Of a stretch of 54,160 nucleotides of DNA, positions 1 to 54,160 are shown piece by piece; the stretch's first letter is position 1, and every line of letters starts with the position of its first letter. Source of the DNA: a virus (taxonomy: Duplodnaviria; Caudoviricetes); the IMG/VR virus record IMGVR_UViG_3300032323_000448, positions 1 to 54,160 of that record; one strand, given 5' to 3'. Under the pieces are notes generated by a model, which worked only from the letters and a program-made list of their open reading frames with translations, did no database searches and had not been told where the DNA came from. The position numbers and the translations under genes were made by a program.

Positions 1-89
1 GAGTTCAGGTTCTCCGACAAGGAAAGGACAAAGTTCGTCCCTGCCAGCGAGGCAAACGGTGACTGGGCGAAGCTTGCAATTCCGAACAT
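1..89 (-). CDS. Partial phage tail-region protein (N-terminus only, runs off window)
   Basis: ATG at 89 reads MFGIASFAQSPFASLAGTNFVLSLSENLN, open to the window edge, 3 nt after the previous stop. Confidence 0.6.
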   Translation of the reverse strand, partial: MFGIASFAQSPFASLAGTNFVLSLSENLN

Positions 90-92
90 GGG

Positions 93-278
93 TTACTCGG
101 GTTGGGGGTCAGCGGGTAGCGGCTTGTTGCCTTCTTCCAGCCACTTCAGGTACTGCTGGTAGTCGGTGTTGTCGGGGTCTTCGGGAATTGACAGGACGGG
201 AGCGCCGTTCTGAAGTTGTACGATCATGACTGGCGATTGCTCTGACAGCCCTTGTTTTAAAACTGTGTACTGACTCAT
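93..278 (-). CDS. Small tail-fibre-associated/assembly protein (61 aa)
   Basis: MSQYTV... start abuts the fibre stop; SIPEDPDNTDYQQYLKWLEEGNKPLPAD motif typical of small genes after phage fibres. Confidence 0.7.
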   Translation of the reverse strand: MSQYTVLKQGLSEQSPVMIVQLQNGAPVLSIPEDPDNTDYQQYLKWLEEGNKPLPADPQPE

Positions 279-279
279 T

Positions 280-1416
280 TCAAAGCTCCGCAGAAGCAGC
301 CCAAGAAAAATCGCCTTCCCACATATACATCGATGCGGTTGTGGGAGCTGTTCCTCCAGCGACTCTATTGCTAACAAACCGAACAGCGTTTGAGGAGATA
401 TTCAGTGCAGTGAACGTATGGGCGGCGTTAGCACTGACAGTGTTATTACCAGGGATTACCCATACATTTGTTGCTGTAACTGTGGGCACTGACGGAGTAG
501 CTCTTTTTGTGACCACAAAAGGGATAGCAACGCAAGAGAAGCCAGCCGCAGAACCGGGGGCGGCGTTGGGGGAATATTGCCCCGCGAGTCCGGTAGACGG
601 GACCACACCAGCTTCATAGTACCGCTGGCACTGGATCAACTGCCGCCCGTAGTCAAGGCGCTCGAAAGGCTCGGCCACAGTGCCTGCTTCCAGTTGCACC
701 CCGGTGATGTAGAAGGTTGCGCCGTTGGTGCCCACGACCGAGACAGAGCCAGTCGGTTGAACCAAATTGGCCGATTGCCATGACCCGGCAGTTCCTGTGT
801 AAGTAGAGCCAGAGCCAAGACCAAACGTAACGCTCAGACCCCTTCCGTTAGTCGTATTCCAAGTGCCGGAAGTATCGCCAGCGATGGTGACAGTTTTCTG
901 TTCCCAAGTATTTGAAGCGCTGATCGTGTAAGTAAACGGATAAGACCTGCTGGCATTAACGTTGCCCAAAGAGCCGCCAAAGGTTCCAGTTAACGAGCTA
1001 CGAACCCAGAACGACAAAGTAACCGTGACTGCCGATGCGGTTCCGAATGCAAGGTCTGATACGTTAAAGCCCTCAATCCTTTGTGTCAGCAAAAACGTGT
1101 CGCCCGTCAGGACTGAGTACGCAGACGTAGAAGTCACGCCTAGATAGTTCGTAAACCCAGTCGGCGGTGTGACAGAACCTGCGTTTTGCTGAACGGTCAA
1201 TTTTCCTGTCTGTACGTTTTCAATCAGCCAACGATCAAGGGTGTAGCTGTTGTTCGGCGTCACACTCGCCCCAGCATTGCGCTGGTCGATGACCATGTTG
1301 CCGTTGATGATGCGGTTGCGAAAGCCCATCGAGCTGGGCGGGCTGGCGACCCCGGAGAAGACAGCATTGCTGCCGCCGCTGGCGTCTTGGAAGGTGTTTG
1401 CTTTTACGAGGCTCAT
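280..1416 (-). CDS. Tail fibre/receptor-binding protein with carbohydrate-binding-like domain
   Basis: FRNRIINGNMVIDQRN...DRW...TGVQLEAG...CQRYY pattern common in phage fibre tips. Confidence 0.75.
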   Translation of the reverse strand: MSLVKANTFQDASGGSNAVFSGVASPPSSMGFRNRIINGNMVIDQRNAGASVTPNNSYTLDRWLIENVQTGKLTVQQNAGSVTPPTGFTNYLGVTSTSAYSVLTGDTFLLTQRIEGFNVSDLAFGTASAVTVTLSFWVRSSLTGTFGGSLGNVNASRSYPFTYTISASNTWEQKTVTIAGDTSGTWNTTNGRGLSVTFGLGSGSTYTGTAGSWQSANLVQPTGSVSVVGTNGATFYITGVQLEAGTVAEPFERLDYGRQLIQCQRYYEAGVVPSTGLAGQYSPNAAPGSAAGFSCVAIPFVVTKRATPSVPTVTATNVWVIPGNNTVSANAAHTFTALNISSNAVRFVSNRVAGGTAPTTASMYMWEGDFSWAASAEL

Positions 1417-1694
1417 GCTTGTGCTCCTTGACGAGCGGCCTCTTGGGCCTCGTATTCAGCCTGACGCTCTGCGGCGCTCTTGACTGGCGCGGCGTTCACA
1501 ATGTCTTCCTTTGTGCCGGAAATGGTTCCGCCAACTGCTGTGATGCGCTCTACCTCTGCGGCAACAATCTCTTCAATCGCGATACGGCAACGATTGTGAA
1601 CAGCGTTGTCAATCCAATCTTGAGCCGACAATGCCACAACATGAAGCGCTTTGTCTTCTGCATCAGAAATGGTAACCGTATAAGTTTTGGTCAT
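1413..1694 (-). CDS. Hypothetical protein, probable fibre assembly partner
   Basis: 93-aa ORF coupled to a fibre gene, follows the C1q-like fibre. Confidence 0.65.
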   Translation of the reverse strand: MTKTYTVTISDAEDKALHVVALSAQDWIDNAVHNRCRIAIEEIVAAEVERITAVGGTISGTKEDIVNAAPVKSAAERQAEYEAQEAARQGAQA

Positions 1695-1709
1695 AATAAT
1701 CCTTGTACT

Positions 1710-2345
1710 TTAGCCAATTAACTTGATGGTTGTCGCGTTTGCGCCTGGGCCATACCACTGGCCACCGCTGCCAGAAACACGAACATCAAGGATGTCGTTA
1801 GCTGCGGCACTCACCAAGCAAACAAACCCCCCGTTCTGTTCATCCGCGTTCCCGTTCGTGATGCATCGTAATTGGCGGGTGGCGTATGCAGCGCCGTTTT
1901 TGTACACCCAAGCGTTGAAAGACGCATTACCAATTGAAAGCGCATTAAAAGAAACTTCGTAAACCCCGGCAATCGGGCAGGTGAATCTGCCGGTGCCGGT
2001 GTTGTAACAGCTACCCACGTTCACATATCCAAGGTTGCACTGAAAAATGACGTAGTTCGACTCGCCAGTGTTGTTGTAAGTGCTGTCATCACGCGCACCA
2101 TAAAACATCGGCTGCGACGGTGTTGTTACGCGCCCAGAAGCATCCATTGCAAACGAGCCAGAAGGTGCGCTTGCATTCACGCTGAACTGGGCAGGCAATT
2201 GACTTACGGCAACAGTAGACGCAGACGACAGCACCGTGCCCGTTTCGGCAGGCAACGTCAGGGTGTAGTTGCTGTTGCTGTTGGGCGAGGCAATCGTGAA
2301 GATGCCCGTGCCCGAGGCGTTGCCTTGAACTTTAATTTGTGACAC
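1710..2345 (-). CDS. Tail fibre tip with C1q/TNF-like domain
   Basis: NVGSCYNTGTGRFTCPIAGVYEVSF C1q signature; N-terminal TLTLPAETGT linker. Confidence 0.75.
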   Translation of the reverse strand: MSQIKVQGNASGTGIFTIASPNSNSNYTLTLPAETGTVLSSASTVAVSQLPAQFSVNASAPSGSFAMDASGRVTTPSQPMFYGARDDSTYNNTGESNYVIFQCNLGYVNVGSCYNTGTGRFTCPIAGVYEVSFNALSIGNASFNAWVYKNGAAYATRQLRCITNGNADEQNGGFVCLVSAAANDILDVRVSGSGGQWYGPGANATTIKLIG

Positions 2346-2901
2346 GTTGTTCCCTTTCGCGTTTTAGCCACGGCGCAATTCGCCCCGGCACGTAGCCTTC
2401 TGGTGCAAGTTCTGGCTTACAAAAAACAGTTGCTGCACCGTTATTAAACCAAGCCTTGCCTTTTGCGTACACCCCGATTTGCGCCCGTCGCTCTTCGGAA
2501 AGCGGCTTCCTACTTTTGCCACGGAGCGCCGCGCCTATCGCGGCTTTGTGTTCTTCGGAATGACGGCGTCCTTGTTTTGCACGCGACATGGCTTTTTTGG
2601 CTTCTTCGCTGAGCGCCCAGCCTCGGCCTCTTTCTCCACCAGAAGAATAGTTGGCCATGTCAAAACCCGCATTCTTGAATGCAGCGATCAAACACGCCTC
2701 CAGCGACAACGCGGAGTCTTCGCTGTCACACTCCATGAACCGCGCAAGAATGGCACCCTTGCCGTACTTGGCAACAATCCGCTTGTGATGCGAATTACGC
2801 CCAGAATAAAAATCGCGTGCGCGCTTGCGCGTGCCCTTGCCTACATAAAAAGGCTCCCCGTTTGGTCGGCAGTGCAAGTAGACGCCGAACACTTGGCTCA
2901 T
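2332..2901 (-). CDS. Free-standing GIY-YIG-type homing endonuclease with NUMOD3-like repeats
   Basis: GVYLH...FYVGKG..R, LEACLI, basic repeats LSEEAKKAMS/HSEEHKAAIG/LSEERRAQIG. Confidence 0.75.
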   Translation of the reverse strand: MSQVFGVYLHCRPNGEPFYVGKGTRKRARDFYSGRNSHHKRIVAKYGKGAILARFMECDSEDSALSLEACLIAAFKNAGFDMANYSSGGERGRGWALSEEAKKAMSRAKQGRRHSEEHKAAIGAALRGKSRKPLSEERRAQIGVYAKGKAWFNNGAATVFCKPELAPEGYVPGRIAPWLKREREQRVTN

Positions 2902-3773
2902 TGTGCGGCTCCTTCAAGCGCGGCGATGCGGGCGGCTTGACTATCTACGATTGCTCTGAGTTCCTGCAAAGCAGCGGTCAGCGTGGCGACCAGGAAGCTG
3001 GTGTCGATGCCTTGGGGCTTGATGTTGCCGTCTTCATCAACGGCGTCTTTCTCGCCGCTAACAGCGTCAGGGCAGACCTCGGCAAGTTCATGGGCGATGA
3101 AACCTTGGCTGACCTCGCCTGTGGACTTCCACTTATAGGTGCAAGGCTTGAGTGCTGCCACCTTGGCAAGTGCTCCCACCATCGGTTGCACATCTTCTTT
3201 CAGGCGATAGTCCGAGGAAGTAACGTAAGAGGTGTTAGTTGTTGTGCAACTAATTGAACCAATTTGCGTAGTAGAACTATTAAAAAACCTTGCCGCATCA
3301 TATCCAGCATTGTTTGTTGGTCTAGTCGCTATTCCGCAATAAGTTCCTGTATCAAAAGCTAAACTTATCAATCCAGCATTGATTTGAGTTGTAGTTCCAA
3401 CTAGCACCGCGCCGACCGAGGTGATGCGGGCGCGTTCGGTGGCGGCGGTCAAGAACGTCAGCGCATTGGCTGCGTCAGTAGCCATTCGCACAGAGCCATC
3501 AACCACATCATCAGAGCCAACAAAATTGAGCCAGCCGTTGGAGTTGACGCCATCAGTGCGTTTGACAGTCATGCCGCCAGGGTTGGTGTTAAAGCGCGTA
3601 ACCTCGCCCGAGCTATCAATTCGCACCCGCTCCGTGCCGCCCGTAGCAATAGCCACCGTGTCAGCGGCCGGGAAGAACATCCCGGTGTTGGAGTCAGCGC
3701 CCTGCACAGAAGGGGTGCTAGCAGAGCCGTCAACTCCGGCAACGCCCGTGGTTCCGCTAATCGTTACTGCCAT
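2898..3773 (-). CDS. Tail fibre with C-terminal intramolecular chaperone (peptidase S74) domain
   Basis: SSDYRLKEDV...GFIAHEL..VCPDAV, C-terminal coiled coil; ERxRI repeats. Confidence 0.85.
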   Translation of the reverse strand: MAVTISGTTGVAGVDGSASTPSVQGADSNTGMFFPAADTVAIATGGTERVRIDSSGEVTRFNTNPGGMTVKRTDGVNSNGWLNFVGSDDVVDGSVRMATDAANALTFLTAATERARITSVGAVLVGTTTQINAGLISLAFDTGTYCGIATRPTNNAGYDAARFFNSSTTQIGSISCTTTNTSYVTSSDYRLKEDVQPMVGALAKVAALKPCTYKWKSTGEVSQGFIAHELAEVCPDAVSGEKDAVDEDGNIKPQGIDTSFLVATLTAALQELRAIVDSQAARIAALEGAAQ

Positions 3774-3783
3774 AATTTTCTCC

Positions 3784-4548
3784 TTAGACCACAGTCCACG
3801 TTGCGCCGGTAGAGACCGTCACCGTGATGCCGCTGTTGACCGTCACAGGGCCAAACGACCCGCCGTTGTCCGTGCTGGCAATCGTGTAGTCAGCCGCAAT
3901 CGTCTGAGAGTTCACAAAGATGCCATTGGTGGCGTCAAGGATTGAGGCCTGAAACTCTCCGGTGCTGGGCCTGTACAGCAGCTTGGCGTTGCTGGTAAAG
4001 ACCGTCGTGGCAGAGCCGCTCGTCGCGTTGGCAAACAACGGAAAGACGTTCGTGGCCGTCGAGGTGTCGTTGCTCAGAGTTGCGCCACCCACCGGATTCC
4101 AAGCAGGAGAAGAGCCGCTGTAGCCCTCAAACTGGTTGATCGTCGTGTTGTAGCGCAGCATGCCGGTCACAGGAGACCCAGGCTGCTGACCGGACGTTCC
4201 CTTGCTGATCAGCAAAGCACCGGTGGAGCTGAAGGTCGAGTCAGCGGTGGCCGTCAGGGCTCCCGTAACCGCTATGGTCGAGCCGTTCCAAGTCAGGTTG
4301 GACGAAGCGCCAAAAACGCCGTTGTTGTTGAACTGGATCTGAGTGTTTGATCCCGCCACAACGCCCGCGCCACCGTTGCCGGCAATGACACGAACCGTGC
4401 CGCCGTTGTCCTTGTAGTACAGCCGGCCATCAGTAATGTTGATCGCCAGTTCCGCGCCGTTGGTGTTGTCCAAATTCGCTGCCAAGGGAACGGCAGAAGC
4501 CGTCGAACTGGCATAGAGCTTGATCGGGGTGTAGCCTGTTTGAGCCAT
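3784..4548 (-). CDS. Tail fibre adaptor protein
   Basis: N-terminal GAELAINITDGRLYY (Mtd-N-like), GMLRYNTT..QFEGY module, C-terminal GPVTVNSGITVTVSTGATWTVV. Confidence 0.7.
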   Translation of the reverse strand: MAQTGYTPIKLYASSTASAVPLAANLDNTNGAELAINITDGRLYYKDNGGTVRVIAGNGGAGVVAGSNTQIQFNNNGVFGASSNLTWNGSTIAVTGALTATADSTFSSTGALLISKGTSGQQPGSPVTGMLRYNTTINQFEGYSGSSPAWNPVGGATLSNDTSTATNVFPLFANATSGSATTVFTSNAKLLYRPSTGEFQASILDATNGIFVNSQTIAADYTIASTDNGGSFGPVTVNSGITVTVSTGATWTVV

Positions 4549-7145
4549 CAGAAAGTTCCTCCAGAAATACCGCCAGTCAACTGGCTGGTACTGGGGTTGC
4601 AGGTTATGGACGAGTTTACCAACTGGGGTAGGTTTCCGGTAGTGGCAGAGACGAACGTCAGGTAGTTAGTTGCGTTCGTTGAGTTCGCCGTGATCGCCGT
4701 ATTGGCGGCGTTTGTGGCGTTCGTTGCCGACCCCACCGATAGGGTGCTCTGATCCACGTACTGAGGAGCCGAAGCACCAGCGGTCAGAACAAAATTGGTC
4801 GTGCCCAAGGCCAGCTTGGCCAAGGAGGTCGAGCCCGAGGCATACAGAAGGTCACCAACAGCGTAGGAGGTCAGCCCGGTGCCGCCATAGAGCGCCCCAA
4901 TCGCGGAGGCGTTCCATGTGCCTGCGGTCAGGGTTCCAACGCCCGTGATGCCGGTGTAGGAGCCGCTGATGTAGGCAGATCCCACGGTGCCAGAGGTGAT
5001 CTGGTTGCCGTTGATGGCAATCGGGGTATTACTGGCGCTGGTGATCTGGCCCTGAGCATTAACAGCAATCGTCGGGACGCTCGAGGCAGATCCGTAGGTG
5101 CTGGCGCTCACCCCGGTGTTGGTGATGCTAAAGGTCGTCCCCGTCAGCGTCAGACCCGTACCAGCAGAGTAGACCTGGGAGGCCGAGAACTGGGTGAACG
5201 TCAGGTTGGTCGTGCCGATGATGATCGGGTTGCTGGTCGTCAGCACATACGACTCACCCGCGCCGGTCAAGCCTTCTTGGACAAAGAAGTAGTCACCCTG
5301 GCCTAAGCCGGTGGTGCTGTCAGGCTTGTAGGTGTTCTCAGCCGTGGCCCGAGTCAGAACCCAAGGCACCGCGCCGCTACCAACCGTCGTAACCGTATAA
5401 ACGCCGTTCTCATAGGCATTAACTTGGTTGTAAACAAGAACCCTATTGGTAGATGACAGGCTTACCCCGTCAATTTGGATGGCGGCAAGCGCACCAGCGT
5501 TGGTGAGAGTCGCCCCCACACCAGCGTTGACCAAGCCGGCAATCGTCAGACCCGTCCCGTTGATCAGGGTGGTGATCTCCGGGCCGTTATAGGACAGAGA
5601 CAGCGTGACCTGATTAGCCGCCGGAACCGAGTACACGTAGTACGCAGTACCCGCAACGATGCCGTTGGCGGTGGACGAAAAGACGATCTGATCATTAACA
5701 GACAGGCCCGGAGACGTAGAGAACGTCAGCGTCGTCCCGCCCACGATGTCAGTGACCGTTACCGCGGTTCCGCCCGGCGTGTACGTGGCATTGAGCGCGG
5801 TGGGGGTCTCGACCCGAACCGGCGCGTGAATGGTGATGCCGCTTGAGACAGCATCGTCCACATACTGCTTGGTAGCCAGTTGCAGGGCGCTTACAGGGCC
5901 TTGGGTGACCGCAACAGAGGTCAGGCCAGCCAAGGTGGCGCTCGAGGCTCCAAGAGCCACAGAGGTCGATCCCAGCGTGATAGAGCTGTTGGTCAGCGCC
6001 GAGTTTGGGATGTTCGACAGCGTGTTTGTAGAGCCGCTGATCGACTTGTTCGTAAAGGTCTGGGTGCCCGCCAGCGTGGCAACAGTCGAGTCAATTGCAA
6101 TCGTGACCGGACTAGAGCCGTTGTAGCTGGTACCCGAGAGACCCGTGCCAATCGTCAGGGCGTTTGAGGCCGTAGCGGTCACGGTCACGGAGCCACCCAG
6201 GGACACCGAAGAGCCGTTGATCGTGATGGCGCTGTTGGTCAAGCCCGAATTCGGGATCGTGGCAACCGCGGTAAAGGGGCTGGTTCCGTTACCGACCAGA
6301 TAGCCGGTCAGGGCGGTAGCTCCAGAGCCGCCATTGGCGACGTTGAGCGTCCCGCCAAGGGTGATAGCACCGCTAGTCGGTGCAGCGGGGGTCAGGCCGG
6401 TAGATCCGCCGTTGAACGAGGTCACCCCGCCAGCGGTTGAGAACTGCGACCAAGCGACCCCGTTGTAGCCATCAAAAGTCTGGGTGTCCGTGTTAAAGCG
6501 GATCTGACCCGAGGTTCCTAGCGGCTGTTGGGCTGTAGTCCCGTGAGGAAGCACCACACCGCCAGTGCCCGGAAGCACAGCGTCATCAGCAATCCCAATG
6601 GTCGGATTGCCCGGTCCACCCCCGTTGGCGACATCAATCTCGCCAGCAGTTCCCACGATGTCAACCGCGGTCGCTCCGGTACCGGACAAGGCAACAAGAC
6701 CAGAAGACCCGCCAAGGGCCGCCAAAGCCGCTGCACGGCCATCCAAGGCGATTGTGGGGTTGCCGGATACTCCGTCCCCATTGGTGACCGCCAGACCGAC
6801 TCCAGAGGCTGTAATGGTGCGGGACGCGACCGTGGAGGTCGAGGTCTTAGCCATGATGCCCGCAGCGGCGTTCTGGAACTGCAAAGCAGCACCGGTGAGC
6901 TGCACCGTCATCGCAGCCTGCGCACCGCCATCGACCAGCGTCACGCCGTTGTTACCGGCCAGCGAGCGGCTGTTCGGGAGGGTGGGCTCCTGATTAACGG
7001 TCAGGAACGTCTGGGTCAGGTTCGGGGACGCAGCAATAGCCTGGGTGGTGGTCTGAACCGTCACCCCGCTTTGGACGATGGGAACTAGCTCGGTCCCGGT
7101 TAAGGGGCCGGCTGCCGGCAACTGGGAAATTTGAATATTTGGCAT
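4548..7145 (-). CDS. Long tail fibre protein (865 aa)
   Basis: G/T/S-rich repeats, ATKQYVD, RVLV.NQ..ENGVY..W.LTRA, YSAGTGLTLTGTTFS, GGTG motifs. Confidence 0.85.
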   Translation of the reverse strand: MPNIQISQLPAAGPLTGTELVPIVQSGVTVQTTTQAIAASPNLTQTFLTVNQEPTLPNSRSLAGNNGVTLVDGGAQAAMTVQLTGAALQFQNAAAGIMAKTSTSTVASRTITASGVGLAVTNGDGVSGNPTIALDGRAAALAALGGSSGLVALSGTGATAVDIVGTAGEIDVANGGGPGNPTIGIADDAVLPGTGGVVLPHGTTAQQPLGTSGQIRFNTDTQTFDGYNGVAWSQFSTAGGVTSFNGGSTGLTPAAPTSGAITLGGTLNVANGGSGATALTGYLVGNGTSPFTAVATIPNSGLTNSAITINGSSVSLGGSVTVTATASNALTIGTGLSGTSYNGSSPVTIAIDSTVATLAGTQTFTNKSISGSTNTLSNIPNSALTNSSITLGSTSVALGASSATLAGLTSVAVTQGPVSALQLATKQYVDDAVSSGITIHAPVRVETPTALNATYTPGGTAVTVTDIVGGTTLTFSTSPGLSVNDQIVFSSTANGIVAGTAYYVYSVPAANQVTLSLSYNGPEITTLINGTGLTIAGLVNAGVGATLTNAGALAAIQIDGVSLSSTNRVLVYNQVNAYENGVYTVTTVGSGAVPWVLTRATAENTYKPDSTTGLGQGDYFFVQEGLTGAGESYVLTTSNPIIIGTTNLTFTQFSASQVYSAGTGLTLTGTTFSITNTGVSASTYGSASSVPTIAVNAQGQITSASNTPIAINGNQITSGTVGSAYISGSYTGITGVGTLTAGTWNASAIGALYGGTGLTSYAVGDLLYASGSTSLAKLALGTTNFVLTAGASAPQYVDQSTLSVGSATNATNAANTAITANSTNATNYLTFVSATTGNLPQLVNSSITCNPSTSQLTGGISGGTF

Positions 7146-7146
7146 A

Positions 7147-7488
7147 TCAAACCGCTATTCCATCAAGGTTGCCGTTATTTTCCGGCGTCTGTGTGTTCTG
7201 CTCAGTAGAGATCGTGAACCCACCAAAACCACCGCCGGAGACTAGCAAATCATTCGGGTCCGTCGCCACGCTGACATCCGGGCGCGGAAAGCGTAGGGCA
7301 ATGCGCTCCGTCTTGCGGGCCGGCAGTCGATACGGATCTTTCTCATCAGCACAGTTGTTCTGGCATACGCGCAGCCCCGGAAAGTTCGGATCAGGCATCT
7401 GCTCATCAATGGCTCGCTTCATCTTGCAGCGGTCGCAGACGAAGATTGCCAGTGAGGCATTGCCTAGAGTATCCAAAAAACGGGGCAT
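7147..7488 (-). CDS. Hypothetical virion-module protein with CxxC pairs
   Basis: VCDRC...RVCQNNC; tightly packed in the structural operon. Confidence 0.7.
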   Translation of the reverse strand: MPRFLDTLGNASLAIFVCDRCKMKRAIDEQMPDPNFPGLRVCQNNCADEKDPYRLPARKTERIALRFPRPDVSVATDPNDLLVSGGGFGGFTISTEQNTQTPENNGNLDGIAV

Positions 7489-7506
7489 GCTACACCCAAA
7501 AAGTAA

Positions 7507-8565
7507 TCATCTTGTGTACACTCCAATCGCTGGTGCATAGTAGATCGGCGACTTGTCGCGCTCTTCCTGCTCGGCTTGATTAAAGTGCTTCTCGGCCTGC
7601 CCCTCGAGGTAGGTGATCCGCGCCACATCCACGCCGGGCAGCTCCAGGCTCATCTGGTGAGCCAGCATGGACTGAATCGCCAGATACCAGCGCTGGGGGA
7701 TCTCCAGCTCATCCGTGAGGTCGCCCACATCCATGATCTGGCGCGAGTACCACACCGTCATCTGGATGAACGGGTCGCTAGGCGTGGGCCACAGCGTGAT
7801 CGTCGCCTGCGGGATGGTGCGGTTGAACCAAAATTGGTACGGCTGGTTGGCCGTGAAGTTCTTGTTGGGCAGGTTCGTGTAATCGTCGCGGTTCAGGCGA
7901 GCCATGGTGATCTCGCGGCTATTGTTGCCGACGTAGAACTCACGCACCTGAAGGGTGTTACCGCCCGTCTCACGCATCCGGTAGAACTGCCGAGAAGCGC
8001 CAGGGTCAATGTCGTACCACAGCCACTCATTGTTGACCCAGGTGGTCACACCGGTGTCTTCCAGCAGGCTCCAAGTCACGCCGTCGGTAGAAGTCTCCAA
8101 AAGGATGTGAAAACTGCCCGAGACGCCCGGCAAAATGCCGATGGAGCCAGCGTAGATGTCGTTGTTGTTGCCGTAATTGACGCTGATGTTGCCGTTTGGC
8201 GCAGATTGGATGCAAACCGTGTCAATATCGTTGTCAAAAGCGTTGTTTGCCACGCCAGAGGACGCCGAATAGCCGCCCGTAGGCCGCTGCATCTGCCGAT
8301 ACAGCACGTTGAGCACATCCACGCCGCCAACAGGCAGCTTGTACTCGTACTGATCCGCTTTCAGGCCGTAAACCTTCTTGCTGATGGCCCAATACTGGAT
8401 GCCGATGTTGATCAGGTTGCTCAAAAGGTAGAAAAGCGACTCTCGAGCGCTCAAAACCTGCTCGCTCGTGAGCTCTTCAGCCAACTTTCCAGACCGGCGA
8501 GCGCCATGATCAATCAGTGTCTGCACACTGATGACGGTTTGACCGACTGTTCCGCTGTACGCCAT
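7507..8565 (-). CDS. Putative head-tail connector/adaptor protein
   Basis: Position after head genes; ITLWPTPS, LEIPQRWYLAI..MLA pattern of podovirus adaptors, with an inserted beta domain. Confidence 0.6.
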   Translation of the reverse strand: MAYSGTVGQTVISVQTLIDHGARRSGKLAEELTSEQVLSARESLFYLLSNLINIGIQYWAISKKVYGLKADQYEYKLPVGGVDVLNVLYRQMQRPTGGYSASSGVANNAFDNDIDTVCIQSAPNGNISVNYGNNNDIYAGSIGILPGVSGSFHILLETSTDGVTWSLLEDTGVTTWVNNEWLWYDIDPGASRQFYRMRETGGNTLQVREFYVGNNSREITMARLNRDDYTNLPNKNFTANQPYQFWFNRTIPQATITLWPTPSDPFIQMTVWYSRQIMDVGDLTDELEIPQRWYLAIQSMLAHQMSLELPGVDVARITYLEGQAEKHFNQAEQEERDKSPIYYAPAIGVYTR

Positions 8566-8581
8566 TATTATTTCCTCTTGC

Positions 8582-8986
8582 CTACCAACCTGGGCATGAC
8601 CAGCGCTTCATGGAGGCCCTGGAGCGGCTTCCTTTTTCGCTTTTCTCTGCAATAGACCCCATTCTCGCGCAAAAGGAGTCCCTGCGGGAGCCACCTTGGG
8701 GCTGCGGAGCCTTCAAATTAGCCCCCGTCTCGCGGTTGTACTTGGCCCGGCCCTTGGCAGTGAGCCCCGCACCGCGCTCTACAGGCATTTTTTCGCCCCG
8801 ACCCACAGCCAGACTAGGCCCGCCCTCTTTCATGCGCTCTGGCAGCTTGCTATAGGCCTTCTTGCCCTTGTTCGACTGGGTGAACTCAGCCGCAGTCGAG
8901 GGGCTGATGCCGACCTTCTTGGCAAACTTGGGGCTGCTTTCTGCGGCCTTCATCAGCCGGAACTGGGCTTGGGACTTGGCGGGCAT
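8582..8986 (-). CDS. Small basic protein (DUF6321-like C-terminal half)
   Basis: K/R-rich; GLTAKGR..YN, RRDSFCARM...RWSC. Confidence 0.65.
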   Translation of the reverse strand: MPAKSQAQFRLMKAAESSPKFAKKVGISPSTAAEFTQSNKGKKAYSKLPERMKEGGPSLAVGRGEKMPVERGAGLTAKGRAKYNRETGANLKAPQPQGGSRRDSFCARMGSIAEKSEKGSRSRASMKRWSCPGW

Positions 8987-8989
8987 GAT

Positions 8990-9574
8990 TTAAGCCACCT
9001 GAACCATGACTGCAATGATCGATGGAATGGCAGGATAGGCAGGAGACACGCTTGCAGGCAGGTGCTCCAGCGTCACGGAAGTGCTGGTAGGCAACCAAAC
9101 GATCTGCACATAGTCGTTTGCGTTCAGATCCAGCAAAAACGTCAGCGATGAGACGCTATAGCCAAAGATGCCAGCACTCTTTCGAGCGGGAACTGTGTAC
9201 TGGGTTGCAGAATTTGCCAGATCAACGCCATTAATCCGCAGCCAAACAGTTGCATCCTCTTGAGCGTTCGTCGTGTTTTTGAACTGAGCGCTAAATTGCA
9301 GGTTGTACTTGCCAGTGTTAGGCACAGTAATTTGGCTTCCGCTAACTAGCGTGATGCCATCACTGATGTCAGTCGTGTTGAACGTCATGATCGTGCCGGC
9401 GCTGATGCTGCCGGTTTGATCAGTGCCATCGCTCCAGGCGCCATAAGCGTTGTCAAACGCACGGATGGAGCTCAGAGTTGTCTGTACGTTGGCGCCACCT
9501 TGAACAAGCGGAACAAGTTCTGCGCCCGTCAAAGCAGACGCAGAAGGCATCGCGGAGATTTTTTGGTCAGGCAT
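8990..9574 (-). CDS. Short fibre protein with C1q/BclA-like domain
   Basis: KISAMP N-terminus; ITVPNTGKYNLQFSAQF, LNANDYVQIVW. Confidence 0.7.
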   Translation of the reverse strand: MPDQKISAMPSASALTGAELVPLVQGGANVQTTLSSIRAFDNAYGAWSDGTDQTGSISAGTIMTFNTTDISDGITLVSGSQITVPNTGKYNLQFSAQFKNTTNAQEDATVWLRINGVDLANSATQYTVPARKSAGIFGYSVSSLTFLLDLNANDYVQIVWLPTSTSVTLEHLPASVSPAYPAIPSIIAVMVQVA

Positions 9575-9810
9575 TACGAAGCCTCCAAGATGATTTTGTT
9601 GTCATCCTCTTGCAGCACATAGCCAGGGGATGTTTCATCGGCAATATAAAAAGTGGCTACAGGCGTAGCTCCGTACAGGTCCACCACCCCATCGTCACCA
9701 ACGTCCTCGCCAATCCCCGCGCCAACGGCATTTACAGCGCTGGTTTGACCGGCAAAACCATCCGTGGTGTTTGCCTGATTGGCGACTCCGGTGTAACCGA
9801 CATGCGGCAT
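9574..9810 (-). CDS. Hypothetical acidic virion protein
   Basis: 78 aa, coupled to neighbours. Confidence 0.6.
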   Translation of the reverse strand: MPHVGYTGVANQANTTDGFAGQTSAVNAVGAGIGEDVGDDGVVDLYGATPVATFYIADETSPGYVLQEDDNKIILEAS

Positions 9811-10113
9811 TTAGATGCCCGCCTGAACGAGTTTCAACGTGGCCGTGCCAGTTCCAGAGTTCACCAGCACCTTGATGCCGGTCACCGGAAAAGCGTAGTT
9901 GCCATCTTGGTTGGTCGTCTCGCCAGCAATCGTCGGATGAGAAAACCAAGTTGAGAAACCAACAGCGGGGTCATCAAAGGTGTGCTGCACGGTGTAATCC
10001 ACCGTCCCAGTCACAAGAACACCAAAGCCCACATTGAAGGGGCTGATGTTTGTATTCATCACCAAAGCGGAACTGGAGCCAGTACCCGTCTTGGAAACAG
10101 TCTGAACTTTCAT
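9811..10113 (-). CDS. Hypothetical beta-rich structural protein
   Basis: 100-aa ORF with RBS GAGG. Confidence 0.65.
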   Translation of the reverse strand: MKVQTVSKTGTGSSSALVMNTNISPFNVGFGVLVTGTVDYTVQHTFDDPAVGFSTWFSHPTIAGETTNQDGNYAFPVTGIKVLVNSGTGTATLKLVQAGI

Positions 10114-10129
10114 TTTGATACCTCAAGAA

Positions 10130-10154
10130 AGGCGGGGGCCGAAGCCCCCACCTT
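10130..10154 (-). terminator. Rho-independent terminator-like hairpin (cUUCGg loop)
   Basis: Minus strand AAGGTGGGGGC-TTCG-GCCCCCGCCTTTC after the stop at 10158. Confidence 0.7.
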
Positions 10155-10157
10155 ATT

Positions 10158-11282
10158 TCAGCACTTCACCGCACCGCCGCGCTTCTTGGCAGGGGTGACA
10201 GTCACAGACTTCTCAGTCTTGGTGACGCTACCCGAGGGCAGATCAGGCTTATCGCCCACTCCGCCAAAGAAGCCTTTGATACGTTTGATGGCTCGACCGG
10301 GCGCACCAAGAATGGTCTCGCGCATGGCTTCGTTCTCTTTCTTTTGGTCAGAATAGAAGCGGTCATACGCGCCTTTGGAAAGGTCTTCTGAAGAGCCGCC
10401 ACCGGCCATCTTTTTGACCTTGCCGCCCTTCTTGAAGGTGCCGGACAACGCATTAATGCTCACAGGGGCGGACGGCTTTTTCTGGCCCTGGGGCATCTTG
10501 ACGACATTCCCAGAGTCATTGACCGCGCCACCCCTAGCAAACTTTTTTGCGGAGCCACCTTTCTTGTAGCCGCCAGCATTGCCCTTACGCACTTCGCCCG
10601 TCGTGGTGTTAGACACGCCAGGAGGAGTCGTAGAGACATTGCCCTCAACACCACCGCCCTTGGCATACTTACGGATGTCGCCACCCTTTTTGTAGCCACC
10701 AGCGTTGCCCATACGGACTTCGCCAGTCTTCTTCGGGGTGTGATGCTCACCTTCAGCGGTGACCATCTTGGTGTTGCGGTACTCGCCGCCTTGGTTTTCG
10801 GTGTTGATGATGCCGGACTTGGGCAAGCCACCTGCGGCCATCTTCACGCTGCCGCCTTTTTTGTAGCCGCCCTGGCCCATCACCACGCCACCCGTGGCGC
10901 AAGTCATGCCGCCTGCTTTCATGCCCTTGTGGGCCTTACTGGCAGGTTTTGCAGCGTGCTTTTCCAGCTTCTTGTCCACGGTTTTAATCGCGGACATTTC
11001 AGCCTTGTGCATCGCAGGGGTCTCCATCTCGGCCTTGCCACCCTTTTTCATGGGGGGCATGGACACGGCAGGAGGAACAGCCATTGCGCGGCGACGAGCG
11101 GCCATTGAAGGACGCATCGGACGCTTTGCAGCCATCATCCCACCGCGGGCCGGAGCAGACATGGGAGCCGCAGCGCCCATCATGCCGCCGTCAGCCTTCT
11201 TGACCGCTCCGCCCTTTTTGAGCTTGAGCTCAATGGAGGGCTCGGTGGTCATCATCTTGACCATCGGTTTGAATTGACCCAT
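10158..11282 (-). CDS. Lys/Gly/Met-rich low-complexity protein with many xxGG repeats (putative internal core/DNA-condensing protein)
   Basis: Start MGQFK after GAGGAG; repeated GGYKKGG, MKKGG, YAKGG, FARGG. Confidence 0.75.
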   Translation of the reverse strand: MGQFKPMVKMMTTEPSIELKLKKGGAVKKADGGMMGAAAPMSAPARGGMMAAKRPMRPSMAARRRAMAVPPAVSMPPMKKGGKAEMETPAMHKAEMSAIKTVDKKLEKHAAKPASKAHKGMKAGGMTCATGGVVMGQGGYKKGGSVKMAAGGLPKSGIINTENQGGEYRNTKMVTAEGEHHTPKKTGEVRMGNAGGYKKGGDIRKYAKGGGVEGNVSTTPPGVSNTTTGEVRKGNAGGYKKGGSAKKFARGGAVNDSGNVVKMPQGQKKPSAPVSINALSGTFKKGGKVKKMAGGGSSEDLSKGAYDRFYSDQKKENEAMRETILGAPGRAIKRIKGFFGGVGDKPDLPSGSVTKTEKSVTVTPAKKRGGAVKC

Positions 11283-11293
11283 GTTGGTTCTCC

Positions 11294-11743
11294 TCAAACA
11301 GTTTGAGCGTACACAACGGTCAGGCGGTAAATGCCTTGGGTCGTGCTGATCGTGCCGTTAGGGTCAACAGTGATGACAACAGATTGGGTCGTGCCAATGT
11401 CGTCCATCGCGGCCAACTGAGCGGCAGTGAAGGTCAGAGCAATGCGGCCACCACCGATCACATCCGTCGAGGACACGTATTGCGTGCCCGCGGCAGCGGT
11501 GCCGATAGTCATAGCGATTGCAGTAGCGGTGCCGCCACCAACCACCTCGTCTTGGATCGTGTCAACAAAGAAGTTGATGATCTGAGAATAGGCGGGCAGA
11601 GTCAGCGTTGCGCTGGCCGCGGTACCCGCAGCAACGGTCGTAACGGTGGTGGTCTGAGACAGAACGACGTTACCGCCGTCAACCGTGTCAGTCAGCGCCG
11701 TAGAACCGGAGCGCAGGGCAGAACCGAAGTACGTTTGTGCCAT
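11294..11743 (-). CDS. Putative capsid accessory protein
   Basis: 149 aa beta-rich, strong RBS AAGGAG, directly after MCP. Confidence 0.65.
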   Translation of the reverse strand: MAQTYFGSALRSGSTALTDTVDGGNVVLSQTTTVTTVAAGTAASATLTLPAYSQIINFFVDTIQDEVVGGGTATAIAMTIGTAAAGTQYVSSTDVIGGGRIALTFTAAQLAAMDDIGTTQSVVITVDPNGTISTTQGIYRLTVVYAQTV

Positions 11744-11762
11744 TGTCTTTTCTCCTTAAAGG

Positions 11763-11785
11763 AGTGGGAGCCGAAGCCCCCACTT
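11763..11785 (-). terminator. UUCG hairpin after the major capsid gene (terminator or stabiliser)
   Basis: Minus strand AGTGGGGGC-TTCG-GCTCCCACT followed by CCTTT. Confidence 0.6.
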
Positions 11786-11788
11786 TGA

Positions 11789-12706
11789 TTAGACGCCGGG
11801 GGTACCGTACATCGCACGCGGGTCGGTGAAGCCAACGTCGTAACGCTCGGTGGCCTTGTAGCGCATCGAGTCGGTTTCGAAGTCACCTTCCATCGTCTTC
11901 TCCAGACCACGGCGCATCATCAGCTTCATGCCTTCAGGCGCGTCGGTCTGAACCCACCAAGCGGTCGGGCTGGTCAGACGGGAGATAACAGCGGCACCTT
12001 CGTCCAGCAAGCCAATCGACTTGACGGGGTTGATGTCGTTGTTGGCGGTACCGGCACGCAGCACGGACTTGAGCAGCACTTCGGCCTGGAAGACGTTGCC
12101 AGGAGCGACCACCAGTTGGCGGGGCACCAGACGGATCTTCTTGCCGTTGTTGTCCACAGCCTGACGGATCTGGATCAACATTTGCTCAAGAGAGGTTTGC
12201 GACAGGTTCGCGGCGGTGGTCAGCAGGTTGCTGAAGGTACCGTTCACGATGGGGTGCGAGGCGCTGTTCAGCGCGACACCGTCGCCACCGGCGTACTGGC
12301 CGCCAGTGAAGGCGTTGTTCAGCACGTTGGCGCACAGGGTCTCTTTGGTCTCAATCAGGGACTGAGCCAAGTGACGCGCATAAACCTGACCGATACGGAT
12401 GTGGTCGCCGTCCTCAACCAGCACTTTGGTCAGGGCGAAGGCGAGGCCATACACCGAGTACACATAGCGCTTGAGGAACAGCACGCCGCCCTGCTGATAG
12501 GTCACCGGAGTGCCATCAGGCAGTTGGGGAGCGGCGCCAAAGCCGTACAGAACGGGCTCTTCGTGGTAGTTACGGGGAATGCCTTCTTGCTGGCGGAACA
12601 CACGGCTCCACTCATCGGCACGCTGATCGTAAACGCCGTCAAAGCATTCGTTCAGGATAGGTTCAACGATTGACCGAAAGTCGGTACTACGCATTGGGGA
12701 TGCCAT
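11789..12706 (-). CDS. Major capsid protein (Mu gpT-like family)
   Basis: 305 aa; GDGVAL.SASHP, PRQLVVAP, LTSPTAWWV, GDFETDSMRYKATERY..GFTDPR. Confidence 0.85.
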   Translation of the reverse strand: MASPMRSTDFRSIVEPILNECFDGVYDQRADEWSRVFRQQEGIPRNYHEEPVLYGFGAAPQLPDGTPVTYQQGGVLFLKRYVYSVYGLAFALTKVLVEDGDHIRIGQVYARHLAQSLIETKETLCANVLNNAFTGGQYAGGDGVALNSASHPIVNGTFSNLLTTAANLSQTSLEQMLIQIRQAVDNNGKKIRLVPRQLVVAPGNVFQAEVLLKSVLRAGTANNDINPVKSIGLLDEGAAVISRLTSPTAWWVQTDAPEGMKLMMRRGLEKTMEGDFETDSMRYKATERYDVGFTDPRAMYGTPGV

Positions 12707-12719
12707 TTGTCAGCCCTCC

Positions 12720-13292
12720 TTAGATTGCGCCGCGATCAGCGACATATTGGTGTTCAGCGATTTGGACCTGAACAACGGTGAAGGCATCTCCCCAAGCATT
12801 GTCAGGGTACGGAGCGAGGTTAACCACACGCATTTGCTTGCTGTTGCCAGCGCCAGCAGCGGTAGTACCCAGCGTACACTGGCTCAGACCGGTGACGGTC
12901 GAACCAGCGGTTTCGTTGGTGATGTCGAACTGTTCACCGATGGACGCTTGGGTAAGCGAGCCAGCAGCTTGCATTTCGTACACAACCAGCGGGTCATCCC
13001 ACACGTAAGCGATGCACGAACCGGTCTGGTAGGCGGTAGACGCCGGCCAGTAGTTCGACACGCGACGGCGACCAGTGGTGTCAGTGAATTCAACACCATC
13101 AAAACCGCCCAGGAACGCTTGACCAGTAGCAGCGGGCTCAATGTTGCCAGCCGTAACCAGTCGAACCGGTTGACCTTTCAGAATTGACGAGCCGTAGCCC
13201 GACACAATACCGTCCACATATGCACGAGCGCGATCCAGACCAGAAGGATGGAACGCAGGACGCATACCGAACGGAGCATTAATAGCACTCAT
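12720..13292 (-). CDS. Putative capsid decoration/cement protein
   Basis: NAPFGMRP N-terminus, immediately upstream of MCP. Confidence 0.65.
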   Translation of the reverse strand: MSAINAPFGMRPAFHPSGLDRARAYVDGIVSGYGSSILKGQPVRLVTAGNIEPAATGQAFLGGFDGVEFTDTTGRRRVSNYWPASTAYQTGSCIAYVWDDPLVVYEMQAAGSLTQASIGEQFDITNETAGSTVTGLSQCTLGTTAAGAGNSKQMRVVNLAPYPDNAWGDAFTVVQVQIAEHQYVADRGAI

Positions 13293-13304
13293 AGTGGCTC
13301 CTTG

Positions 13305-13859
13305 TTAGCCCTCAAAAATGGGGGCGAGGTTGGTTTGCTGTTTGTCAACATTGCCCAAGCCATCACCTTCAAGTCGCACAAGCGATTTGCCGCTGGAGTC
13401 ACGCGCACCTTGGAGATTCTCAACTTGCACCTCAACGCGCTGGGCCTCCTCACGGGGCTTGTCGTAGTGGTACTCGGCCATGACCGATTGATAAATTTCC
13501 ATGGGGAGCTTGAACAGCAGCATCTCGTTACACGAGATTTGACCAACATGTTCACCTGCCTTAACCCGATGATTTTCGAACCCAGGTAACTCATCCGCCA
13601 TCACGGGAACGTACCCAAGTCGCATCCTTCGGTTGATAGGATCGTAGTTGTTGGTGGTAGATAGCCAGCACAGGTGCCACCCAGGGATTGAGTCCCCAGG
13701 GATCTTGGGCAGTGCTGATTGCGTCCACTCATCGCTCCACATCTTGCGACGTTCCTGCGTTGACATGAACTTCTCTTCGGGGGCGGCGCGGCTTTGATCT
13801 TGCGAAGACCGGCTTTCACGACCACCAGCGTTGAGGGATTTTTTGAGCCTACTCTCCAT
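13305..13859 (-). CDS. Conserved head-module hypothetical protein
   Basis: IPGWHLCW...RMRLGYVPV...MLLFKLP pattern; between scaffold and MCP. Confidence 0.65.
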   Translation of the reverse strand: MESRLKKSLNAGGRESRSSQDQSRAAPEEKFMSTQERRKMWSDEWTQSALPKIPGDSIPGWHLCWLSTTNNYDPINRRMRLGYVPVMADELPGFENHRVKAGEHVGQISCNEMLLFKLPMEIYQSVMAEYHYDKPREEAQRVEVQVENLQGARDSSGKSLVRLEGDGLGNVDKQQTNLAPIFEG

Positions 13860-14379
13860 GAGAGTACTCCTTATTTTTCAATTCAGTAAGAATTCTATTC
13901 GCGTCTGCCTTGGCTTGCTTGCGTTTTTGCCAGACTTCTTTCATCTTCTTGCTTGCATTGGATCGAAAGGAGTCGTCACGAACGCGGCCACGCTGGGCTT
14001 TAGCGAATGCTTCCTTAACCGAGGGGTTTCTGTCAATGTTTGCCTGACGAATCTTTTCTTTCGTCTCGGCGCTATGTTTGTACCCAGCAGGGCCAACTTG
14101 ACCGCCGACTGTCATGTTGTAGCCGTTCGGAACAAGCGTGTTGTGTTGCTGGATCAGCATACGCTCTAGATCACAAGCAGACTGCAAGTCAAAGGAATCA
14201 GCAATGTGCGTGAAGACAAAACTGTCAAACCCGTACTCTTTGATGGCCTTATGAAACACAGACTTAGTCCAAGCGCATTTATGCGAGATCAGACGCTTCT
14301 GATACTCAGCCGTAAGCCCAACATACTGCTTGCCATTGGCAACGTTTGTAGCCATGTAGAGCGTGTATGTCGACTTCAT
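13849..14379 (-). CDS. Free-standing GIY-YIG homing endonuclease
   Basis: LYMATNVANGKQYVGLT..R..H, AIKEYG..SF, PNGYNMTVGG, KHSAETKEKIR. Confidence 0.85.
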   Translation of the reverse strand: MKSTYTLYMATNVANGKQYVGLTAEYQKRLISHKCAWTKSVFHKAIKEYGFDSFVFTHIADSFDLQSACDLERMLIQQHNTLVPNGYNMTVGGQVGPAGYKHSAETKEKIRQANIDRNPSVKEAFAKAQRGRVRDDSFRSNASKKMKEVWQKRKQAKADANRILTELKNKEYSHGE

Positions 14380-14384
14380 GCCAA

Positions 14385-15368
14385 TCAGCTCCTATTTTGA
14401 CGGGCTTGTTCTGCGTAACGTTTGATCATGCGGTTGCGGGCTTGCGGGTCATCCCACATGCCTGCGTCCTTCATAGCGCGTACTTGTTCAGGGGCAAGAA
14501 CAAAGGTGTTCTTAGCTCCAGAAGCTGCCACGCTTTCACGACCAGATCCAGTCACAACACTCCTCGGTTTTCGAGCAATAGGTCTCTCGTCATCACTGTC
14601 ATCAGTATAGCGATGCGGAAGACGTTTGTGTACACGCCGATCCAGCTCTTTCCAATATTCTTCAGTAGCTGGGTTCCAGCCTTCTTTAACTAGGCGTTCA
14701 TCAATTACCTTGGTAATCGCGGCGTCTTCGTCATCGCTGTTAGGGTCATACCACGGGTTGCGCTCCATCCATCGCTGGGCTTGGAGCTTGACCGAGTTGT
14801 CGATAGGCGCCGGCTCTTGGGTAGAGCGCACAGCGCGGTTCTTCATGCTCTTGAGAGCCTCGAGTTCGCGTCGGGTTTCATACCACATTTCCTGCGCTTT
14901 GATGAGGGCCTCACCATCAGCAGCAGAGGTGGCTTCCGAGATCTTCATCGCGGCGTACTGCACGCGAAGCTCTTTGTCCTCGATGGCCTTGTCGATTCGA
15001 GCCATGTCAGCAGACTGGCTCTTGCGCTCGACCACGGACAAGCGTTCCATGAGTTCGCGGTTCTGGCGGTCTAGCATCGCCAGCCGCTGATCCTTCTCCT
15101 CATTGGTCTTCTTGATGTATTCCTTCTTGGCCTTGCGACGGGCGCGGCGAGCAGCACGGATAGCTTCCGTGTCGCCTTCGCGGTCTACGTCGTCATCGTC
15201 AGCAGCGGAGACTTCCCCGCCCTGGGCCGATTCCTGAACGTCATCGCCAGGATCGTCTTCATTGACGGCATCCGGGCTCGGGATGCTCTCGGGCAAGTCA
15301 ACAGTGACGGAGCCGTCCTGCTCTTCCTTGACCTTGATCTCTACTTTGTCTTCGACTTCATTACTCAT
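14385..15368 (-). CDS. Putative capsid scaffolding protein
   Basis: Acidic N-terminus, long coiled coil, W.ERNPWY; between portal and MCP. Confidence 0.7.
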   Translation of the reverse strand: MSNEVEDKVEIKVKEEQDGSVTVDLPESIPSPDAVNEDDPGDDVQESAQGGEVSAADDDDVDREGDTEAIRAARRARRKAKKEYIKKTNEEKDQRLAMLDRQNRELMERLSVVERKSQSADMARIDKAIEDKELRVQYAAMKISEATSAADGEALIKAQEMWYETRRELEALKSMKNRAVRSTQEPAPIDNSVKLQAQRWMERNPWYDPNSDDEDAAITKVIDERLVKEGWNPATEEYWKELDRRVHKRLPHRYTDDSDDERPIARKPRSVVTGSGRESVAASGAKNTFVLAPEQVRAMKDAGMWDDPQARNRMIKRYAEQARQNRS

Positions 15369-15376
15369 GATGTTCC

Positions 15377-15814
15377 TCAGATGAAAGCACGCATGGCAAG
15401 CGGGTCACCAGTCACTTTGGCAATAACTTCATGGTCGTTCAAGATCATGAACAGTGCTGGGTCTTCAAGGTCATCCTCACCGGGGATCTTCACTTCCCAG
15501 CGATCTCCGCCCCACTTAGGGACGCGGATGTAGTCACCAACAGAAACCCAAGACCCCTCGGGCCAAGGCTGCATGGTGTCTCGATGACAGAACGCGATGG
15601 GGCCAATCGCAACGACTTTGGCAACCATGTTGTTCCACTTTTCGGTTTCCTTGGTTTCTTCAACCAAGATAATCCCGGCGCCAGTAGTACGCTTCTTCGT
15701 GCGGCGAAGCTGCACAAGAATTCTTCCACCTAGGGGTTTCGCACCGGGTTCAACGCTCGGAAATGCCCAAGCCAACTCAGCTTCGTTAAAAGCTACCGGT
15801 TCATTCATGTTCAT
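15377..15814 (-). CDS. groES: Phage-encoded GroES-like co-chaperonin
   Basis: KPLGGRILVQ...GAGIIL...KVVAIGP...VSVGD....KWGG...ILNDHEVIAKV. Confidence 0.85.
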   Translation of the reverse strand: MNMNEPVAFNEAELAWAFPSVEPGAKPLGGRILVQLRRTKKRTTGAGIILVEETKETEKWNNMVAKVVAIGPIAFCHRDTMQPWPEGSWVSVGDYIRVPKWGGDRWEVKIPGEDDLEDPALFMILNDHEVIAKVTGDPLAMRAFI

Positions 15815-15986
15815 CAGGATCCTTCAAAAGGTTATTTAAGATCTCAAGGGCATCACCTAGCCCCTGATAACGACCAACCATGCGCTGGTAAGACTCCCAT
15901 GTAGGCGCATTTCCCTGCGCCAAGGAAAGAGCTATTTCGCTCTGTGAGTGCTTGATGCCAGCTATGAGGTCACTTACGGTTCCCAT
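15801..15986 (-). CDS. Hypothetical protein
   Basis: 61 aa, YQRMVGRYQGL, coupled to groES. Confidence 0.65.
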   Translation of the reverse strand: MGTVSDLIAGIKHSQSEIALSLAQGNAPTWESYQRMVGRYQGLGDALEILNNLLKDPDEHE

Positions 15987-16148
15987 TTACTTCTTCTTCG
16001 CTTGGCTCAGACCTCCTTGGGGTTTAGCGGGCGCCTTGGCGGGCTGGCCCTTGGGTTGAAGCGAGGTGCCATCGAGCTTGGCGCCCATGGCAATACGCTT
16101 GTGCATGGGCACGCCTGCGCCCATCTGCTCTTGATCACTGGTAGCCAT
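15987..16148 (-). CDS. Small basic hypothetical protein (53 aa)
   Basis: MATSDQEQ start after AAGGAGG, overlapping the portal end. Confidence 0.6.
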   Translation of the reverse strand: MATSDQEQMGAGVPMHKRIAMGAKLDGTSLQPKGQPAKAPAKPQGGLSQAKKK

Positions 16149-18660
16149 ACGGACCTCCTTTGGTTGCAAAAGTGAGAGCGGCTTTACCTTCATCCAAACG
16201 CAACTTGGCCGCATCTCGCTCAAGTCGCGCCGCTTCAATCTCTTTCTGGGTCTCCTGATCGCCCTCAGCAATCGCCAAGCGCAGGCGCAGGTCTTCCATC
16301 TTCAGCTCTGCATCCTGCTGCTGCTTGGCCTGAGCCAGTTGGATGTCAGCCTGATCCTTGGCCGTGCGGCGCTGGGTCTCAGCCATGCTCGTGCGCTCCA
16401 GCACCATCGCCTCCGGAGTCATCTGGGGCTGCGGCTTGTATTTCTGGATCTCTTGGATCATGTTCTGGATCAGCGGCATCACGCCCTGGAACACCTCGTT
16501 GGTGTCCATGTTCACATGCTGCGCTGCAACAGCAAACAACTTGTCCACCTTGCTCGTGATCGCGGGCTGGTCGTAGTCCTTAATCTCGTCGCCAGAGGAC
16601 TTCAGGACGTAGCCGTTCATGCGGTTGAGGTACCACATGGTCAGGTGCTGCTTGATGTGCTCCATGACGTTGGGCAGGAACGCCGGGGCCATCAGCGGGT
16701 TGGCGCCTAGGATTGGGTCTTTGGCGAAGTCCAGATGGCTTTGCAGGTGCGCGAGGTGGTCTTGCTCGATGTAGGCGAAGGCGGGCTTGCCAAGGGCCAT
16801 AGCCACGTTCTCGTTGGCTGCATCGCGCTTCTCAGGCGCCGGCACATCCTTCATCAGCTCGTTGACTTCCGGCACCTTGATCTGGGTCAGGAAGCGCTCA
16901 ATCACGGCCTTGCGGTCAAACAGGTCCGGGTTCTTGTCCATCACCGCCATCACAGCCTGAATCTGGGCCATGCGCTGGGTTTCGGAGAAGATGTTGGGGT
17001 CGGACACCGGGATCACATCGGTGTTGCGGTTGAAGTCTTCCTTGCGGATGTCCAACTCAGCAACCACCTCGCCCTTGCGCTGATCCTCGAGGTACCAGCG
17101 GTTCAGGCGGCCAAGAACCTTGAACAGGCGCCCCTGGGCGTCATGCAGGCGGGCATGGATCGCAGAGAACACCACGGCGCCCTGCTCAATCAGAGCCTGG
17201 GTCGTGCCCACCGGTGCGTTGGCGTTCACATCGGCAATCTTCTCCTGGGCGGTACTGACCACGCCGCGGGCAGACTTGTCCAGATAGCCCACCAGCTCAA
17301 ACAGAACCTGCGAGGGCGGGTTAAACGGCATCGGCATGGCGATCTTGCGGATGTCGTCCACGCCCGGAGCGCCTTCAATCTCAGCCACCTGGGTGACCTC
17401 GACCTGCTGGCTCTGGCCGCTGATCTTGGCGCCCTTGAGCTTGAGCATCGTGGCGGCGTTGTTGATGTGCGCGGAGTCCAGCAGGGCGCGGATACCGCCC
17501 GTCAAACCAGCAGCCAAGCCGCCGATCAGGTGCGGCAGGCCCACAGCGTAGGCGCCGCGCCAGGGGATGAACTTGAACTCAATGAGCCAGTCCAGCTTGG
17601 TCAGGGTCTGATCGCCCTCTTCCCAGTTGCGGTACAAGCCGATCACCTCAGACTCAAGCTCGTCGATCATGAGGATGTAGGGGGCCATCTTGCCCTTGGC
17701 GCGGTCGTCGTCCTCAATCTCCAGCCACGTATACACGTGATAGACGCGGCGCTCGCCGTCCACGTTGTCGGCCTCACGCTTGCGGCCTTCGATCTTGTCG
17801 TTGGCCTTCTCAGCCTTCGTCTCAACCGGGTCCATCGTGGCGCGGACAAAGTCGGTGTCGATGTACAGGCCCTGGGCAACCCGGCGCTTGTACTCCCACT
17901 CGGTGATGTCGTTCTGCTCAGTAACCCGCTGGGCGGTGTAGAAGTTGGCAGCGGAGAACGGCAGCAGGATGTTGTCGATGGGAACGAACTCAGCGCAGGG
18001 GCGCTTCTTTTCCTCGTCGTACCACAACTTCATGAACTGAGAGCCGCCCAAGGGGAGCTGGGTCAGCATCTGCTCCTGCTCGTCGCGGAACTCTTCGATC
18101 TGCTCGGTAAGCTGCCAGTTGATGTAGTCGCGCTTGCGCTCGGCAATCGCCAGCTTCTCTTTGTCCGTGTCGCCCACGATCTTGGTACGGGCAGGGCCAG
18201 ACGGCGGGAACAGTTCTTTGATGGCGCGGGCAGCAAAGTCCACGCAAGCCTCGGCCATGACGGGGTGAACCACCTTGGAGGCGCCGCTAAACGTCGCGCC
18301 ACCGGGGGCATCCTTGCCCATGCCGGTGCGGCGCAGGCCTTCCTCGTACTGCTTGTCCCGCAGCTCACGGGCGTTGCGGTCTTTCTCAATCAGCTCAATG
18401 TACCGAGAGGCAATCGTGTCCAGAGTAAAGTTATCAACGACGCCGTCAGCGAGGTTGCTGTAGAAGTCCTCGTCCTCAGAGGGGCCCTTGAGGTCTTCAT
18501 TGAGGCTCACCACCGCAGAGCCGTCGGGCAGCTCCTCGATGTTGGAGTCGTCCAGCTCCAGCTCAACCTCCACCGAACCATCCTCGTTCTCAACCGGCAT
18601 GCCAGGGATACCTTGAATCTCTTGGCCGTAGCCCTGCTCGATGGGAAATTGAGTAGCCAT
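16135..18660 (-). CDS. Portal protein (P22-like with C-terminal barrel)
   Basis: 841 aa; GASKVVHPVMAEACVDFAAR, LPLGGSQFMK, APVGTTQALIEQG, Q-rich tail; upstream of scaffold/MCP. Confidence 0.85.
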   Translation of the reverse strand: MATQFPIEQGYGQEIQGIPGMPVENEDGSVEVELELDDSNIEELPDGSAVVSLNEDLKGPSEDEDFYSNLADGVVDNFTLDTIASRYIELIEKDRNARELRDKQYEEGLRRTGMGKDAPGGATFSGASKVVHPVMAEACVDFAARAIKELFPPSGPARTKIVGDTDKEKLAIAERKRDYINWQLTEQIEEFRDEQEQMLTQLPLGGSQFMKLWYDEEKKRPCAEFVPIDNILLPFSAANFYTAQRVTEQNDITEWEYKRRVAQGLYIDTDFVRATMDPVETKAEKANDKIEGRKREADNVDGERRVYHVYTWLEIEDDDRAKGKMAPYILMIDELESEVIGLYRNWEEGDQTLTKLDWLIEFKFIPWRGAYAVGLPHLIGGLAAGLTGGIRALLDSAHINNAATMLKLKGAKISGQSQQVEVTQVAEIEGAPGVDDIRKIAMPMPFNPPSQVLFELVGYLDKSARGVVSTAQEKIADVNANAPVGTTQALIEQGAVVFSAIHARLHDAQGRLFKVLGRLNRWYLEDQRKGEVVAELDIRKEDFNRNTDVIPVSDPNIFSETQRMAQIQAVMAVMDKNPDLFDRKAVIERFLTQIKVPEVNELMKDVPAPEKRDAANENVAMALGKPAFAYIEQDHLAHLQSHLDFAKDPILGANPLMAPAFLPNVMEHIKQHLTMWYLNRMNGYVLKSSGDEIKDYDQPAITSKVDKLFAVAAQHVNMDTNEVFQGVMPLIQNMIQEIQKYKPQPQMTPEAMVLERTSMAETQRRTAKDQADIQLAQAKQQQDAELKMEDLRLRLAIAEGDQETQKEIEAARLERDAAKLRLDEGKAALTFATKGGPYGYQ

Positions 18661-18669
18661 ATTCAGTCC

Positions 18670-21600
18670 TTACCGCTTTTTCTTGATCGAGCCACCGCGC
18701 TTATTGCCAGTTTCCTTGCGAAGCTGCTCAATGTTCTCGGGGGTGGCGTTCATTTGAAGTGCCTTCCACTCTTCAAAGCTGGGAAGCTGTTTGGTAGGCA
18801 CGTTCTTGGTTTCTTGGATGTATCTGGCGTGTTCGGCGCTCTTCTCGGCAAACTCTTTGCTCAAGCTCCGCATTTTAGTTAAAGCCTCAACAGCAGCCTT
18901 TGACAAGCCACCAGCCGCTAGTTTAACTACGCCACCCTTCTTTTTACCAGTCAGCCGCTTCATGGCCTCTTCGTAGATCTTGATCTCGTCGATCATCTGC
19001 TGATCAATGATCTGGCGGGGGCCAACCATCTTCAGGGAGCCGAACTCCTGCGGGGCTTGGGCCGGGTTGGCGCGAACCGCGGCAAGAGTGTCCGGAAAAG
19101 ACAGCTCGTAGGGCATCGGGTACCGAGACTGGCCCATGAACTCGCCGGGGATGTCGTGGCTATAGGTGGGGTGCTCAGACAGCTTCAGGCCCTCTCTCGG
19201 CTTCATGCGGCCCAGGGAGAAGCCAGTAACGCCGGTCTCAAGGTCTCGCAGCGCTGGCTCGGTGATGGCAAAGCGGATGTCCTGGCCGCTGGGCAGATTG
19301 AACGCTTCGGTGACCTTGGGCTGCTGCATCAGGGCGTTGAAGTGCTTACGCAGCTCAGGATCGACCGAGAAATGCAGGTATGCGGCGCCGGTGTCTTCAA
19401 TGCCAGGGAAACTCGGGCGCGGGCCAGACTTGGGGCTACCGCGGCGAATCAGGTCGTTGAAGCCATCAATCTGAGCCTGGGTCATCTTGGACAGGTTGAT
19501 AGCCTGCAAGTTGGCATCAGCGAAGTGCTGGGCGTAGTTGATGGACTCCGGGCCCATCATGACGTACTTGCCCAGAACCGGAGCGCCGTACTGCTGGGCA
19601 ACCTCGGCGGCCAAGTTCTGCACTCGAGTGGCCGGACCGATACCAGAGGCCCAGAACTCAGGGCGCCCTAGGCCATACAGCGGGCCGCCGTGTTGCGGCG
19701 AGGCAGACTCCAGCCGAACGTCCCCGACGGCATGCAAAGCCCTGTCGGTGATGGTCGGATCGCCCGGAATGCCGATCACGACATTGCCCTTGAGCTTCTC
19801 AACATCCACAGTCTCAGGGGTCTTGACCTCCCCGCGGACATCCACGGGAAGTTCTTTCTCGCGCTCAAACTGCTTTCTGGTCTTGCCAGCAACAGTCACC
19901 GCGCTCTTGGGCTTCTCGCGCACGTACTCGCTCAGAACCTGCGGAGCCATGCGCTCGGCAATGGCCTCAATCTCCGGCTTGGTCTTGGCTGCGGCGCGGG
20001 GCAGGGGCTTGAGAGCCTCCTTGAGGGCCTTGGCAACGCCGCCGCCAGCCATCTGCTTATCCTCCAGCTCCAGACGCATTGTGTCGGGGTTGTCGGAGAT
20101 GTGAACGCGGCCACCATGAGCTTTGCCCTCAATGGGCAATCCAGTTACCGGATCTTTGCCGGTTTCTAGCCGATAAAGAGTGTCCTTCAGACTGTCAGCC
20201 TCATCTCGGGTCAGATAGTTTGGAACTTCAACTCCAGACTTCCGCAACTTTTCAGCTTGGGTTAAATCAAAAATCCCACTTGGCCCGACCGCCGGATAGT
20301 CAAACCCAGCGTTTCTTAAATCCCTTACATCTTCCCACTTGCCGCTGCGGACAAAGTCTTGCACATAAGGCAGGTACTCGGCGCTAGGAGCGGCGTTTTG
20401 CTTGCCTTTGATTTGGGAGATGCTTGGAACATCATCAACTTGAGAAACCTCAACCGTCACATGAGGCTGGCCTTTAGGATCAACCAAAGAATAAACCTTG
20501 GCCTCTCCACTCTTGATAGCTTCCCAGCCACCATGTCCATAACCAAGACTTCCTTGTCCCCCGGAGCCTTCAATCCAATCTGGATGGCCTTTGGGCGGCT
20601 CGTATCCACGCACGGAGTGGCCCATAGCCTCAGACTCGGCAGCAAAAGCGCCGGGGCGGTTCAGTTCAATCCACCGGTATCCTTCTGGATACTCTTTGTA
20701 GACAGGCAGGCCCTCTCGAGCGGCAGCGCTGGCAGCCTGCATCTTGTCAGCGAGCTCCTTGTCGTACTCAGCGGTGCGGCGAACAGCCTGCTCCATGCTG
20801 ACCTTGTTTAGTTGATCAGGGCGGATGCGGCCAGAGGCAAGGTCTTCCCGCAGCACATCAAGCATGTGATCAATGCGAAGCGCCGCGAGTGGGTTGTCAG
20901 GAACCCTGTTGGTCGAACTGAACGACTCCAGCGAATAAACCGGAGTCGATGGATCGACCTTGTCCATCCAAGGCTCATCCAATCCATACTGTTTGAGTTC
21001 GCCCACCGTCTGAGTTTTGATCGGATAGTCGGTCCTAGCTTCCCACTGAACGGCAGCAGGAGATTTTCCCATCGGCTCAGGCATCCCGGCCCGCTGTCTT
21101 TTCAAGTCAACAACCGACTTGACAATTGCATTTGGCGCTGCGGGGATAGTGTTTGCGGGAGAAAGATGAGTTGCCCCCTCTTCTGCCATCTTGCGTACCG
21201 GATCATCCGGCGTCCCCATCTCTTTTTTAATGTAGTTGGTTAGGTTGCGATCAACCCAGTTGTTGATGGCGACCTTTTGCTCAAGGTCAGAGATAACACG
21301 ATTGACATGAGCCGCAGACTCAGGAGTTTCCAGCTTCGCAATAACCTCTGGCGGGTACTGCTCCCGCATCTGCTTGAGCAAATCAGCCGGATCAGAATCA
21401 CCGCGAAAGCCCGCCCGCTTAAGGTAATCCTGAACAACCTTTTCAACGTCTCCAGCCTTCCAGTTGCCACCCCTGGTGGGTTTCACTACGCTCACCGCGG
21501 GTTGACCAGCAGCCATGACGAAGTCGCGACCAGCACGAGCCACGGCGCTAGGAATGGCGGTAACGGCGCGGATGGGCGCTCCAGGGCCGGTATAGAACCC

Positions 21601-22527
21601 GCCGCCGATCTGACCCAGGCCGGTAGCTGCACGCTCTAAGGCGCTCGGGTTCTCTTGGCGGAAGGGAATCCTCTTCTCCATATCTTCAGAGGTCGGCAGG
21701 CGCGTCTCCAGCCCCACCTCACCCTGACGGTACTTCCCAGGCGTTGCGGCTCCTGTGGCCTCGCCATAGGCCTGCACGCCGGGGGTGTTTGCCAGAAGGC
21801 GAGCAATCAACTCAGCATCCCCAGGCGCACCGGTGGCTCCAGCAGCAAAGCCGCGGGCAAGGCCTCGGAACATCGCCTCATCTGCGTTATCGGTGCGACC
21901 AGCCCGGCGGGGCTTCATCTGCGGGAAGACGCCGAACGCTGCACCGCCTTTGTCGAACTTGCGCTCCTCCAGCTCCATCCGCATGGTGTCAGGGTTGGAG
22001 GAGATGTAGACCTTGCCGCCTCTAGCCATCTCCACATCGCCCTTGATGGCAGACGCGGGAATCTCGAACTCGTACACCTCACCTTCGTCGGACAGGGAGC
22101 GGACTCGATAGCCCGGCTCGTAGGGTGTGCGCCGTGCTCTGCCGGTCTCTGGGTCGATGATGGGCCGGCCCAGGCCAGGGCCAAGAGTTGGGTGATCCTC
22201 GCGCATCACCTGATTGCCCGTGCGGGTGCGGAACAAGATTTCGTAGGGCGCTTTGTTTTTGGCTGCGCTGTCTTCAGTGAACACGCGCTGGCCCTTATCG
22301 TACTTGTAGTCGAACCCCTCCATCATCTTGCGCTTGAGCTCCGCCTCCATGCGGATGCGGTCTCCCAACGAGGTGTAGGAGTCCTGTAGGGTCGTCAGAT
22401 CCTTCTGAGCCACCACCGGCGCCTTCATGCCAGCAGACTCTGCGGCCTTGCTGATGGCCTCTTCAGCGCCCTTCTTGATAGGCTTCCTTGCTGCTTGGCC
22501 GACGGCCTTGATGAGTGGGTTGACCAT
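18670..22527 (-). CDS. Large modular (polyvalent-type) protein including a PcfJ-like domain
   Basis: 1285 aa; ESEAMGHSV...VYSLVDPKGQPHVTVEV...QIKGKQN PcfJ-like core; repeated linker modules. Confidence 0.7.
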   Translation of the reverse strand: MVNPLIKAVGQAARKPIKKGAEEAISKAAESAGMKAPVVAQKDLTTLQDSYTSLGDRIRMEAELKRKMMEGFDYKYDKGQRVFTEDSAAKNKAPYEILFRTRTGNQVMREDHPTLGPGLGRPIIDPETGRARRTPYEPGYRVRSLSDEGEVYEFEIPASAIKGDVEMARGGKVYISSNPDTMRMELEERKFDKGGAAFGVFPQMKPRRAGRTDNADEAMFRGLARGFAAGATGAPGDAELIARLLANTPGVQAYGEATGAATPGKYRQGEVGLETRLPTSEDMEKRIPFRQENPSALERAATGLGQIGGGFYTGPGAPIRAVTAIPSAVARAGRDFVMAAGQPAVSVVKPTRGGNWKAGDVEKVVQDYLKRAGFRGDSDPADLLKQMREQYPPEVIAKLETPESAAHVNRVISDLEQKVAINNWVDRNLTNYIKKEMGTPDDPVRKMAEEGATHLSPANTIPAAPNAIVKSVVDLKRQRAGMPEPMGKSPAAVQWEARTDYPIKTQTVGELKQYGLDEPWMDKVDPSTPVYSLESFSSTNRVPDNPLAALRIDHMLDVLREDLASGRIRPDQLNKVSMEQAVRRTAEYDKELADKMQAASAAAREGLPVYKEYPEGYRWIELNRPGAFAAESEAMGHSVRGYEPPKGHPDWIEGSGGQGSLGYGHGGWEAIKSGEAKVYSLVDPKGQPHVTVEVSQVDDVPSISQIKGKQNAAPSAEYLPYVQDFVRSGKWEDVRDLRNAGFDYPAVGPSGIFDLTQAEKLRKSGVEVPNYLTRDEADSLKDTLYRLETGKDPVTGLPIEGKAHGGRVHISDNPDTMRLELEDKQMAGGGVAKALKEALKPLPRAAAKTKPEIEAIAERMAPQVLSEYVREKPKSAVTVAGKTRKQFEREKELPVDVRGEVKTPETVDVEKLKGNVVIGIPGDPTITDRALHAVGDVRLESASPQHGGPLYGLGRPEFWASGIGPATRVQNLAAEVAQQYGAPVLGKYVMMGPESINYAQHFADANLQAINLSKMTQAQIDGFNDLIRRGSPKSGPRPSFPGIEDTGAAYLHFSVDPELRKHFNALMQQPKVTEAFNLPSGQDIRFAITEPALRDLETGVTGFSLGRMKPREGLKLSEHPTYSHDIPGEFMGQSRYPMPYELSFPDTLAAVRANPAQAPQEFGSLKMVGPRQIIDQQMIDEIKIYEEAMKRLTGKKKGGVVKLAAGGLSKAAVEALTKMRSLSKEFAEKSAEHARYIQETKNVPTKQLPSFEEWKALQMNATPENIEQLRKETGNKRGGSIKKKR

Positions 22528-22530
22528 CAG

Positions 22531-24756
22531 TTATTCCTCACACCAGGACAGCGGGCCTTTGGCGGGGCCGCCTTTAGCGTATGGCTCAGGCAGCAAGATG
22601 GCTGGGCGGGGCGGGCCTTCACCGCTGCGGTAGGCGTTCAGGTCTCCCTCGGGGAGAACCATGTTGTCGGTCATCTCCAACTCTCTGCGGAGCGCCTCGA
22701 TGTACTCTTCTGGAGTGCTACGGGGGAAAGGCTCACGCAGCTCGGCGCGGGGCATCAGACGGACCAGACTCGTGGGTTGACCAGACGCGGCCATGGCGCG
22801 GCTGCGGTGACGCCCCTCGTGGCCCGAGATGAACGGCAAGAGAGGCAGACCTTGCTCTTGTTTGTTGATGCCCAGGAACGGCACATCATCAAACCCGCCG
22901 CGCAGTTTTTGCAAGTACTGGATGTACTCGTCCGTCGGCAGCGAGTATTTGTCAATCTCGCCAGTCCAGGGCATCAACCCCTTTTGGTGGGGGACCATCT
23001 CCAGCGCGAACCTCTCAAAGTCCGCGGGGTTCATGGTCATCATGGCCTGGGCGTTGTCACCAAGAAAGGCCTGCCGCAGGGCTTCCTCTTGATACAGCTT
23101 CTCCAAGTCCTTCACCTCATCCGCGGCACGCTGCACGCGCTTGGCGCCGTAGTCGCCTTTGGACTGACGGGCCGCTTCCTGCACGCGGGTCACAGCGCTA
23201 GGGATGACAACCGCGGGGGCCTCGACAGCAGCCTTCTGCGCTGACCGGATGGCCTTAACCAGAGCCCCGCCACCGGAGTATTCCCGCGGGGGCTTGGTGA
23301 TCAGGTCTTCCTCGGGGATGTCGTAGCTGCTGTACGGGTACTCCTGGGCACGCTGCGCTGGCGTCATGTTGCGTCGTGCTTGAGTAGCTCGGGCCTCAGC
23401 CTCGCCAGCAAGACGCTGGTAGTACTCCTGTGCTGCTGCCTGTTGAAGCTGCCTGTCAACCTCAGGACCAACCTTGTATGAGGCCAGATATTCTTTGTAG
23501 GCTTTGTCTAGACGTTCCGGCTCTGGGACTTCCCTGCCGTAGTTGAATTTGCGGAACTCTTCCACGGTCATGGGCGTGGAAACCTCTTCACGCTTGCGCT
23601 TAAGGATCTCAAACGCCCTAGGATCGCTGAAAGCCATCGTCTTGCTGCCGCCGGGGCTCATGCCCTCAATCGTCTGTACCGCGTGCTGCATCTCGTGCAA
23701 GGAGACAGAGCGAGGATCATCCAGCATCCCAGGATGGTAGACATCCATCTCCATGTAACCTCTTGAGCCAGGAGCGGAAGATTTAGGCAAGACAGACAAA
23801 GCGCCTTTGACAGACGGAGAGCCACCATAGCCTCCAGCCGTGACTTGCAGGTTCTCTAGCTCAGGGTAGGCGCGGTAAAGCTCTGGGTGCTCAATGATGG
23901 TCTCAGCTCGCACGCCTTCGCTGGGCTTGGCCTTGTACTCCTCCAGCTCCATCTTGGCCCGGTTAATGCGTTCACGCACGCCCTTCTTGGCTTCGGTCAG
24001 TTGCTTGGGGAACAAATCCTTCTGTTTGATCGGCTTAATTTTTTGCTTGAGAACGTCAATACCGGACTCAATCACCTGGGCCGCCTCCGCACGCTCAGGG
24101 TTTGTCAGAAACCGGGAGGCCTGATCGCTGATTTCCTGGCGCTGGATACCGTCAGCACCGCGGAAGGTTCCGGTCTCGCGCCAGATCTCCACAGGATCAA
24201 CGCCGGCCTTTTCCATCCGAGCCGCCGCCTCTGCCTTGGCTTGATCCCATGTCTTGGCCTTGGGGCCGATGAACATCCGCGTGGCAGGCTGGCCCGCAGC
24301 CATCACGAAGTCCCGACCGCCTTTGACCACCGCCTGCGGGATGCCGGTAATCAGCCGCGCTGGAGAGCCAGGGCCCAAGTAAAAGCCGCCAGCAAGCTGC
24401 CCCAGGCCCGTAAAGGCCTCAGAGGTCGGCCCGGTACCCTTAAACGGCAGGCGCTTTTCAATGTCTTCAGAGGTAGCAAGAACGGGCTCGTAGCCCACGC
24501 GGTTGGCCCCGAAGATCTGGCCTAGCATCGCCATGCCCTCTTCTTTCGTCTTAGGCATGACGAACTGCTCAGGGCCTTGGATGTTCAGCAGGAGCCGGGC
24601 GATGGACTCGAGGTCCCCAGGCATCCCGGCCACGCCAGCGACAAACCCGCGGGCAACATCAATCGGGATGTTCTTGGCGGCCTCCCGGTCCTGAACCGAG
24701 CGGCGGGGTTTCATTTGGGGGAAGACCCCAAAAGCCGCAGATTGATTGTCAGCCAT
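22531..24756 (-). CDS. Large polyvalent protein: LPD23-like domain, zincin-like HExxH region, ParB/Srx-like module
   Basis: MFIGPKA...IWRETG.FRGADG..RQEISD; LHEMQHAVQ..EG; Y.RLAGEAEAR; GHEGRHR; start taken at MADNQ. Confidence 0.7.
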   Translation of the reverse strand: MADNQSAAFGVFPQMKPRRSVQDREAAKNIPIDVARGFVAGVAGMPGDLESIARLLLNIQGPEQFVMPKTKEEGMAMLGQIFGANRVGYEPVLATSEDIEKRLPFKGTGPTSEAFTGLGQLAGGFYLGPGSPARLITGIPQAVVKGGRDFVMAAGQPATRMFIGPKAKTWDQAKAEAAARMEKAGVDPVEIWRETGTFRGADGIQRQEISDQASRFLTNPERAEAAQVIESGIDVLKQKIKPIKQKDLFPKQLTEAKKGVRERINRAKMELEEYKAKPSEGVRAETIIEHPELYRAYPELENLQVTAGGYGGSPSVKGALSVLPKSSAPGSRGYMEMDVYHPGMLDDPRSVSLHEMQHAVQTIEGMSPGGSKTMAFSDPRAFEILKRKREEVSTPMTVEEFRKFNYGREVPEPERLDKAYKEYLASYKVGPEVDRQLQQAAAQEYYQRLAGEAEARATQARRNMTPAQRAQEYPYSSYDIPEEDLITKPPREYSGGGALVKAIRSAQKAAVEAPAVVIPSAVTRVQEAARQSKGDYGAKRVQRAADEVKDLEKLYQEEALRQAFLGDNAQAMMTMNPADFERFALEMVPHQKGLMPWTGEIDKYSLPTDEYIQYLQKLRGGFDDVPFLGINKQEQGLPLLPFISGHEGRHRSRAMAASGQPTSLVRLMPRAELREPFPRSTPEEYIEALRRELEMTDNMVLPEGDLNAYRSGEGPPRPAILLPEPYAKGGPAKGPLSWCEE

Positions 24757-24789
24757 AGGCGAGCCCTTTGAATGCAAGGGATTATGCCC

Positions 24790-24969
24790 TTAGTGCTTTC
24801 GCTGGTCTATCCATTCTTGCAGGGCCTCCAGGAGGGCCTCGGCTTGCCAATCAGCAATGTCCCCGGGGGCCAGAACCTCGAACCGGCCTTGGCACTGACG
24901 CACGGTTACGGCTGGCGCATCTGGGGCGGCAGTCACATCCCATAGCTCAACCAGTCCGTTCATTGGCAT
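24790..24969 (-). CDS. Hypothetical protein
   Basis: ~59-aa ORF after a GGGGG RBS-like run. Confidence 0.5.
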   Translation of the reverse strand: MPMNGLVELWDVTAAPDAPAVTVRQCQGRFEVLAPGDIADWQAEALLEALQEWIDQRKH

Positions 24970-24981
24970 AGCGCCCCCATC

Positions 24982-25025
24982 AAAGCGAACGCAGTGCGGA
25001 TGCAATGCGAACGCATAGCGATTGA
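24982..25025 (+). repeat. Four tandem 11-bp repeats (consensus AnTGCGAACGC), iteron-like
   Basis: aaagcgaacgc/agtgcggatgc/aatgcgaacgc/atagcgattga. Confidence 0.65.
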
Positions 25026-25029
25026 ACCA

Positions 25030-25307
25030 TCACGGCTGGGGACTGGTGGGCATTCCTGTATGGGCGGGCCAGTGGTATGTACCCGCTTGGACTTCCCTGA
25101 CTAGCCAATCCCCATGCGTAATAGTCCCCGTCTCTCCGGGGCGTCACGTCGTTCTATGGGCTACTGGCTCCAGACGTTCTCGTGCCGCAATTACTCACAA
25201 CCCACTTGGGCCAGACCCCGTGTACCGGCTGGACGGCAACCGCCTCAAGGGCGATTGGGGAATCTCAACAACAGTGTCGTCACGCTGGGGAATATAGCTC
25301 ACCAGCA
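25030..25307 (-). ncRNA. Putative structured RNA elements (two adjacent motifs)
   Basis: No convincing ORF; TGGGGATTGG/CCAGTCCCCA stem, CCCCG-GAGAGA-CGGGG hairpin. Confidence 0.45.
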
Positions 25308-25622
25308 TCAAAAGATCAAAGACTCTTTAACCTGCGGTTCAAGCATCTCTTGCATGGCAGCTTGAGCCGCGGCCTCCGTGTGTTCGCAGTCCTCCCAAGG
25401 CAAAACATCGCAGGCGCAACTTGGGCGGTAGGACCCCGTGATCTTGGGCTTCCTTGGCTTCATGTCCTGAGCCATCCTGCCCAGCAGGGGAATCCACTTT
25501 GAGAAGGGCGTCAGGTCTTCGACCCCCTGGATGTACCAGACCTTGCGGTCAGCATCCCACTTGGCGCCTAGCGCCTTGGCCTCATCCTTCTCAGCGTAGG
25601 GACAGTTCAGGTTGATCCTCAT
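25308..25622 (-). CDS. DUF5710-domain protein
   Basis: LNCPYAEKDEAKALGAKWDADRKVWY; C-terminal C.C....DCEH. Confidence 0.75.
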   Translation of the reverse strand: MRINLNCPYAEKDEAKALGAKWDADRKVWYIQGVEDLTPFSKWIPLLGRMAQDMKPRKPKITGSYRPSCACDVLPWEDCEHTEAAAQAAMQEMLEPQVKESLIF

Positions 25623-25653
25623 AGCCTTCCAATTGATTAGCAGATTCAGGAAA

Positions 25654-26008
25654 CTGTGGCAAAGGAATGCCTACCCGACCAAAGCCAGGAGGCACACCTT
25701 CCAACCGATCCCTTCATCGAGGTTCCCAGTGGACCAGCCCGTAGCAATGCCGGCTGGCTTGCCGAGCTTTCCCCCCATTGCGGGGTCTGCTGGGACTCGG
25801 CAACCTCGCTGGCTGGTCAGCCGGACTTGAACCGACTGGGCCATCAAGGCGTGTATGCCCCCACTGCGCCTGCATCTTCTGTGCGCTCTCGCCCCAGGTC
25901 AGAACGTTGTAGGCCCGGTGGACTGCGCCCTACGCCTTGCGGCTTCCTGCGCTTCCCTCATGCCGGCCCATAACCCGATAGACCCCTAGAGCAAGGTCGC
26001 GGCCACAA
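25654..26008 (-). ncRNA. Putative ~350-nt structured non-coding RNA
   Basis: Seven nested long-range helices, GCAA loops, T-loop-like GGTTCAAGTCC; no minus-strand ORF spans it. Confidence 0.55.
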
Positions 26009-26011
26009 AGC

Positions 26012-26160
26012 AAAAAACCCATTGGTGAACGAGCTTTGGGCTTGGTTGCCGCATACCCGTAGTGCCATACCACGTACAAGTAGCTTTGACGAAGCCCGCT
26101 CACCAATGGGTTCGCGGATGTCGCTGTAATGGAGCTACGACGGGTTACCAAGCCGTCGAT
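26012..26160 (-). ncRNA. C4-like antisense RNA/attenuator with leader target sites
   Basis: ~22-bp stem AACCCATTGGTGAGCGGGCTTC/AAAGCTCGTTCACCAATGGGTT followed by a T-run; internal segments complementary to the leader. Confidence 0.55.
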
Positions 26161-26167
26161 GAGCTGC

Positions 26168-26195
26168 ATTGTACAGAAGTCCCAGGGCGTGTCAA
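26168..26195 (-). promoter_or_regulatory. Sigma70-like promoter
   Basis: TTGACA-N16-TACAAT on the minus strand. Confidence 0.65.
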
Positions 26196-26207
26196 GGAGT
26201 GACAAAA

Positions 26208-26477
26208 CTAGTTTTGGTCAATTTTCTTGAGATCGACCAGCTTCTCACGGTTGACCAGCTCAAACCCGTGCTGTAGCAAATAGTTATCAATGACGTTGGT
26301 GCGGTCAACAGACCAGATGAACCGGGGCTTGATGTGCCAACGGAAGCGAAAGCGCCAGCCATGCACCTCGTGCAGCGATGGCGTGTACCACATCCACGAA
26401 GCGACAAACCCACCGGGGGCGCGGTACAGGTTCAGGCCGATCTTCTTAAAGTGGCCTTCTTTGGTGAAGTGAATCAT
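26208..26477 (-). CDS. Hypothetical protein
   Basis: 89 aa with AAGGAG RBS after terL. Confidence 0.6.
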   Translation of the reverse strand: MIHFTKEGHFKKIGLNLYRAPGGFVASWMWYTPSLHEVHGWRFRFRWHIKPRFIWSVDRTNVIDNYLLQHGFELVNREKLVDLKKIDQN

Positions 26478-26488
26478 CCGTCTTCTCC

Positions 26489-27910
26489 TTAAACAGCGTA
26501 GGGGTTCTCGCGCTTCTTGCCGCCAGCGTCGATCACATCGTCCTCGTCGTAGTCGTCCGGGGCTGGGCCGTCAATGTCGATGAAGCCAGCATCCCGCAGG
26601 AACCGCAGGGCCTGGGTGGTCACATCCACGAAGTCATCGTGGGTCGTGTCAGGGAAGGCGCATAACTGCGAGACCAGGGGCTCGGCCCAGTCCCGCACAT
26701 ACCCAGGCCTCTGGCTGGACTCGGGAATCCAGACCCTGCCCCTGGCGAACAGGGAGGACACGATGTTCAGGCGCTGCATCTTGTCGGCCTTGCCTGGGTT
26801 GTAGGCCCGCACAGGCATATGCGCCCTCTGAAGGTCTTGGATCAGCGAGATGCCCGCGGACTTGTCCTCGATCAGGATCAGGTCCACCCGCTTTCTGTCC
26901 CGGCCCTCCCCGTAGACCACCTCGTACTCGTCTTGAACCTTGGGGCGCAGGTCAGGATACTGGAGGCGGTCCTGCCAGCAGTCCAGCAGCATGACGGACA
27001 TCGGCCCGTCCATGGGCTTGAAGACGCCCCAAGTACCCGCCGCGGTGGGGTCGTTGATGGTCTTCTCGCTCGTGGCGCAGTCGTAGGACTGGAGGATGTA
27101 CTCGAACTTGGGGAACGGCTTGTCCACCGGCCAGAGTTTGAGCATGTCCCGCTTGACGATGCCAGCCTCCTCCGGGTCGATGATCTCAGCGTAGATCTCC
27201 TGCCTCCCGAGCTTCGTCCCCTCGTACTGCAAGATCTGCTTTTGAAAGCTCGGCGCAAGGTTGGCAAGGTTGGCGTAGGTCGAGGCCGTCGTCAGGTGGA
27301 CATCGTCGCCCTCCCGCCCCACCAGATCCACGATGAGGTCTTTCGGTTTAGGCGTGGTGGTGCAGAGGATGCGGGTACGCTTACCTAGGCGAACGCCGAA
27401 CATGATCTGGTCCCAGGCGTCTTGCAGGTAGTCCCAGGCGGCCAGCTCGTCGCACCAAGCCCCGTGGAACTGCGGCCCCCGAAAGCGCTCAGGCTCCGAT
27501 GCCGGGATGCCTTTGATCAGGCTGCCGTTGATCAGCTTGAGCTCATGGTAGGCCTTGTTGTAGTCCTCGATCAGGGTCTGGGGGATGATGTTGATCAGCC
27601 CTGAGTCACCCTCAAAGCAGGTGGCCCGGACGTCAGCAGAGGTAGGAGCGGCGACGAGCCAGCGGGTGCCGGGCTCCTTCCAGGCCCACCAGCCTACCTG
27701 CTCGGCAGCGGTTCGGGTCTTACCGGCGCCGCGGCCAGCAAGAAGCAGCCAGATCGTCCACCAGTCGCCGGAGGGCAGGATCTGGTGGTCGTGGGCTGTG
27801 GCAAGCCACTTGGAGCGCCACTCGAAGGCGGCACGCTCCGCAGCAGGAAGCAGGGCGTACTGGCGGCGGGTCTTTTCATCGCGCAGCAGCTCAACCAGCG
27901 GGTCGCTCAT
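26489..27910 (-). CDS. terL: Terminase large subunit
   Basis: Walker A AGRGAGKT, Walker B WCDE, TTTPKP, nuclease SYD...IEDKSAG...HDDFVD. Confidence 0.95.
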   Translation of the reverse strand: MSDPLVELLRDEKTRRQYALLPAAERAAFEWRSKWLATAHDHQILPSGDWWTIWLLLAGRGAGKTRTAAEQVGWWAWKEPGTRWLVAAPTSADVRATCFEGDSGLINIIPQTLIEDYNKAYHELKLINGSLIKGIPASEPERFRGPQFHGAWCDELAAWDYLQDAWDQIMFGVRLGKRTRILCTTTPKPKDLIVDLVGREGDDVHLTTASTYANLANLAPSFQKQILQYEGTKLGRQEIYAEIIDPEEAGIVKRDMLKLWPVDKPFPKFEYILQSYDCATSEKTINDPTAAGTWGVFKPMDGPMSVMLLDCWQDRLQYPDLRPKVQDEYEVVYGEGRDRKRVDLILIEDKSAGISLIQDLQRAHMPVRAYNPGKADKMQRLNIVSSLFARGRVWIPESSQRPGYVRDWAEPLVSQLCAFPDTTHDDFVDVTTQALRFLRDAGFIDIDGPAPDDYDEDDVIDAGGKKRENPYAV

Positions 27911-28503
27911 TCCTTTGCCTGACGGCGGGTCTCGAGCGTGGTCAGCAGGGTATCGAACAGGCTGATGTCCACCTGCGTCTTCAAGGGGTTCTCAGCATCC
28001 CCAGCCAGTTGCACCCGGTCGCCGTACCGCTTGGGGTTCCACTTGGCCAGCAGCTTCAGCTTGATGTCAGCCCTGGCCTTAATGAGCTGCACGTACCCAG
28101 AGTCCACCCGGCCACCCCCCTCGGACAGGATGCGCTCAGGCTCCAGGCAGGTCTCGATGTAGATTTCCTCAGCGATGGCGTCCTGGCCCATTTCACGAGC
28201 ACGTGCGATGGCTACGGAAAGACCGACTCCGGCCTCCCCCAAAGCATCGTCTCTTGTCATCCAGTCGTAGATCGTCTGCCATGCTGGCATATGGTCGTCA
28301 CGACAGATTTGGCGCAGTGGCTCTCCATCTGCAAGACGCTCACAGATCTCATGAGCTAGCTCTTGGGTGTACTTAGATGGGCGTCCGGTCTTTTTGCGCG
28401 GCGCGTCCTTTGCAGACTCGGCAGCTTTGGCAATGGCCTCAGAAGCCACTTTTTCGGGCTTTTGGGGCGCTTTCTTGCGGCGGGAAGGGTTGGTATCGGC
28501 CAT
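27907..28503 (-). CDS. terS: Terminase small subunit
   Basis: GRPSKYT...ICERLADGEPLRQICRDDHMP HTH, LAKWNPKRYGD; overlaps the terL start. Confidence 0.9.
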   Translation of the reverse strand: MADTNPSRRKKAPQKPEKVASEAIAKAAESAKDAPRKKTGRPSKYTQELAHEICERLADGEPLRQICRDDHMPAWQTIYDWMTRDDALGEAGVGLSVAIARAREMGQDAIAEEIYIETCLEPERILSEGGGRVDSGYVQLIKARADIKLKLLAKWNPKRYGDRVQLAGDAENPLKTQVDISLFDTLLTTLETRRQAKE

Positions 28504-28564
28504 GGGTCAAACGGCTCCTTTACGGGGAGTTTATAGCGTTTGCCCTGTCCCTTGCAAAGTTTAG

Positions 28565-28798
28565 TTAAAAGTCGCAGTGAAAGTTCTTCTTCCGGCCCTC
28601 GCGTTTGGCCTGTCGCTGTAGCTCCTTGGCTAGAACCTCGCGGCCCTGCTGGGTGACCACGCTGCCAGCATCCACCAGCCCCCGGCGGCGCAGTGACCAG
28701 TACGTTGTCCAACTTCCCGGCTTGTCGTTAGCCAGCTTGAACCTCCAGCCCATTGCAAAGTGCCGGAGCATGAAAAACTGATGCGGCGACAGGCTCAT
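28565..28798 (-). CDS. Hypothetical winged-helix-like protein
   Basis: TYWSLRRRGLV...VTQQGR. Confidence 0.55.
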   Translation of the reverse strand: MSLSPHQFFMLRHFAMGWRFKLANDKPGSWTTYWSLRRRGLVDAGSVVTQQGREVLAKELQRQAKREGRKKNFHCDF

Positions 28799-28953
28799 TG
28801 TTTATTGGGCTTTCCGTTAGCCAGTTGCTTGGCATAGGCCCTCACCAGGGGGACGCTGGCCTGGGGCACCCATACCTCCAGCCGTACCAGCCCCAGCTTC
28901 TTTCGGCGCTCCCGTAGGGCTTGCTGGCGCTCTTTGAGTGTCTTGTCTGTCAT
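28795..28953 (-). CDS. Small RHH/DUF3018-like DNA-binding protein (52 aa, not in ORF track)
   Basis: MTDKTLKERQQALRERRKKLGLVRLEVWVPQ. Confidence 0.6.
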   Translation of the reverse strand: MTDKTLKERQQALRERRKKLGLVRLEVWVPQASVPLVRAYAKQLANGKPNKQ

Positions 28954-28957
28954 GGTG

Positions 28958-29659
28958 TTAAATTTTAGCTGGATGTTGGATCTTGTAGTCGTGAAAGACG
29001 GCGCCCTTGGTTTTGTCCCCTACTTCGCAGTTGGTGACCCAGACCTTCTTGCCGGACTTCTTCATCGTCCTCCAGTGCCCGCGGCGTTCATGCCACCTAG
29101 GGCTGGCGTGCGTACCCCCCAGGTCTGGGCCTCGAGGCTTTGCTGGCGCAATGGTGATGGTCGTCCAGTCGTAGGTCGGCACCTTCCCCTGGCGGAGCTT
29201 CTTCTCCCAGTTGGCCCGCTTGACCGGCAAGTACCCGGTGACAGGGGTGGTCTCCAGGGACTCGAGAAAAGCCGCCACGAAGGCCAGGACGCCCGTGGCG
29301 TAGCTGGTGCGGTAGTCAAAGGGCGTGCCGTCCTTGTGTTTGACCTTGATCCCCTCGTTGTCCACCACAAAGAAGAACCCCGGAATCATCACCTGCTGGC
29401 TTGTTTTGGCGTTAAGAGCATCGTTGTCCCATTGAAGTCCAGCCACACCGGTAATCTCGCCCACGCGGGAGATAAACAAAAGCGCCCTTTTGCCCTCGTA
29501 GGCGCATACCAGTGCCGTCTGGGGGAATGGCAGATCCCTAGAAAGCACCTCCGCGCTGATAGCCTGCTCGCGCTTGTAGGCTGCGCTCATGTCGAACCAG
29601 TGGTGGTCAACCGCACGCTCGGGATTCATGGCAACCATCTCTTGGATGAGGGGGGTCAC
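28958..29659 (-). CDS. Conserved phage hypothetical protein
   Basis: C-terminal HASPRWHERRGHWR motif. Confidence 0.7.
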   Translation of the reverse strand: MTPLIQEMVAMNPERAVDHHWFDMSAAYKREQAISAEVLSRDLPFPQTALVCAYEGKRALLFISRVGEITGVAGLQWDNDALNAKTSQQVMIPGFFFVVDNEGIKVKHKDGTPFDYRTSYATGVLAFVAAFLESLETTPVTGYLPVKRANWEKKLRQGKVPTYDWTTITIAPAKPRGPDLGGTHASPRWHERRGHWRTMKKSGKKVWVTNCEVGDKTKGAVFHDYKIQHPAKI

Positions 29660-29913
29660 AACATGCGCTCCTGATGCTTATCCATGTAGTCCTTCTTGAG
29701 CCACTCAATCCCGCCAGCAAACTCGTAGACGTTGTGATGGGGGGAGAAGCACGACATCCGGGTGCCGTCAGCGGCAAACCCCATGCCGACAAAGCTGCGA
29801 AGGTTCCCGCTCTTGGCGTCCTCCAGCACCGCCTCGAGCATCTTGACCAGCCCCTCAATGGGCTCCTGCTCGTGGAAGGGGACTTGCCCTGGGAGGGTTT
29901 TGATGTTGCTCAT
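29656..29913 (-). CDS. Hypothetical protein
   Basis: MSNIKTLPG start, coupled. Confidence 0.6.
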   Translation of the reverse strand: MSNIKTLPGQVPFHEQEPIEGLVKMLEAVLEDAKSGNLRSFVGMGFAADGTRMSCFSPHHNVYEFAGGIEWLKKDYMDKHQERML

Positions 29914-30242
29914 TTTTGCCCCCTTGTGCGGATGGCGGCGGCGCACCAAGTCGCCAAAACGTCCTCGTCATCGTACTCAGCGTCGATGTCCTCGCACACT
30001 TTTGCGCACGCCTCTCGTTCGGACTCGCGCACCTGCCACTCCAGCTCAACCAGCAAGTCCTCTATCGTCTCGCCGTGACCGGTGGTGTAGCCGGAGCCAA
30101 TCTGCCAACGGGCTACTTTCTCGCGCTCGGCTGCCTCCACCAAAGCAGCGAAGCGCTCGAGTTCCTGAACTGTTCGTTCAAACCCATCAGGCCTCCAGCC
30201 GTTGGCCTTCTCGTACAAGCGAAGTATGTCGTCTCGGTTCAT
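29910..30242 (-). CDS. Hypothetical protein (EREACAK family)
   Basis: MNRDDIL...ERFAAL...EREACAKVCE...AAAIR. Confidence 0.65.
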   Translation of the reverse strand: MNRDDILRLYEKANGWRPDGFERTVQELERFAALVEAAEREKVARWQIGSGYTTGHGETIEDLLVELEWQVRESEREACAKVCEDIDAEYDDEDVLATWCAAAIRTRGQK

Positions 30243-30243
30243 C

Positions 30244-30507
30244 TCAGGCCTCCGGGTTGAACTCGACATCGACCAGCATGCCAGCCCCACGCAGGGCGCG
30301 AACCACCTTTGCGGGCAGGTATTCGCTGGTGCCGTCGTAGTCCGTCAGAGCCAACTGGCCGCCAGTCTCGACGAACCAAAGGCCGCCGCCCTCGACGCCG
30401 TTCTTGTGCTCCCAGTAGCCGTACTTGGCCGCGGGGTCCACCCCGACAACGCCCAGATCGGGGCCGTCACCGTAGGGCTTGAGGTTGATGGTGTAGTTGT
30501 AGGACAT
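30244..30507 (-). CDS. Hypothetical protein
   Basis: 87 aa with AGGAG RBS. Confidence 0.65.
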   Translation of the reverse strand: MSYNYTINLKPYGDGPDLGVVGVDPAAKYGYWEHKNGVEGGGLWFVETGGQLALTDYDGTSEYLPAKVVRALRGAGMLVDVEFNPEA

Positions 30508-30533
30508 GGTGGTTCTCCTGTTGAAAAATCGGT

Positions 30534-31142
30534 TTAGGCCTTGGGGCGGGTGATCACGGTCTGCTTGACTTCATTGCGAACGCCGTGCTCTGCGACGGTG
30601 GCAGTGACGGTGAAGGTGTCACCCTCAGAGCGGTAAGAGCCATCCTCACGATTCACGAAGGCGCGGGCGTTGCCCTTGTAGATCACCACGTTCTTGTCGG
30701 CATCCTCGCAGATGTGCAGATACTGCTCACCAAATTGGCTGCTCCACGAAATCACTTTTTTGAGGGTGATGGTGACGGTCAGCTTCTCGCCCACGGCGCC
30801 CAGGTGCTGGAGGTTGGCGTTCAGGGCGGCCTGCTTGTCAGCCCACTCGGCCTTGCGGGCGGCGCGAGCGGCGATGCCCTTGCGGATCGCGGCCACTTGG
30901 TTGGGGGTGAGCTTGCCGAAGGTGTCGTAGGCCCGAGCCATGGAGCCCATGAAGTCCTCTTTGTAGGACTTGAGGCTGCCGTAGTCGTCATACACGCGAC
31001 CCGCATCAATGGCGCCCAGGAGGGTCTCGGCATCCTCGTGGGTGCGGCGAAAGGTCTTCTGGGCGTTGGCGATGATGTTGCGCTTGGCCGCGGCGTAGTA
31101 AGCGTTTTCGTTCTCGATAACGGGGCCGTAGATTGCTGCCAT
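30534..31142 (-). CDS. Hypothetical protein with C-terminal OB-fold-like domain
   Basis: HLGAVGEK...TATVAEH..KQTVITRPK; AGGAG RBS. Confidence 0.7.
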   Translation of the reverse strand: MAAIYGPVIENENAYYAAAKRNIIANAQKTFRRTHEDAETLLGAIDAGRVYDDYGSLKSYKEDFMGSMARAYDTFGKLTPNQVAAIRKGIAARAARKAEWADKQAALNANLQHLGAVGEKLTVTITLKKVISWSSQFGEQYLHICEDADKNVVIYKGNARAFVNREDGSYRSEGDTFTVTATVAEHGVRNEVKQTVITRPKA

Positions 31143-31169
31143 TTGTGTGCTCCTGCTGTTGATGGCTCT

Positions 31170-31197
31170 ATTCTGGCATCGTTACCGGTAACGTCAA
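31170..31197 (-). promoter_or_regulatory. Promoter with 14-bp palindromic operator
   Basis: TTGACG-N16-CAGAAT overlapping the perfect palindrome CGTTACCGGTAACG (31180-31193). Confidence 0.55.
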
Positions 31198-31234
31198 CAA
31201 AAAGATATTAATAGCCAGCCGCAGGCCGATAGGC

Positions 31235-31432
31235 TCAATCTATAGGGCGTTTGAGGCGGTCCCAGTGGACAGCCAACACCACTCGGTTGGTGATTCCGGT
31301 GCGCTCCCTGATCCTGAACAGGATCTTCTCCAGGGCGCGGATGTCGATGTTGATAGCTCGAGAGATCGCCTTGTTGCAGCCGTGCTCGCACAGGGCGTCC
31401 AGCACCTGGGCCTGTCTCTTTGTGACCTTCAT
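31235..31432 (-). CDS. LuxR/GerE-type HTH regulator
   Basis: VTKRQAQVL..LC.HGCNKAISR.INI...I.ERTGITNR..LA. Confidence 0.7.
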   Translation of the reverse strand: MKVTKRQAQVLDALCEHGCNKAISRAINIDIRALEKILFRIRERTGITNRVVLAVHWDRLKRPID

Positions 31433-31662
31433 TATTTTGCTCGGGTGTAAACAGTGAACTGTCTCACATTCAAAATGCGCTCGGGGTGACTCTTGGTTGA
31501 GAGCCCGGCTACATGGCTGATGTCATTGCCCTTCTCACGCTCACGATCCACCACAGCGCTTTGGTTGATGGATAGCCTAGCTCCGTTGTCAGTGGCAAAG
31601 ATGGATGGCCGCGGGTTCTCCCGCCAGCGAAAAGGGCTATCAATGGGGCAGTTGCATTTCAT
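31432..31662 (-). CDS. Hypothetical protein
   Basis: MKCNCP start after GGAG. Confidence 0.55.
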   Translation of the reverse strand: MKCNCPIDSPFRWRENPRPSIFATDNGARLSINQSAVVDREREKGNDISHVAGLSTKSHPERILNVRQFTVYTRAK

Positions 31663-31844
31663 GTGTTCTCCATAAAGGCAGCCAGCACAGGCAGCGGCGC
31701 GACTGTCCAAAGTTGCTTGTCCTTGCTCTGCCACAAACAAAACAGTCCGTGCTGATCCTTGTTTTTCAGTTTCTGTCGGTGCTCTTCAGCTTCTTGCCAT
31801 GTATCAAATGAAGCGGTGCATGAGACAGTTTCTGGTTTAGTCAT
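31659..31844 (-). CDS. Hypothetical protein
   Basis: Coupled small ORF. Confidence 0.5.
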   Translation of the reverse strand: MTKPETVSCTASFDTWQEAEEHRQKLKNKDQHGLFCLWQSKDKQLWTVAPLPVLAAFMENT

Positions 31845-32001
31845 CGTCGTCCTCCTCAATGTGGTTCACGATGATCTGTTGCTTCACCAGCTCCAGGCAA
31901 CCGATCACGGTCGCCACGACCATCGTCTCGTCATACCGCCGAATAACTTCCATCAGCTCTTCGGTCAGGCTATCGGCTAAGTCTCCAACGTACCGGGTCA
32001 T
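31837..32001 (-). CDS. Hypothetical protein
   Basis: ATVIGCLELVK; GAGGAG RBS. Confidence 0.55.
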   Translation of the reverse strand: MTRYVGDLADSLTEELMEVIRRYDETMVVATVIGCLELVKQQIIVNHIEEDDDD

Positions 32002-32342
32002 GTCTTCTCTCCTCTTGCGCGGATGGCGGCGGCAGCCAGCTTGGGCGTGAATCCACAAACCATGCAGCCACCCTTATCGTTTTTAACGAATTCAGCCAGC
32101 GGCGGGGCATCCTCCACCATTTGAGCTATCGCCTCGCGCTCGGCCTCCACCGCCCGCCGCGTCTGCACACAGGCGAAGCGCTCGCAGTTGGCGTGGCAGG
32201 AATGAATGTCGGTCGATAGCAGGTAGTCGCGGTGGAGGGCGGCGAAGCGGCGCAGGAAGTCCACATCCTTTTCTGGTGTATCCGACAGCTCAGGGAAAGC
32301 CCCAGCCTCCCGCGCCATGCTGAGAATTTCGTCGCGTGTCAC
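31998..32342 (-). CDS. Hypothetical protein (EREA family)
   Basis: MTRDEIL.MAREAG...RFAAL...AEREAIA...AAAIRARG. Confidence 0.65.
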   Translation of the reverse strand: MTRDEILSMAREAGAFPELSDTPEKDVDFLRRFAALHRDYLLSTDIHSCHANCERFACVQTRRAVEAEREAIAQMVEDAPPLAEFVKNDKGGCMVCGFTPKLAAAAIRARGEKT

Positions 32343-32536
32343 TTTCTTTTCCTCAGCTTGTACTCTTGCCGGGCCTGCCAGATCAGGGCCTTGTGATCTT
32401 CATCCGTGTCGTAGCGTGCCCAGCGCCAAAGGGACGCGGCTTCTCGGACTACCTGGGTGGGCGCATCACGCCACACGAACCAGCGGCCATTAAGCAGCCT
32501 CCATGTGGCACGGATTGCATAGAACCAGTACCTCAT
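32339..32536 (-). CDS. Hypothetical protein
   Basis: Coupled 65-aa ORF. Confidence 0.5.
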   Translation of the reverse strand: MRYWFYAIRATWRLLNGRWFVWRDAPTQVVREAASLWRWARYDTDEDHKALIWQARQEYKLRKRK

Positions 32537-32808
32537 GCTTTTCCCTTCGCTGCGGCGATGGCGGCGAGGTTGGACGCGACGTTCCCCATCCGTTTGGAAT
32601 ACTCTTCCAAATTTCCCAACGCCTCCAGCAGTTGCGCGTTGACACGGTGCATGCGCTCCACTTCCAGTTGTTCTTTTCTGAGTTGCTGGATGTGGTCTTC
32701 ATTCTCCGCGTGCAGGCGGCGCAGTTCGTCGGCAGCGGCTCGGCGCGGCGGGTATTCTTTTTCTTCCAGCGCATCAGCCAGCCGCAGGGCGTCGGGTTGC
32801 TCAGTCAT
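32533..32808 (-). CDS. Hypothetical protein
   Basis: QPDALRLADAL...AADELRRLH pattern. Confidence 0.6.
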   Translation of the reverse strand: MTEQPDALRLADALEEKEYPPRRAAADELRRLHAENEDHIQQLRKEQLEVERMHRVNAQLLEALGNLEEYSKRMGNVASNLAAIAAAKGKA

Positions 32809-32881
32809 AAAGCACCCCCAGCAGATAGCCCAGCACAAACGCCACCATTGGGTGGCATAGAAAAGCGATTAGTCGGTTCAT
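32801..32881 (-). CDS. 26-aa membrane peptide (not in ORF track)
   Basis: MNRLIAFLCHPMVAFVLGYLLGVLYD fills the gap, overlapping both neighbours. Confidence 0.45.
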   Translation of the reverse strand: MNRLIAFLCHPMVAFVLGYLLGVLYD

Positions 32882-33390
32882 TCCCCACCCCCGATCCCGT
32901 GGTCGTTAGAAAAGATGCGGGGCTTGGGCAAGTCGCACAACCATTGCTTGGGCGCATCCTTGAACTTCGGCTCGCGCTGCTCAAGCAGAGACACGGCAAA
33001 CTCCAGCCCGTTGTACAGCCCATGCATGTACGGGTCGTAGTTCCAGTTTCCGTCCGCTCCCTGAACATCGCGCATCTCACGCACCGAGTCCGTCAGCGGC
33101 TGGCACTGGGGCGGGGCGGCGCTCTTGCAGACCTTGCCTAGCTGGCAGCGCACGTTCCAGCAGCCTCGCGGGTCTTTATCGCACCCCGGCTCCTGCCGCT
33201 CGGCCTGCTCGCCCTTCATCTCTTCGCTGGCCGCAGCAAAGGCTTCCTCTGCGCGTTTAACTCGCTCGGCCTGCTCAATGGCGAGGCGTAGGGCGTCTAT
33301 GACCGAATCAATGTGACCAACAGGAACCCCCGTCGCGTCAATGTCATACAGCGCATCAAGCGCCTGACGCATAACCTCAATCTGGTTCAT
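32878..33390 (-). CDS. Hypothetical mosaic protein
   Basis: MRQALDAL...; DGNWNYDPYMHGLYNGLE module. Confidence 0.65.
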   Translation of the reverse strand: MNQIEVMRQALDALYDIDATGVPVGHIDSVIDALRLAIEQAERVKRAEEAFAAASEEMKGEQAERQEPGCDKDPRGCWNVRCQLGKVCKSAAPPQCQPLTDSVREMRDVQGADGNWNYDPYMHGLYNGLEFAVSLLEQREPKFKDAPKQWLCDLPKPRIFSNDHGIGGGE

Positions 33391-33863
33391 ATCGTGCATC
33401 CTTCATGGTGCTTACGCTTGGCCTCGACATAAGCGAGGTGCGCGAGTTCTGGCGTTTGATGAGTTCCAAGGTTGACCTTCTTGCCGTCAACGCGAATCTC
33501 AGCTCGCCAGCCCGTCCCGTTTTTGCTCACTCCTAGGAAACCAGTTGCGCTGTCTGAACGTGCGCGACGTTGGTTTTGCATGTTTAGGCTGCGATTTGCC
33601 AAGCGCAGGTTGCAAATTCTGTTATCCGATGGGTTGCCATTAATGTGGTCTATGTGTTGCTCCGGCAAGTCGCCATACACAAAAGCCCATGCAAGTCGAT
33701 GCGCTTTGTGCATCTTGCCTTGGACTTTGATGCACACATATCCAAGTCTGTCTTTGGCATTGGCAAGTTTGCCTGCCACCTTATGCGGAGCGTCAGCAGT
33801 CCACCGAAATTCGCCGGACTCTTGGTCGTACCGCAAAACTCGTTTGATTGCGTCCAGGCTCAT
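33387..33863 (-). CDS. HNH homing endonuclease with AP2-like domain
   Basis: AHRLAW, IDHINGNPSDNRICNLR, SATGFLGVS, W.AEI...NLG. Confidence 0.9.
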   Translation of the reverse strand: MSLDAIKRVLRYDQESGEFRWTADAPHKVAGKLANAKDRLGYVCIKVQGKMHKAHRLAWAFVYGDLPEQHIDHINGNPSDNRICNLRLANRSLNMQNQRRARSDSATGFLGVSKNGTGWRAEIRVDGKKVNLGTHQTPELAHLAYVEAKRKHHEGCTI

Positions 33864-34192
33864 AGCTGTCTCCCCGCAGGTTTGTCGCAGGGCCACACGC
33901 TCTTGAGCACATGCGAGACGATCTGGTTAGCAGGTAGGTGCCTGATCGCTGGCGTGTTCTCTAGGTAGTTCTTGACCATGTCTCGAATCTGCCCCGCGGT
34001 GATATTGTCTGGCGGGCAGTGCGTGATGCCCAGCAAAGCATCGGTTACCCCCGTGATGTAGCCCATCCCGATGGCCGGGAGGACTTGAGTGCCGCTGTTG
34101 TTGTTCAACTCGGACAGTAGCTTGTTGCCATCTTTGAAGTAGGCGTGAGCAGAGCCCGCCACAAGTGCAAGGCACAGGATGATGTATTTCAT
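33860..34192 (-). CDS. Rap1a-like (T6SS amidase immunity family) exported protein
   Basis: Signal peptide (SAHA); GNKLL..L...GYITGVTD...CPP..T..Q....V..YL...P..RH.PA......L...WPC. Confidence 0.75.
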   Translation of the reverse strand: MKYIILCLALVAGSAHAYFKDGNKLLSELNNNSGTQVLPAIGMGYITGVTDALLGITHCPPDNITAGQIRDMVKNYLENTPAIRHLPANQIVSHVLKSVWPCDKPAGRQL

Positions 34193-34293
34193 GGCTCTCC
34201 CACAATCTCATAGATCACAAGGCCCACCGTCGTAACGATGAGCCAGAACTTCATGTTGAAGATGAAGTCAGCCCACTTCTCGTCTTCGTTCAT
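34189..34293 (-). CDS. 34-aa membrane peptide
   Basis: MNEDEKWADFIFNMKFWLIVTTVGLVIYEIVGEP, ATGA-coupled on both sides. Confidence 0.5.
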   Translation of the reverse strand: MNEDEKWADFIFNMKFWLIVTTVGLVIYEIVGEP

Positions 34294-34490
34294 AGCATCT
34301 CCACAGTGATGCGATACGCCTTGCCGTACCGGTCTTGCACATCAATCGTCTGTCGACCCGTCATCTCGCCATCTTCTCGCTCCAACTTGGCGCGGGAGAC
34401 GCTGGACAAGATCTTCTCGTGATCAATTGCCTTGAGGTCGCCAACGATGAGGTTGGCGATGTAGTTGGCGTAGCCCAGCAGCTCAAACAT
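34290..34490 (-). CDS. Hypothetical protein
   Basis: MFELLG...DRYGKAYRITVE. Confidence 0.55.
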   Translation of the reverse strand: MFELLGYANYIANLIVGDLKAIDHEKILSSVSRAKLEREDGEMTGRQTIDVQDRYGKAYRITVEML

Positions 34491-34668
34491 TGCTGGTCTC
34501 AACCAATTTGGCAAGCTCGTCAATGAGCATCTGAGCCTGCTCTTTATTCAACGTCACATGGGAGCTGCCACTTTGATGCTGGATCGACAGCCAGATGATG
34601 TTCTTGTGGAACTCAGATACGTAAACAATGTTGTTGGAGTTGGTGGTGGGAATGGATGCGTATTCCAT
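34483..34668 (-). CDS. Hypothetical protein
   Basis: GAGGAG RBS, 61 aa. Confidence 0.55.
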   Translation of the reverse strand: MEYASIPTTNSNNIVYVSEFHKNIIWLSIQHQSGSSHVTLNKEQAQMLIDELAKLVETSNV

Positions 34669-34677
34669 GATGACTCC

Positions 34678-34965
34678 TCAGCGGGCGGTGGTCTTGACAG
34701 AGAAGGAAGCAGAGACCTTGGTGTACTTGGCGTACTCAGCCTCGCCAAAAGCCTTCACGAACTTTTCTTTGTCGAACAGAGTGCGGTTGGACTCGCTGTA
34801 GGTAGCCTTGAACAGGTTGCCTTCGATCACCTTAGGACCGCCCTTGCTGGCAGAGTCCTTGATGTCGTTCTTGATCTTCTCAGCCTTGACGGTCAGATCA
34901 GCGATCTGGGCGAGCAGCAGACCCAGCTCGTCAACTTGGGTCAGGGCGATGTCGTTTGCGTTCAT
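34678..34965 (-). CDS. Hypothetical protein
   Basis: VDELGLLLAQIADL...IEGNLFKAT; GGAG RBS. Confidence 0.7.
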   Translation of the reverse strand: MNANDIALTQVDELGLLLAQIADLTVKAEKIKNDIKDSASKGGPKVIEGNLFKATYSESNRTLFDKEKFVKAFGEAEYAKYTKVSASFSVKTTAR

Positions 34966-35005
34966 GAGAATTCTCCGTATCGGTCCTGCGGATTGCAGTG
35001 AGGGA

Positions 35006-35035
35006 ATTCTAACGCTAAGTTAAAGAACAATGCAA
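35006..35035 (-). promoter_or_regulatory. Leftward promoter with TAAC-N5-GTTA operator
   Basis: TTGCAT-N18-TAGAAT; inverted repeat at 35010-35022. Confidence 0.5.
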
Positions 35036-35060
35036 TAACCCTACAAAAATGTGGGGTCTT

Positions 35061-35354
35061 TTACGATGTTTCGCCTTTTAGCAACGCCTTGGTGTCCTCC
35101 AGCAGGTCGGCCTCAGTAAAGCCCCAGTGCTTGGGGAAGCCCTTGGTTCCCAGGCCGTGAACGCCTGTCTTGCCCCGGTGGTGCTCCGGGCACAGGGGGA
35201 TGACATCCCAGTGGCTCGAGCGCCTAGCCCCCCCTACCCCAGCCCTGGGGTGATGCAGCTCCGCGGGGGTGCCTGGATACCCCATACGCCGGCAGACGGC
35301 ACAGCCCAGCTCCGCCACCGCGTTCATGTGTTTGCGCTCTGCAATGGTGGTCAC
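35061..35354 (-). CDS. Ref-like (recombination enhancement) HNH nuclease
   Basis: LGCAVC...AELHH.R.G.G..RSSH..VIPLCPEHH. Confidence 0.75.
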   Translation of the reverse strand: MTTIAERKHMNAVAELGCAVCRRMGYPGTPAELHHPRAGVGGARRSSHWDVIPLCPEHHRGKTGVHGLGTKGFPKHWGFTEADLLEDTKALLKGETS

Positions 35355-35695
35355 ACTGTCATCCTGTGCTCGGTGCGCTTGGAGGCCTCCTGTGACCTCC
35401 AGACCTCGATACGAGCCTCCGCAGCGATCAGCATCCAGCGCAGCTTCTCCTCGGTCTCTACAGCCTCTTTGAGGGCTATCAGGTGCTGCTTGTAGGCCGG
35501 GTTGGAGTACGCCTCCCTCTCTTGGGCGTTGGCGGCCTCATAGCCCCCCACCAGAGCGTCCTTCATGAGCTGGGACTTCAGGCTCTTGCGGTACTCCTCG
35601 AGGTAGATCCGGTTGGCTTTGGCCTGGGCGTACTCGCTGGCCTTGGCGATCATGTAGTCAACCGCGGCTTGCGGATCGATCATCTTGTCACTCAT
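35351..35695 (-). CDS. Conserved helical phage protein
   Basis: YAQAKANR.YLEEYRKS...AQEREAY...IEVWRS.EAS. Confidence 0.7.
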   Translation of the reverse strand: MSDKMIDPQAAVDYMIAKASEYAQAKANRIYLEEYRKSLKSQLMKDALVGGYEAANAQEREAYSNPAYKQHLIALKEAVETEEKLRWMLIAAEARIEVWRSQEASKRTEHRMTV

Positions 35696-36050
35696 ACGAA
35701 ACCTCCAGATCAACCACCAGCATCGGCGGGTCACACTTGTAGACCCGGCGGATGGTGATGGGCTCAAAAATCTTGTCGTTCACCCCCAGAGCCATCGCCA
35801 TGGCATCCAGCCCCGCCTTGCTTGCTGCCAGCAGGTTGTCCGCGTCCCGGTGGCGCCCGTCTGGCATCCGATAGGTCAGGGTCAGAGCGATGGACTTGGG
35901 GTTTTGCAGGCGGTGCTTGACCTGATCAATCGTGAGGATCGAACAGATGTGCTTGTAGTCCATCTTCTTTTTGTAGACAGCGCCCCAGTGCTTTCCAGCA
36001 GCCCGATTGGGGAACAGCTCTGCCGGCGGGAAGTCCAGCTCAATCCTCAT
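35688..36050 (-). CDS. rusA: RusA-like Holliday junction resolvase
   Basis: PDGRHRDADNLLAASKAGLD.MA.ALGVND. Confidence 0.8.
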   Translation of the reverse strand: MRIELDFPPAELFPNRAAGKHWGAVYKKKMDYKHICSILTIDQVKHRLQNPKSIALTLTYRMPDGRHRDADNLLAASKAGLDAMAMALGVNDKIFEPITIRRVYKCDPPMLVVDLEVSYE

Positions 36051-36334
36051 TGGCGCTGGCTCGGGATGCGGTTGAGGATGGCCTCTGCGGCGTTTTTGAG
36101 CGCCGTATGGAACTCACCCTCTTCCTCCTCTGCTGCGAGCGCCATCACGATCTCAGCGCAGGCCTGACGCTCAATCATCACAGCCTGCCGGCTGGTCTCA
36201 ATCGCCACGGCCATGATCTCGGCCTTGGCTTGGGCCATCGCCTCACCAAACTCCTTGTCGGTGTACAGCGTCTGCCCCGCACCGGTACCCAGCAGGAAGC
36301 GCTTTTGAAAATCACTTAGCTCCACTTTTGACAT
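36047..36334 (-). CDS. Hypothetical protein
   Basis: AAGGAG RBS, 95 aa. Confidence 0.65.
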   Translation of the reverse strand: MSKVELSDFQKRFLLGTGAGQTLYTDKEFGEAMAQAKAEIMAVAIETSRQAVMIERQACAEIVMALAAEEEEGEFHTALKNAAEAILNRIPSQRQ

Positions 36335-36530
36335 TTGCTCTCTCCTTGTTCATCCTGTTAATCAAATCTTGCAGAGCATCTTCGCCCCTGATGCGCCTGA
36401 TGTCACTCTTTACTTTTTCCCACCATGACTGCGCGGGCGCGGACCCAACCTCGCCAATCTTCTTCTTGTAGCGGGCTATCCACTCCCGTGCTTCGCAGTT
36501 CCTCATGTGCTCCAAGGTCTCCGGTGACAT
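36312..36530 (-). CDS. Hypothetical protein
   Basis: EHMRNCEAREW...IRRIRG; overlaps the ORF at 36403-36615. Confidence 0.55.
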   Translation of the reverse strand: MSPETLEHMRNCEAREWIARYKKKIGEVGSAPAQSWWEKVKSDIRRIRGEDALQDLINRMNKERANVKSGAK

Positions 36531-36615
36531 GCAGGGCACGGAAGATGGAGGACGGGCCAACATCACGCCCTTCACGGGCCGCGTCGAGGATCGCTTTGGC
36601 TTGCTCATCATTCAT
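36403..36615 (-). CDS. Hypothetical protein
   Basis: MNDEQAKAILD..REG......IFRAL.VTGDL. Confidence 0.5.
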   Translation of the reverse strand: MNDEQAKAILDAAREGRDVGPSSIFRALHVTGDLGAHEELRSTGVDSPLQEEDWRGWVRARAVMVGKSKE

Positions 36616-36913
36616 GCTTGATCCCCAAGGCATCCCGAGCCATCTTGGCAGCAAAGATGCCCACCGGAAGGCCGCTCTTTTGCTTGTCAATGATGCGCTT
36701 GGCCCAGGCCAGGGGGTCGTTGGGGTAGTCCTTTTTGATCTCGTAGCGCGGAGCAGCTTGGCAGTAGGCCTGAAAGCACCCAAAGCACATGGCCCCGTAG
36801 GCGCTCAGATGCTCCCTGGCGGTGCTGGACAAGCAAGCGCTGCACCGCAACACCTCAGAGCCAACTTCCAGCTTCTCAGACTCATAGTTGCGTTTGGCGG
36901 TTTGATAGCTCAT
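36608..36913 (-). CDS. Zn-finger protein downstream of the initiator
   Basis: CSAC...CFGC; DPLAWAKRI; AAGGAG RBS. Confidence 0.6.
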   Translation of the reverse strand: MSYQTAKRNYESEKLEVGSEVLRCSACLSSTAREHLSAYGAMCFGCFQAYCQAAPRYEIKKDYPNDPLAWAKRIIDKQKSGLPVGIFAAKMARDALGIKHE

Positions 36914-36914
36914 C

Positions 36915-37652
36915 TCATTGCTCCTTATGGTAGAAGCCCTCGATCACGCGAGGGAACTTTGACGGGTTGAACAGAAAGTCGATGTCGGCCTTCCAGTCCT
37001 TAGACTTGCCGGTCAGGAACTTGGACTGGCTGACCATGTCGAAGTACCACGCGAAGAACTCCAGGCCCTTCTCGCGATCCAGCTTGTCAGCAGTAACAAC
37101 CTCCCTCCAACGCGCAGAAATGGCCCTACGGCGGCTTTCGTTGACCACCGAGACCCTAGGTAGCATCGGCAGCTTCTCGTTGTACAGAGCCACGATTTCC
37201 TCGGTCGGAGCAGCAGGGGTCAACGTCTCGCGTTGACGAGTACCGTTAGGTACTTCTATCTTGGGTTCTGTGTCTTGGGTTATGGGTAATGGGTCTTGGG
37301 TAATGGGAGCATTGCCTTCGGATTGCGCTCGCAATGCGTTCGCATCCCATCTTGCCTTAGCTGAGGCTCTGGCCTTCTCTTTTTTAGCACCAACGGATTC
37401 AATTTCCTGCTGAACCCGCTGAGAGACCCATCCGTCATCGGTGCGGACGAAGAACTCTTGCAGGACGGACGCAATGCAGTCGCTGTGCGAGCGCATGCGG
37501 ATGAGGCGGGAGATCTGCTCAACGTCCAGCGGAATCGGGGACTCGTGCAGGTAGGCCCAGTCAAGCAAACGCCTGTAGGCAAGGTCTTCCATCTCGGTGA
37601 GATGGGCCGTGTGCGACTGGTAGTCGCCAATGTTGAATTGGTAGTAGTGCAT
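36915..37652 (-). CDS. Replication initiator, YdaU/DUF1376 family
   Basis: MHYYQFNIGDY.SHTAHL..MEDLAYRRLLD..Y..E.P; C-terminal WKADIDFL....F..VIEG.Y; internal repeats. Confidence 0.85.
   Translation of the reverse strand: MHYYQFNIGDYQSHTAHLTEMEDLAYRRLLDWAYLHESPIPLDVEQISRLIRMRSHSDCIASVLQEFFVRTDDGWVSQRVQQEIESVGAKKEKARASAKARWDANALRAQSEGNAPITQDPLPITQDTEPKIEVPNGTRQRETLTPAAPTEEIVALYNEKLPMLPRVSVVNESRRRAISARWREVVTADKLDREKGLEFFAWYFDMVSQSKFLTGKSKDWKADIDFLFNPSKFPRVIEGFYHKEQ
37262..37503. repeat. Probable replication origin: 11-bp iterons in two inverted arrays plus 7-bp ACCCA repeats
   Basis: Minus 37303-37346 gatgcgaacgc/attgcgagcgc/aatccgaaggc/aatgctcccat; plus 37462-37503 degenerate copies; ACCCAnn tandem at 37262-37305. 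Confidence 0.6.
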
Positions 37653-37684
37653 AGCACCTCTCCGTCTGGCCTCCCTCTGGCAAA

Positions 37685-37755
37685 TGAAACTGACGGCAGG
37701 CGGGGAGGCTCGCTTTTCGGTGCGCTCATGACTTCGCACCTAGCCGGGTTTCAAA
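37685..37755 (-). ncRNA. Three-way-junction leader RNA upstream of the initiator (C4-like)
   Basis: TGAAAC/GTTTCA and CGGC/GCCG outer stem; GGTGCG/CGCACC and GCG/CGC hairpins. Confidence 0.5.
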
Positions 37756-37761
37756 CTTACT

Positions 37762-37983
37762 CTACGCCACAGCTTTTGCAGCGTCAACAAAAATGTCTGG
37801 GCGCAGCTCTGCGCGGGTCACAAGGCCTTGGGTGGCCTGCTCAATCTTGACTGCCATCTGGGGGCTAGGCCGCCGCTGGGCGTGGATCAGAAGGCTCATG
37901 TAGGTGGCGGTGATGCCAAGGTACTGCGCCATCTCAATCTTGGAGCCCCGCGGCTCCGTGGAGAAGTACTCTTCAAGCGTCAT
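37762..37983 (-). CDS. Cro/YdaS-like HTH regulator
   Basis: MAQYLGIT..YMS......RRPSP.MAVKIE.AT.G.VTR.ELRPDIF. Confidence 0.8.
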   Translation of the reverse strand: MTLEEYFSTEPRGSKIEMAQYLGITATYMSLLIHAQRRPSPQMAVKIEQATQGLVTRAELRPDIFVDAAKAVA

Positions 37984-38146
37984 CTTTTTTCCGTGCGTGT
38001 TCGATTGCCACCAGGGCGTCAGCAATGTGCTCAAGAGCCTCTTTCGCCTCTCTGATCGCCTTCTCATAGCGACGATCAAGCATCGCGTCATGCAGGTTCT
38101 TCAAGGCCCTTTCGGCCAGCATCGTGGGGCGAGCGTAATCAATCAT
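37973..38146 (-). CDS. Hypothetical protein
   Basis: MIDYARP.MLAERALK.LHDAML. Confidence 0.6.
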   Translation of the reverse strand: MIDYARPTMLAERALKNLHDAMLDRRYEKAIREAKEALEHIADALVAIEHARKKDDA

Positions 38147-38257
38147 GGCTCGACTATAACATGACGTTAAAACGCAACACAAGAGAAATCTTGTACACGC
38201 AGTTAAATTTGTGGTGTAATTGCTTTGCGTCGATAGCACGCTCATGAAAGGAACGAT
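38147..38257. promoter_or_regulatory. Divergent promoter region
   Basis: AT-rich strand switch; TTGTAC...TGTAAT rightward, TATAGT leftward, TAAC-N5-GTTA at 38157-38169. Confidence 0.6.
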
Positions 38258-38476
38258 ATGAAGTATGAAGAGCTTCCCCTGACGACTCGCTCGGGGGTAC
38301 GGATTGGCGGGGCCTACACACCGCCCCCCACGGACTACAACAGCCGCGAGGATGTCTACTGGCAGGGCGTCCTGCTCAACATTGAGCCCACGTTCAGCGA
38401 ACGCCGCATCATCGGCTGGATCGCCTACATCCTCTGCCTGATCGCCATCTTCACCCTGCTGGGGGTGTTCGCATGA
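38258..38476 (+). CDS. Hypothetical membrane protein
   Basis: TTRSGVRIG..Y; C-terminal TM helix; AAAGGA RBS. Confidence 0.65.
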   Translation: MKYEELPLTTRSGVRIGGAYTPPPTDYNSREDVYWQGVLLNIEPTFSERRIIGWIAYILCLIAIFTLLGVFA

Positions 38477-38565
38477 ACCACACCCCATCGGAGCGCTTTG
38501 AGCGCGTTGTCTTCCTTGTCGCTGTCATCGTTGTCCTGCTGGACGTTCTGATCTGGAGGCCGTGA
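38473..38565 (+). CDS. 30-aa membrane peptide
   Basis: MNHTPSERFERVVFLVAVIVVLLDVLIWRP, coupled. Confidence 0.55.
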   Translation: MNHTPSERFERVVFLVAVIVVLLDVLIWRP

Positions 38566-38777
38566 TGGAACAACTCTACAAAGACGCATTTTTTGATGAA
38601 CAGAAGAATGGGCGGCTGGTGTTCGTCATGACGCTTAACGACTCCGAGCAACTGCGCTTTTTTGTCGGCATCGGGCAGGGCCTTAACGATGCCATCGACG
38701 TAAACAACACAATCGCCCACGGCATGACCCTGCCAGCGGAAGCGGGAATTGCCATCTTCTTTGGGAGCTCTCAATGA
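38565..38777 (+). CDS. Hypothetical protein
   Basis: GGAGG RBS, coupled. Confidence 0.55.
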   Translation: MEQLYKDAFFDEQKNGRLVFVMTLNDSEQLRFFVGIGQGLNDAIDVNNTIAHGMTLPAEAGIAIFFGSSQ

Positions 38778-38944
38778 CCTTCCAACAAGAGTACGAGGAG
38801 TGGTTGAACGACCCTCAAGCCCAAGCCGAATATCAGCAATGGAGACAAGACCAGATACGAAACCAACTTCCAGACCCCTTCACCACAGATCCTTCCATCT
38901 TTCTTAAACAACTTAGTGAGTTAAAAAATGAGTCTCTTCGCTGA
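38774..38944 (+). CDS. Hypothetical protein (56 aa)
   Basis: MTFQQEYEEWLNDPQAQAEYQQW, ATGA-coupled. Confidence 0.5.
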   Translation: MTFQQEYEEWLNDPQAQAEYQQWRQDQIRNQLPDPFTTDPSIFLKQLSELKNESLR

Positions 38945-39572
38945 AAGCACCGGTGGTTCCTTCAAGCCCGTTCCGGCGGGTATGCACCTTGCCCGTTGCT
39001 ACCGCATCATCGACCTCGGCACCCAGAAGTCCGAGTACGAGGGCAAGGTCAACTTCCTTCGCAAGATCAAAGTCGTCTGGGAGGTGCATGGCACCGACGA
39101 TGACGGCACCCCCATCGTCACCGACAAGGGCGAGCCCTTCATCATCACCAAGGACTACACCCTGTCTTGGGGCGAGAAGGCCAACCTTCGCAAAGACCTC
39201 GAGGCATGGCGCGGCAAGCCCTTCTCCCAAGACGAGCAGCGCCGGTTTGACCTCAAGAACGTGCTGGACAAGTTCTGCATGATCAACGTGCAGCACAAGC
39301 CCCGTCGCACCGGTGACGGCGTGTATGCCAACGTGGTCAGCGTTACTCCCGTCCCTGCGGCTCTCAAAGCCTCCATGCCCAAGGGTTTCAACCCCGCCCA
39401 GATGTTCACCCTCGGTGAGCCAGACATGGAGATGTTTGAGACCTTTGGCGATTACCTCAAAGAGCAGATCAAGCAAAGCCCCGAGTGGAAGGCTCTGTTC
39501 GCCGCATCCCCTGAGACCAAAACCTCTAAAGGAGCCGATGATGACTTTGGCGATGACGAGATCCCCTTCTGA
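38928..39572 (+). CDS. Single-stranded DNA-binding-like protein
   Basis: FKPVPAGMHLARC..IIDLGTQ OB-like fold; acidic tail DDDFGDDEIPF. Confidence 0.7.
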   Translation: MSLFAESTGGSFKPVPAGMHLARCYRIIDLGTQKSEYEGKVNFLRKIKVVWEVHGTDDDGTPIVTDKGEPFIITKDYTLSWGEKANLRKDLEAWRGKPFSQDEQRRFDLKNVLDKFCMINVQHKPRRTGDGVYANVVSVTPVPAALKASMPKGFNPAQMFTLGEPDMEMFETFGDYLKEQIKQSPEWKALFAASPETKTSKGADDDFGDDEIPF

Positions 39573-39579
39573 AGCCAAC

Positions 39580-39888
39580 ATGACCCTGCACCTGTTTGAC
39601 TTCAATCCGACAGGTGAGCAGCTTCGGGATGCCGGGGTTGCCAAGGTCTACAAGCACCACTCTGGCTGGGTCGATAAGGCCCGGTCCACCGCCAAGGCTA
39701 TTGCGGCTTGGAGGGGGTCGGTGTCCATCGACGAGGTGCTGGAGGCTTGCCCCCGGCCCGAGTCGGTCCACCCCAACGCCACCGGCAGCATCTTTCGGGA
39801 GAAGTGCTGGAAGCGCGTCGGCTATACCCAGTCCAAGTCCCCTGCGGCGCACGCTCGCGTGGTGGGCATCTACGAGCTAATCAAATGA
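39580..39888 (+). CDS. Hypothetical protein
   Basis: GEQLRDAG...HPNATGSIF...AHAR. Confidence 0.65.
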   Translation: MTLHLFDFNPTGEQLRDAGVAKVYKHHSGWVDKARSTAKAIAAWRGSVSIDEVLEACPRPESVHPNATGSIFREKCWKRVGYTQSKSPAAHARVVGIYELIK

Positions 39889-40637
39889 GCATCATCGTTC
39901 GCGCATCGGAATCCCTGCACTGGTACCGCAGGGATGGCACCCCCCAGTACTCGGTGGAGGCAGCCAAGGGAGGCATGAGGGCTACAACCCTCAGAGACGC
40001 ACGCAAGATGAATCTGGTGCCCTCGGTCACCACCATCCTTAAGTGCGCCGCCAGCCCCGGTCTGGAGGCCTGGAAGCTCAATCAGATGCTTCTGGCAGCT
40101 CTCACCCTTCCTAGGGTGGATGGCGAGTCTGAGGAGTCGTTTGTCACCCGTGTGGTGGCCGACTCCAAAGAACACGCCAAGATGGCTGCGGAGCGGGGGA
40201 CTCGAGTCCACGCCGCGGTTGAGAAGCACTATGAGGGGGTGGTCGATGAGGCCATGTCCGAGTACCAGATCGGCGTGAGCAAGTCGATCCAAGAGGCCTT
40301 TGGTGACCTAGCGTTCCTGCCAGAGAAGGCCTTTGCCCACGAGCTGGGGTTCGGCGGGAAGGTGGATCTGCACGCCCCTGGGGTGGTGCTGGACATCAAG
40401 TCCAAGGAGTTCACCAGCGAGGACAAGGTCGAGGCCTATGACGAGCACATGATGCAGCTTGCCGCCTACCGGGTAGGTCTGGGAATGCCCGAGGCCCGCT
40501 GCGCCAACGTGTTTGCCTCAGTCCTTGAGCCCGGTCTTTGCAAGATCGTGGAGTGGTCGCAAGAGGATCTGTCTCGCGGCTGGACCATGTTTGAGGCTTT
40601 GCTCAACTATTGGCAAGCCAAGAATCAACACAAGTGA
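39885..40637 (+). CDS. PD-(D/E)XK exonuclease
   Basis: PSVTTI, RGT.VH, E.....GG.VDL....LDIKS, QLAAY. Confidence 0.8.
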   Translation: MSIIVRASESLHWYRRDGTPQYSVEAAKGGMRATTLRDARKMNLVPSVTTILKCAASPGLEAWKLNQMLLAALTLPRVDGESEESFVTRVVADSKEHAKMAAERGTRVHAAVEKHYEGVVDEAMSEYQIGVSKSIQEAFGDLAFLPEKAFAHELGFGGKVDLHAPGVVLDIKSKEFTSEDKVEAYDEHMMQLAAYRVGLGMPEARCANVFASVLEPGLCKIVEWSQEDLSRGWTMFEALLNYWQAKNQHK

Positions 40638-40644
40638 GGACAAA

Positions 40645-40812
40645 TTGGACAACTTACTCGGTATCGGTATTGTTGCGTGGGTCGGCCTCGCTTGGCTGAC
40701 TCATGTGATCGTTTGCATCTCAGCGGGCAAGTGGCTTTTCTTGCTGGCGGGTGCAATTTTCTTCCCCATCGGCTGTGTACACGGCACTGGGGTGTGGTTT
40801 GGCGCTTTCTAA
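40645..40812 (+). CDS. Small membrane protein
   Basis: TTG start after GAGG; AWLTHVIVC...GAIFFPIG.VHG.G.WFG. Confidence 0.6.
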   Translation: MDNLLGIGIVAWVGLAWLTHVIVCISAGKWLFLLAGAIFFPIGCVHGTGVWFGAF

Positions 40813-40815
40813 ATC

Positions 40816-40881
40816 GGGGGAAAGCGGATGCTGGGCGGTTCTGTGAAAAAACATTGGATACCCGGACGCAGCGAGTACCCC
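40816..40881 (+). ncRNA. Structured leader RNA with loop-E-like motif
   Basis: GGGG-GAA...AGTA-CCCC closing; CTGGG/CCCGG inner stem. Confidence 0.5.
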
Positions 40882-40901
40882 ACCTTAAAACTGGAGAAAA
40901 C

Positions 40902-41300
40902 ATGATCAAAGAAGAACAGATCAAAGCAAAAATCAAAGACGCCGTGTACGTTGTGATGCCCGATGGTCGAACCACCATCTGCCAGATCCAGCTTGCCAAC
41001 GGCTTTTCTGTCATCGGAACCTCGTCGTGCATCAACAAGAATGACTTCAACCTGACCCTTGGGCGCGAGATCGCGTACAAGAATGCGTTTGAGAAGATCT
41101 GGGAACTAGAGGGCTATCTGGCGATGAACAAGCTCGTCGCTCTGCCTGTCGTCGATCCGATGAAGAAACCCCGCAAGCACAAGTACGGCATCAAGGCTGA
41201 CGGCACCCCTCGCAAGAAGCCCGGTCGCAAGCCGGCCAAAAAGGTTGCACCGCTTCCCCAAATTGAAGTTCCTGTGCTGACCGAGGTGGCGACGGCATGA
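40902..41300 (+). CDS. N4 gp49/Sf6 gp66-family protein with basic C-terminal tail
   Basis: TTIC.I.LANGFSV.G.SSC....FN...G.EIA..NA..KIWELEGY; GGAG RBS. Confidence 0.8.
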   Translation: MIKEEQIKAKIKDAVYVVMPDGRTTICQIQLANGFSVIGTSSCINKNDFNLTLGREIAYKNAFEKIWELEGYLAMNKLVALPVVDPMKKPRKHKYGIKADGTPRKKPGRKPAKKVAPLPQIEVPVLTEVATA

Positions 41301-41524
41301 ACCCCTATCTGGACATCAACGAGATCAAGGAAGTCTTCTTTAAGTGCCACTTGAAGGAGAACCACAACTTCCTCGAGGAAGACCTCCAGACGCTGGCAGA
41401 CGCGCTCATCATGGCCGCCATGCCAGAGATCGTCCGCACGGAGCGCAAGGCCTGTATCAGCTTTGTGCGAACCCTCAATACCCTGGTGGCTGAGAAGCTC
41501 CAAGAGTACAGAGGGCCGCTGTGA
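41297..41524 (+). CDS. Hypothetical protein
   Basis: Coupled 75-aa ORF. Confidence 0.6.
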   Translation: MNPYLDINEIKEVFFKCHLKENHNFLEEDLQTLADALIMAAMPEIVRTERKACISFVRTLNTLVAEKLQEYRGPL

Positions 41525-41742
41525 CACCAGCAGAGTTCATCACCGCACTTTTTGGAGACGGGTGGACTGAAGCCCAGCTACCCGTGTTTGCGATCATGAT
41601 CTCGTCCATGCAGGAGGACGCCAAGCGGTACCACGAAATCAGGGATGTCCTGTGCAAGGGTACCGACTGGGTGGCCGCCCGCGCCGACCTCATGATGGCC
41701 GATGAACAGATCGACAACGCTCGGCGTGCTGGGCTGCTATAA
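41521..41742 (+). CDS. Hypothetical protein
   Basis: Coupled 73-aa ORF, EDAKRY. Confidence 0.6.
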   Translation: MTPAEFITALFGDGWTEAQLPVFAIMISSMQEDAKRYHEIRDVLCKGTDWVAARADLMMADEQIDNARRAGLL

Positions 41743-41770
41743 AAAACCCCGGCGCTAAGGCCGGGGCAAA
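41741..41770. terminator. Terminator between convergent operons
   Basis: CCCCGGC-GCTAAG-GCCGGGG hairpin with a T6 run on the minus strand. Confidence 0.7.
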
Positions 41771-41809
41771 GACTCTTGAGATCTGGCAACTGCAAGAGTG
41801 ACCGTTAGG

Positions 41810-43003
41810 TCAGGGTCTAGCATAGCGGAAGGCAGGGCTTTGAGCCTCTTGCATCTCAGCCGCAGTTGCAGGGGCCACCGGTGGCTCGGCGCGGATCTTT
41901 CTGGCCCGATCCAGCACAGCCAGGGCCAGGGGAGATACACCCGCCATACCGCCACCTAGAGCGAGAATGGCCGGGTTACGCGACATCATCATGGCGCTTC
42001 CTAGGGCTCCGGTGCCGCTCAGAACTTGACCGGGCAAATCTTTTTGTTCAAGTCGAGTCGCGAACTCCTGTGCGTTACCAGCAACACCAGCACCAGCCAG
42101 ACCATATCGACCTATAGGGCTTTGGGCGATAGCGCCTACAGTTCCAGCAGCGCGAGCCAAGGGGCTAGGGGGGGTAGGGGCGGGGGGCTGGCCGTGGATG
42201 GACAACGCGCCAGGGCCGTAGAAGCCTTTCTTGGCAAGCGGGCCGGTGACCTTGCCCGAGGGCATGACGTTGCGGTAGGACTGCGCGGCCTCGGCAACCG
42301 TGTCAGCACCCTCGCGCATTACACCGGTGACCTTGGAGGCCCACTTCTGTCCAGGGCTCATAGGGCCGCCAGGAGTGCGCCCAGGAGCTCTAGCAGGGGG
42401 TTCGTCAGCGCCCAAGACAGCTCCAGCAACCATCCGACCGGCACCTAGGGAAGAGCCTACTGCACCACCTAGCAAAGCAGCGGTTGCGGTGCGGTTGTCT
42501 GATTCAGGCTCTACAGGCGCCTCAACAGCATCCGGCGGCGGGGCTTCCTCTTCAGGGGGAGGCTCAGAGAAGCCGCCATACGCTCTGATACGATTGACGT
42601 AATCGACGGACTGCGCGGGGGGGTCTCCTTTACCCGAAAAAAACGGGTGATCAGGCCCAGCGTTGTATCCCACAGCACCCAACACCGGGTCGCCAAACTT
42701 GTCGATTGACTGGCGCAGATACTTCATGCCAGCATCAATGTTGGCGTCCGGGTCGTCCATGAGCTGCTTGACCTCAAAGCCCAACAGCTTTCCGGTAGCA
42801 GGCTTGACCTGCATGATGCCGACCTCACCCGAAGAGCCGCGAACAACTTTTTCGCCGCTCTTATGGCGAAGCTGACTCTCGGTGTAGGCCAAGGCTGCGG
42901 CTAGGCGAGGATTGACACCATACCGGTTGGCAGAGTCAATCACCCGGCTAAGGTTAGCCCGCTGCTCTTCATCCAGCGTGTCGATGAATTTAAGATCGTC
43001 CAT
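41810..43003 (-). CDS. Virion lytic transglycosylase (SLT domain) ejection protein
   Basis: ALAYTES, GIMQVKPAT, NIDAGMKYL, YNAGP. Confidence 0.85.
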   Translation of the reverse strand: MDDLKFIDTLDEEQRANLSRVIDSANRYGVNPRLAAALAYTESQLRHKSGEKVVRGSSGEVGIMQVKPATGKLLGFEVKQLMDDPDANIDAGMKYLRQSIDKFGDPVLGAVGYNAGPDHPFFSGKGDPPAQSVDYVNRIRAYGGFSEPPPEEEAPPPDAVEAPVEPESDNRTATAALLGGAVGSSLGAGRMVAGAVLGADEPPARAPGRTPGGPMSPGQKWASKVTGVMREGADTVAEAAQSYRNVMPSGKVTGPLAKKGFYGPGALSIHGQPPAPTPPSPLARAAGTVGAIAQSPIGRYGLAGAGVAGNAQEFATRLEQKDLPGQVLSGTGALGSAMMMSRNPAILALGGGMAGVSPLALAVLDRARKIRAEPPVAPATAAEMQEAQSPAFRYARP

Positions 43004-44724
43004 TACGGATTGCTCCTTTGACGATTAAGTCTCTCTCTGAGGGATTCAGCAGTGATCGGCGTAGGGGCCGCGCCAGAAGCAGCAGGAGTTGCGGGCCTTG
43101 CACCTGCGGGTCTAACGCTAGGAGCAGAAACAATGTTGACCAGCCTATCGTGGTAGCTATCAATCAAGTTCCTGTATTGATCGCTATCCTTGAACTCGTC
43201 AGCATTGAGCTTAGACGCTCGAAGCCCTTTAGCAACGCTACGCTCAAATTCAGCCCTAGCAGTAAGCATCGCAAGTTTCTTGCGGATAGTCCCAGGGTTG
43301 TCTTCGCCCGTAACGGAACCAGTCCCATACAGCCGACGTTCAAAGTCAGAGACAGCGCCTTGCCCTTGCTGCAATCTGCTGAACTGTAGCTGCATCTGAG
43401 CAAACAAAGATGCCGCAAGCTGGTAGTCGTTGATTTGCTCTTGAGGAAGACCTATGTTCCTCATGACGTTTTGAATCTCAGGGATACCAATGCTATAGCC
43501 GGTAAGACCAACGCCCGTTTCAAGCAACTTGCCAACCCCAGCCATGAAATCAGGCCGGTTAAAGATACCAAAAATCTTTTCAGAATTAGGCTTTGCGACA
43601 ATCGAATCAAGACTCTTATAAAGCGCAAGTCTTGATCCTACGTCTTCAGCGCTCGTCATTACGTTCTCAAAACGCCTTGCTCGGCCTTCTGCGTTTATCT
43701 TTGCTTCAGCCTTGGCCGCTTCTGTTTCAACCTCAAGCGCGGCTGTCGCTTCGCTGGGAGTTCTGGCCGCAGAACTAAGAGAGGGCCTAACAACAGGAGC
43801 AGCACCAGGAGGAACAGCCCCAGGAGCAGCCCCAGGGGTAGCCCCAGGAGCGGCAGCAGCAGCAGGAGTAGCAGCACTGGGTCGAGACAGAACCTTGGTG
43901 TAGCGATCAACGATCTCGTAGAAAGTCTTTGAGTCGCCAGTACGCCGAGCCCGATCAAGAGCCATAGCATCTTCTTCTGGCAACATCAACCGCATCGCGG
44001 GAGCGTTAGTTGCAGGATCGCCAGCAATAAAACGCTCAACAGGAGGCTTGCCGGGGAATGGGATGTACTCACGGGTAAGTTTGTTAACGTACCCACCCGG
44101 CTGAACAGAAATTGAGTCCATGGTCATCTTGTAGACGGACTCGTAAGCCTTCGCAACGTCGGGATTTGTAAGCTGCAATCTGGCGATCATGTCTGGAGTC
44201 ACCTCACGACCGTTGATCACCACTCCAGGCCCATAATTATTTCCCTGAGTCACCTGACTAATCGCCCCAGCAGCCGGAGTAGTTGCGGCACCGGGGGCAG
44301 TTGCTGCACCACGAGCGGGGGCCGCACCTAAAATGCTTGCGCCAGGGGCGGCAGCAGAAACAGAAGTTGCTTCAGTAGGCTTGTTCTCAAAGAACTCAAG
44401 CCCGCGCTTCTTCGTAGCCATCTCACGCTCGGCCTGGGCTATCTGTAAGCGCAGAGCAGCGAGTTCCTGATTCTCTTTTAGCTCCTTCTCTTCCGCAGCC
44501 CCAGTCAACCTTGCTGCGTTACCGAGGCTTTCAAAGAAGCTACCGGTTTGCGTAGGCGCAAGAAAACCCTGCGACATCGCCAACAGCGTTGGATCAAAGA
44601 GTCGGTTTTTGCGCTGGTCTAGCGCATCCGTCATCTGCTTGAGGGCAGACTGATACCGGGCTTCGCTGGTCTCATCAACAGGCAGCGAAGGCTTCAGAGC
44701 CGCAGCTAAGGGTGAGGTTGCCAT
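43003..44724 (-). CDS. Internal virion/ejection protein
   Basis: 573 aa, A/P-rich linkers, GQGAVSDFER; in the ejection cluster. Confidence 0.6.
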   Translation of the reverse strand: MATSPLAAALKPSLPVDETSEARYQSALKQMTDALDQRKNRLFDPTLLAMSQGFLAPTQTGSFFESLGNAARLTGAAEEKELKENQELAALRLQIAQAEREMATKKRGLEFFENKPTEATSVSAAAPGASILGAAPARGAATAPGAATTPAAGAISQVTQGNNYGPGVVINGREVTPDMIARLQLTNPDVAKAYESVYKMTMDSISVQPGGYVNKLTREYIPFPGKPPVERFIAGDPATNAPAMRLMLPEEDAMALDRARRTGDSKTFYEIVDRYTKVLSRPSAATPAAAAAPGATPGAAPGAVPPGAAPVVRPSLSSAARTPSEATAALEVETEAAKAEAKINAEGRARRFENVMTSAEDVGSRLALYKSLDSIVAKPNSEKIFGIFNRPDFMAGVGKLLETGVGLTGYSIGIPEIQNVMRNIGLPQEQINDYQLAASLFAQMQLQFSRLQQGQGAVSDFERRLYGTGSVTGEDNPGTIRKKLAMLTARAEFERSVAKGLRASKLNADEFKDSDQYRNLIDSYHDRLVNIVSAPSVRPAGARPATPAASGAAPTPITAESLRERLNRQRSNP

Positions 44725-44734
44725 GGTTCAGTCT

Positions 44735-45811
44735 TTAAGGGTATTCATAACCGCCGTAGTCATAGCCGCTGTAGTCAGGGCCGACGTAGGTGGGGACGGG
44801 GGAGTCAGGGCCGCCAAGATATTCCGGCATGGAGGTGGCTTCGCCTCGGAGGAAGTTGCTCCAGAAGGCCTCGTTCTGACCTTCCGTTTGAGCTGCCAAA
44901 ACGTCTTGTGCGGTGTATTCGCCTTTAGGGCCAGAGCCCGGTATGCCAAGAGACTTCAATAGCTTAACAATCTCAGTACCGCTCTTACCTGCGGCGGAAC
45001 TCGCAAGGAAGGTGCTCAGGCCGGTGACCCTTGCCATATCAGAGGTTTGATAAGCGCCAGCCTTGGGACCGGTGAAGGTCGAAAGACTACCCATCGGCAC
45101 TTGCTGACCCTGCATCAACCTAGACACAGCGGTAGCCGCCTTCAAGGGTGCCTCAAGCCTGGATTGCTCATAGGCTTGCTGCTCACCGCCGGCAGTCGTC
45201 ATGGCCTTGGCACCAGACAACCCGAGCTCCTGCTCAAGCTGCGCCTGACGAGCCTGCGTCTGTGCCACTTGGTTCTGTAGCTGCGCTTCCGCAGTAGCCG
45301 CATCAATAGCTTTGTTATATCCGGCGCTCAGGGCTCCGAATTGCTGACCGGTCAGGTTGCGCTGGATGTCAGCCAAGGATTGTCCCGTTGCTGCTGCATA
45401 CCGGCGGCTACCCAAGTCACCGCGGCCAACAGCCGCAGCGGTCAGGCTAGGCATCACGTTGCGGCGAATGTTCTGCTGGGCCAGACGCTCCATCTCATCC
45501 ACTACGTTCTGGGTGTAGGGATTCATGAAGCGGGAGATGTCACCGGTGTCGATGCCAGCAGCCTGCCCCGCGGTTTGTTGCGAGGCAGCCAGTTGCGGAC
45601 GATACGACTCAGCAGCAGTGGGAACTGCGGCGTAGCCCTGCTGTTGCAGTGCAGTCAGAGGAGCGACAAGCTGGTCCGGCGTCTTGGCAAGCTGGGCAGT
45701 CCCAGCCTGGGACAGGCCGGACAGGTAGTCGGTGTAATAACCAGGAGCTTCAGTTAGCTTTTTGGTTGTTTCCGTAATATCCGGAAGCGGCGCACCTTGA
45801 AAAACTGGCAT
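44735..45811 (-). CDS. DNA ejection/pilot-like protein
   Basis: Q/A-rich, FMNPYTQNVVD, GDLGSRR. Confidence 0.6.
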   Translation of the reverse strand: MPVFQGAPLPDITETTKKLTEAPGYYTDYLSGLSQAGTAQLAKTPDQLVAPLTALQQQGYAAVPTAAESYRPQLAASQQTAGQAAGIDTGDISRFMNPYTQNVVDEMERLAQQNIRRNVMPSLTAAAVGRGDLGSRRYAAATGQSLADIQRNLTGQQFGALSAGYNKAIDAATAEAQLQNQVAQTQARQAQLEQELGLSGAKAMTTAGGEQQAYEQSRLEAPLKAATAVSRLMQGQQVPMGSLSTFTGPKAGAYQTSDMARVTGLSTFLASSAAGKSGTEIVKLLKSLGIPGSGPKGEYTAQDVLAAQTEGQNEAFWSNFLRGEATSMPEYLGGPDSPVPTYVGPDYSGYDYGGYEYP

Positions 45812-45820
45812 GTTCGGCTC

Positions 45821-47356
45821 CTACTTTTTCAGAAAGTCCAGCGGGGACTTGATTTCAGGCGGCAGGTCTTTGGGCTTTGCAGACCGTGCGTGTTTGCGAA
45901 TGCCGTGCATCATGTCGTACAGCTTGTCCGATCCCGCCTTGGTAGAGCCGTTGCCGATTGCAGCAACAACATCCGCAGGGAACACGAACTCACCATCAGC
46001 GAGCATGGCGGGAATGTCATCAGACTGCCCGTCTCCAGGGCCCGTTACCGCATCACCACGGCGAAAGTCCACTCGAGGCTTACCACCAGCGGCCATGAGA
46101 GGCGTAGCCATGCCACCAAGGGCGTAGCGGCCATACCGAGTGCCAGCGCCCATCAGGGGCGAGATAGCTCCACCAGAGGCGACAAACAGATTCTCATTCG
46201 GGTCAACCTTCTGGTCGCCACCAAAATTCAGAATCTGATCAATCGGGGATTCCGACCCGTAGTTAAAGTAAGGCTGCATGGAGGCTGTCTCAGTCCTTTT
46301 GTTATTGTCCGGCAAAACTTCAGAGTCCTCAACATCAAGGAACGGAGTTTGAACATCGGCCTTAGCAAAGAACGGCGCCAGAAAACTAGAGAACTCGGTC
46401 TCATCTTTGGGCTTGCCGATTCGGGCAACCAGATGCCGCAGTTCGTCCTCAGACACAGGAGGGGTCGCGTTAGAGCTAAGAAGGCCCAAAGCACCGGTTC
46501 TATAGGAGCCATACGGGTTTGCGGTGGGACGATTCTTCTCCAGCAGCGCATTCACAGCCGCCGGAGCAACCCTTTGAGCAATGTTCAGCGCCGCCAGCTT
46601 TTGCTCTAGGTCTTTTTCAGCCTGAAAGTTTTGCTGATCCGGCGCTGCCCGCAAGATGTCGGCAGAAGGAATATAATCAACGACATTAGATGAACTATCT
46701 ATTGTTACCTTACTTCCGTCATCATAAGTATAGGTAAATGTGCCATTCGGGTTTGCTGCATAAGCAGTCGCCCCAGCGTTTAGTGCTGCATCCTGTGAAG
46801 CATAGAACGGCGTATCCATGCTAACCGGCACGCCAAAGTCCTGCGGCGGGTACAGGGAGGGGTTAGCCGGCTCGCCAACAGCGGCCAGATAGTCGAAATC
46901 TTCTCCGTAGTTGGCCCCGTAGGGGTCGGGGTCGATGCTGCCAAGATAGTCATCCACCGCGGCGGTGCGGGCCTCTTTGATCCCAGCGCCGATACCGGTG
47001 AGCAGACCAGCCCTTAGCATGGCCTCCTCGTCCCCGCCGCTGGTTACCCCTTCCGCAACCACGTTGCCCACAATCTGACCCGCTACAGCGCTTCCTGTGG
47101 CCTCTGCGACCGCCTCTCCAACGCCGGCGGCAATAGACCCGCCCACGAATGATGTAGCCCCGCCTACAACCGCAGCTTTTAGGACATCGTCTGCATCACC
47201 GCCTTGAATAGCAGTCATGCCGCCAGCCACAATGCCGGTGCCAATCGCGGTAGCAACTGCGGTGCTGACGGTTCCAACGCCGATTGCGGTGGCAACGCCT
47301 GCGCCGATGGCGGCTGATGCGCCCGTGACTGCCAGAACTATTGGTACTGCTGGCAT
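45821..47356 (-). CDS. Internal virion protein with hydrophobic N-terminus
   Basis: G/A-rich N-terminus; C-terminal VTGPGDGQSDDIPAMLADGEFVFPADVV. Confidence 0.65.
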   Translation of the reverse strand: MPAVPIVLAVTGASAAIGAGVATAIGVGTVSTAVATAIGTGIVAGGMTAIQGGDADDVLKAAVVGGATSFVGGSIAAGVGEAVAEATGSAVAGQIVGNVVAEGVTSGGDEEAMLRAGLLTGIGAGIKEARTAAVDDYLGSIDPDPYGANYGEDFDYLAAVGEPANPSLYPPQDFGVPVSMDTPFYASQDAALNAGATAYAANPNGTFTYTYDDGSKVTIDSSSNVVDYIPSADILRAAPDQQNFQAEKDLEQKLAALNIAQRVAPAAVNALLEKNRPTANPYGSYRTGALGLLSSNATPPVSEDELRHLVARIGKPKDETEFSSFLAPFFAKADVQTPFLDVEDSEVLPDNNKRTETASMQPYFNYGSESPIDQILNFGGDQKVDPNENLFVASGGAISPLMGAGTRYGRYALGGMATPLMAAGGKPRVDFRRGDAVTGPGDGQSDDIPAMLADGEFVFPADVVAAIGNGSTKAGSDKLYDMMHGIRKHARSAKPKDLPPEIKSPLDFLKK

Positions 47357-47357
47357 T

Positions 47358-47765
47358 TTAGAACTCCATTATGTAAACATTGACAGACTTGCCTTCAATA
47401 ACGGCTTTTGTCTGTTTAACGGGCAAGCCGGTCATCCTTGCAAGACGCGCAAACCTATTATCTTCACTGTAGGTGTATGCGACTTTCACGCCGATGTTTT
47501 GCAGGTAGGCGGCTAGGTCAACAAAGTTCTGAGCCAGCTCTCGAGGGTTGGCCTCGGTGCTCAGGGTGTGAACTTCCACAACGCCTTCGCCGCGCACGAG
47601 CACGAGAAACAGCACGTTGCCTAGGTGAACCAGCTTGGCGCCGTCTTCTTGCACAAGCGAGGCGAGCTTTGCCAGAGCATCATCTGCCCGCTCTTCGGAG
47701 CCCAGTTCTTGCAGGAAGTACTCCCTAGCAATTCTGATGACCTCTTGCTGTTCTTGTTCGTCCAT
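47358..47765 (-). CDS. Hypothetical protein (possibly GNAT-like)
   Basis: 135 aa from MDEQEQ; between tail and ejection genes. Confidence 0.55.
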   Translation of the reverse strand: MDEQEQQEVIRIAREYFLQELGSEERADDALAKLASLVQEDGAKLVHLGNVLFLVLVRGEGVVEVHTLSTEANPRELAQNFVDLAAYLQNIGVKVAYTYSEDNRFARLARMTGLPVKQTKAVIEGKSVNVYIMEF

Positions 47766-47769
47766 GGGG

Positions 47770-48027
47770 TTACACCGTTTGTCTTGGACTGACTGCGCCC
47801 ATGAAAGCCATGGCCCAGTCCATCCAGTTGTCAAAATTGTCCGTCATTGGGGTTGCCTCGTTAGAGAACACATCAATGGCGCGGATACCGTTGCCCCAGA
47901 TCTTCCAGTCCGTGGTAGGACCAGGGATCTCAAGCTGCTGGGGTGCGTACAGCTCGCACATGAGACTCGCCCACGAGTCAAACGTGTGATACCGAGGGTC
48001 ATAGACCAGTGCGGGATTAAGAGCCAC
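47770..48027 (-). CDS. Hypothetical protein
   Basis: 85-aa W-rich ORF coupled to the tail gene. Confidence 0.6.
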   Translation of the reverse strand: MALNPALVYDPRYHTFDSWASLMCELYAPQQLEIPGPTTDWKIWGNGIRAIDVFSNEATPMTDNFDNWMDWAMAFMGAVSPRQTV

Positions 48028-50257
48028 CGAAGCCCCTTACGTCGCCGAAGTCGGCACTGACGATCACGCGGCCCATCTGATAGTCGCCACCTTGCACATC
48101 CGAGCGGAACTTCAGGCGCAACTCTCGGCGCTGCTCGCGCAGGTCAATCTTGCCAGTACCGGGCAGGAAAACATACGGGCCCGTGGTCACATCCTCAACC
48201 TGGGCATACGGGCGACCGGTGATGTACAGCTCCATCTCCCCGATTTGCAGGAAGTCGGGCTCCAAGCGCTCCAGATCCAGCCAGTTGTTCTGACCCACCA
48301 TCCCAGGCTCGGACGGGCCGCCAGAGACCCAGCCCAAGTCATTGGTCTCAAAGTAAGACTCAATGGCGTTCTGGTTCTGGCCCCTGACCTCGTCCAGGCC
48401 GTACTCGTGCTGCCACAGGCTGATCAGCCCCGGCGTGGTGGTAAAGGACACCGCCACCCCCGAAATGGTCGCCACTGCGTTATTGGACATGGTCAGGATC
48501 ATGCCCCACAGCGTGGCAACGTTGATTGAGAAACCGGCTCCGGTTCCACCAATGCTCGCCGCCGTGGCGCTCAAGACATTTCCGACCACATACCCTACGC
48601 CAGCCGAGACAAGAGTGACCGCAGTCACAGCCCCGCCGGATACCGTGATGTTGGCAGTAGCTTGGAAGCCAGTGCCTCCAGTCAGGGGGACGTTGGTATA
48701 GGTGCCGTTTGTGTAGCCAGAGCCGCCAACCAAGGCGTTCAAGGTCTTGATGCCGCTGGTGGCGATCCCGACAATCCTCGTGTTTGCAGGAATGCCGTTT
48801 CCTGTGACCGTACAGTTGAAAACAACATCCCCGTCATACGTGTCGGCGTATAGAAGATCGCTGCCGTTGGTAAGGTCATAGGTGCCAGCGGTCAGAGGTT
48901 GTGCAGTGCTGACATCCCAGCCAGCATTGACCGGGTAGGCAAACACCTGGGAGAAGTATCCGGCAGAGCGTTGAGCGCCCAAGGCCTGACCAGCGTCATA
49001 CCAAGTGTTCTCGCGCACGTTGTAGACAATCGCATCCGTGCATTCGGTGGCATCCCCGCGGGGGTAGTACCACCAGATCTCGCCAAACCGCGGAACCTTT
49101 TGGGCCCAGACCTTCTGGCGCTGCTGATAGTTCAGGTTGTCAAAGAACCAGTTCTGGTTCATGGCGTTGGGGATCTCTTTGACCACGCCGTTGTACATCA
49201 TGAAGCGGTCAACACCACACCAGTAGTAGATGCCGTCATACTCAATCACAGACTGGCTGGACATGATTGAGGTCTGGCTCGAGATGATGTCGTAGCGCCA
49301 GAAGGTAGGAGCCGCAAAGTTCTGCGTTCCTGACACACCCAGACTCTGGGGGGCATAAGACACGCGGATCAGGCTGTCCAGGCTCCAAAACAGGCCGCTG
49401 GGGCTGTTAGAGCCGCCTCGCACGGGTAACCCCTGGACGATCTTGCCGGAGGCCACGTTGACCTCGTTAGCGTCCTCAGAGACCCAGTCCTGGGCATTGC
49501 CAGCAGAGCAGTTGCGGATCAGGCCGTTGTTGCCGTAGACAAAGACGTAGGGGTGCAAAACAACCACCCCACCGGAGACCGACACGTTGTTGTCGATGGT
49601 CAGGGTAGAAGCCCCGGTAATCGTTGCAGCAGCACTCAGGACAAAGGTGGTCGTGTTGGTTACCGAGGCAACCGTAGTGCCCACAGGAATGCCCGTGCCA
49701 GAAACCGACTGACCTGCGCCAATCTGCAAGGTGCTGGCGACCGTGACAGTGGTCGTGGAGTTCAGCGTGGCAGCAACGGTAAAGACGCCGATGGGAGCCA
49801 TAGAAGACCCCGCCACATCACCGATCAAAACCCGAGTGTTCACGGTGCTGTCGATCTGGCCCAAGTCCTGTCCAGGGTGGGCCACAAGAGTCGCAACGCC
49901 AGCCCCGCCAACATCGTAGAAGCCGTCAAACTGCCACAGGTTGTCAGGACTAGCGGTAAAGCCCGTCAGCGTGAAGTTGGAGACGCCAGAGCCGATCCCG
50001 TTGTTGTCCACGGAGATAGCTTGCAGGCCGTCAGAGTAGCCGCTGAAGATCTTGGTAAAGCCGTTCTGAGGGGTGACCCAGATGCCCCTAGAGGGGCCAT
50101 CGAGCTGGTCAGAGATCTGCCGGTATCCCCCCATCTTGCGAGGCCGACCACGCTGGAACCGCACCCATTGACCATCGTTGTAGAACAACTTGTCAAAAAC
50201 GGTGCCGTCGCGCTGGATTCCAGGCTTCGTATCAAGAGAGAAGACCTTAGAGGCCAT
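48017..50257 (-). CDS. Tail nozzle/stabilisation protein (P22 gp10/T7 gp12-like)
   Basis: 746 aa; WVRFQRGRPRKMGG, FGEIWWYYP, IVYN..E.TW; with inserted beta domains. Confidence 0.7.
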   Translation of the reverse strand: MASKVFSLDTKPGIQRDGTVFDKLFYNDGQWVRFQRGRPRKMGGYRQISDQLDGPSRGIWVTPQNGFTKIFSGYSDGLQAISVDNNGIGSGVSNFTLTGFTASPDNLWQFDGFYDVGGAGVATLVAHPGQDLGQIDSTVNTRVLIGDVAGSSMAPIGVFTVAATLNSTTTVTVASTLQIGAGQSVSGTGIPVGTTVASVTNTTTFVLSAAATITGASTLTIDNNVSVSGGVVVLHPYVFVYGNNGLIRNCSAGNAQDWVSEDANEVNVASGKIVQGLPVRGGSNSPSGLFWSLDSLIRVSYAPQSLGVSGTQNFAAPTFWRYDIISSQTSIMSSQSVIEYDGIYYWCGVDRFMMYNGVVKEIPNAMNQNWFFDNLNYQQRQKVWAQKVPRFGEIWWYYPRGDATECTDAIVYNVRENTWYDAGQALGAQRSAGYFSQVFAYPVNAGWDVSTAQPLTAGTYDLTNGSDLLYADTYDGDVVFNCTVTGNGIPANTRIVGIATSGIKTLNALVGGSGYTNGTYTNVPLTGGTGFQATANITVSGGAVTAVTLVSAGVGYVVGNVLSATAASIGGTGAGFSINVATLWGMILTMSNNAVATISGVAVSFTTTPGLISLWQHEYGLDEVRGQNQNAIESYFETNDLGWVSGGPSEPGMVGQNNWLDLERLEPDFLQIGEMELYITGRPYAQVEDVTTGPYVFLPGTGKIDLREQRRELRLKFRSDVQGGDYQMGRVIVSADFGDVRGFGGS

Positions 50258-51501
50258 TAGAACGTGCCCCCAAGAACACCACCAGTGAAGGTTCCGGTGC
50301 CGTTGATCGTCAAGCCAGTCGAAAGAAGAGCAAACCGGTTCACGCCTAGGATGGAGATGTCAAACTGCCCAGCGCCAGCACGATACACACCGGTGGTCGG
50401 CTCAGAGCCAAAGTTCAAGGCCGGAGATCCAACCGAGCCGTTTACCAAGCTAATCGTAGAAGAGCCGGCAAGAATGGTGTTTGCGTTGACCAGATTGACC
50501 GAGTCGCAGATCAGGGTAGCTTGCTGGCCCGCAGGGATCGTGGCCGTAGAGGCTCCAGACACCCCGGTGGACAACGTGATCGTGTAGTTGTTGACCGTTC
50601 CATCCGTGGCGTTTTGGATGTAGTAGACCTGAACAGTCTCAGGAACAACCACCGTCACGTTGCCAGAGAGCGTGCCCGTGAACTTCATGATCACGTTGGA
50701 CGCCTCGCTGCTGGTGAGCGTGTAGGTGCCGCTGACAACCGGGTAGGTCAACTGCGTGAAGTTGAACTGGGTCGTGCGGCCCAGGCCCACGGAGTAGAAG
50801 GCGCTTCCCGAGCACACGATCATGCAAGAGTCGCCGGCTTGCAAAGCAACCGTTGTGGAGCCGTTAAAAAGCTCACCTCCGGTCGTGGAGACGGTCAGAG
50901 TACCGCTGCCAGAGTTACGCAAGAACATGAACCAGTTGTTGCCTAGAGTGGCAGCAGAGTTCAGAGTCAGGGTTCCAGCGCCGCCGGTCCATACATAGGT
51001 CTGAGCGCGGAAGGCGACTGTGGCAGAAGTGTTGGAGGAGAACGTAGTGACCGGATGGCTTGCGTTGAGCGTGTTGCTCACAGCCAAGAGGCCGTACCCA
51101 GCCAGGGTTGCAGCATCGACGTTGCTCGTGCCAACACCAAACGCAATCAGTCCCCAGGTTCCATAAACATCAGGATTGGTTCTGATGTAGATGTACTTGG
51201 CCTCACCCGGTGCAATCGTGACGATGGCGCCATTGTCATCAAACGTGCGAACAGCAAACGAGTTAGAGCCGACGTTACGGATCAGGGCATCGTTACCGAC
51301 GGAAGTCTGGTTCGCCGGCGGCATCCACAGCTCAAGGCTTGCGGCGGTCGCGGTGACATCCATGATCCGCGCAGCGTAGTCATCCGTAGCGTTGCCGTTG
51401 ATCGGCCACTGAAGCTGCGTGTTTGCGGACAGCGTGACCGCACGATAAGAAACGTCCGTCGGCTGAATGACGTTTCCGGTGAATGGGCTGTTGTAGCTCA
51501 T
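50257..51501 (-). CDS. Tail protein/fibre base
   Basis: 414 aa beta-rich, ends GGVLGGTF. Confidence 0.65.
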   Translation of the reverse strand: MSYNSPFTGNVIQPTDVSYRAVTLSANTQLQWPINGNATDDYAARIMDVTATAASLELWMPPANQTSVGNDALIRNVGSNSFAVRTFDDNGAIVTIAPGEAKYIYIRTNPDVYGTWGLIAFGVGTSNVDAATLAGYGLLAVSNTLNASHPVTTFSSNTSATVAFRAQTYVWTGGAGTLTLNSAATLGNNWFMFLRNSGSGTLTVSTTGGELFNGSTTVALQAGDSCMIVCSGSAFYSVGLGRTTQFNFTQLTYPVVSGTYTLTSSEASNVIMKFTGTLSGNVTVVVPETVQVYYIQNATDGTVNNYTITLSTGVSGASTATIPAGQQATLICDSVNLVNANTILAGSSTISLVNGSVGSPALNFGSEPTTGVYRAGAGQFDISILGVNRFALLSTGLTINGTGTFTGGVLGGTF

Positions 51502-51512
51502 CTGGTGATCCT

Positions 51513-52148
51513 TTAACTATCGACCGCAATCGCTTGGCGGTCAGCCACGCGCAGTTTGTCCTCGGCAGTCAGAACCTGCATGGCTTGCTGGTACATGGCC
51601 TGCCACAGTTGAACGCGGCTATCGTTCTTCAAGAAGGGCATCGCTTGCAGCAGCGATCCGTATAGGAGGGCTTGCGGGGCGTATTGGGTGAACCAGTTGG
51701 TCTGGTTGCTCGAGTCCAGAGGCTGCACGCGCTCGTAGTACAGGACTTCAAAGTTGTAGGCGACATCAGGCGTCGGAGCTACCAGCCAATGGGTGAAGTC
51801 GTAGTCGGTGTAGAACTTGGGCACATCCGTGTTGGTCGGATCGGGCCAGTACTCACGCAGGTACTCGTAGCGGCGCAGCAAGACGGGCTGGCGCTTGCCA
51901 TCGACCGTGATGTTCATGGAGACAGTCTTGCGCCACCGGGCCGGCTTGTTGATCACCGGATCGTCAGCCGTCATCTGGCTGGTCTGGACAGTCAGGTTGC
52001 CAAGGAACTTGATCTGGCTGGCGATGATCTGCTCGGCCAACATCACGAAGGTGGGGATCTTCTCCAGAGTGGCAATGTCCGTGCGCTCCAGATACGTCGC
52101 AACGTCAGCCACTAGCGAGTCATACGTCATTACGGCGGCTGTCGTCAT
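51513..52148 (-). CDS. Head-tail adaptor (tail tubular A-like)
   Basis: MTYDSL...YLER....IP.FV.LAE, APTPD..Y, TNW....P.ALLYGSL. Confidence 0.75.
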   Translation of the reverse strand: MTTAAVMTYDSLVADVATYLERTDIATLEKIPTFVMLAEQIIASQIKFLGNLTVQTSQMTADDPVINKPARWRKTVSMNITVDGKRQPVLLRRYEYLREYWPDPTNTDVPKFYTDYDFTHWLVAPTPDVAYNFEVLYYERVQPLDSSNQTNWFTQYAPQALLYGSLLQAMPFLKNDSRVQLWQAMYQQAMQVLTAEDKLRVADRQAIAVDS

Positions 52149-52540
52149 CACCACACCTTTTTCTTGATTGAGTCAGGCTGTGGAACAAACTGCTTGCCTT
52201 GGCGCGTTCCCTCTCGTTTTGCACGGGTTGTCGCCCCATACTCGGCGGGAGTTAACTTTTCGCGGGCCTGTTTTGGCAGATACCGTTCCCCAGTCGCCTC
52301 TTTACCCTGAGTGGACGGCTTCCCGGATCGGGTACCCCAATCTTCCCGCGTCCACTTGCTTAATGAATTATCCGCCTTTTTAGGCCCCTTGTAACCCCCT
52401 CCGCTGCTCTTGTACTTCTGGGTGGCAAGCTGGGCTTTACGGGCGCTCCACTGCCCCGGAGAGCCTCCTTTGCCCGAGGCCTTTACCTGGGACACAATCC
52501 GCTTCCACTTGGCCGGATTGGTCTTTGTGGCTGTACTCAT
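52148..52540 (-). CDS. Basic protein (DUF5872-like)
   Basis: GG.PGQWSARKAQL....YK..GGGY; L.KWT.E.W; TGERYLP. Confidence 0.7.
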   Translation of the reverse strand: MSTATKTNPAKWKRIVSQVKASGKGGSPGQWSARKAQLATQKYKSSGGGYKGPKKADNSLSKWTREDWGTRSGKPSTQGKEATGERYLPKQAREKLTPAEYGATTRAKREGTRQGKQFVPQPDSIKKKVW

Positions 52541-52548
52541 AACGCCTC

Positions 52549-53151
52549 CTATGCCGTCAGAACTTCTTGAGCATGGCGGATGTGCGCGATCCGGTCATCC
52601 AAACCTATGGTGCCGCCGTTGATCTTCTTAGTCATGGCGATGTAGTCTTTAGCATCAGCCTCTTTGTTAAGCTGGCGCTTGTTCCAGTACCACCCAGCCG
52701 TGAGAGCTGCGTATTTGGGGACTAGGACATAGTCCGGGGAGTGGACAAAGTCCATCCCTAAAGCGTCTCCAGCTAGGGTGTAGTTGTCCTTGCCGGTGAG
52801 CTGGATCAGCCCCCGCCCGTGGTACAGCCAGCCGTCCCCGGTTTCCTCGGTGCCGTTGCCCATACGCCCGCCATAGACCCGATTGGCGATCTTCTCGGGG
52901 TTTCGGTGGTAGGGCTGGGCGGCCTCGAGCGTCGGGAAGCGGCTGGGCCAAGTCTTCATCAGCGCTTCGGCGGAGTAGTTGAGGTTCTCTTCCAGAGTCC
53001 GAAAGTTGGCAGACTCATGAGCGCATTGACCAATGAACGCAGCCTGACGGCTAGGAGTGTTGATTTCATAGCGGTGAAAGACTTCCTCCAGCGGTTCAAC
53101 CCACTGGACATCAATCTTGAGTTTGGCAAGGGTGTTGGCGAGGCTCATCAT
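52549..53151 (-). CDS. Endolysin, glycoside hydrolase family 19
   Basis: AAFIGQCAHES, EENLNYS, Y.GRGLIQLTGK.NY, TKKINGG. Confidence 0.9.
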   Translation of the reverse strand: MMSLANTLAKLKIDVQWVEPLEEVFHRYEINTPSRQAAFIGQCAHESANFRTLEENLNYSAEALMKTWPSRFPTLEAAQPYHRNPEKIANRVYGGRMGNGTEETGDGWLYHGRGLIQLTGKDNYTLAGDALGMDFVHSPDYVLVPKYAALTAGWYWNKRQLNKEADAKDYIAMTKKINGGTIGLDDRIAHIRHAQEVLTA

Positions 53152-53645
53152 TTAACTGCGGGTGCTTTAGAGAGAAGGTCAGTTTTAGCCTGAGAGCCAG
53201 CGCTAGAACCAAAATAATACGCAATGATGCCAGTCCAGGCGGTGCCAAGGGAACCGAGCATCATCAGGATAGGCGGGTTGTTGGAGTCCACTCGCCCAAG
53301 CAGCATCATTACGAGGATGCCGAAGAACCCGACGGTGACGATTGCAGCCAGAACCGGGGGAACGATGGAGCGGGTGGTGGCCTGCATCTCCCTGGCAGAC
53401 TTCCTGTCATCCACCGCCAGTTTCTCAAAGTTCAGACCCAGCTCGTTAGCCTGCTTCTGGAGGTCAATCTCAGCGATCTTGATCTGCGCGATCTGCTCGG
53501 AGGTCAGTTTGCCGCTGGAGATAAGGTCCTGAACCTTTTCAGGCTCCACTCCAATCGCTTTGGATACTGCGGAGACAGCCATACCCATCAAGGGCCCACC
53601 CATCGCAGTAGCGATAGTGGGGGCGATTTGTTTGAGCCATTCCAT
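53148..53645 (-). CDS. Holin-like membrane protein
   Basis: DRKSAREMQ, two TM helices, YYFGSS; adjacent to the endolysin. Confidence 0.75.
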   Translation of the reverse strand: MEWLKQIAPTIATAMGGPLMGMAVSAVSKAIGVEPEKVQDLISSGKLTSEQIAQIKIAEIDLQKQANELGLNFEKLAVDDRKSAREMQATTRSIVPPVLAAIVTVGFFGILVMMLLGRVDSNNPPILMMLGSLGTAWTGIIAYYFGSSAGSQAKTDLLSKAPAVK

Positions 53646-54160
53646 TACTGTTTACTCCTTGAAAGCATGGTTGCTGCGATCTGCAAGAGGACGCGGTACT
53701 GATCCACATCCGGCGGTTCTTCTTTCCATCCCACGGTGATCTGGCCGACCAGCTTCCCAGGCTCTGGAGGAACCCCCACCCGGCAGCCGTAGGTCATTCC
53801 CTTTTCCATGTACCACAGACCAATCTCAGACTGCGCGGTCTTGTAGTGACTGCACGGGATCTCACCGGCCATCAGCGCCACAACGTCCCTATTGTTGGCG
53901 ACATTGGAGGTGAAAAGGCCCACATCCAGCCCGTCGTGCTCCTTCTCCCTGCCCTGCTTGGTGTACGCCCGATGCAAGACGCGGGTGCCAAACATGGGGT
54001 TCACCTTGAATATAGCTACGACTGTAGCGTCGGTGTTCCGAAATAGATGCGCCGCAGCATCCTCCACTCGATCTTCAGCGATGCTGGGGAGCTTTTGCTG
54101 CTCCTTGTAGGCCCCGATCAGGAAGGCTTGGTTCTGCCAGACAAAGTACCCCACGAACGC
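53645..54160 (-). CDS. Hypothetical protein (5' end outside window)
   Basis: Open frame to the window edge, coupled to the holin. Confidence 0.6.
   Translation of the reverse strand, partial: AFVGYFVWQNQAFLIGAYKEQQKLPSIAEDRVEDAAAHLFRNTDATVVAIFKVNPMFGTRVLHRAYTKQGREKEHDGLDVGLFTSNVANNRDVVALMAGEIPCSHYKTAQSEIGLWYMEKGMTYGCRVGVPPEPGKLVGQITVGWKEEPPDVDQYRVLLQIAATMLSRSKQ

Follow-up and report, generated by a model that had tools for sequence, protein, structure and literature searches.

A recombining module with exchangeable partner domains in giant slot proteins of an uncultured podophage lineage

We show that two adjacent giant genes of an uncultured podophage share an uncatalogued domain (hereafter the module) which is the constant part of recombining cassettes, and that exchange of the domains C-terminal of this module takes place at a fixed junction, GQPA. 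Cassettes as a whole are joined in one gene or split among several, usually at [YF]A-x-GG-x-V linkers. The two encoded proteins, P0001 and P0002, are best explained as polyvalent (multi-effector) cargo proteins encoded in the slot between the large terminase (terL) and portal genes of a podophage related to HTVC023P/CRP-901-type and Caulobacter RW-type phages. Our tentative reading of the module itself is that it may serve as a lineage-specific head-loading adaptor for this cargo.

Results

A shared module in two adjacent genes

The record IMGVR_UViG_3300032323_000448 derives from an uncultured podophage and is 96% complete; the window is the whole stretch of 54,160 nucleotides that was analysed. 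Both P0001 and P0002 are encoded between the large terminase and portal genes (Table 1). P0001 comprises 748 aa when read from a TTG, and it probably starts at the ATG at 24756 (MADNQ...), at which a database copy (P0023, 741 aa) and its relatives also start, giving 741 aa. Its domains are ordered as module, LPD23, HExxH unit, C-terminal domain and YAKGG tail, while those of P0002 run from an N-terminal domain through a linker, the module, a pre-PcfJ/PcfJ-like region, a second linker and a C-terminal domain to a basic tail. Elsewhere the two are a single fused gene, as P0007 aligns to P0001 8-504 and then to P0002 from residue 188 onward.

The original prediction placed a shared module at about 24284-24739 and 21496-21943, with the first copy N-terminal, the second directly behind FDKGG and similarity stopping after GQPA. 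Each of these points held: both copies are on the minus strand (plus-strand frames at both stretches contain stops) and the predicted limits lie within 2 bases of the true ends, the likely ATG start leaves the first copy N-terminal, FDKGG precedes the internal copy in the P0002 translation, and real BLASTP similarity between the two proteins ends past GQPA. The alignment begins at AAFGVFPQMKPRR and contains 88/200 identities (44%). Exactly two copies were detected in the window, and likewise in the whole record, by six-frame profile scanning. Since synonymous differences run throughout the shared AAFGVFPQMKPRR codons, the module is conserved as a protein and is not a recent DNA duplication.

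Table 1. Positions in the window of the cargo genes, their parts and neighbouring genes
Feature	Position	Strand	Basis
Gly/Lys-rich 379-aa ORF after capsid gene, 8x [AKRH]xGGx[VIL]	10158..11297	-	Motif scan
Portal gene, directly downstream of cargo gene 2	16135..18660	-	PHROG portal E 1e-22; tblastn to annotated portals
Cargo gene 2 (P0002, 1285 aa)	18670..22527	-	ORF; collinear with P0009
P0002 basic C-terminal tail with KRGGSI motif	18673..18705	-	Translation
Linker 2, P0002 aa 803-830: second GG-x-V plus IS.NPDTMR.ELE copy, no module after	20038..20121	-	Translation
Payload 2: pre-PcfJ region through PcfJ-like core	20446..21495	-	Homology to PcfJ-positive relatives
PcfJ-like core	20446-20526	-	Homology to relatives
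Start of pre-PcfJ region, VSVVKPTRGGNW	21460-21495	-	Commonest follower class
Module copy 2, internal, P0002 aa 195-344	21496..21945	-	BLASTP vs copy 1; six-frame profile scan
Linker 1, P0002 aa 168-194: GG-x-V motif plus IS.NPDTMR.ELE, just before module	21946..22026	-	Translation
Cargo gene 1 (P0001)	22531..24777	-	ORF and translation
P0001 C-terminal tail with YAKGG motif, aa 733-748	22534..22581	-	Same tail class in relatives
Payload 1: LPD23 plus HExxH unit, P0001 aa 166-500, putative zincin-like metallopeptidase	23278..24282	-	Pfam LPD23; conserved motifs; AF2
GEAEAR	23389-23406	-	Motif in payload 1
HEMQH, P0001 aa 361-365	23683-23697	-	Translation
LPD23, P0001 aa 168-222	24112-24276	-	Pfam E 9.8e-10
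Module copy 1, N-terminal, P0001 aa 13-165	24283..24741	-	BLASTP E 9e-41; profile E 1.2e-58 (window scan), E 2.8e-60 (whole-record scan)
Large terminase gene (terL), upstream boundary of variable slot	26489..27910	-	PHROG terminase large subunit

The core of the module is about 125 residues and is predicted to be all-helical, with a conserved, probably disordered peptide (AAFGVFPQMKPRR) at the N terminus ahead of Gly/Ala-rich helices. Invariant positions are three polar residues (R31, D43 and S86) and four glycines (G32, G36, G39 and G115), with R14, D18, E45, R49, T85, Y118 and R126 near-invariant. No known family, catalytic or other, was recognized in Pfam, PHROG or PDB. Thirty members searched against Pfam at E≤10 gave chance-level rows (Thymosin in 4/30, best E 0.02) and matched none of LPD1-LPD40, while the best PHROG and PDB sequence-profile matches had E values of 0.026 and 0.78, respectively. 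The AF2 model is of moderate confidence (pLDDT 67.7); its best Foldseek match to the PDB had E 4.1, a wide VIA-align search reached Z 5.1 (rmsd 6.1, 75 aligned), which is within noise for helical models, and the sole return from BFVD was a member of the same family.

The payloads

Payload 1 was correctly anticipated as LPD23-like sequence plus HEMQH behind the first module copy (Table 1). Within the HExxH unit, HE.QH and GEAE.R are invariant across 36 aligned sequences (H196, E197, H200 and G293-E294-A295-E296), and HExxH is present in 120/120 of the relatives listed for the LPD23-HExxH unit. The unit thus has the HExxH motif and downstream glutamate of a zincin, both conserved across the family. 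Weak Pfam matches were of metallopeptidase type (DUF6782 in 6/36, best E 0.0053; Peptidase_M78 and Zn_peptidase_2 each in 3/36). The AF2 model of the LPD23-HExxH unit has a pLDDT of 94.3; fold searches with the HExxH unit returned nothing from Foldseek and VIA rows spanning only a helical hairpin (58-123). Leaders other than the module precede the unit in 66/120 of the relatives listed, and in a second phage lineage there is a separate leader of 83 aa, which is also seen with a different payload.

Payload 2 is putatively PcfJ-like by homology, as P0009 is collinear with all 1285 residues of P0002 at 65.5% identity and matches Pfam PcfJ (E 9.3e-7), but P0002 itself has no Pfam match at E≤1, PcfJ (PF14284) included. 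The pre-PcfJ/PcfJ region is present without the module in phage DSL-LC04.

Exchange of followers and predecessors

A profile of the module, as proposed with the original prediction, matched 541 protein clusters (E≤1e-3) in a search of 1.84 billion representatives. The 238 proteins retrieved contain 253 module copies (one copy in 225 proteins, two in 11 and three in 2). No stand-alone module emerged from a same-length search, which returned four proteins only, all on contigs of ≤1239 bp.

Tabulation of the next 120 residues of 222 copies gave 19 unrelated follower classes, and the module is therefore not always followed by the same domains. The commonest class is pre-PcfJ (139 copies), followed by LPD23/HExxH (30), ART-like (20) and others. 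Different followers are attached to module pairs that are 93-98% identical. On a tree of 212 copies the follower class switches 58 times, as against a mean of 74 and a minimum of 69 for shuffled labels. When the module was compared with the next 320 residues, the module was the more conserved in 96.5% of 8128 pairs (median 57% versus 36%).

Internal copies account for 99/217 near-full module copies, and the sequences upstream of 102 internal copies fall into 22 classes. ART-PolyVal or DUF6973 domains without a module of their own can precede the module, and the domains that relatives add are ART-PolyVal, PcfJ, ParB_N, DUF3990, DUF6973 and ASCH.

Virion lineage and distribution

Of 190 confirmed IMG/VR loci, 78 were kept, and in all of these the module sits in one and the same slot between the terminase and portal genes of a single virion lineage, downstream of terL (matched in 74/78) and upstream of the portal gene (53/78). 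Both genes are present in 49/78 loci, where the slot measures 2.4-6.8 kb; a gene is missed where the DNA of the locus ends too early. Among the kept loci the capsid protein is 80-98% identical. Where a genome has several cargo genes, each of them has one module, and most genomes have a single copy.

The module was absent from the 50,697 GenBank phage records searched, which contain no cultured member, from 72,556 plasmids, and from prokaryote genomes searched as one genome for each of 185,579 species, with no prophage copy among them. The slot protein of a related phage, MW202545 (portal 61% identical), lacks the module and the slot of Caulobacter phage RW is empty; the module is thus neither required for the virion nor the sole way into the slot.

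No similarity of the module to MuF, the P22 ejection proteins or the putative scaffold was detected. A lead to P22 gp16 (an ESM Atlas gp16-domain cluster at 0.89) was not upheld by profile comparison, as hhalign gave the module profile a probability of 0.3%, and P22 gp20 and gp7 scored similarly low (0.6% and 0.1%).

Discussion

Whereas the partner domains move among phages and plasmids, the module keeps to a single virion lineage, and it is therefore the most likely head-address part of these proteins. On these sequence comparisons we tentatively favour a head-loading adaptor, a role that is quite possible. Several observations weigh against it: restriction to a lineage is also expected if the module targets something specific to the hosts of that lineage; the GG-x-V motif occurs more broadly than the module and could be the actual address signal; many copies are internal (99/217), some of them preceded by module-free N-terminal domains; MW202545 has a module-free slot protein and the RW slot is empty; the AF2 model is of moderate confidence; and no likeness to MuF, P22 ejection proteins or the putative scaffold was detected.

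It is unlikely that the module acts in its own right as a host-directed effector or regulatory domain (binding, for example, a host factor that the hosts of this lineage share), being simply the most conserved of a shuffling set and without a carrier role. Polyvalent proteins shuffle all their domains according to the available text of Iyer et al. (2017, PMC5512222), internal copies of the module can lie behind other domains, module-free slot proteins exist, and the invariant and near-invariant polar residues could form an active or binding site. However, the module was not found beyond one virion lineage, unlike ART-PolyVal, LPD23, PcfJ and ParB_N, it occurs nearly always once per protein whatever the other domains, and it matched no enzyme family. 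It is also never solo, whereas many such domains also occur solo in the available part of the same account (Iyer et al. 2017, PMC5512222).

Still more doubtful is that the true head-address lies in the short [YF]A-x-GG-x-V motifs and conserved C-terminal tails, with the module having another job, such as that of a spacer or folding unit. This motif occurs 592 times in 240 proteins, as compared to 37 occurrences expected from shuffling, although Gly/Lys-rich low-complexity sequence inflates such pattern counts. The motif is found in 196/199 module proteins of at least 600 aa (within the last 45 aa in 149/199), GGx[VIL] lies within 30 aa upstream in 86/102 internal module copies, and module-free slot proteins have the motif as well (five in MW202545, three in the DSL-LC04 N-terminus). 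Eight [AKRH]xGGx[VIL] repeats occur in the Gly/Lys-rich ORF right after the capsid gene, as opposed to 0-1 in 32/34 window ORFs scanned, and possibly represent a related addressing or capsid-associated motif. A motif-based address would not account for the stronger constraint on the 125-aa module relative to its neighbours.

We regard it as improbable that each module opens a processed segment, with a phage or host protease, or the HExxH unit, cleaving the polyproteins within the GG linker directly ahead of AAFGVFPQ, so that each piece would begin with a module. This possibility is suggested by the placement of the copies, as internal ones begin directly after '..KGG', mostly with the GG motif upstream as counted above, and N-terminal ones begin 4-20 residues past the Met with the same peptide. 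P0001 also carries the conserved HExxH unit, and metallopeptidase processing of polyvalent proteins has been proposed in the available text of Iyer et al. (2017, PMC5512222). Against processing, searches of the window with PHROGs, Pfam and NCBIfam recognized no head protease, and where the capsid protein matches protease-capsid fusion families it does so only over their capsid part; the LPD23-HExxH unit is encoded in only 6/49 complete slots, and linker 2 of P0002 has no module after it. Finally, oligomerization, in which small-residue helices would bundle P0001 with P0002 or copies of one protein, is very improbable: Gly/Ala-rich helices with invariant glycines, a monomer model whose moderate confidence might reflect a missing partner, and one module in each gene of multi-cargo genomes would suit it, but most genomes have a single copy and the two window copies are only 44% identical.

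Polyvalent proteins of phages in portal-terminase contexts have been argued to be packaged and injected, in the available part of Iyer, Burroughs, Anand, de Souza and Aravind (2017, PMC5512222). As described there, these are giant multidomain proteins in a portal-terminase context with LPD23, ART-PolyVal, ParB_N and metallopeptidase-like domains and much shuffling. Likewise, P0001 combines several unrelated conflict-type domains in one polypeptide (module, LPD23 and HExxH unit) and is encoded among virion and packaging genes, both in the window and in the IMG/VR loci. The present proteins differ in having a lineage-restricted constant domain with fixed junctions and recurrent linker and tail motifs, which the available text of PMC5512222 does not describe.

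MuF polymorphic toxins of temperate phages, as far as the available sections of Jamet et al. (2017, PMC5576092) describe them, have a conserved head-associated domain beside the portal gene and variable C-terminal effectors, and by analogy are the closest phage counterpart of a constant carrier plus swappable payload. Here too a conserved domain linked to head genes has variable C-terminal followers. Phage_Mu_F was matched neither by P0001 and P0002 (E≤1) nor by 30 module sequences (E≤10). Compared with that description, the cargo genes lie upstream and not downstream of the portal gene, the module is at times internal and repeated up to three times, the payloads are of polyvalent type, and the phages are uncultured with no prophage copy in the prokaryote genomes searched.

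In polymorphic toxins such as CdiA and Rhs, a conserved demarcation motif precedes a variable C-terminal domain. The predicted resemblance to this organization is borne out by a sharp conserved junction (GQPA) followed by unrelated domains, and by near-identical constant parts with different tips; the differences are a phage head-gene context instead of a secretion system and a constant part that is not always N-terminal.

T4 internal proteins are addressed by a short N-terminal peptide, which is cleaved and requires the head protease. With Alt of T4 and DdrB of the phage P1 Dar system, as described in the available part of Iyer et al. (2017, PMC5512222), the proposed likeness is that accessory enzymes would be head-loaded via an element dedicated to addressing and then injected together with the DNA. 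In contrast to the T4 peptide, the element here is predicted to be a folded 125-aa domain, and no protease was found in the window. Encapsulin cargo is loaded by short Gly-containing peptides at cargo termini that bind the inner face of the HK97-fold shell. By analogy only, the GG-x-V motifs are comparably placed, at linkers and C-termini.

Conclusion

The original prediction inferred a delivery or ejection leader with swappable payloads. A constant module and swappable payloads are what we observe, but a strictly N-terminal leader is disfavoured because of the internal copies, the module-free domains upstream of some of them and the module-free slot protein of MW202545; a carrier or adaptor placeable anywhere in the chain fits better. 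As a head-loading adaptor, the module would address the attached cargo to the head of this phage from any position in the chain, docking on a component of the capsid interior during assembly, and the attached enzymes would thereby be packaged and may later exit with the DNA.

Two giant genes with one domain in common

The proteins P0001 and P0002, products of the window's two adjacent cargo genes, share one strong local match (BLASTP, 88/200 identities, E 9e-41), which opens at AAFGVFPQMKPRR and stops, as originally described, at GQPA, with no similarity left beyond it in the alignment. Both stretches translate cleanly on the minus strand and contain stops in their plus-strand frames, and a six-frame profile scan of the window found these two copies only. 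Synonymous differences run through the codons that the two copies share, indicating that the protein is the level at which this domain (the module) is conserved. The neighbours were also largely as first read: Pfam LPD23 (E 9.8e-10) begins at most 3 residues past copy 1, with HEMQH 190 residues further on, and FDKGG directly precedes the module of P0002. The PcfJ-like assignment after copy 2 stood in part, as this region is collinear with the PcfJ-matching database protein P0009 (65.5% identity) but does not itself have a Pfam match.

A word-indexed search placed relatives of the module in 124 longer proteins of 264-2000 residues; the four proteins of the module's own length were all on contigs of ≤1239 bp and are therefore fragments. 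A profile of 30 diverse copies (A1) matched 541 cluster representatives among 1.84 billion proteins at E≤1e-3, of which 313 at E≤1e-10; the matches listed are the best 150 of the 541 clusters. The module is built of two conserved halves plus a variable insert; its core is about 125 residues long, and the window copies have some 30 residues more. In A1, R31, G32, G36, G39, D43, S86, P94 and G115 are invariant, and many Gly, Pro, Arg and Thr positions are more than 90% conserved. An AlphaFold2 (AF2) model made with the alignment was of moderate confidence (pLDDT 67.7), with the first 20 residues (the AAFGVFPQMKPRR peptide) disordered and four predicted helices (21-51, 86-92, 102-117 and 123-146).

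No known family was detected with any of the 30 members in Pfam (E≤10) or PHROGs (E≤1), nor any match by sequence profile in the PDB; Foldseek against the PDB returned nothing (best E 4.1), a wide VIA-align search of 48,161 chains reached a best Z of 5.1, and BFVD yielded only the family's own member A0A6J5KNR3. None of these searches points to a known catalytic domain, the identity that would have spoken against the original prediction. Searches of Pfam, PHROGs, NCBIfam and PDB sequences with the module and with whole P0001 and P0002 gave LPD23 as sole match, and the module profile had no similarity to the putative scaffold protein. The domain itself is new, being in no library searched. Two candidate identities were set aside. 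P22 gp16 was the nearest named ESM Atlas cluster (0.89), but hhalign comparisons with P22 gp16, gp20 and gp7 were unsupportive; a transmembrane reading of the Gly-rich helices was, in our judgement, disfavoured by a hand hydropathy calculation.

Exchange of neighbouring domains

The 238 proteins retrieved contain 253 copies matching A1 (one copy in 225, two in 11, three in 2). Of the 217 near-full copies, 118 start no further in than residue 40 of the protein, and the other 99 are internal. We clustered the 120 residues past each of the 222 copies that have 50 or more residues after them, and this tabulation, which the original prediction had called for, produced 19 follower classes and not one constant follower. 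The commonest class (139 of 222) starts VNVVKPKGGNW, with PcfJ some 350-450 residues later, followed by LPD23 (30), an ART-PolyVal/DUF3990-like HGSPHKF domain (20), three unnamed classes (8, 6 and 6) and 13 singletons. Preceding sequence is similarly diverse, the 150 residues ahead of 102 internal copies falling into 22 classes, and by Pfam analysis of 84 proteins ART-PolyVal/DUF6973 lies on the N-terminal side of the module in some and on the C-terminal side in others.

Pairs of modules that are 93-98% identical carry followers of different classes. The database proteins P0006, P0007 and P0010, for instance, have N-terminal copies that are 96-98% identical, yet these lead into a singleton, LPD23 and an ART-like domain, respectively. 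For 71 of 212 copies the nearest copy in another protein differs in follower class. A FastTree phylogeny of 212 of the 222 copies (ten were left out as not near-full) required at least 58 class changes, compared with a mean of 74.3 and a minimum of 69 in 200 label shuffles; errors in a tree of so short a domain (125 residues) push this count up, and the near-identical pairs therefore carry more weight. Among the 128 copies compared in the commonest class (8128 pairs), the module was better conserved than the 320 residues that follow it in 96.5% of pairs (median 57% versus 36%). P0007 is a fused counterpart of the window's two genes, aligning to residues 8-504 of P0001 and then to P0002 from residue 188, which means that cassettes, besides being swapped, are also fused and split.

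Genomic position and lineage

The window, which covers an entire virus record (54,160 bases; CheckV completeness 96%, G+C 57.6%), has nearly all its genes on the minus strand, and PHROG and Pfam scans identified the terminase, portal, Cpn10-like, scaffold, capsid and SLT-domain genes tabulated below together with SU10-type adaptor proteins, tail fibres and an endolysin. P0001 and P0002 occupy the gap between terminase and portal. The SLT-domain protein and its three neighbours probably serve as this phage's own internal or ejection proteins, distinct from the cargo genes. Judged by the portal, the closest deposited phages are the uncultured Caudoviricetes genome MW202545 (61%), the Caulobacter phages RW, KcrB, RLK and GB2A (44.5%), the Roseobacter phages CRP-901 and CRP-902 and the pelagiphages HTVC027P and HTVC023P.

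Positions of the module copies, cargo genes, motif sites and other features in the window, and of leader genes in second-lineage loci
Feature	Position	Strand	Remark
Small and large terminase	28503-26489	minus	PHROG/Pfam
P0001	24777-22531	minus	likely ATG start 24756
Module copy 1 (P0001)	24283-24741	minus	
Linker/tail motif site (P0001)	22534-22581	minus	
P0002	22527-18670	minus	
Module copy 2 (P0002)	21496-21945	minus	
Linker/tail motif sites (P0002)	21946-22026, 20038-20121, 18673-18705	minus	
Portal, 841 aa	18660-16135	minus	PHROG/Pfam
Cpn10/GroES-like gene	15377-15814	minus	Pfam Cpn10 E 7e-8; between portal and scaffold
Probable scaffold, 327 aa	14385-15368		weak lead: ESM Atlas 0.87, Phage-scaffold on 14% of members
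Homing-endonuclease-like ORF, head gene block	13849-14379	minus	PHROG 314 and GIY-YIG family match
HK97-type capsid protein	12706-11789	minus	PHROG/Pfam
Gly/Lys-rich ORF, 379 aa, directly after capsid gene	10158-11297	minus	8 x [AKRH]xGGx[VIL]
Homing-endonuclease-like ORF, tail-fibre gene block	2332-2901	minus	PHROG 314
SLT-domain protein (397 aa) and three large ORFs (573, 358, 511 aa)	41810-47356	minus	three ORFs without family matches
Second-lineage leader loci	L089:8001-9299, L120:8001-9041, L112:7227-8258		

Several smaller features were also recorded. The Cpn10/GroES-like gene keeps its portal-scaffold position throughout the lineage, as it does in Caulobacter phage RW, MW202545 and DSL-LC04. 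A small ORF directly upstream of the first cargo gene (24790-25005, minus; L001:6007-6222) resembles by eye a 71-aa ORF at the same position in MW202545, with ..RFE.. and ..AL..WI..R.. in common. The roughly 1.5 kb from the cargo genes to terL (25000-26489) holds only short ORFs, such as those of 104 aa (25308-25622) and 89 aa (26208-26477), and a tRNA scan of the window, this gap included, found none.

From an IMG/VR scan with 190 confirmed stretches, the best 80 (78 loci) were kept, and in every locus listed the order terL-module-portal holds on one strand as far as the DNA reaches. A terL match was present in 74 of the 78, a portal in 53 and both in 49, and the four loci lacking terL have less than 1.7 kb of DNA upstream of the module. 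Where both ends are present, the slot between terL and portal measures 2.4 to 6.8 kb (median 4.4 kb). Identity to the window across loci is 42-95% for the portal and 80-98% for the capsid protein. In one locus (L035:11342-13909) the portal reading frame contains an in-frame stop.

The module was not found in 50,697 GenBank phage records, in 72,556 plasmids or in one genome for each of 185,579 prokaryotic species, the last a scan by a single peptide pattern that diverged copies could escape. The slot of MW202545 encodes one 890-residue protein without the module, and that of Caulobacter phage RW only a tRNA (tRNA-Val). The PcfJ-like protein of DSL-LC04 matches P0002 in the region ahead of the PcfJ-like core, and profile comparison found no module in its first 225 residues. 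These results show a domain that stays constant under strong constraint while its neighbours are exchanged, and that is restricted to a single head-gene slot in one virion lineage.

A payload shared with a second lineage

The 335 residues past copy 1 form a conserved unit, LPD23 plus HEMQH (the HExxH unit), present in 261 proteins, with HE.QH and GEAE.R invariant in 36 aligned sequences and a confident AF2 model (pLDDT 94.3). Matches to Pfam metallopeptidase families were weak and confined to few members (DUF6782 in 6 of 36, best E 0.0053), Foldseek found nothing, and VIA rows span a helical hairpin only; on its motif, the unit is a putative zincin-like peptidase. Of 120 relatives listed, 54 carry the module and 66 do not; the latter bear other N-terminal regions, some retaining the AAFGVFPQ peptide alone, and in the related protein P0251 the module profile matched only a 13-residue N-terminal peptide.

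In a second lineage (contigs of about 34 kb with a different terminase, portal and capsid protein), the HExxH unit follows a leader of 83 residues, in a gene that lies directly upstream of terL. The unit there is 37% identical to P0001 168-486, and the leader/payload junction falls exactly where LPD23 begins. Sister genomes have the leader (68% identical) followed by an unrelated phrog_3170-like payload and a gene for a 118-aa membrane protein, which might be an immunity-like partner; leader-only matches occurred in 11 of 80 loci. A lineage-specific front part with a shared, exchangeable payload is thus not peculiar to the module.

As the partner domains occur behind other leaders, in other phages and, according to the literature, in plasmids, and the module does not, it most likely goes with the vehicle rather than with the target. 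We tentatively favour a role as a lineage-specific head-loading adaptor, in which the module would dock cargo onto a component of the head interior during assembly. The original idea of a delivery or ejection leader with swappable payloads survives in its constant module and exchanged followers, but 'leader' is too strong, because the module need not be N-terminal. A complex prediction for the portal (alignment A4) and the module (A1) scored 0.00 in two runs without controls and is evidence neither way. That the module is instead a host-directed domain in its own right seems unlikely to us.

Linker and tail motifs

A domain-boundary motif with the consensus [YFM]-A-x-G-G-x-V (the GG-x-V motif) occurred 592 times in 240 proteins versus 37 in shuffles (16-fold; maximum 52 in 20 shuffles). 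For 86 of 102 internal modules it lies in the 30 residues before the module, and it is found in 196 of 199 module proteins of at least 600 residues, in 149 of them within the last 45 residues. After the C-terminal motif come a few recurring tail types, among them a basic ..GLIKVKNKRKAKA tail and a ..LS...K.C.C.D tail. A longer linker, GG.V.IS.NPDTMR.ELE, occurs twice in P0002, at aa 168 and at aa 803. In a scan of 34 ORFs of the window, four motifs fell in P0002, eight in the Gly/Lys-rich ORF and one in each of three ORFs; the rest had none. That ORF (G 16.6%, K 14.5%, net charge +46) gave no Pfam, PHROG or NCBIfam match, and its homologues also follow the capsid gene in the loci L067 and L009. 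The module-less slot proteins of MW202545 and DSL-LC04 bear the motif too. The real address may be these peptides or the tails and not the module, an alternative to which we give rather little credence.

Discussion

The domain described here is the unchanging element of cassettes that recombine in uncultured, lytic-looking podophages; this arrangement, the linker and tail motifs and the parallel in a second lineage are all new. By the usage of Iyer et al. 2017 (PMC5512222), the cargo proteins are polyvalent proteins. In function they come closest to the MuF polymorphic toxins (PMC5576092), whose defining MuF domain is absent from the window's cargo proteins and from the module. We found no description of the module in literature on PcfJ in phages or on related phages, and the full texts of PMC9599517 and PMC10149686 had nothing relevant on polyvalent or internal virion proteins.

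Two further explanations fare worse than those already considered. The module could mark processed segments, an idea that we consider improbable and that is weakened by the finding that no head protease was recognised in the window (PHROGs, Pfam, NCBIfam) and that the HExxH unit occurs in only 6 of the 49 complete slots, compared with 43 for the pre-PcfJ region. An oligomerisation domain seems very unlikely to us.

The head-loading adaptor might itself belong to a modular 'addressing grammar' by which this abundant, uncultured lineage loads arbitrary enzymes into its capsid, an extension that we regard as speculative and unlikely in its full form. Its four elements would be the AAFGVFPQ... N-terminal peptide, the helical module, GG-x-V at every domain boundary and C-terminus, and the few tail classes. 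The module would dock once per cargo, and GG-x-V peptides, including the eight in the post-capsid Gly/Lys-rich protein, would attach either to the inside of the HK97-fold shell or to the packaged DNA, with encapsulin cargo-loading peptides as a possible model for shell binding. Since the same payloads are served by different leaders in other lineages, phage heads would then carry lineage-specific 'postcodes' for a common pool of injected effectors.

Should the module or the GG-x-V peptides prove to load cargo, they could offer a means of putting chosen proteins into phage particles; either way, the boundaries of the module and of the LPD23-HExxH unit are fit for family libraries, where they would help to annotate giant phage genes labelled 'hypothetical'. 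Polymorphic-toxin logic, with a fixed trafficking part, a variable effector and a sharp junction, operates in the cargo genes of lytic-looking podophages beyond the MuF family. How tailed phages choose accessory proteins for head packaging and injection is known for a few model phages only, and a constant, lineage-specific domain with exchangeable payloads, present in hundreds of clusters from uncultured aquatic phages, provides a concrete candidate for an address element.

What the first reader, a model, noticed from the sequence alone, without database searches (positions are those of the whole stretch)
25654..26008. Candidate ~350-nt multi-helix non-coding RNA in a gene-dense phage
Seen: no credible ORF, but perfectly nested complementary pairs (plus coordinates): 25655-60/26002-07, 25669-74/25909-14, 25675-80/25897-902, 25688-700/25846-62, 25725-30/25835-40, 25732-39/25811-18, 25762-66/25796-800. 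Mismatches resolve as G-U pairs on the minus strand. It also has a GCC-GCAA-GGC tetraloop hairpin (25934-43), a second GCAA-type loop (25773-85) and a tRNA-like T-loop CGG-UUCAAGU-CCG (25822-34). Known: GNRA and T-loops mark RNAs with tertiary folds, and large phage ncRNAs such as GOLLD and ROOL exist. Inference: a large structured RNA of a class I do not recognise, read through from the C4-like element upstream.
Basis: partly seen in the sequence, partly recalled or inferred. Interest (0 to 1): 0.8.

Follow-up and report, generated by a model that had tools for sequence, protein, structure and literature searches.

The report
New pseudoknotted leader RNA in phages
The roughly 385 bases after this phage's packaging genes encode a conserved, intricately folded non-coding RNA of a family absent from the RNA family catalogue, found in dozens of freshwater phages in front of varying genes; its function is still unknown.

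Summary
The finding is real, but its proposed fold is mostly wrong. Window 26010-25627 (minus strand) is one copy of a conserved non-coding RNA family: 61 distinct members in IMG/VR and 1 true hit among 41 pattern matches in 185,579 species genomes. A curated structure of 80 pairs in 14 helices, with one pseudoknot, is 91.6% paired against 35-43% when partners are slid. 64 of 80 pairs show compensatory changes. Only its local hairpins (GNRA, T-loop, two others) hold. No conserved ORF exists and there is no Rfam 15 match. The RNA follows a consensus promoter plus a covarying small-RNA/terminator unit. It ends 11-25 nt before the start codon of a variable gene: DUF5710 here, HNH in 14 of 61 relatives, others elsewhere. 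Best reading is a cis-acting leader, reached by read-through, that gates the downstream gene (about 0.45). Rivals are a stand-alone RNA or a ribozyme. An internal direct repeat (S1/S2) is unexplained. The scan had noted look-alike ORF-free segments before HNH genes on other DNA (e1-6273445, e1-6261307).

The parts
26168..26195 (-). Sigma-70-type promoter, TTGACA-16-TACAAT (11 of 12 consensus positions). It drives the unit.
   Evidence: TTGACA/TATAAT-like hexamers sit at the same place in relatives.
26012..26165 (-). It has a 5' hairpin, a hypervariable segment pairing with an inner hairpin loop (pseudoknot), and a long closing stem followed by a U-run.
   Evidence: Its 18-mer core occurs in 75 viral stretches, giving 67 distinct sequences. 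On 52 sequences, 41 pairs are predicted and 19 show compensatory changes. The pseudoknot is 81.9% paired against 24-40% when slid. No Rfam match.
25627..26010 (-). The structured RNA itself (called 'A-type' here); the only copy in the window.
   Evidence: A profile built from the 61-sequence alignment hits here with E 3.9e-62, and nowhere else in the window. Covariation.
25889..25994 (-). Domain 1: a long bulged hairpin. It contains P1 (25994-25984 / 25898-25889), the invariant core strands UCUAUCGGG (25982-25974) and ACGUUCU (25907-25901), P3 (25969-25963 / 25918-25912, with one G-G mismatch in the window copy), P4 (25957-25949 / 25928-25920) and the GCC-GCAA-GGC hairpin (25943-25934).
   Evidence: Helices 1-5 are 84-99% paired. 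All 8 pairs of P1 and all 7 pairs of P3 show compensatory changes. Window coordinates were read from the sequence.
25866..25886 (-). Domain 2 hairpin, GCGC/GCGC, with the invariant loop motif AGAAG (25880-25876).
   Evidence: Helix 6 is 99.6% paired. AGAAG is invariant in 15 sequences that were not selected on it.
25792..25862 (-). Pseudoknot helix (25862-25859 with 25795-25792). It spans the T-loop arm (25849-25804), whose tip is the hairpin CAGUCGG-UUCAAGU-CCGGCUG (25838-25818).
   Evidence: Helix 7 (99.2% paired, 4 of 4 pairs compensatory), helix 8 and helix 9. These are among the top mutual-information pairs.
25733..25803 (-). Helix UUGCCGAG/CUCGGCAA (25803-25796 / 25766-25759). It encloses the pseudoknot 3' strand, the hairpin CCCC-GCAAU-GGGG (25785-25773) and the conserved strand GGAAAG (25772-25767). 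The hairpin CCAGCC/GGCUGG follows (25757-25752 / 25739-25734).
   Evidence: Helices 10, 11 and 12 are 97%, 100% and 92% paired, and every pair shows compensatory changes. The window row is shifted by one column in the alignment at two of these helices.
25697..25709 (-). S1: first copy of the internal direct repeat (AUCGGUUGGAAGG).
   Evidence: Family-wide parallel variation.
25625..25637 (-). S2: second copy of the repeat (AUCAAUUGGAAGG). It holds the Shine-Dalgarno-like GGAAGG, 3 nt before the ATG of the next gene.
25308..25622 (-). Downstream 'cargo' gene: a 104-aa DUF5710 protein. It is absent from the closest relatives that keep the RNA.
   Evidence: PF18974, E 1.6e-20. L002/L055 lack the gene. 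The same kind of gene follows the RNA in L172, L174, L182, L205 and L211, judged by reading their N-termini.

Best explanation
Window 26010-25627 (minus strand) encodes a member of an uncatalogued family of about 385-nt pseudoknotted non-coding RNAs from freshwater phages, probably phages of Betaproteobacteria. A near-consensus promoter (26195-26168) first makes a roughly 150-nt structured small RNA that ends in a long-stem terminator. RNA polymerase that reads through the terminator then transcribes this RNA and runs straight into the next gene. I propose that the RNA acts in cis as a sensing or gating leader. Its conserved core comprises the invariant strands UCUAUCGGG, ACGUUCU, AGAAG and GGAAAG, a pseudoknot, a T-loop arm and GNRA loops. 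This core would adopt a defined tertiary fold, and the fold's state would set how much of the downstream cassette is expressed, through the 3' end (S2), which carries that gene's ribosome-binding region. SHOWN: the conserved structure, the strand, the lack of coding potential, the position after a promoter/terminator unit, and the position directly before a start codon. INFERRED: read-through, action in cis, and any sensing. The signal is unknown.
For: Structure: 80 pairs are 91.6% paired against 34.8-42.8% for slid partners. 64 of 80 pairs show double changes. The covariation score is 0.491 against 0.186 for shuffles, and 0 of 500 shuffles reach it. An independent first set of 15 sequences gave 36 of 66 predicted pairs with compensatory changes. 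Non-coding. Strand: G-U pairs. Promoter-proximal position: every one of the 61 members I inspected has an upstream promoter-like and/or U-run terminator module within about 250 nt. These modules fall into at least 3 unrelated sequence classes, so the link is architectural and not hitch-hiking (by eye). No terminator of its own: in 53 of 60 members an ORF of at least 50 aa starts within 120 nt of the S2 anchor (median 18 nt), and about 27 have an ATG 11-25 nt after it, with a purine-rich S2 as the Shine-Dalgarno region. The 3' platform varies while the core is kept, as in riboswitch classes (comparison recalled): about 10 members instead have a small hairpin plus U-run after S2 (by eye). One phage contig carries two copies on opposite strands (L166). 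Phage-restricted: 1 true hit of 41 pattern matches in species genomes.
Against: The downstream genes are heterogeneous: HNH in 14 of 61, DUF5710, a roughly 70-aa zinc-ribbon-like protein, ParB-like, weak terS-like and portal-like hits, and unknowns. This is unusual for a cis-regulator and fits a stand-alone RNA equally well. In a compact one-strand phage genome, any intergenic RNA will sit just before an ORF. About 10 members are followed by a new TTGACA promoter instead of an ORF. My explicit switch models, in which S1 or S2 pairs with a common partner, gave no signal above controls. No expression data could be had. A sister RNA in the same genomic niche (Betaproteobacteria-1) is filed in Rfam as an sRNA gene.
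Confidence: 0.45

Rival explanations
1. It is a stand-alone structural non-coding RNA acting in trans, an orphan large RNA in the manner of ROOL, GOLLD or Betaproteobacteria-1. It would be made or processed out of the read-through transcript, and its position before an ORF would be incidental.
For: The downstream genes are heterogeneous. About 10 members are followed by a hairpin plus U-run and a fresh promoter. In related phages the same niche after the same small-RNA module holds RF02932 Betaproteobacteria-1, at 101 bits, and at least three other ORF-free sequence types. tRNA genes lie just upstream in L175, L194 and L208; phage large RNAs are often near tRNAs (recalled).
Against: Most members have no terminator of their own. 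The conserved 3' end overlaps the ribosome-binding region of the next gene. No RNA data are available.
Confidence: 0.27
2. It is a ribozyme that processes the transcript. For example, it could free or cap the downstream mRNA, as the GIR1 lariat-capping ribozyme does in front of a homing-endonuclease gene, or it could be a degenerate group-I-like element.
For: The RNA has a large conserved core with invariant unpaired strands. The order of elements is: pseudoknot 5' strand, arm, helix 5' strand, pseudoknot 3' strand, hairpin, purine-rich strand, helix 3' strand, hairpin. This is the same order as P3, P4-P6, P7, P3', P8, J8/7, P7', P9 of group I introns (recalled, a lead only). An HNH endonuclease gene follows in 14 of 61 members (PF01844, E 3e-12 for L097).
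Against: There is no match to Intron_gpI, GIR1 or any ribozyme model even at E up to 10. There is no separate P6-like hairpin. There are no flanking exons: the RNA follows a promoter and terminator, not a split gene. HNH is absent from most members and from this phage.
Confidence: 0.12
3. It is a DNA-level element, such as a single-strand origin, a recombination or cassette-exchange site, or a protein operator, with the helices forming in single-stranded DNA.
For: The downstream gene is exchanged between close relatives exactly at the 3' end of the element. An internal direct repeat flanks a hairpin. Replication genes (ParB-like, helicase, primase-like) are neighbours in many loci; these names come from reading their sequences.
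Against: The many conserved G-U pairs are strand-specific and match the transcribed strand. GNRA and T-loop motifs are RNA tertiary motifs. The repeat occurs nowhere else in the 54-kb genome, so it is not a genome-wide operator.
Confidence: 0.05
4. It is not a functional element: either a chance fold in GC-rich spacer or a missed protein-coding gene.
For: Single-sequence folding is only modestly better than shuffles (z -2.40).
Against: Covariation in 61 sequences, and no conserved reading frame.
Confidence: 0.02

Closest known systems
Betaproteobacteria-1 RNA motif (Rfam RF02932; function unknown)
   Same: It occupies the same genomic niche. In L092 it starts right after the U-run of the same small-RNA/terminator module (1598-1481 on the minus strand; the module's core 18-mer is at 1701-1684). 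It is phage-borne, ORF-free, and followed by variable small genes.
   Different: It is about 120 nt against about 385 nt. There is no sequence or model similarity: the window and 16 further members give no RF02932 hit. It lacks the invariant motifs of this family.
P1/P7 C4 and P4 CI antisense RNA systems (Rfam C4, c4-a1b1); relevant to the upstream unit only
   Same: A strong promoter drives a small structured RNA whose hypervariable loop pairs with a hypervariable upstream segment, placed ahead of accessory genes. The similarity of mechanism is recalled knowledge.
   Different: There is no Rfam C4 hit even at E up to 10. No antirepressor gene lies downstream. The RNA studied here is a separate, much larger element downstream of that unit.
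HEARO / IscB omega-RNA
   Same: A structured RNA of a few hundred nt lies directly upstream of an ORF with an HNH domain (14 of 61 members).
   Different: The HNH proteins here are 112-187 aa and match only PF01844, with no RuvC domain. Most members, and this phage, have no HNH gene at all. There is no RF02033 hit.
GOLLD and ROOL large phage-associated RNAs
   Same: They are large, ornate, phage-borne RNAs of unknown function, sometimes next to tRNA genes (tRNAs upstream in L175, L194 and L208).
   Different: This RNA is smaller and gives no model match. Unlike those RNAs (recalled), it is fixed directly downstream of a promoter/terminator unit and directly upstream of a start codon.
Group I introns and the GIR1 lariat-capping ribozyme
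   Same: The order of helices around the pseudoknot is the same (recalled comparison), and an HNH endonuclease gene follows in part of the family.
   Different: There are no exons, no P1/IGS, no P6 and no model match. Catalysis has not been tested.
Riboswitch and T-box leaders
   Same: A conserved sensor-like core is joined to a variable 3' platform that overlaps a ribosome-binding site or a small terminator. A T-loop motif is present.
   Different: It is far larger than metabolite aptamers. The genes it precedes have no common function. No ligand is known and no alternative pairing could be demonstrated.

Membership tests
Any Rfam 15 family (4227 models; includes C4, c4-a1b1, HEARO, GOLLD, ROOL, Intron_gpI, GIR1, RNase P, tmRNA, riboswitches) | Match to the family covariance model at or above its gathering score | tested here: not met
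   There are 0 hits in the whole window. At E up to 10 on 25200-26500 only two chance-level hits appear (14.7 bits against a cutoff of 100, and 10.1 against 196). One chance-level hit appears on member L104 2440-3060. In 19 loci, 16 of them carrying this RNA, only tRNAs and one RF02932 were found, none overlapping this RNA.
Betaproteobacteria-1 (RF02932) | Model match; RNA of about 120 nt | tested here: not met
   The model hits L092 (101.2 bits), but not the window or 16 other members.
HEARO / IscB omega-RNA | Adjacent IscB-type ORF (RuvC plus HNH, about 400-500 aa) | tested here: not met
   The next ORF in the window is a 104-aa DUF5710 protein. HNH neighbours in relatives are 112-187 aa and match PF01844 only. 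tblastn finds no HNH of that cluster in the window (best E 0.11).
Group I intron | Interrupts a gene (flanking exons), with P1 pairing at the 5' splice site | tested here: not met
   The RNA is preceded by a promoter, a small RNA and a U-run terminator, and followed by a complete ORF with its own start codon. No reading frame continues across it.
Group I intron | Self-splicing or G-dependent catalysis | not testable with these tools
   This needs in vitro transcription and splicing assays.
tRNA / tmRNA / tRNA-like gene | Cloverleaf or tmRNA architecture detected by ARAGORN | tested here: not met
   ARAGORN finds 0 genes in the window. Only an isolated T-loop-type hairpin is present (helix 9).
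Cis-regulatory leader (riboswitch-like) | Mutually exclusive pairings linking the sensor to the ribosome-binding site or a terminator | tested here: inconclusive
   S2 overlaps the ribosome-binding region in about 27 members. However, duplex-energy tests found no partner better than controls.
Cis-regulatory leader (riboswitch-like) | Functionally coherent downstream genes | tested here: not met
   The downstream genes include HNH, DUF5710, zinc-ribbon-like, ParB-like, terS-like, portal-like and unknown proteins.

The most novel reading that the evidence does not exclude
This is a new class of large catalytic or macromolecule-sensing RNA. Its pseudoknotted core has a group-I-like helix order, and it would process, cap or gate the mRNA of exchangeable phage gene cassettes. 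The unexplained S1/S2 repeat, which varies between phages but stays identical within each RNA, would provide two equivalent recognition or reaction sites, for example for a self-processing step or for one trans-acting partner.
Probability: 0.15. Interest if true: 0.9.

Novelty: new variant of a known kind. Interest (0 to 1): 0.7.

Why it matters
Bacterial and phage RNAs above about 300 nt with a conserved tertiary-type fold and no known function are few (OLE, GOLLD, ROOL, HEARO, raiA; recalled). Each has led to new biology or new RNA architecture. This family has strong covariation support, a pseudoknot, a T-loop, GNRA loops and four invariant single-stranded motifs. It also has a fixed place in a three-part unit (promoter, covarying small RNA with terminator, large RNA) that precedes whatever gene sits downstream. 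That layout makes it directly testable with reporter fusions and in vitro assays. It also points to a modular control system for accessory or 'cargo' genes in a large group of uncultured freshwater phages. The alignment and structure here are enough to build a covariance model and to design SHAPE, cryo-EM or ribozyme tests.

Tried and rejected
KNOWN FAMILY. Rfam gave nothing. ARAGORN found no tRNA or tmRNA. blastn against GenBank phages found no match.

PROTEIN-CODING. The two largest ORFs in the stretch have no Pfam or PHROG family, and no frame is conserved.

These are rejected.

HNH PARTNER IN THIS PHAGE. None was found.

HOMOLOGY WITH SIMILAR-LOOKING TYPES. The 'A2' and 'A3' types, which share UCUAUCGGG-like motifs and often precede HNH genes, are not detected by the sequence profile at E 1e-5. 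I therefore did not count them as members.

SPECIES GENOMES. 40 of 41 pattern matches were chance.

S1/S2 REPEAT. I tested several pairing partners: the segment after UAGGCAG, pairing of S1 with S2, the upstream small RNA, domains 1-3 and the S2 anchor (-4.0 against -3.45 kcal/mol for shuffles). None beat the controls. The anchor is nearly invariant, so the test has little power. A 6-mer complement scan found a G-U-tolerant partner at the invariant ACGUUCU in 15 of 39 sequences, but all are from one sequence class, so this is not covariation. A genome-wide operator is rejected because only these two copies exist in 54 kb.

LEADER PEPTIDE. A leader peptide starting in S1 was considered by eye and dropped as inconsistent.

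EXPRESSION. No RNA holder is listed, and read laying was not used.

LITERATURE. One search listed 2 of 3 papers (GOLLD/ROOL cryo-EM, and retrons); I saw the listing only. One search found 0 papers. One search found 3 unrelated papers (listing only). One search listed 13 of 14 papers. Of these I read passages of PMC10690425. It reports 8,495 candidate structured RNAs from IMG/VR and names none upstream of HNH or DUF5710 in its main text. I found no paper that describes this family in these four searches.

COVARIANCE MODEL. I did not build one, because the RNA exceeds the size the tool calibrates in time. All alignments are MAFFT alignments, and the window row is shifted by one column at two helices.

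ASCERTAINMENT. 46 of the 61 sequences were found with a pattern that requires UCUAUCGGG, ACGUUCU and AGAAG, so the invariance of those motifs is partly by construction. They are also invariant in the 15 sequences found independently through the upstream small RNA.

ROWS DROPPED. L163 and L170 were chance matches. For one search I gave 52 of the 61 distinct small-RNA sequences. I left out L101, L111, L117, L129, L133, L140, L147, L155 and L159 to shorten the call; all are near-duplicates of rows I kept.
Full report
CONTEXT. The window is a whole IMG/VR virus record of 54,160 bp, estimated 96% complete, with essentially all long ORFs on the minus strand. Around the finding, reading along the minus strand, the order is as follows:
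- terS at 28503-27907 (PF20901, E 6.8e-28) and terL at 27910-26489 (PF03237, E 3.7e-22);
- an 89-aa ORF with no family, at 26477-26208;
- a 585-nt gap;
- a 104-aa DUF5710 gene at 25622-25308 (E 1.6e-20);
- a second gap, a small ORF, and then 748-aa and 1285-aa proteins.
GenBank phages hold nothing similar at the DNA level.

OBSERVATION. The minus strand folds somewhat better than shuffles: -163.7 kcal/mol, z -2.40, with 0 of 100 shuffles as good. The plus strand gives z -1.46. Single-sequence folding cannot decide the matter, so I collected homologues.

HOMOLOGUES.
- Of 316 viral stretches encoding terL relatives, the best 80 were kept. In only 8 of these did the DNA downstream of terL resemble the window. 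L002/L055 match 26225-25626 at 94%. L004/L005 match as far as 25865 and then diverge. Four others share only 26195-26006.
- The alignment showed a consensus promoter and a conserved small RNA ending in a long stem plus U-run at 26195-26012. It also showed that the diverged part of L004/L005 keeps pairing through compensatory changes.
- A core 18-mer of the small RNA occurs in 75 viral stretches, 67 of them distinct. Behind its U-run lie several unrelated ORF-free sequence types. The window's type was found in 15 of the 67.
- A gapped pattern of three motifs that were invariant in those 15 found 69 viral stretches. These gave 63 distinct sequences, of which 61 are true members and 2 are chance.
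- The same pattern in 185,579 species genomes gave 41 stretches. Only one is a true member: L230, a 7.9-kb contig of a Nitrosomonadales MAG.
- A sequence profile of the family hits the window once, at 26010-25627, with E 3.9e-62.

STRUCTURE. RNAalifold on the first 15 sequences predicted 66 pairs, 36 of them with compensatory changes. On the 61-sequence alignment, mutual information with APC correction and a helix scan singled out seven strongly covarying helices, one of which crosses another and so forms a pseudoknot. I combined these with RNAalifold and per-sequence folds of the 3' domain into a structure of 80 pairs in 14 helices. The counts on this structure are:
- 91.6% of cells are paired, against 34.8-42.8% when the 3' partners are slid by 1-3 columns;
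- 64 of 80 pairs have changes on both sides;
- 814 compensatory cells are seen, against 245 in shuffles;
- the covariation score is 0.491, against 0.186 for shuffles, and none of 500 shuffles reaches any of the five measures.
The structure was partly derived from this alignment, which favours it over the slid versions, but the margin is large. Helices 3, 7, 10, 11 and 12 vary at every pair. The many conserved G-U pairs fix the sense strand as the window's minus strand.

ANATOMY IN THE WINDOW. Coordinates were read from the sequence.
- Domain 1 is a long hairpin (25994-25889). It carries the invariant strands UCUAUCGGG and ACGUUCU and a GNRA tip.
- Domain 2 is a hairpin (25886-25866) with an invariant AGAAG loop.
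- The pseudoknot pairs 25862-25859 with 25795-25792.
- The T-loop arm spans 25849-25804.
- An 8-bp helix (25803-25796 / 25766-25759) encloses a hairpin and the strand GGAAAG. A further hairpin lies at 25757-25734.
- A more variable 3' domain ends at 25627.

Its six long-range helices are not conserved. Its GNRA hairpin, T-loop hairpin, CCCC/GGGG hairpin and CCGAG/CUCGG helix are conserved. The last two score low only because the window row is shifted by one column there.

NOT CODING, NOT CATALOGUED. Stops are evenly spread over the three frames (271/284/285 in 61 sequences), and spacers vary by 1-2 nt. Rfam 15 has no match in the window, in a canonical member, or in 16 further members. That last search did identify one of the other sequence types behind the same small RNA as RF02932 Betaproteobacteria-1 (L092, 101 bits). 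This niche therefore already holds one described RNA of unknown function.

UPSTREAM UNIT. The promoter TTGACA-16-TACAAT matches 11 of 12 consensus positions. The small RNA has 41 predicted pairs on 52 sequences, 19 of them with compensatory changes. A six-pair pseudoknot joins a hypervariable 5' segment to the loop of an inner hairpin; it is 81.9% paired against 24-40% when slid, with a covariation score of 0.772. Members of the large-RNA family are preceded by at least three unrelated classes of such promoter/small-RNA/terminator modules (by eye). The association is therefore with the architecture, not with one sequence.

DOWNSTREAM.
- The conserved RNA ends in an anchor: (U/C)CACC in most members, CUAAUC in the window.
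- In 53 of 60 members an ORF of at least 50 aa starts within 120 nt of the anchor (median 18 nt). About 27 have an ATG at 11-25 nt.
- The gene varies. It is an HNH endonuclease in 14 of 61 members (PF01844, E 3e-12 for L097). It is DUF5710 in the window and, by reading the N-termini, in L172, L174, L182, L205 and L211. Other members carry a roughly 70-aa cysteine-rich protein, ParB-like proteins, a weak terS-like hit, a weak portal-like hit, or unknown proteins.
- The closest relatives L002/L055 keep the RNA at 94% identity but lack the DUF5710 gene. The window encodes no HNH of that cluster.
- About 10 members have a small hairpin plus U-run and a new TTGACA promoter instead of an adjacent ORF.

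UNEXPLAINED FEATURE. Inside the 3' domain, two segments about 72-80 nt apart carry the same 6-13 nt. S1 follows GGCUCC and S2 follows the anchor. The shared stretch differs between phages. In the window they are AUCGGUUGGAAGG (25709-25697) and AUCAAUUGGAAGG (25637-25625), and these are the only two matches in 54 kb. S2 contains the Shine-Dalgarno-like sequence of the next gene. I could not find a common pairing partner. The repeat is absent from the other sequence types.

INTERPRETATION. That this is a conserved structured RNA I hold at about 0.95. Its mode of action is open.
- I favour a cis-acting leader reached by read-through of the upstream terminator (0.45). It is always promoter-proximal, it has no terminator of its own in most members, its 3' end overlaps the next gene's ribosome-binding region, and its 3' platform varies while the core is fixed.
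- The heterogeneity of the downstream genes, the members followed by a new promoter, and the sRNA status of the sister motif keep a stand-alone RNA close behind (0.27).
- A ribozyme (0.12) is suggested by the invariant core and by a helix order like that of group I introns (recalled, untested). There is no model match, no exon context and no P6 equivalent.
- DNA-level and artefact readings are unlikely.

EARLIER NOTES OF THIS SCAN. Note e1-6299131 (the promoter plus C4-like unit) agrees. Notes e1-6273445 and e1-6261307 describe ORF-free segments of about 400-470 nt before HNH genes in other genomes, sharing 3 and 2 of 178 short words with this RNA. I did not examine those genomes. The GGCG-GGTTAG-CGCC hairpin named in the second note also occurs between terminator and RNA in loci such as L171.

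NOVELTY AND SCORE. The family is absent from Rfam 15, and my four literature searches found no description of it. A catalogue of 8,495 candidate structured RNAs from IMG/VR exists (PMC10690425; passages read). Its closed supplements might list fragments of this RNA. I rate it a new family within a known kind (phage structured leaders and orphan large RNAs), with interest 0.7. It is well supported, large, architecturally rich and directly testable, but its function is unknown.

Noticed in passing
window 26195-26012 (minus strand); loci L087-L160: The upstream promoter plus roughly 150-nt small RNA plus terminator is itself a widespread, uncatalogued RNA family. Its core 18-mer occurs in 75 viral stretches, 67 of them distinct. 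It has a hypervariable, covarying pseudoknot (81.9% paired against 24-40% when slid). There is no Rfam hit, even to C4.
   Followed up: partly
L092-L160, the 400-550 nt after the small RNA's U-run: Behind the same small-RNA module, other phages carry at least four other ORF-free sequence types (my labels B, C, D, E), each recurring in 3-13 loci. D is Rfam Betaproteobacteria-1 (L092 1598-1481). B, C and E are unassigned and were not tested for structure.
   Followed up: partly
window 25622-25019 compared with L002/L055: The DUF5710 gene and the roughly 290 nt after it (25307-25019) are present in the window but replaced by about 55 nt in the closest relatives. This looks like a cassette-type gain or loss exactly at the 3' end of the RNA.
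   Followed up: partly
window 26477-26208 compared with L002-L005: The segment between terL and the promoter (the 89-aa ORF here) is unrelated in each of the close relatives, although terL is 98-99% identical. This is a second hot spot of replacement.
   Followed up: no
L171, L176, L178, L181, L191, L195-L197, L203, L206, L210 (upstream of the RNA): An extra hairpin element of about 110 nt (GAGACUGGGA...UCCCAGUCUC, enclosing GGCG-GGUUAG-CGCC) sits between the terminator and the large RNA in this subgroup.
   Followed up: no
L166 9830-10216 (+) and 1725-1339 (-): One 16.8-kb viral contig carries two copies of the RNA with identical profile scores on opposite strands.
   Followed up: no
L175 2624-3042, L208 3891-4058, L194 1955-2346: tRNA genes lie immediately upstream of the promoter/small-RNA/large-RNA unit in several phages.
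   Followed up: no
L124, just after its small-RNA U-run: Here the small-RNA module is followed directly by an ORF start with no large RNA in between, so the module can also stand alone before a gene.
   Followed up: no
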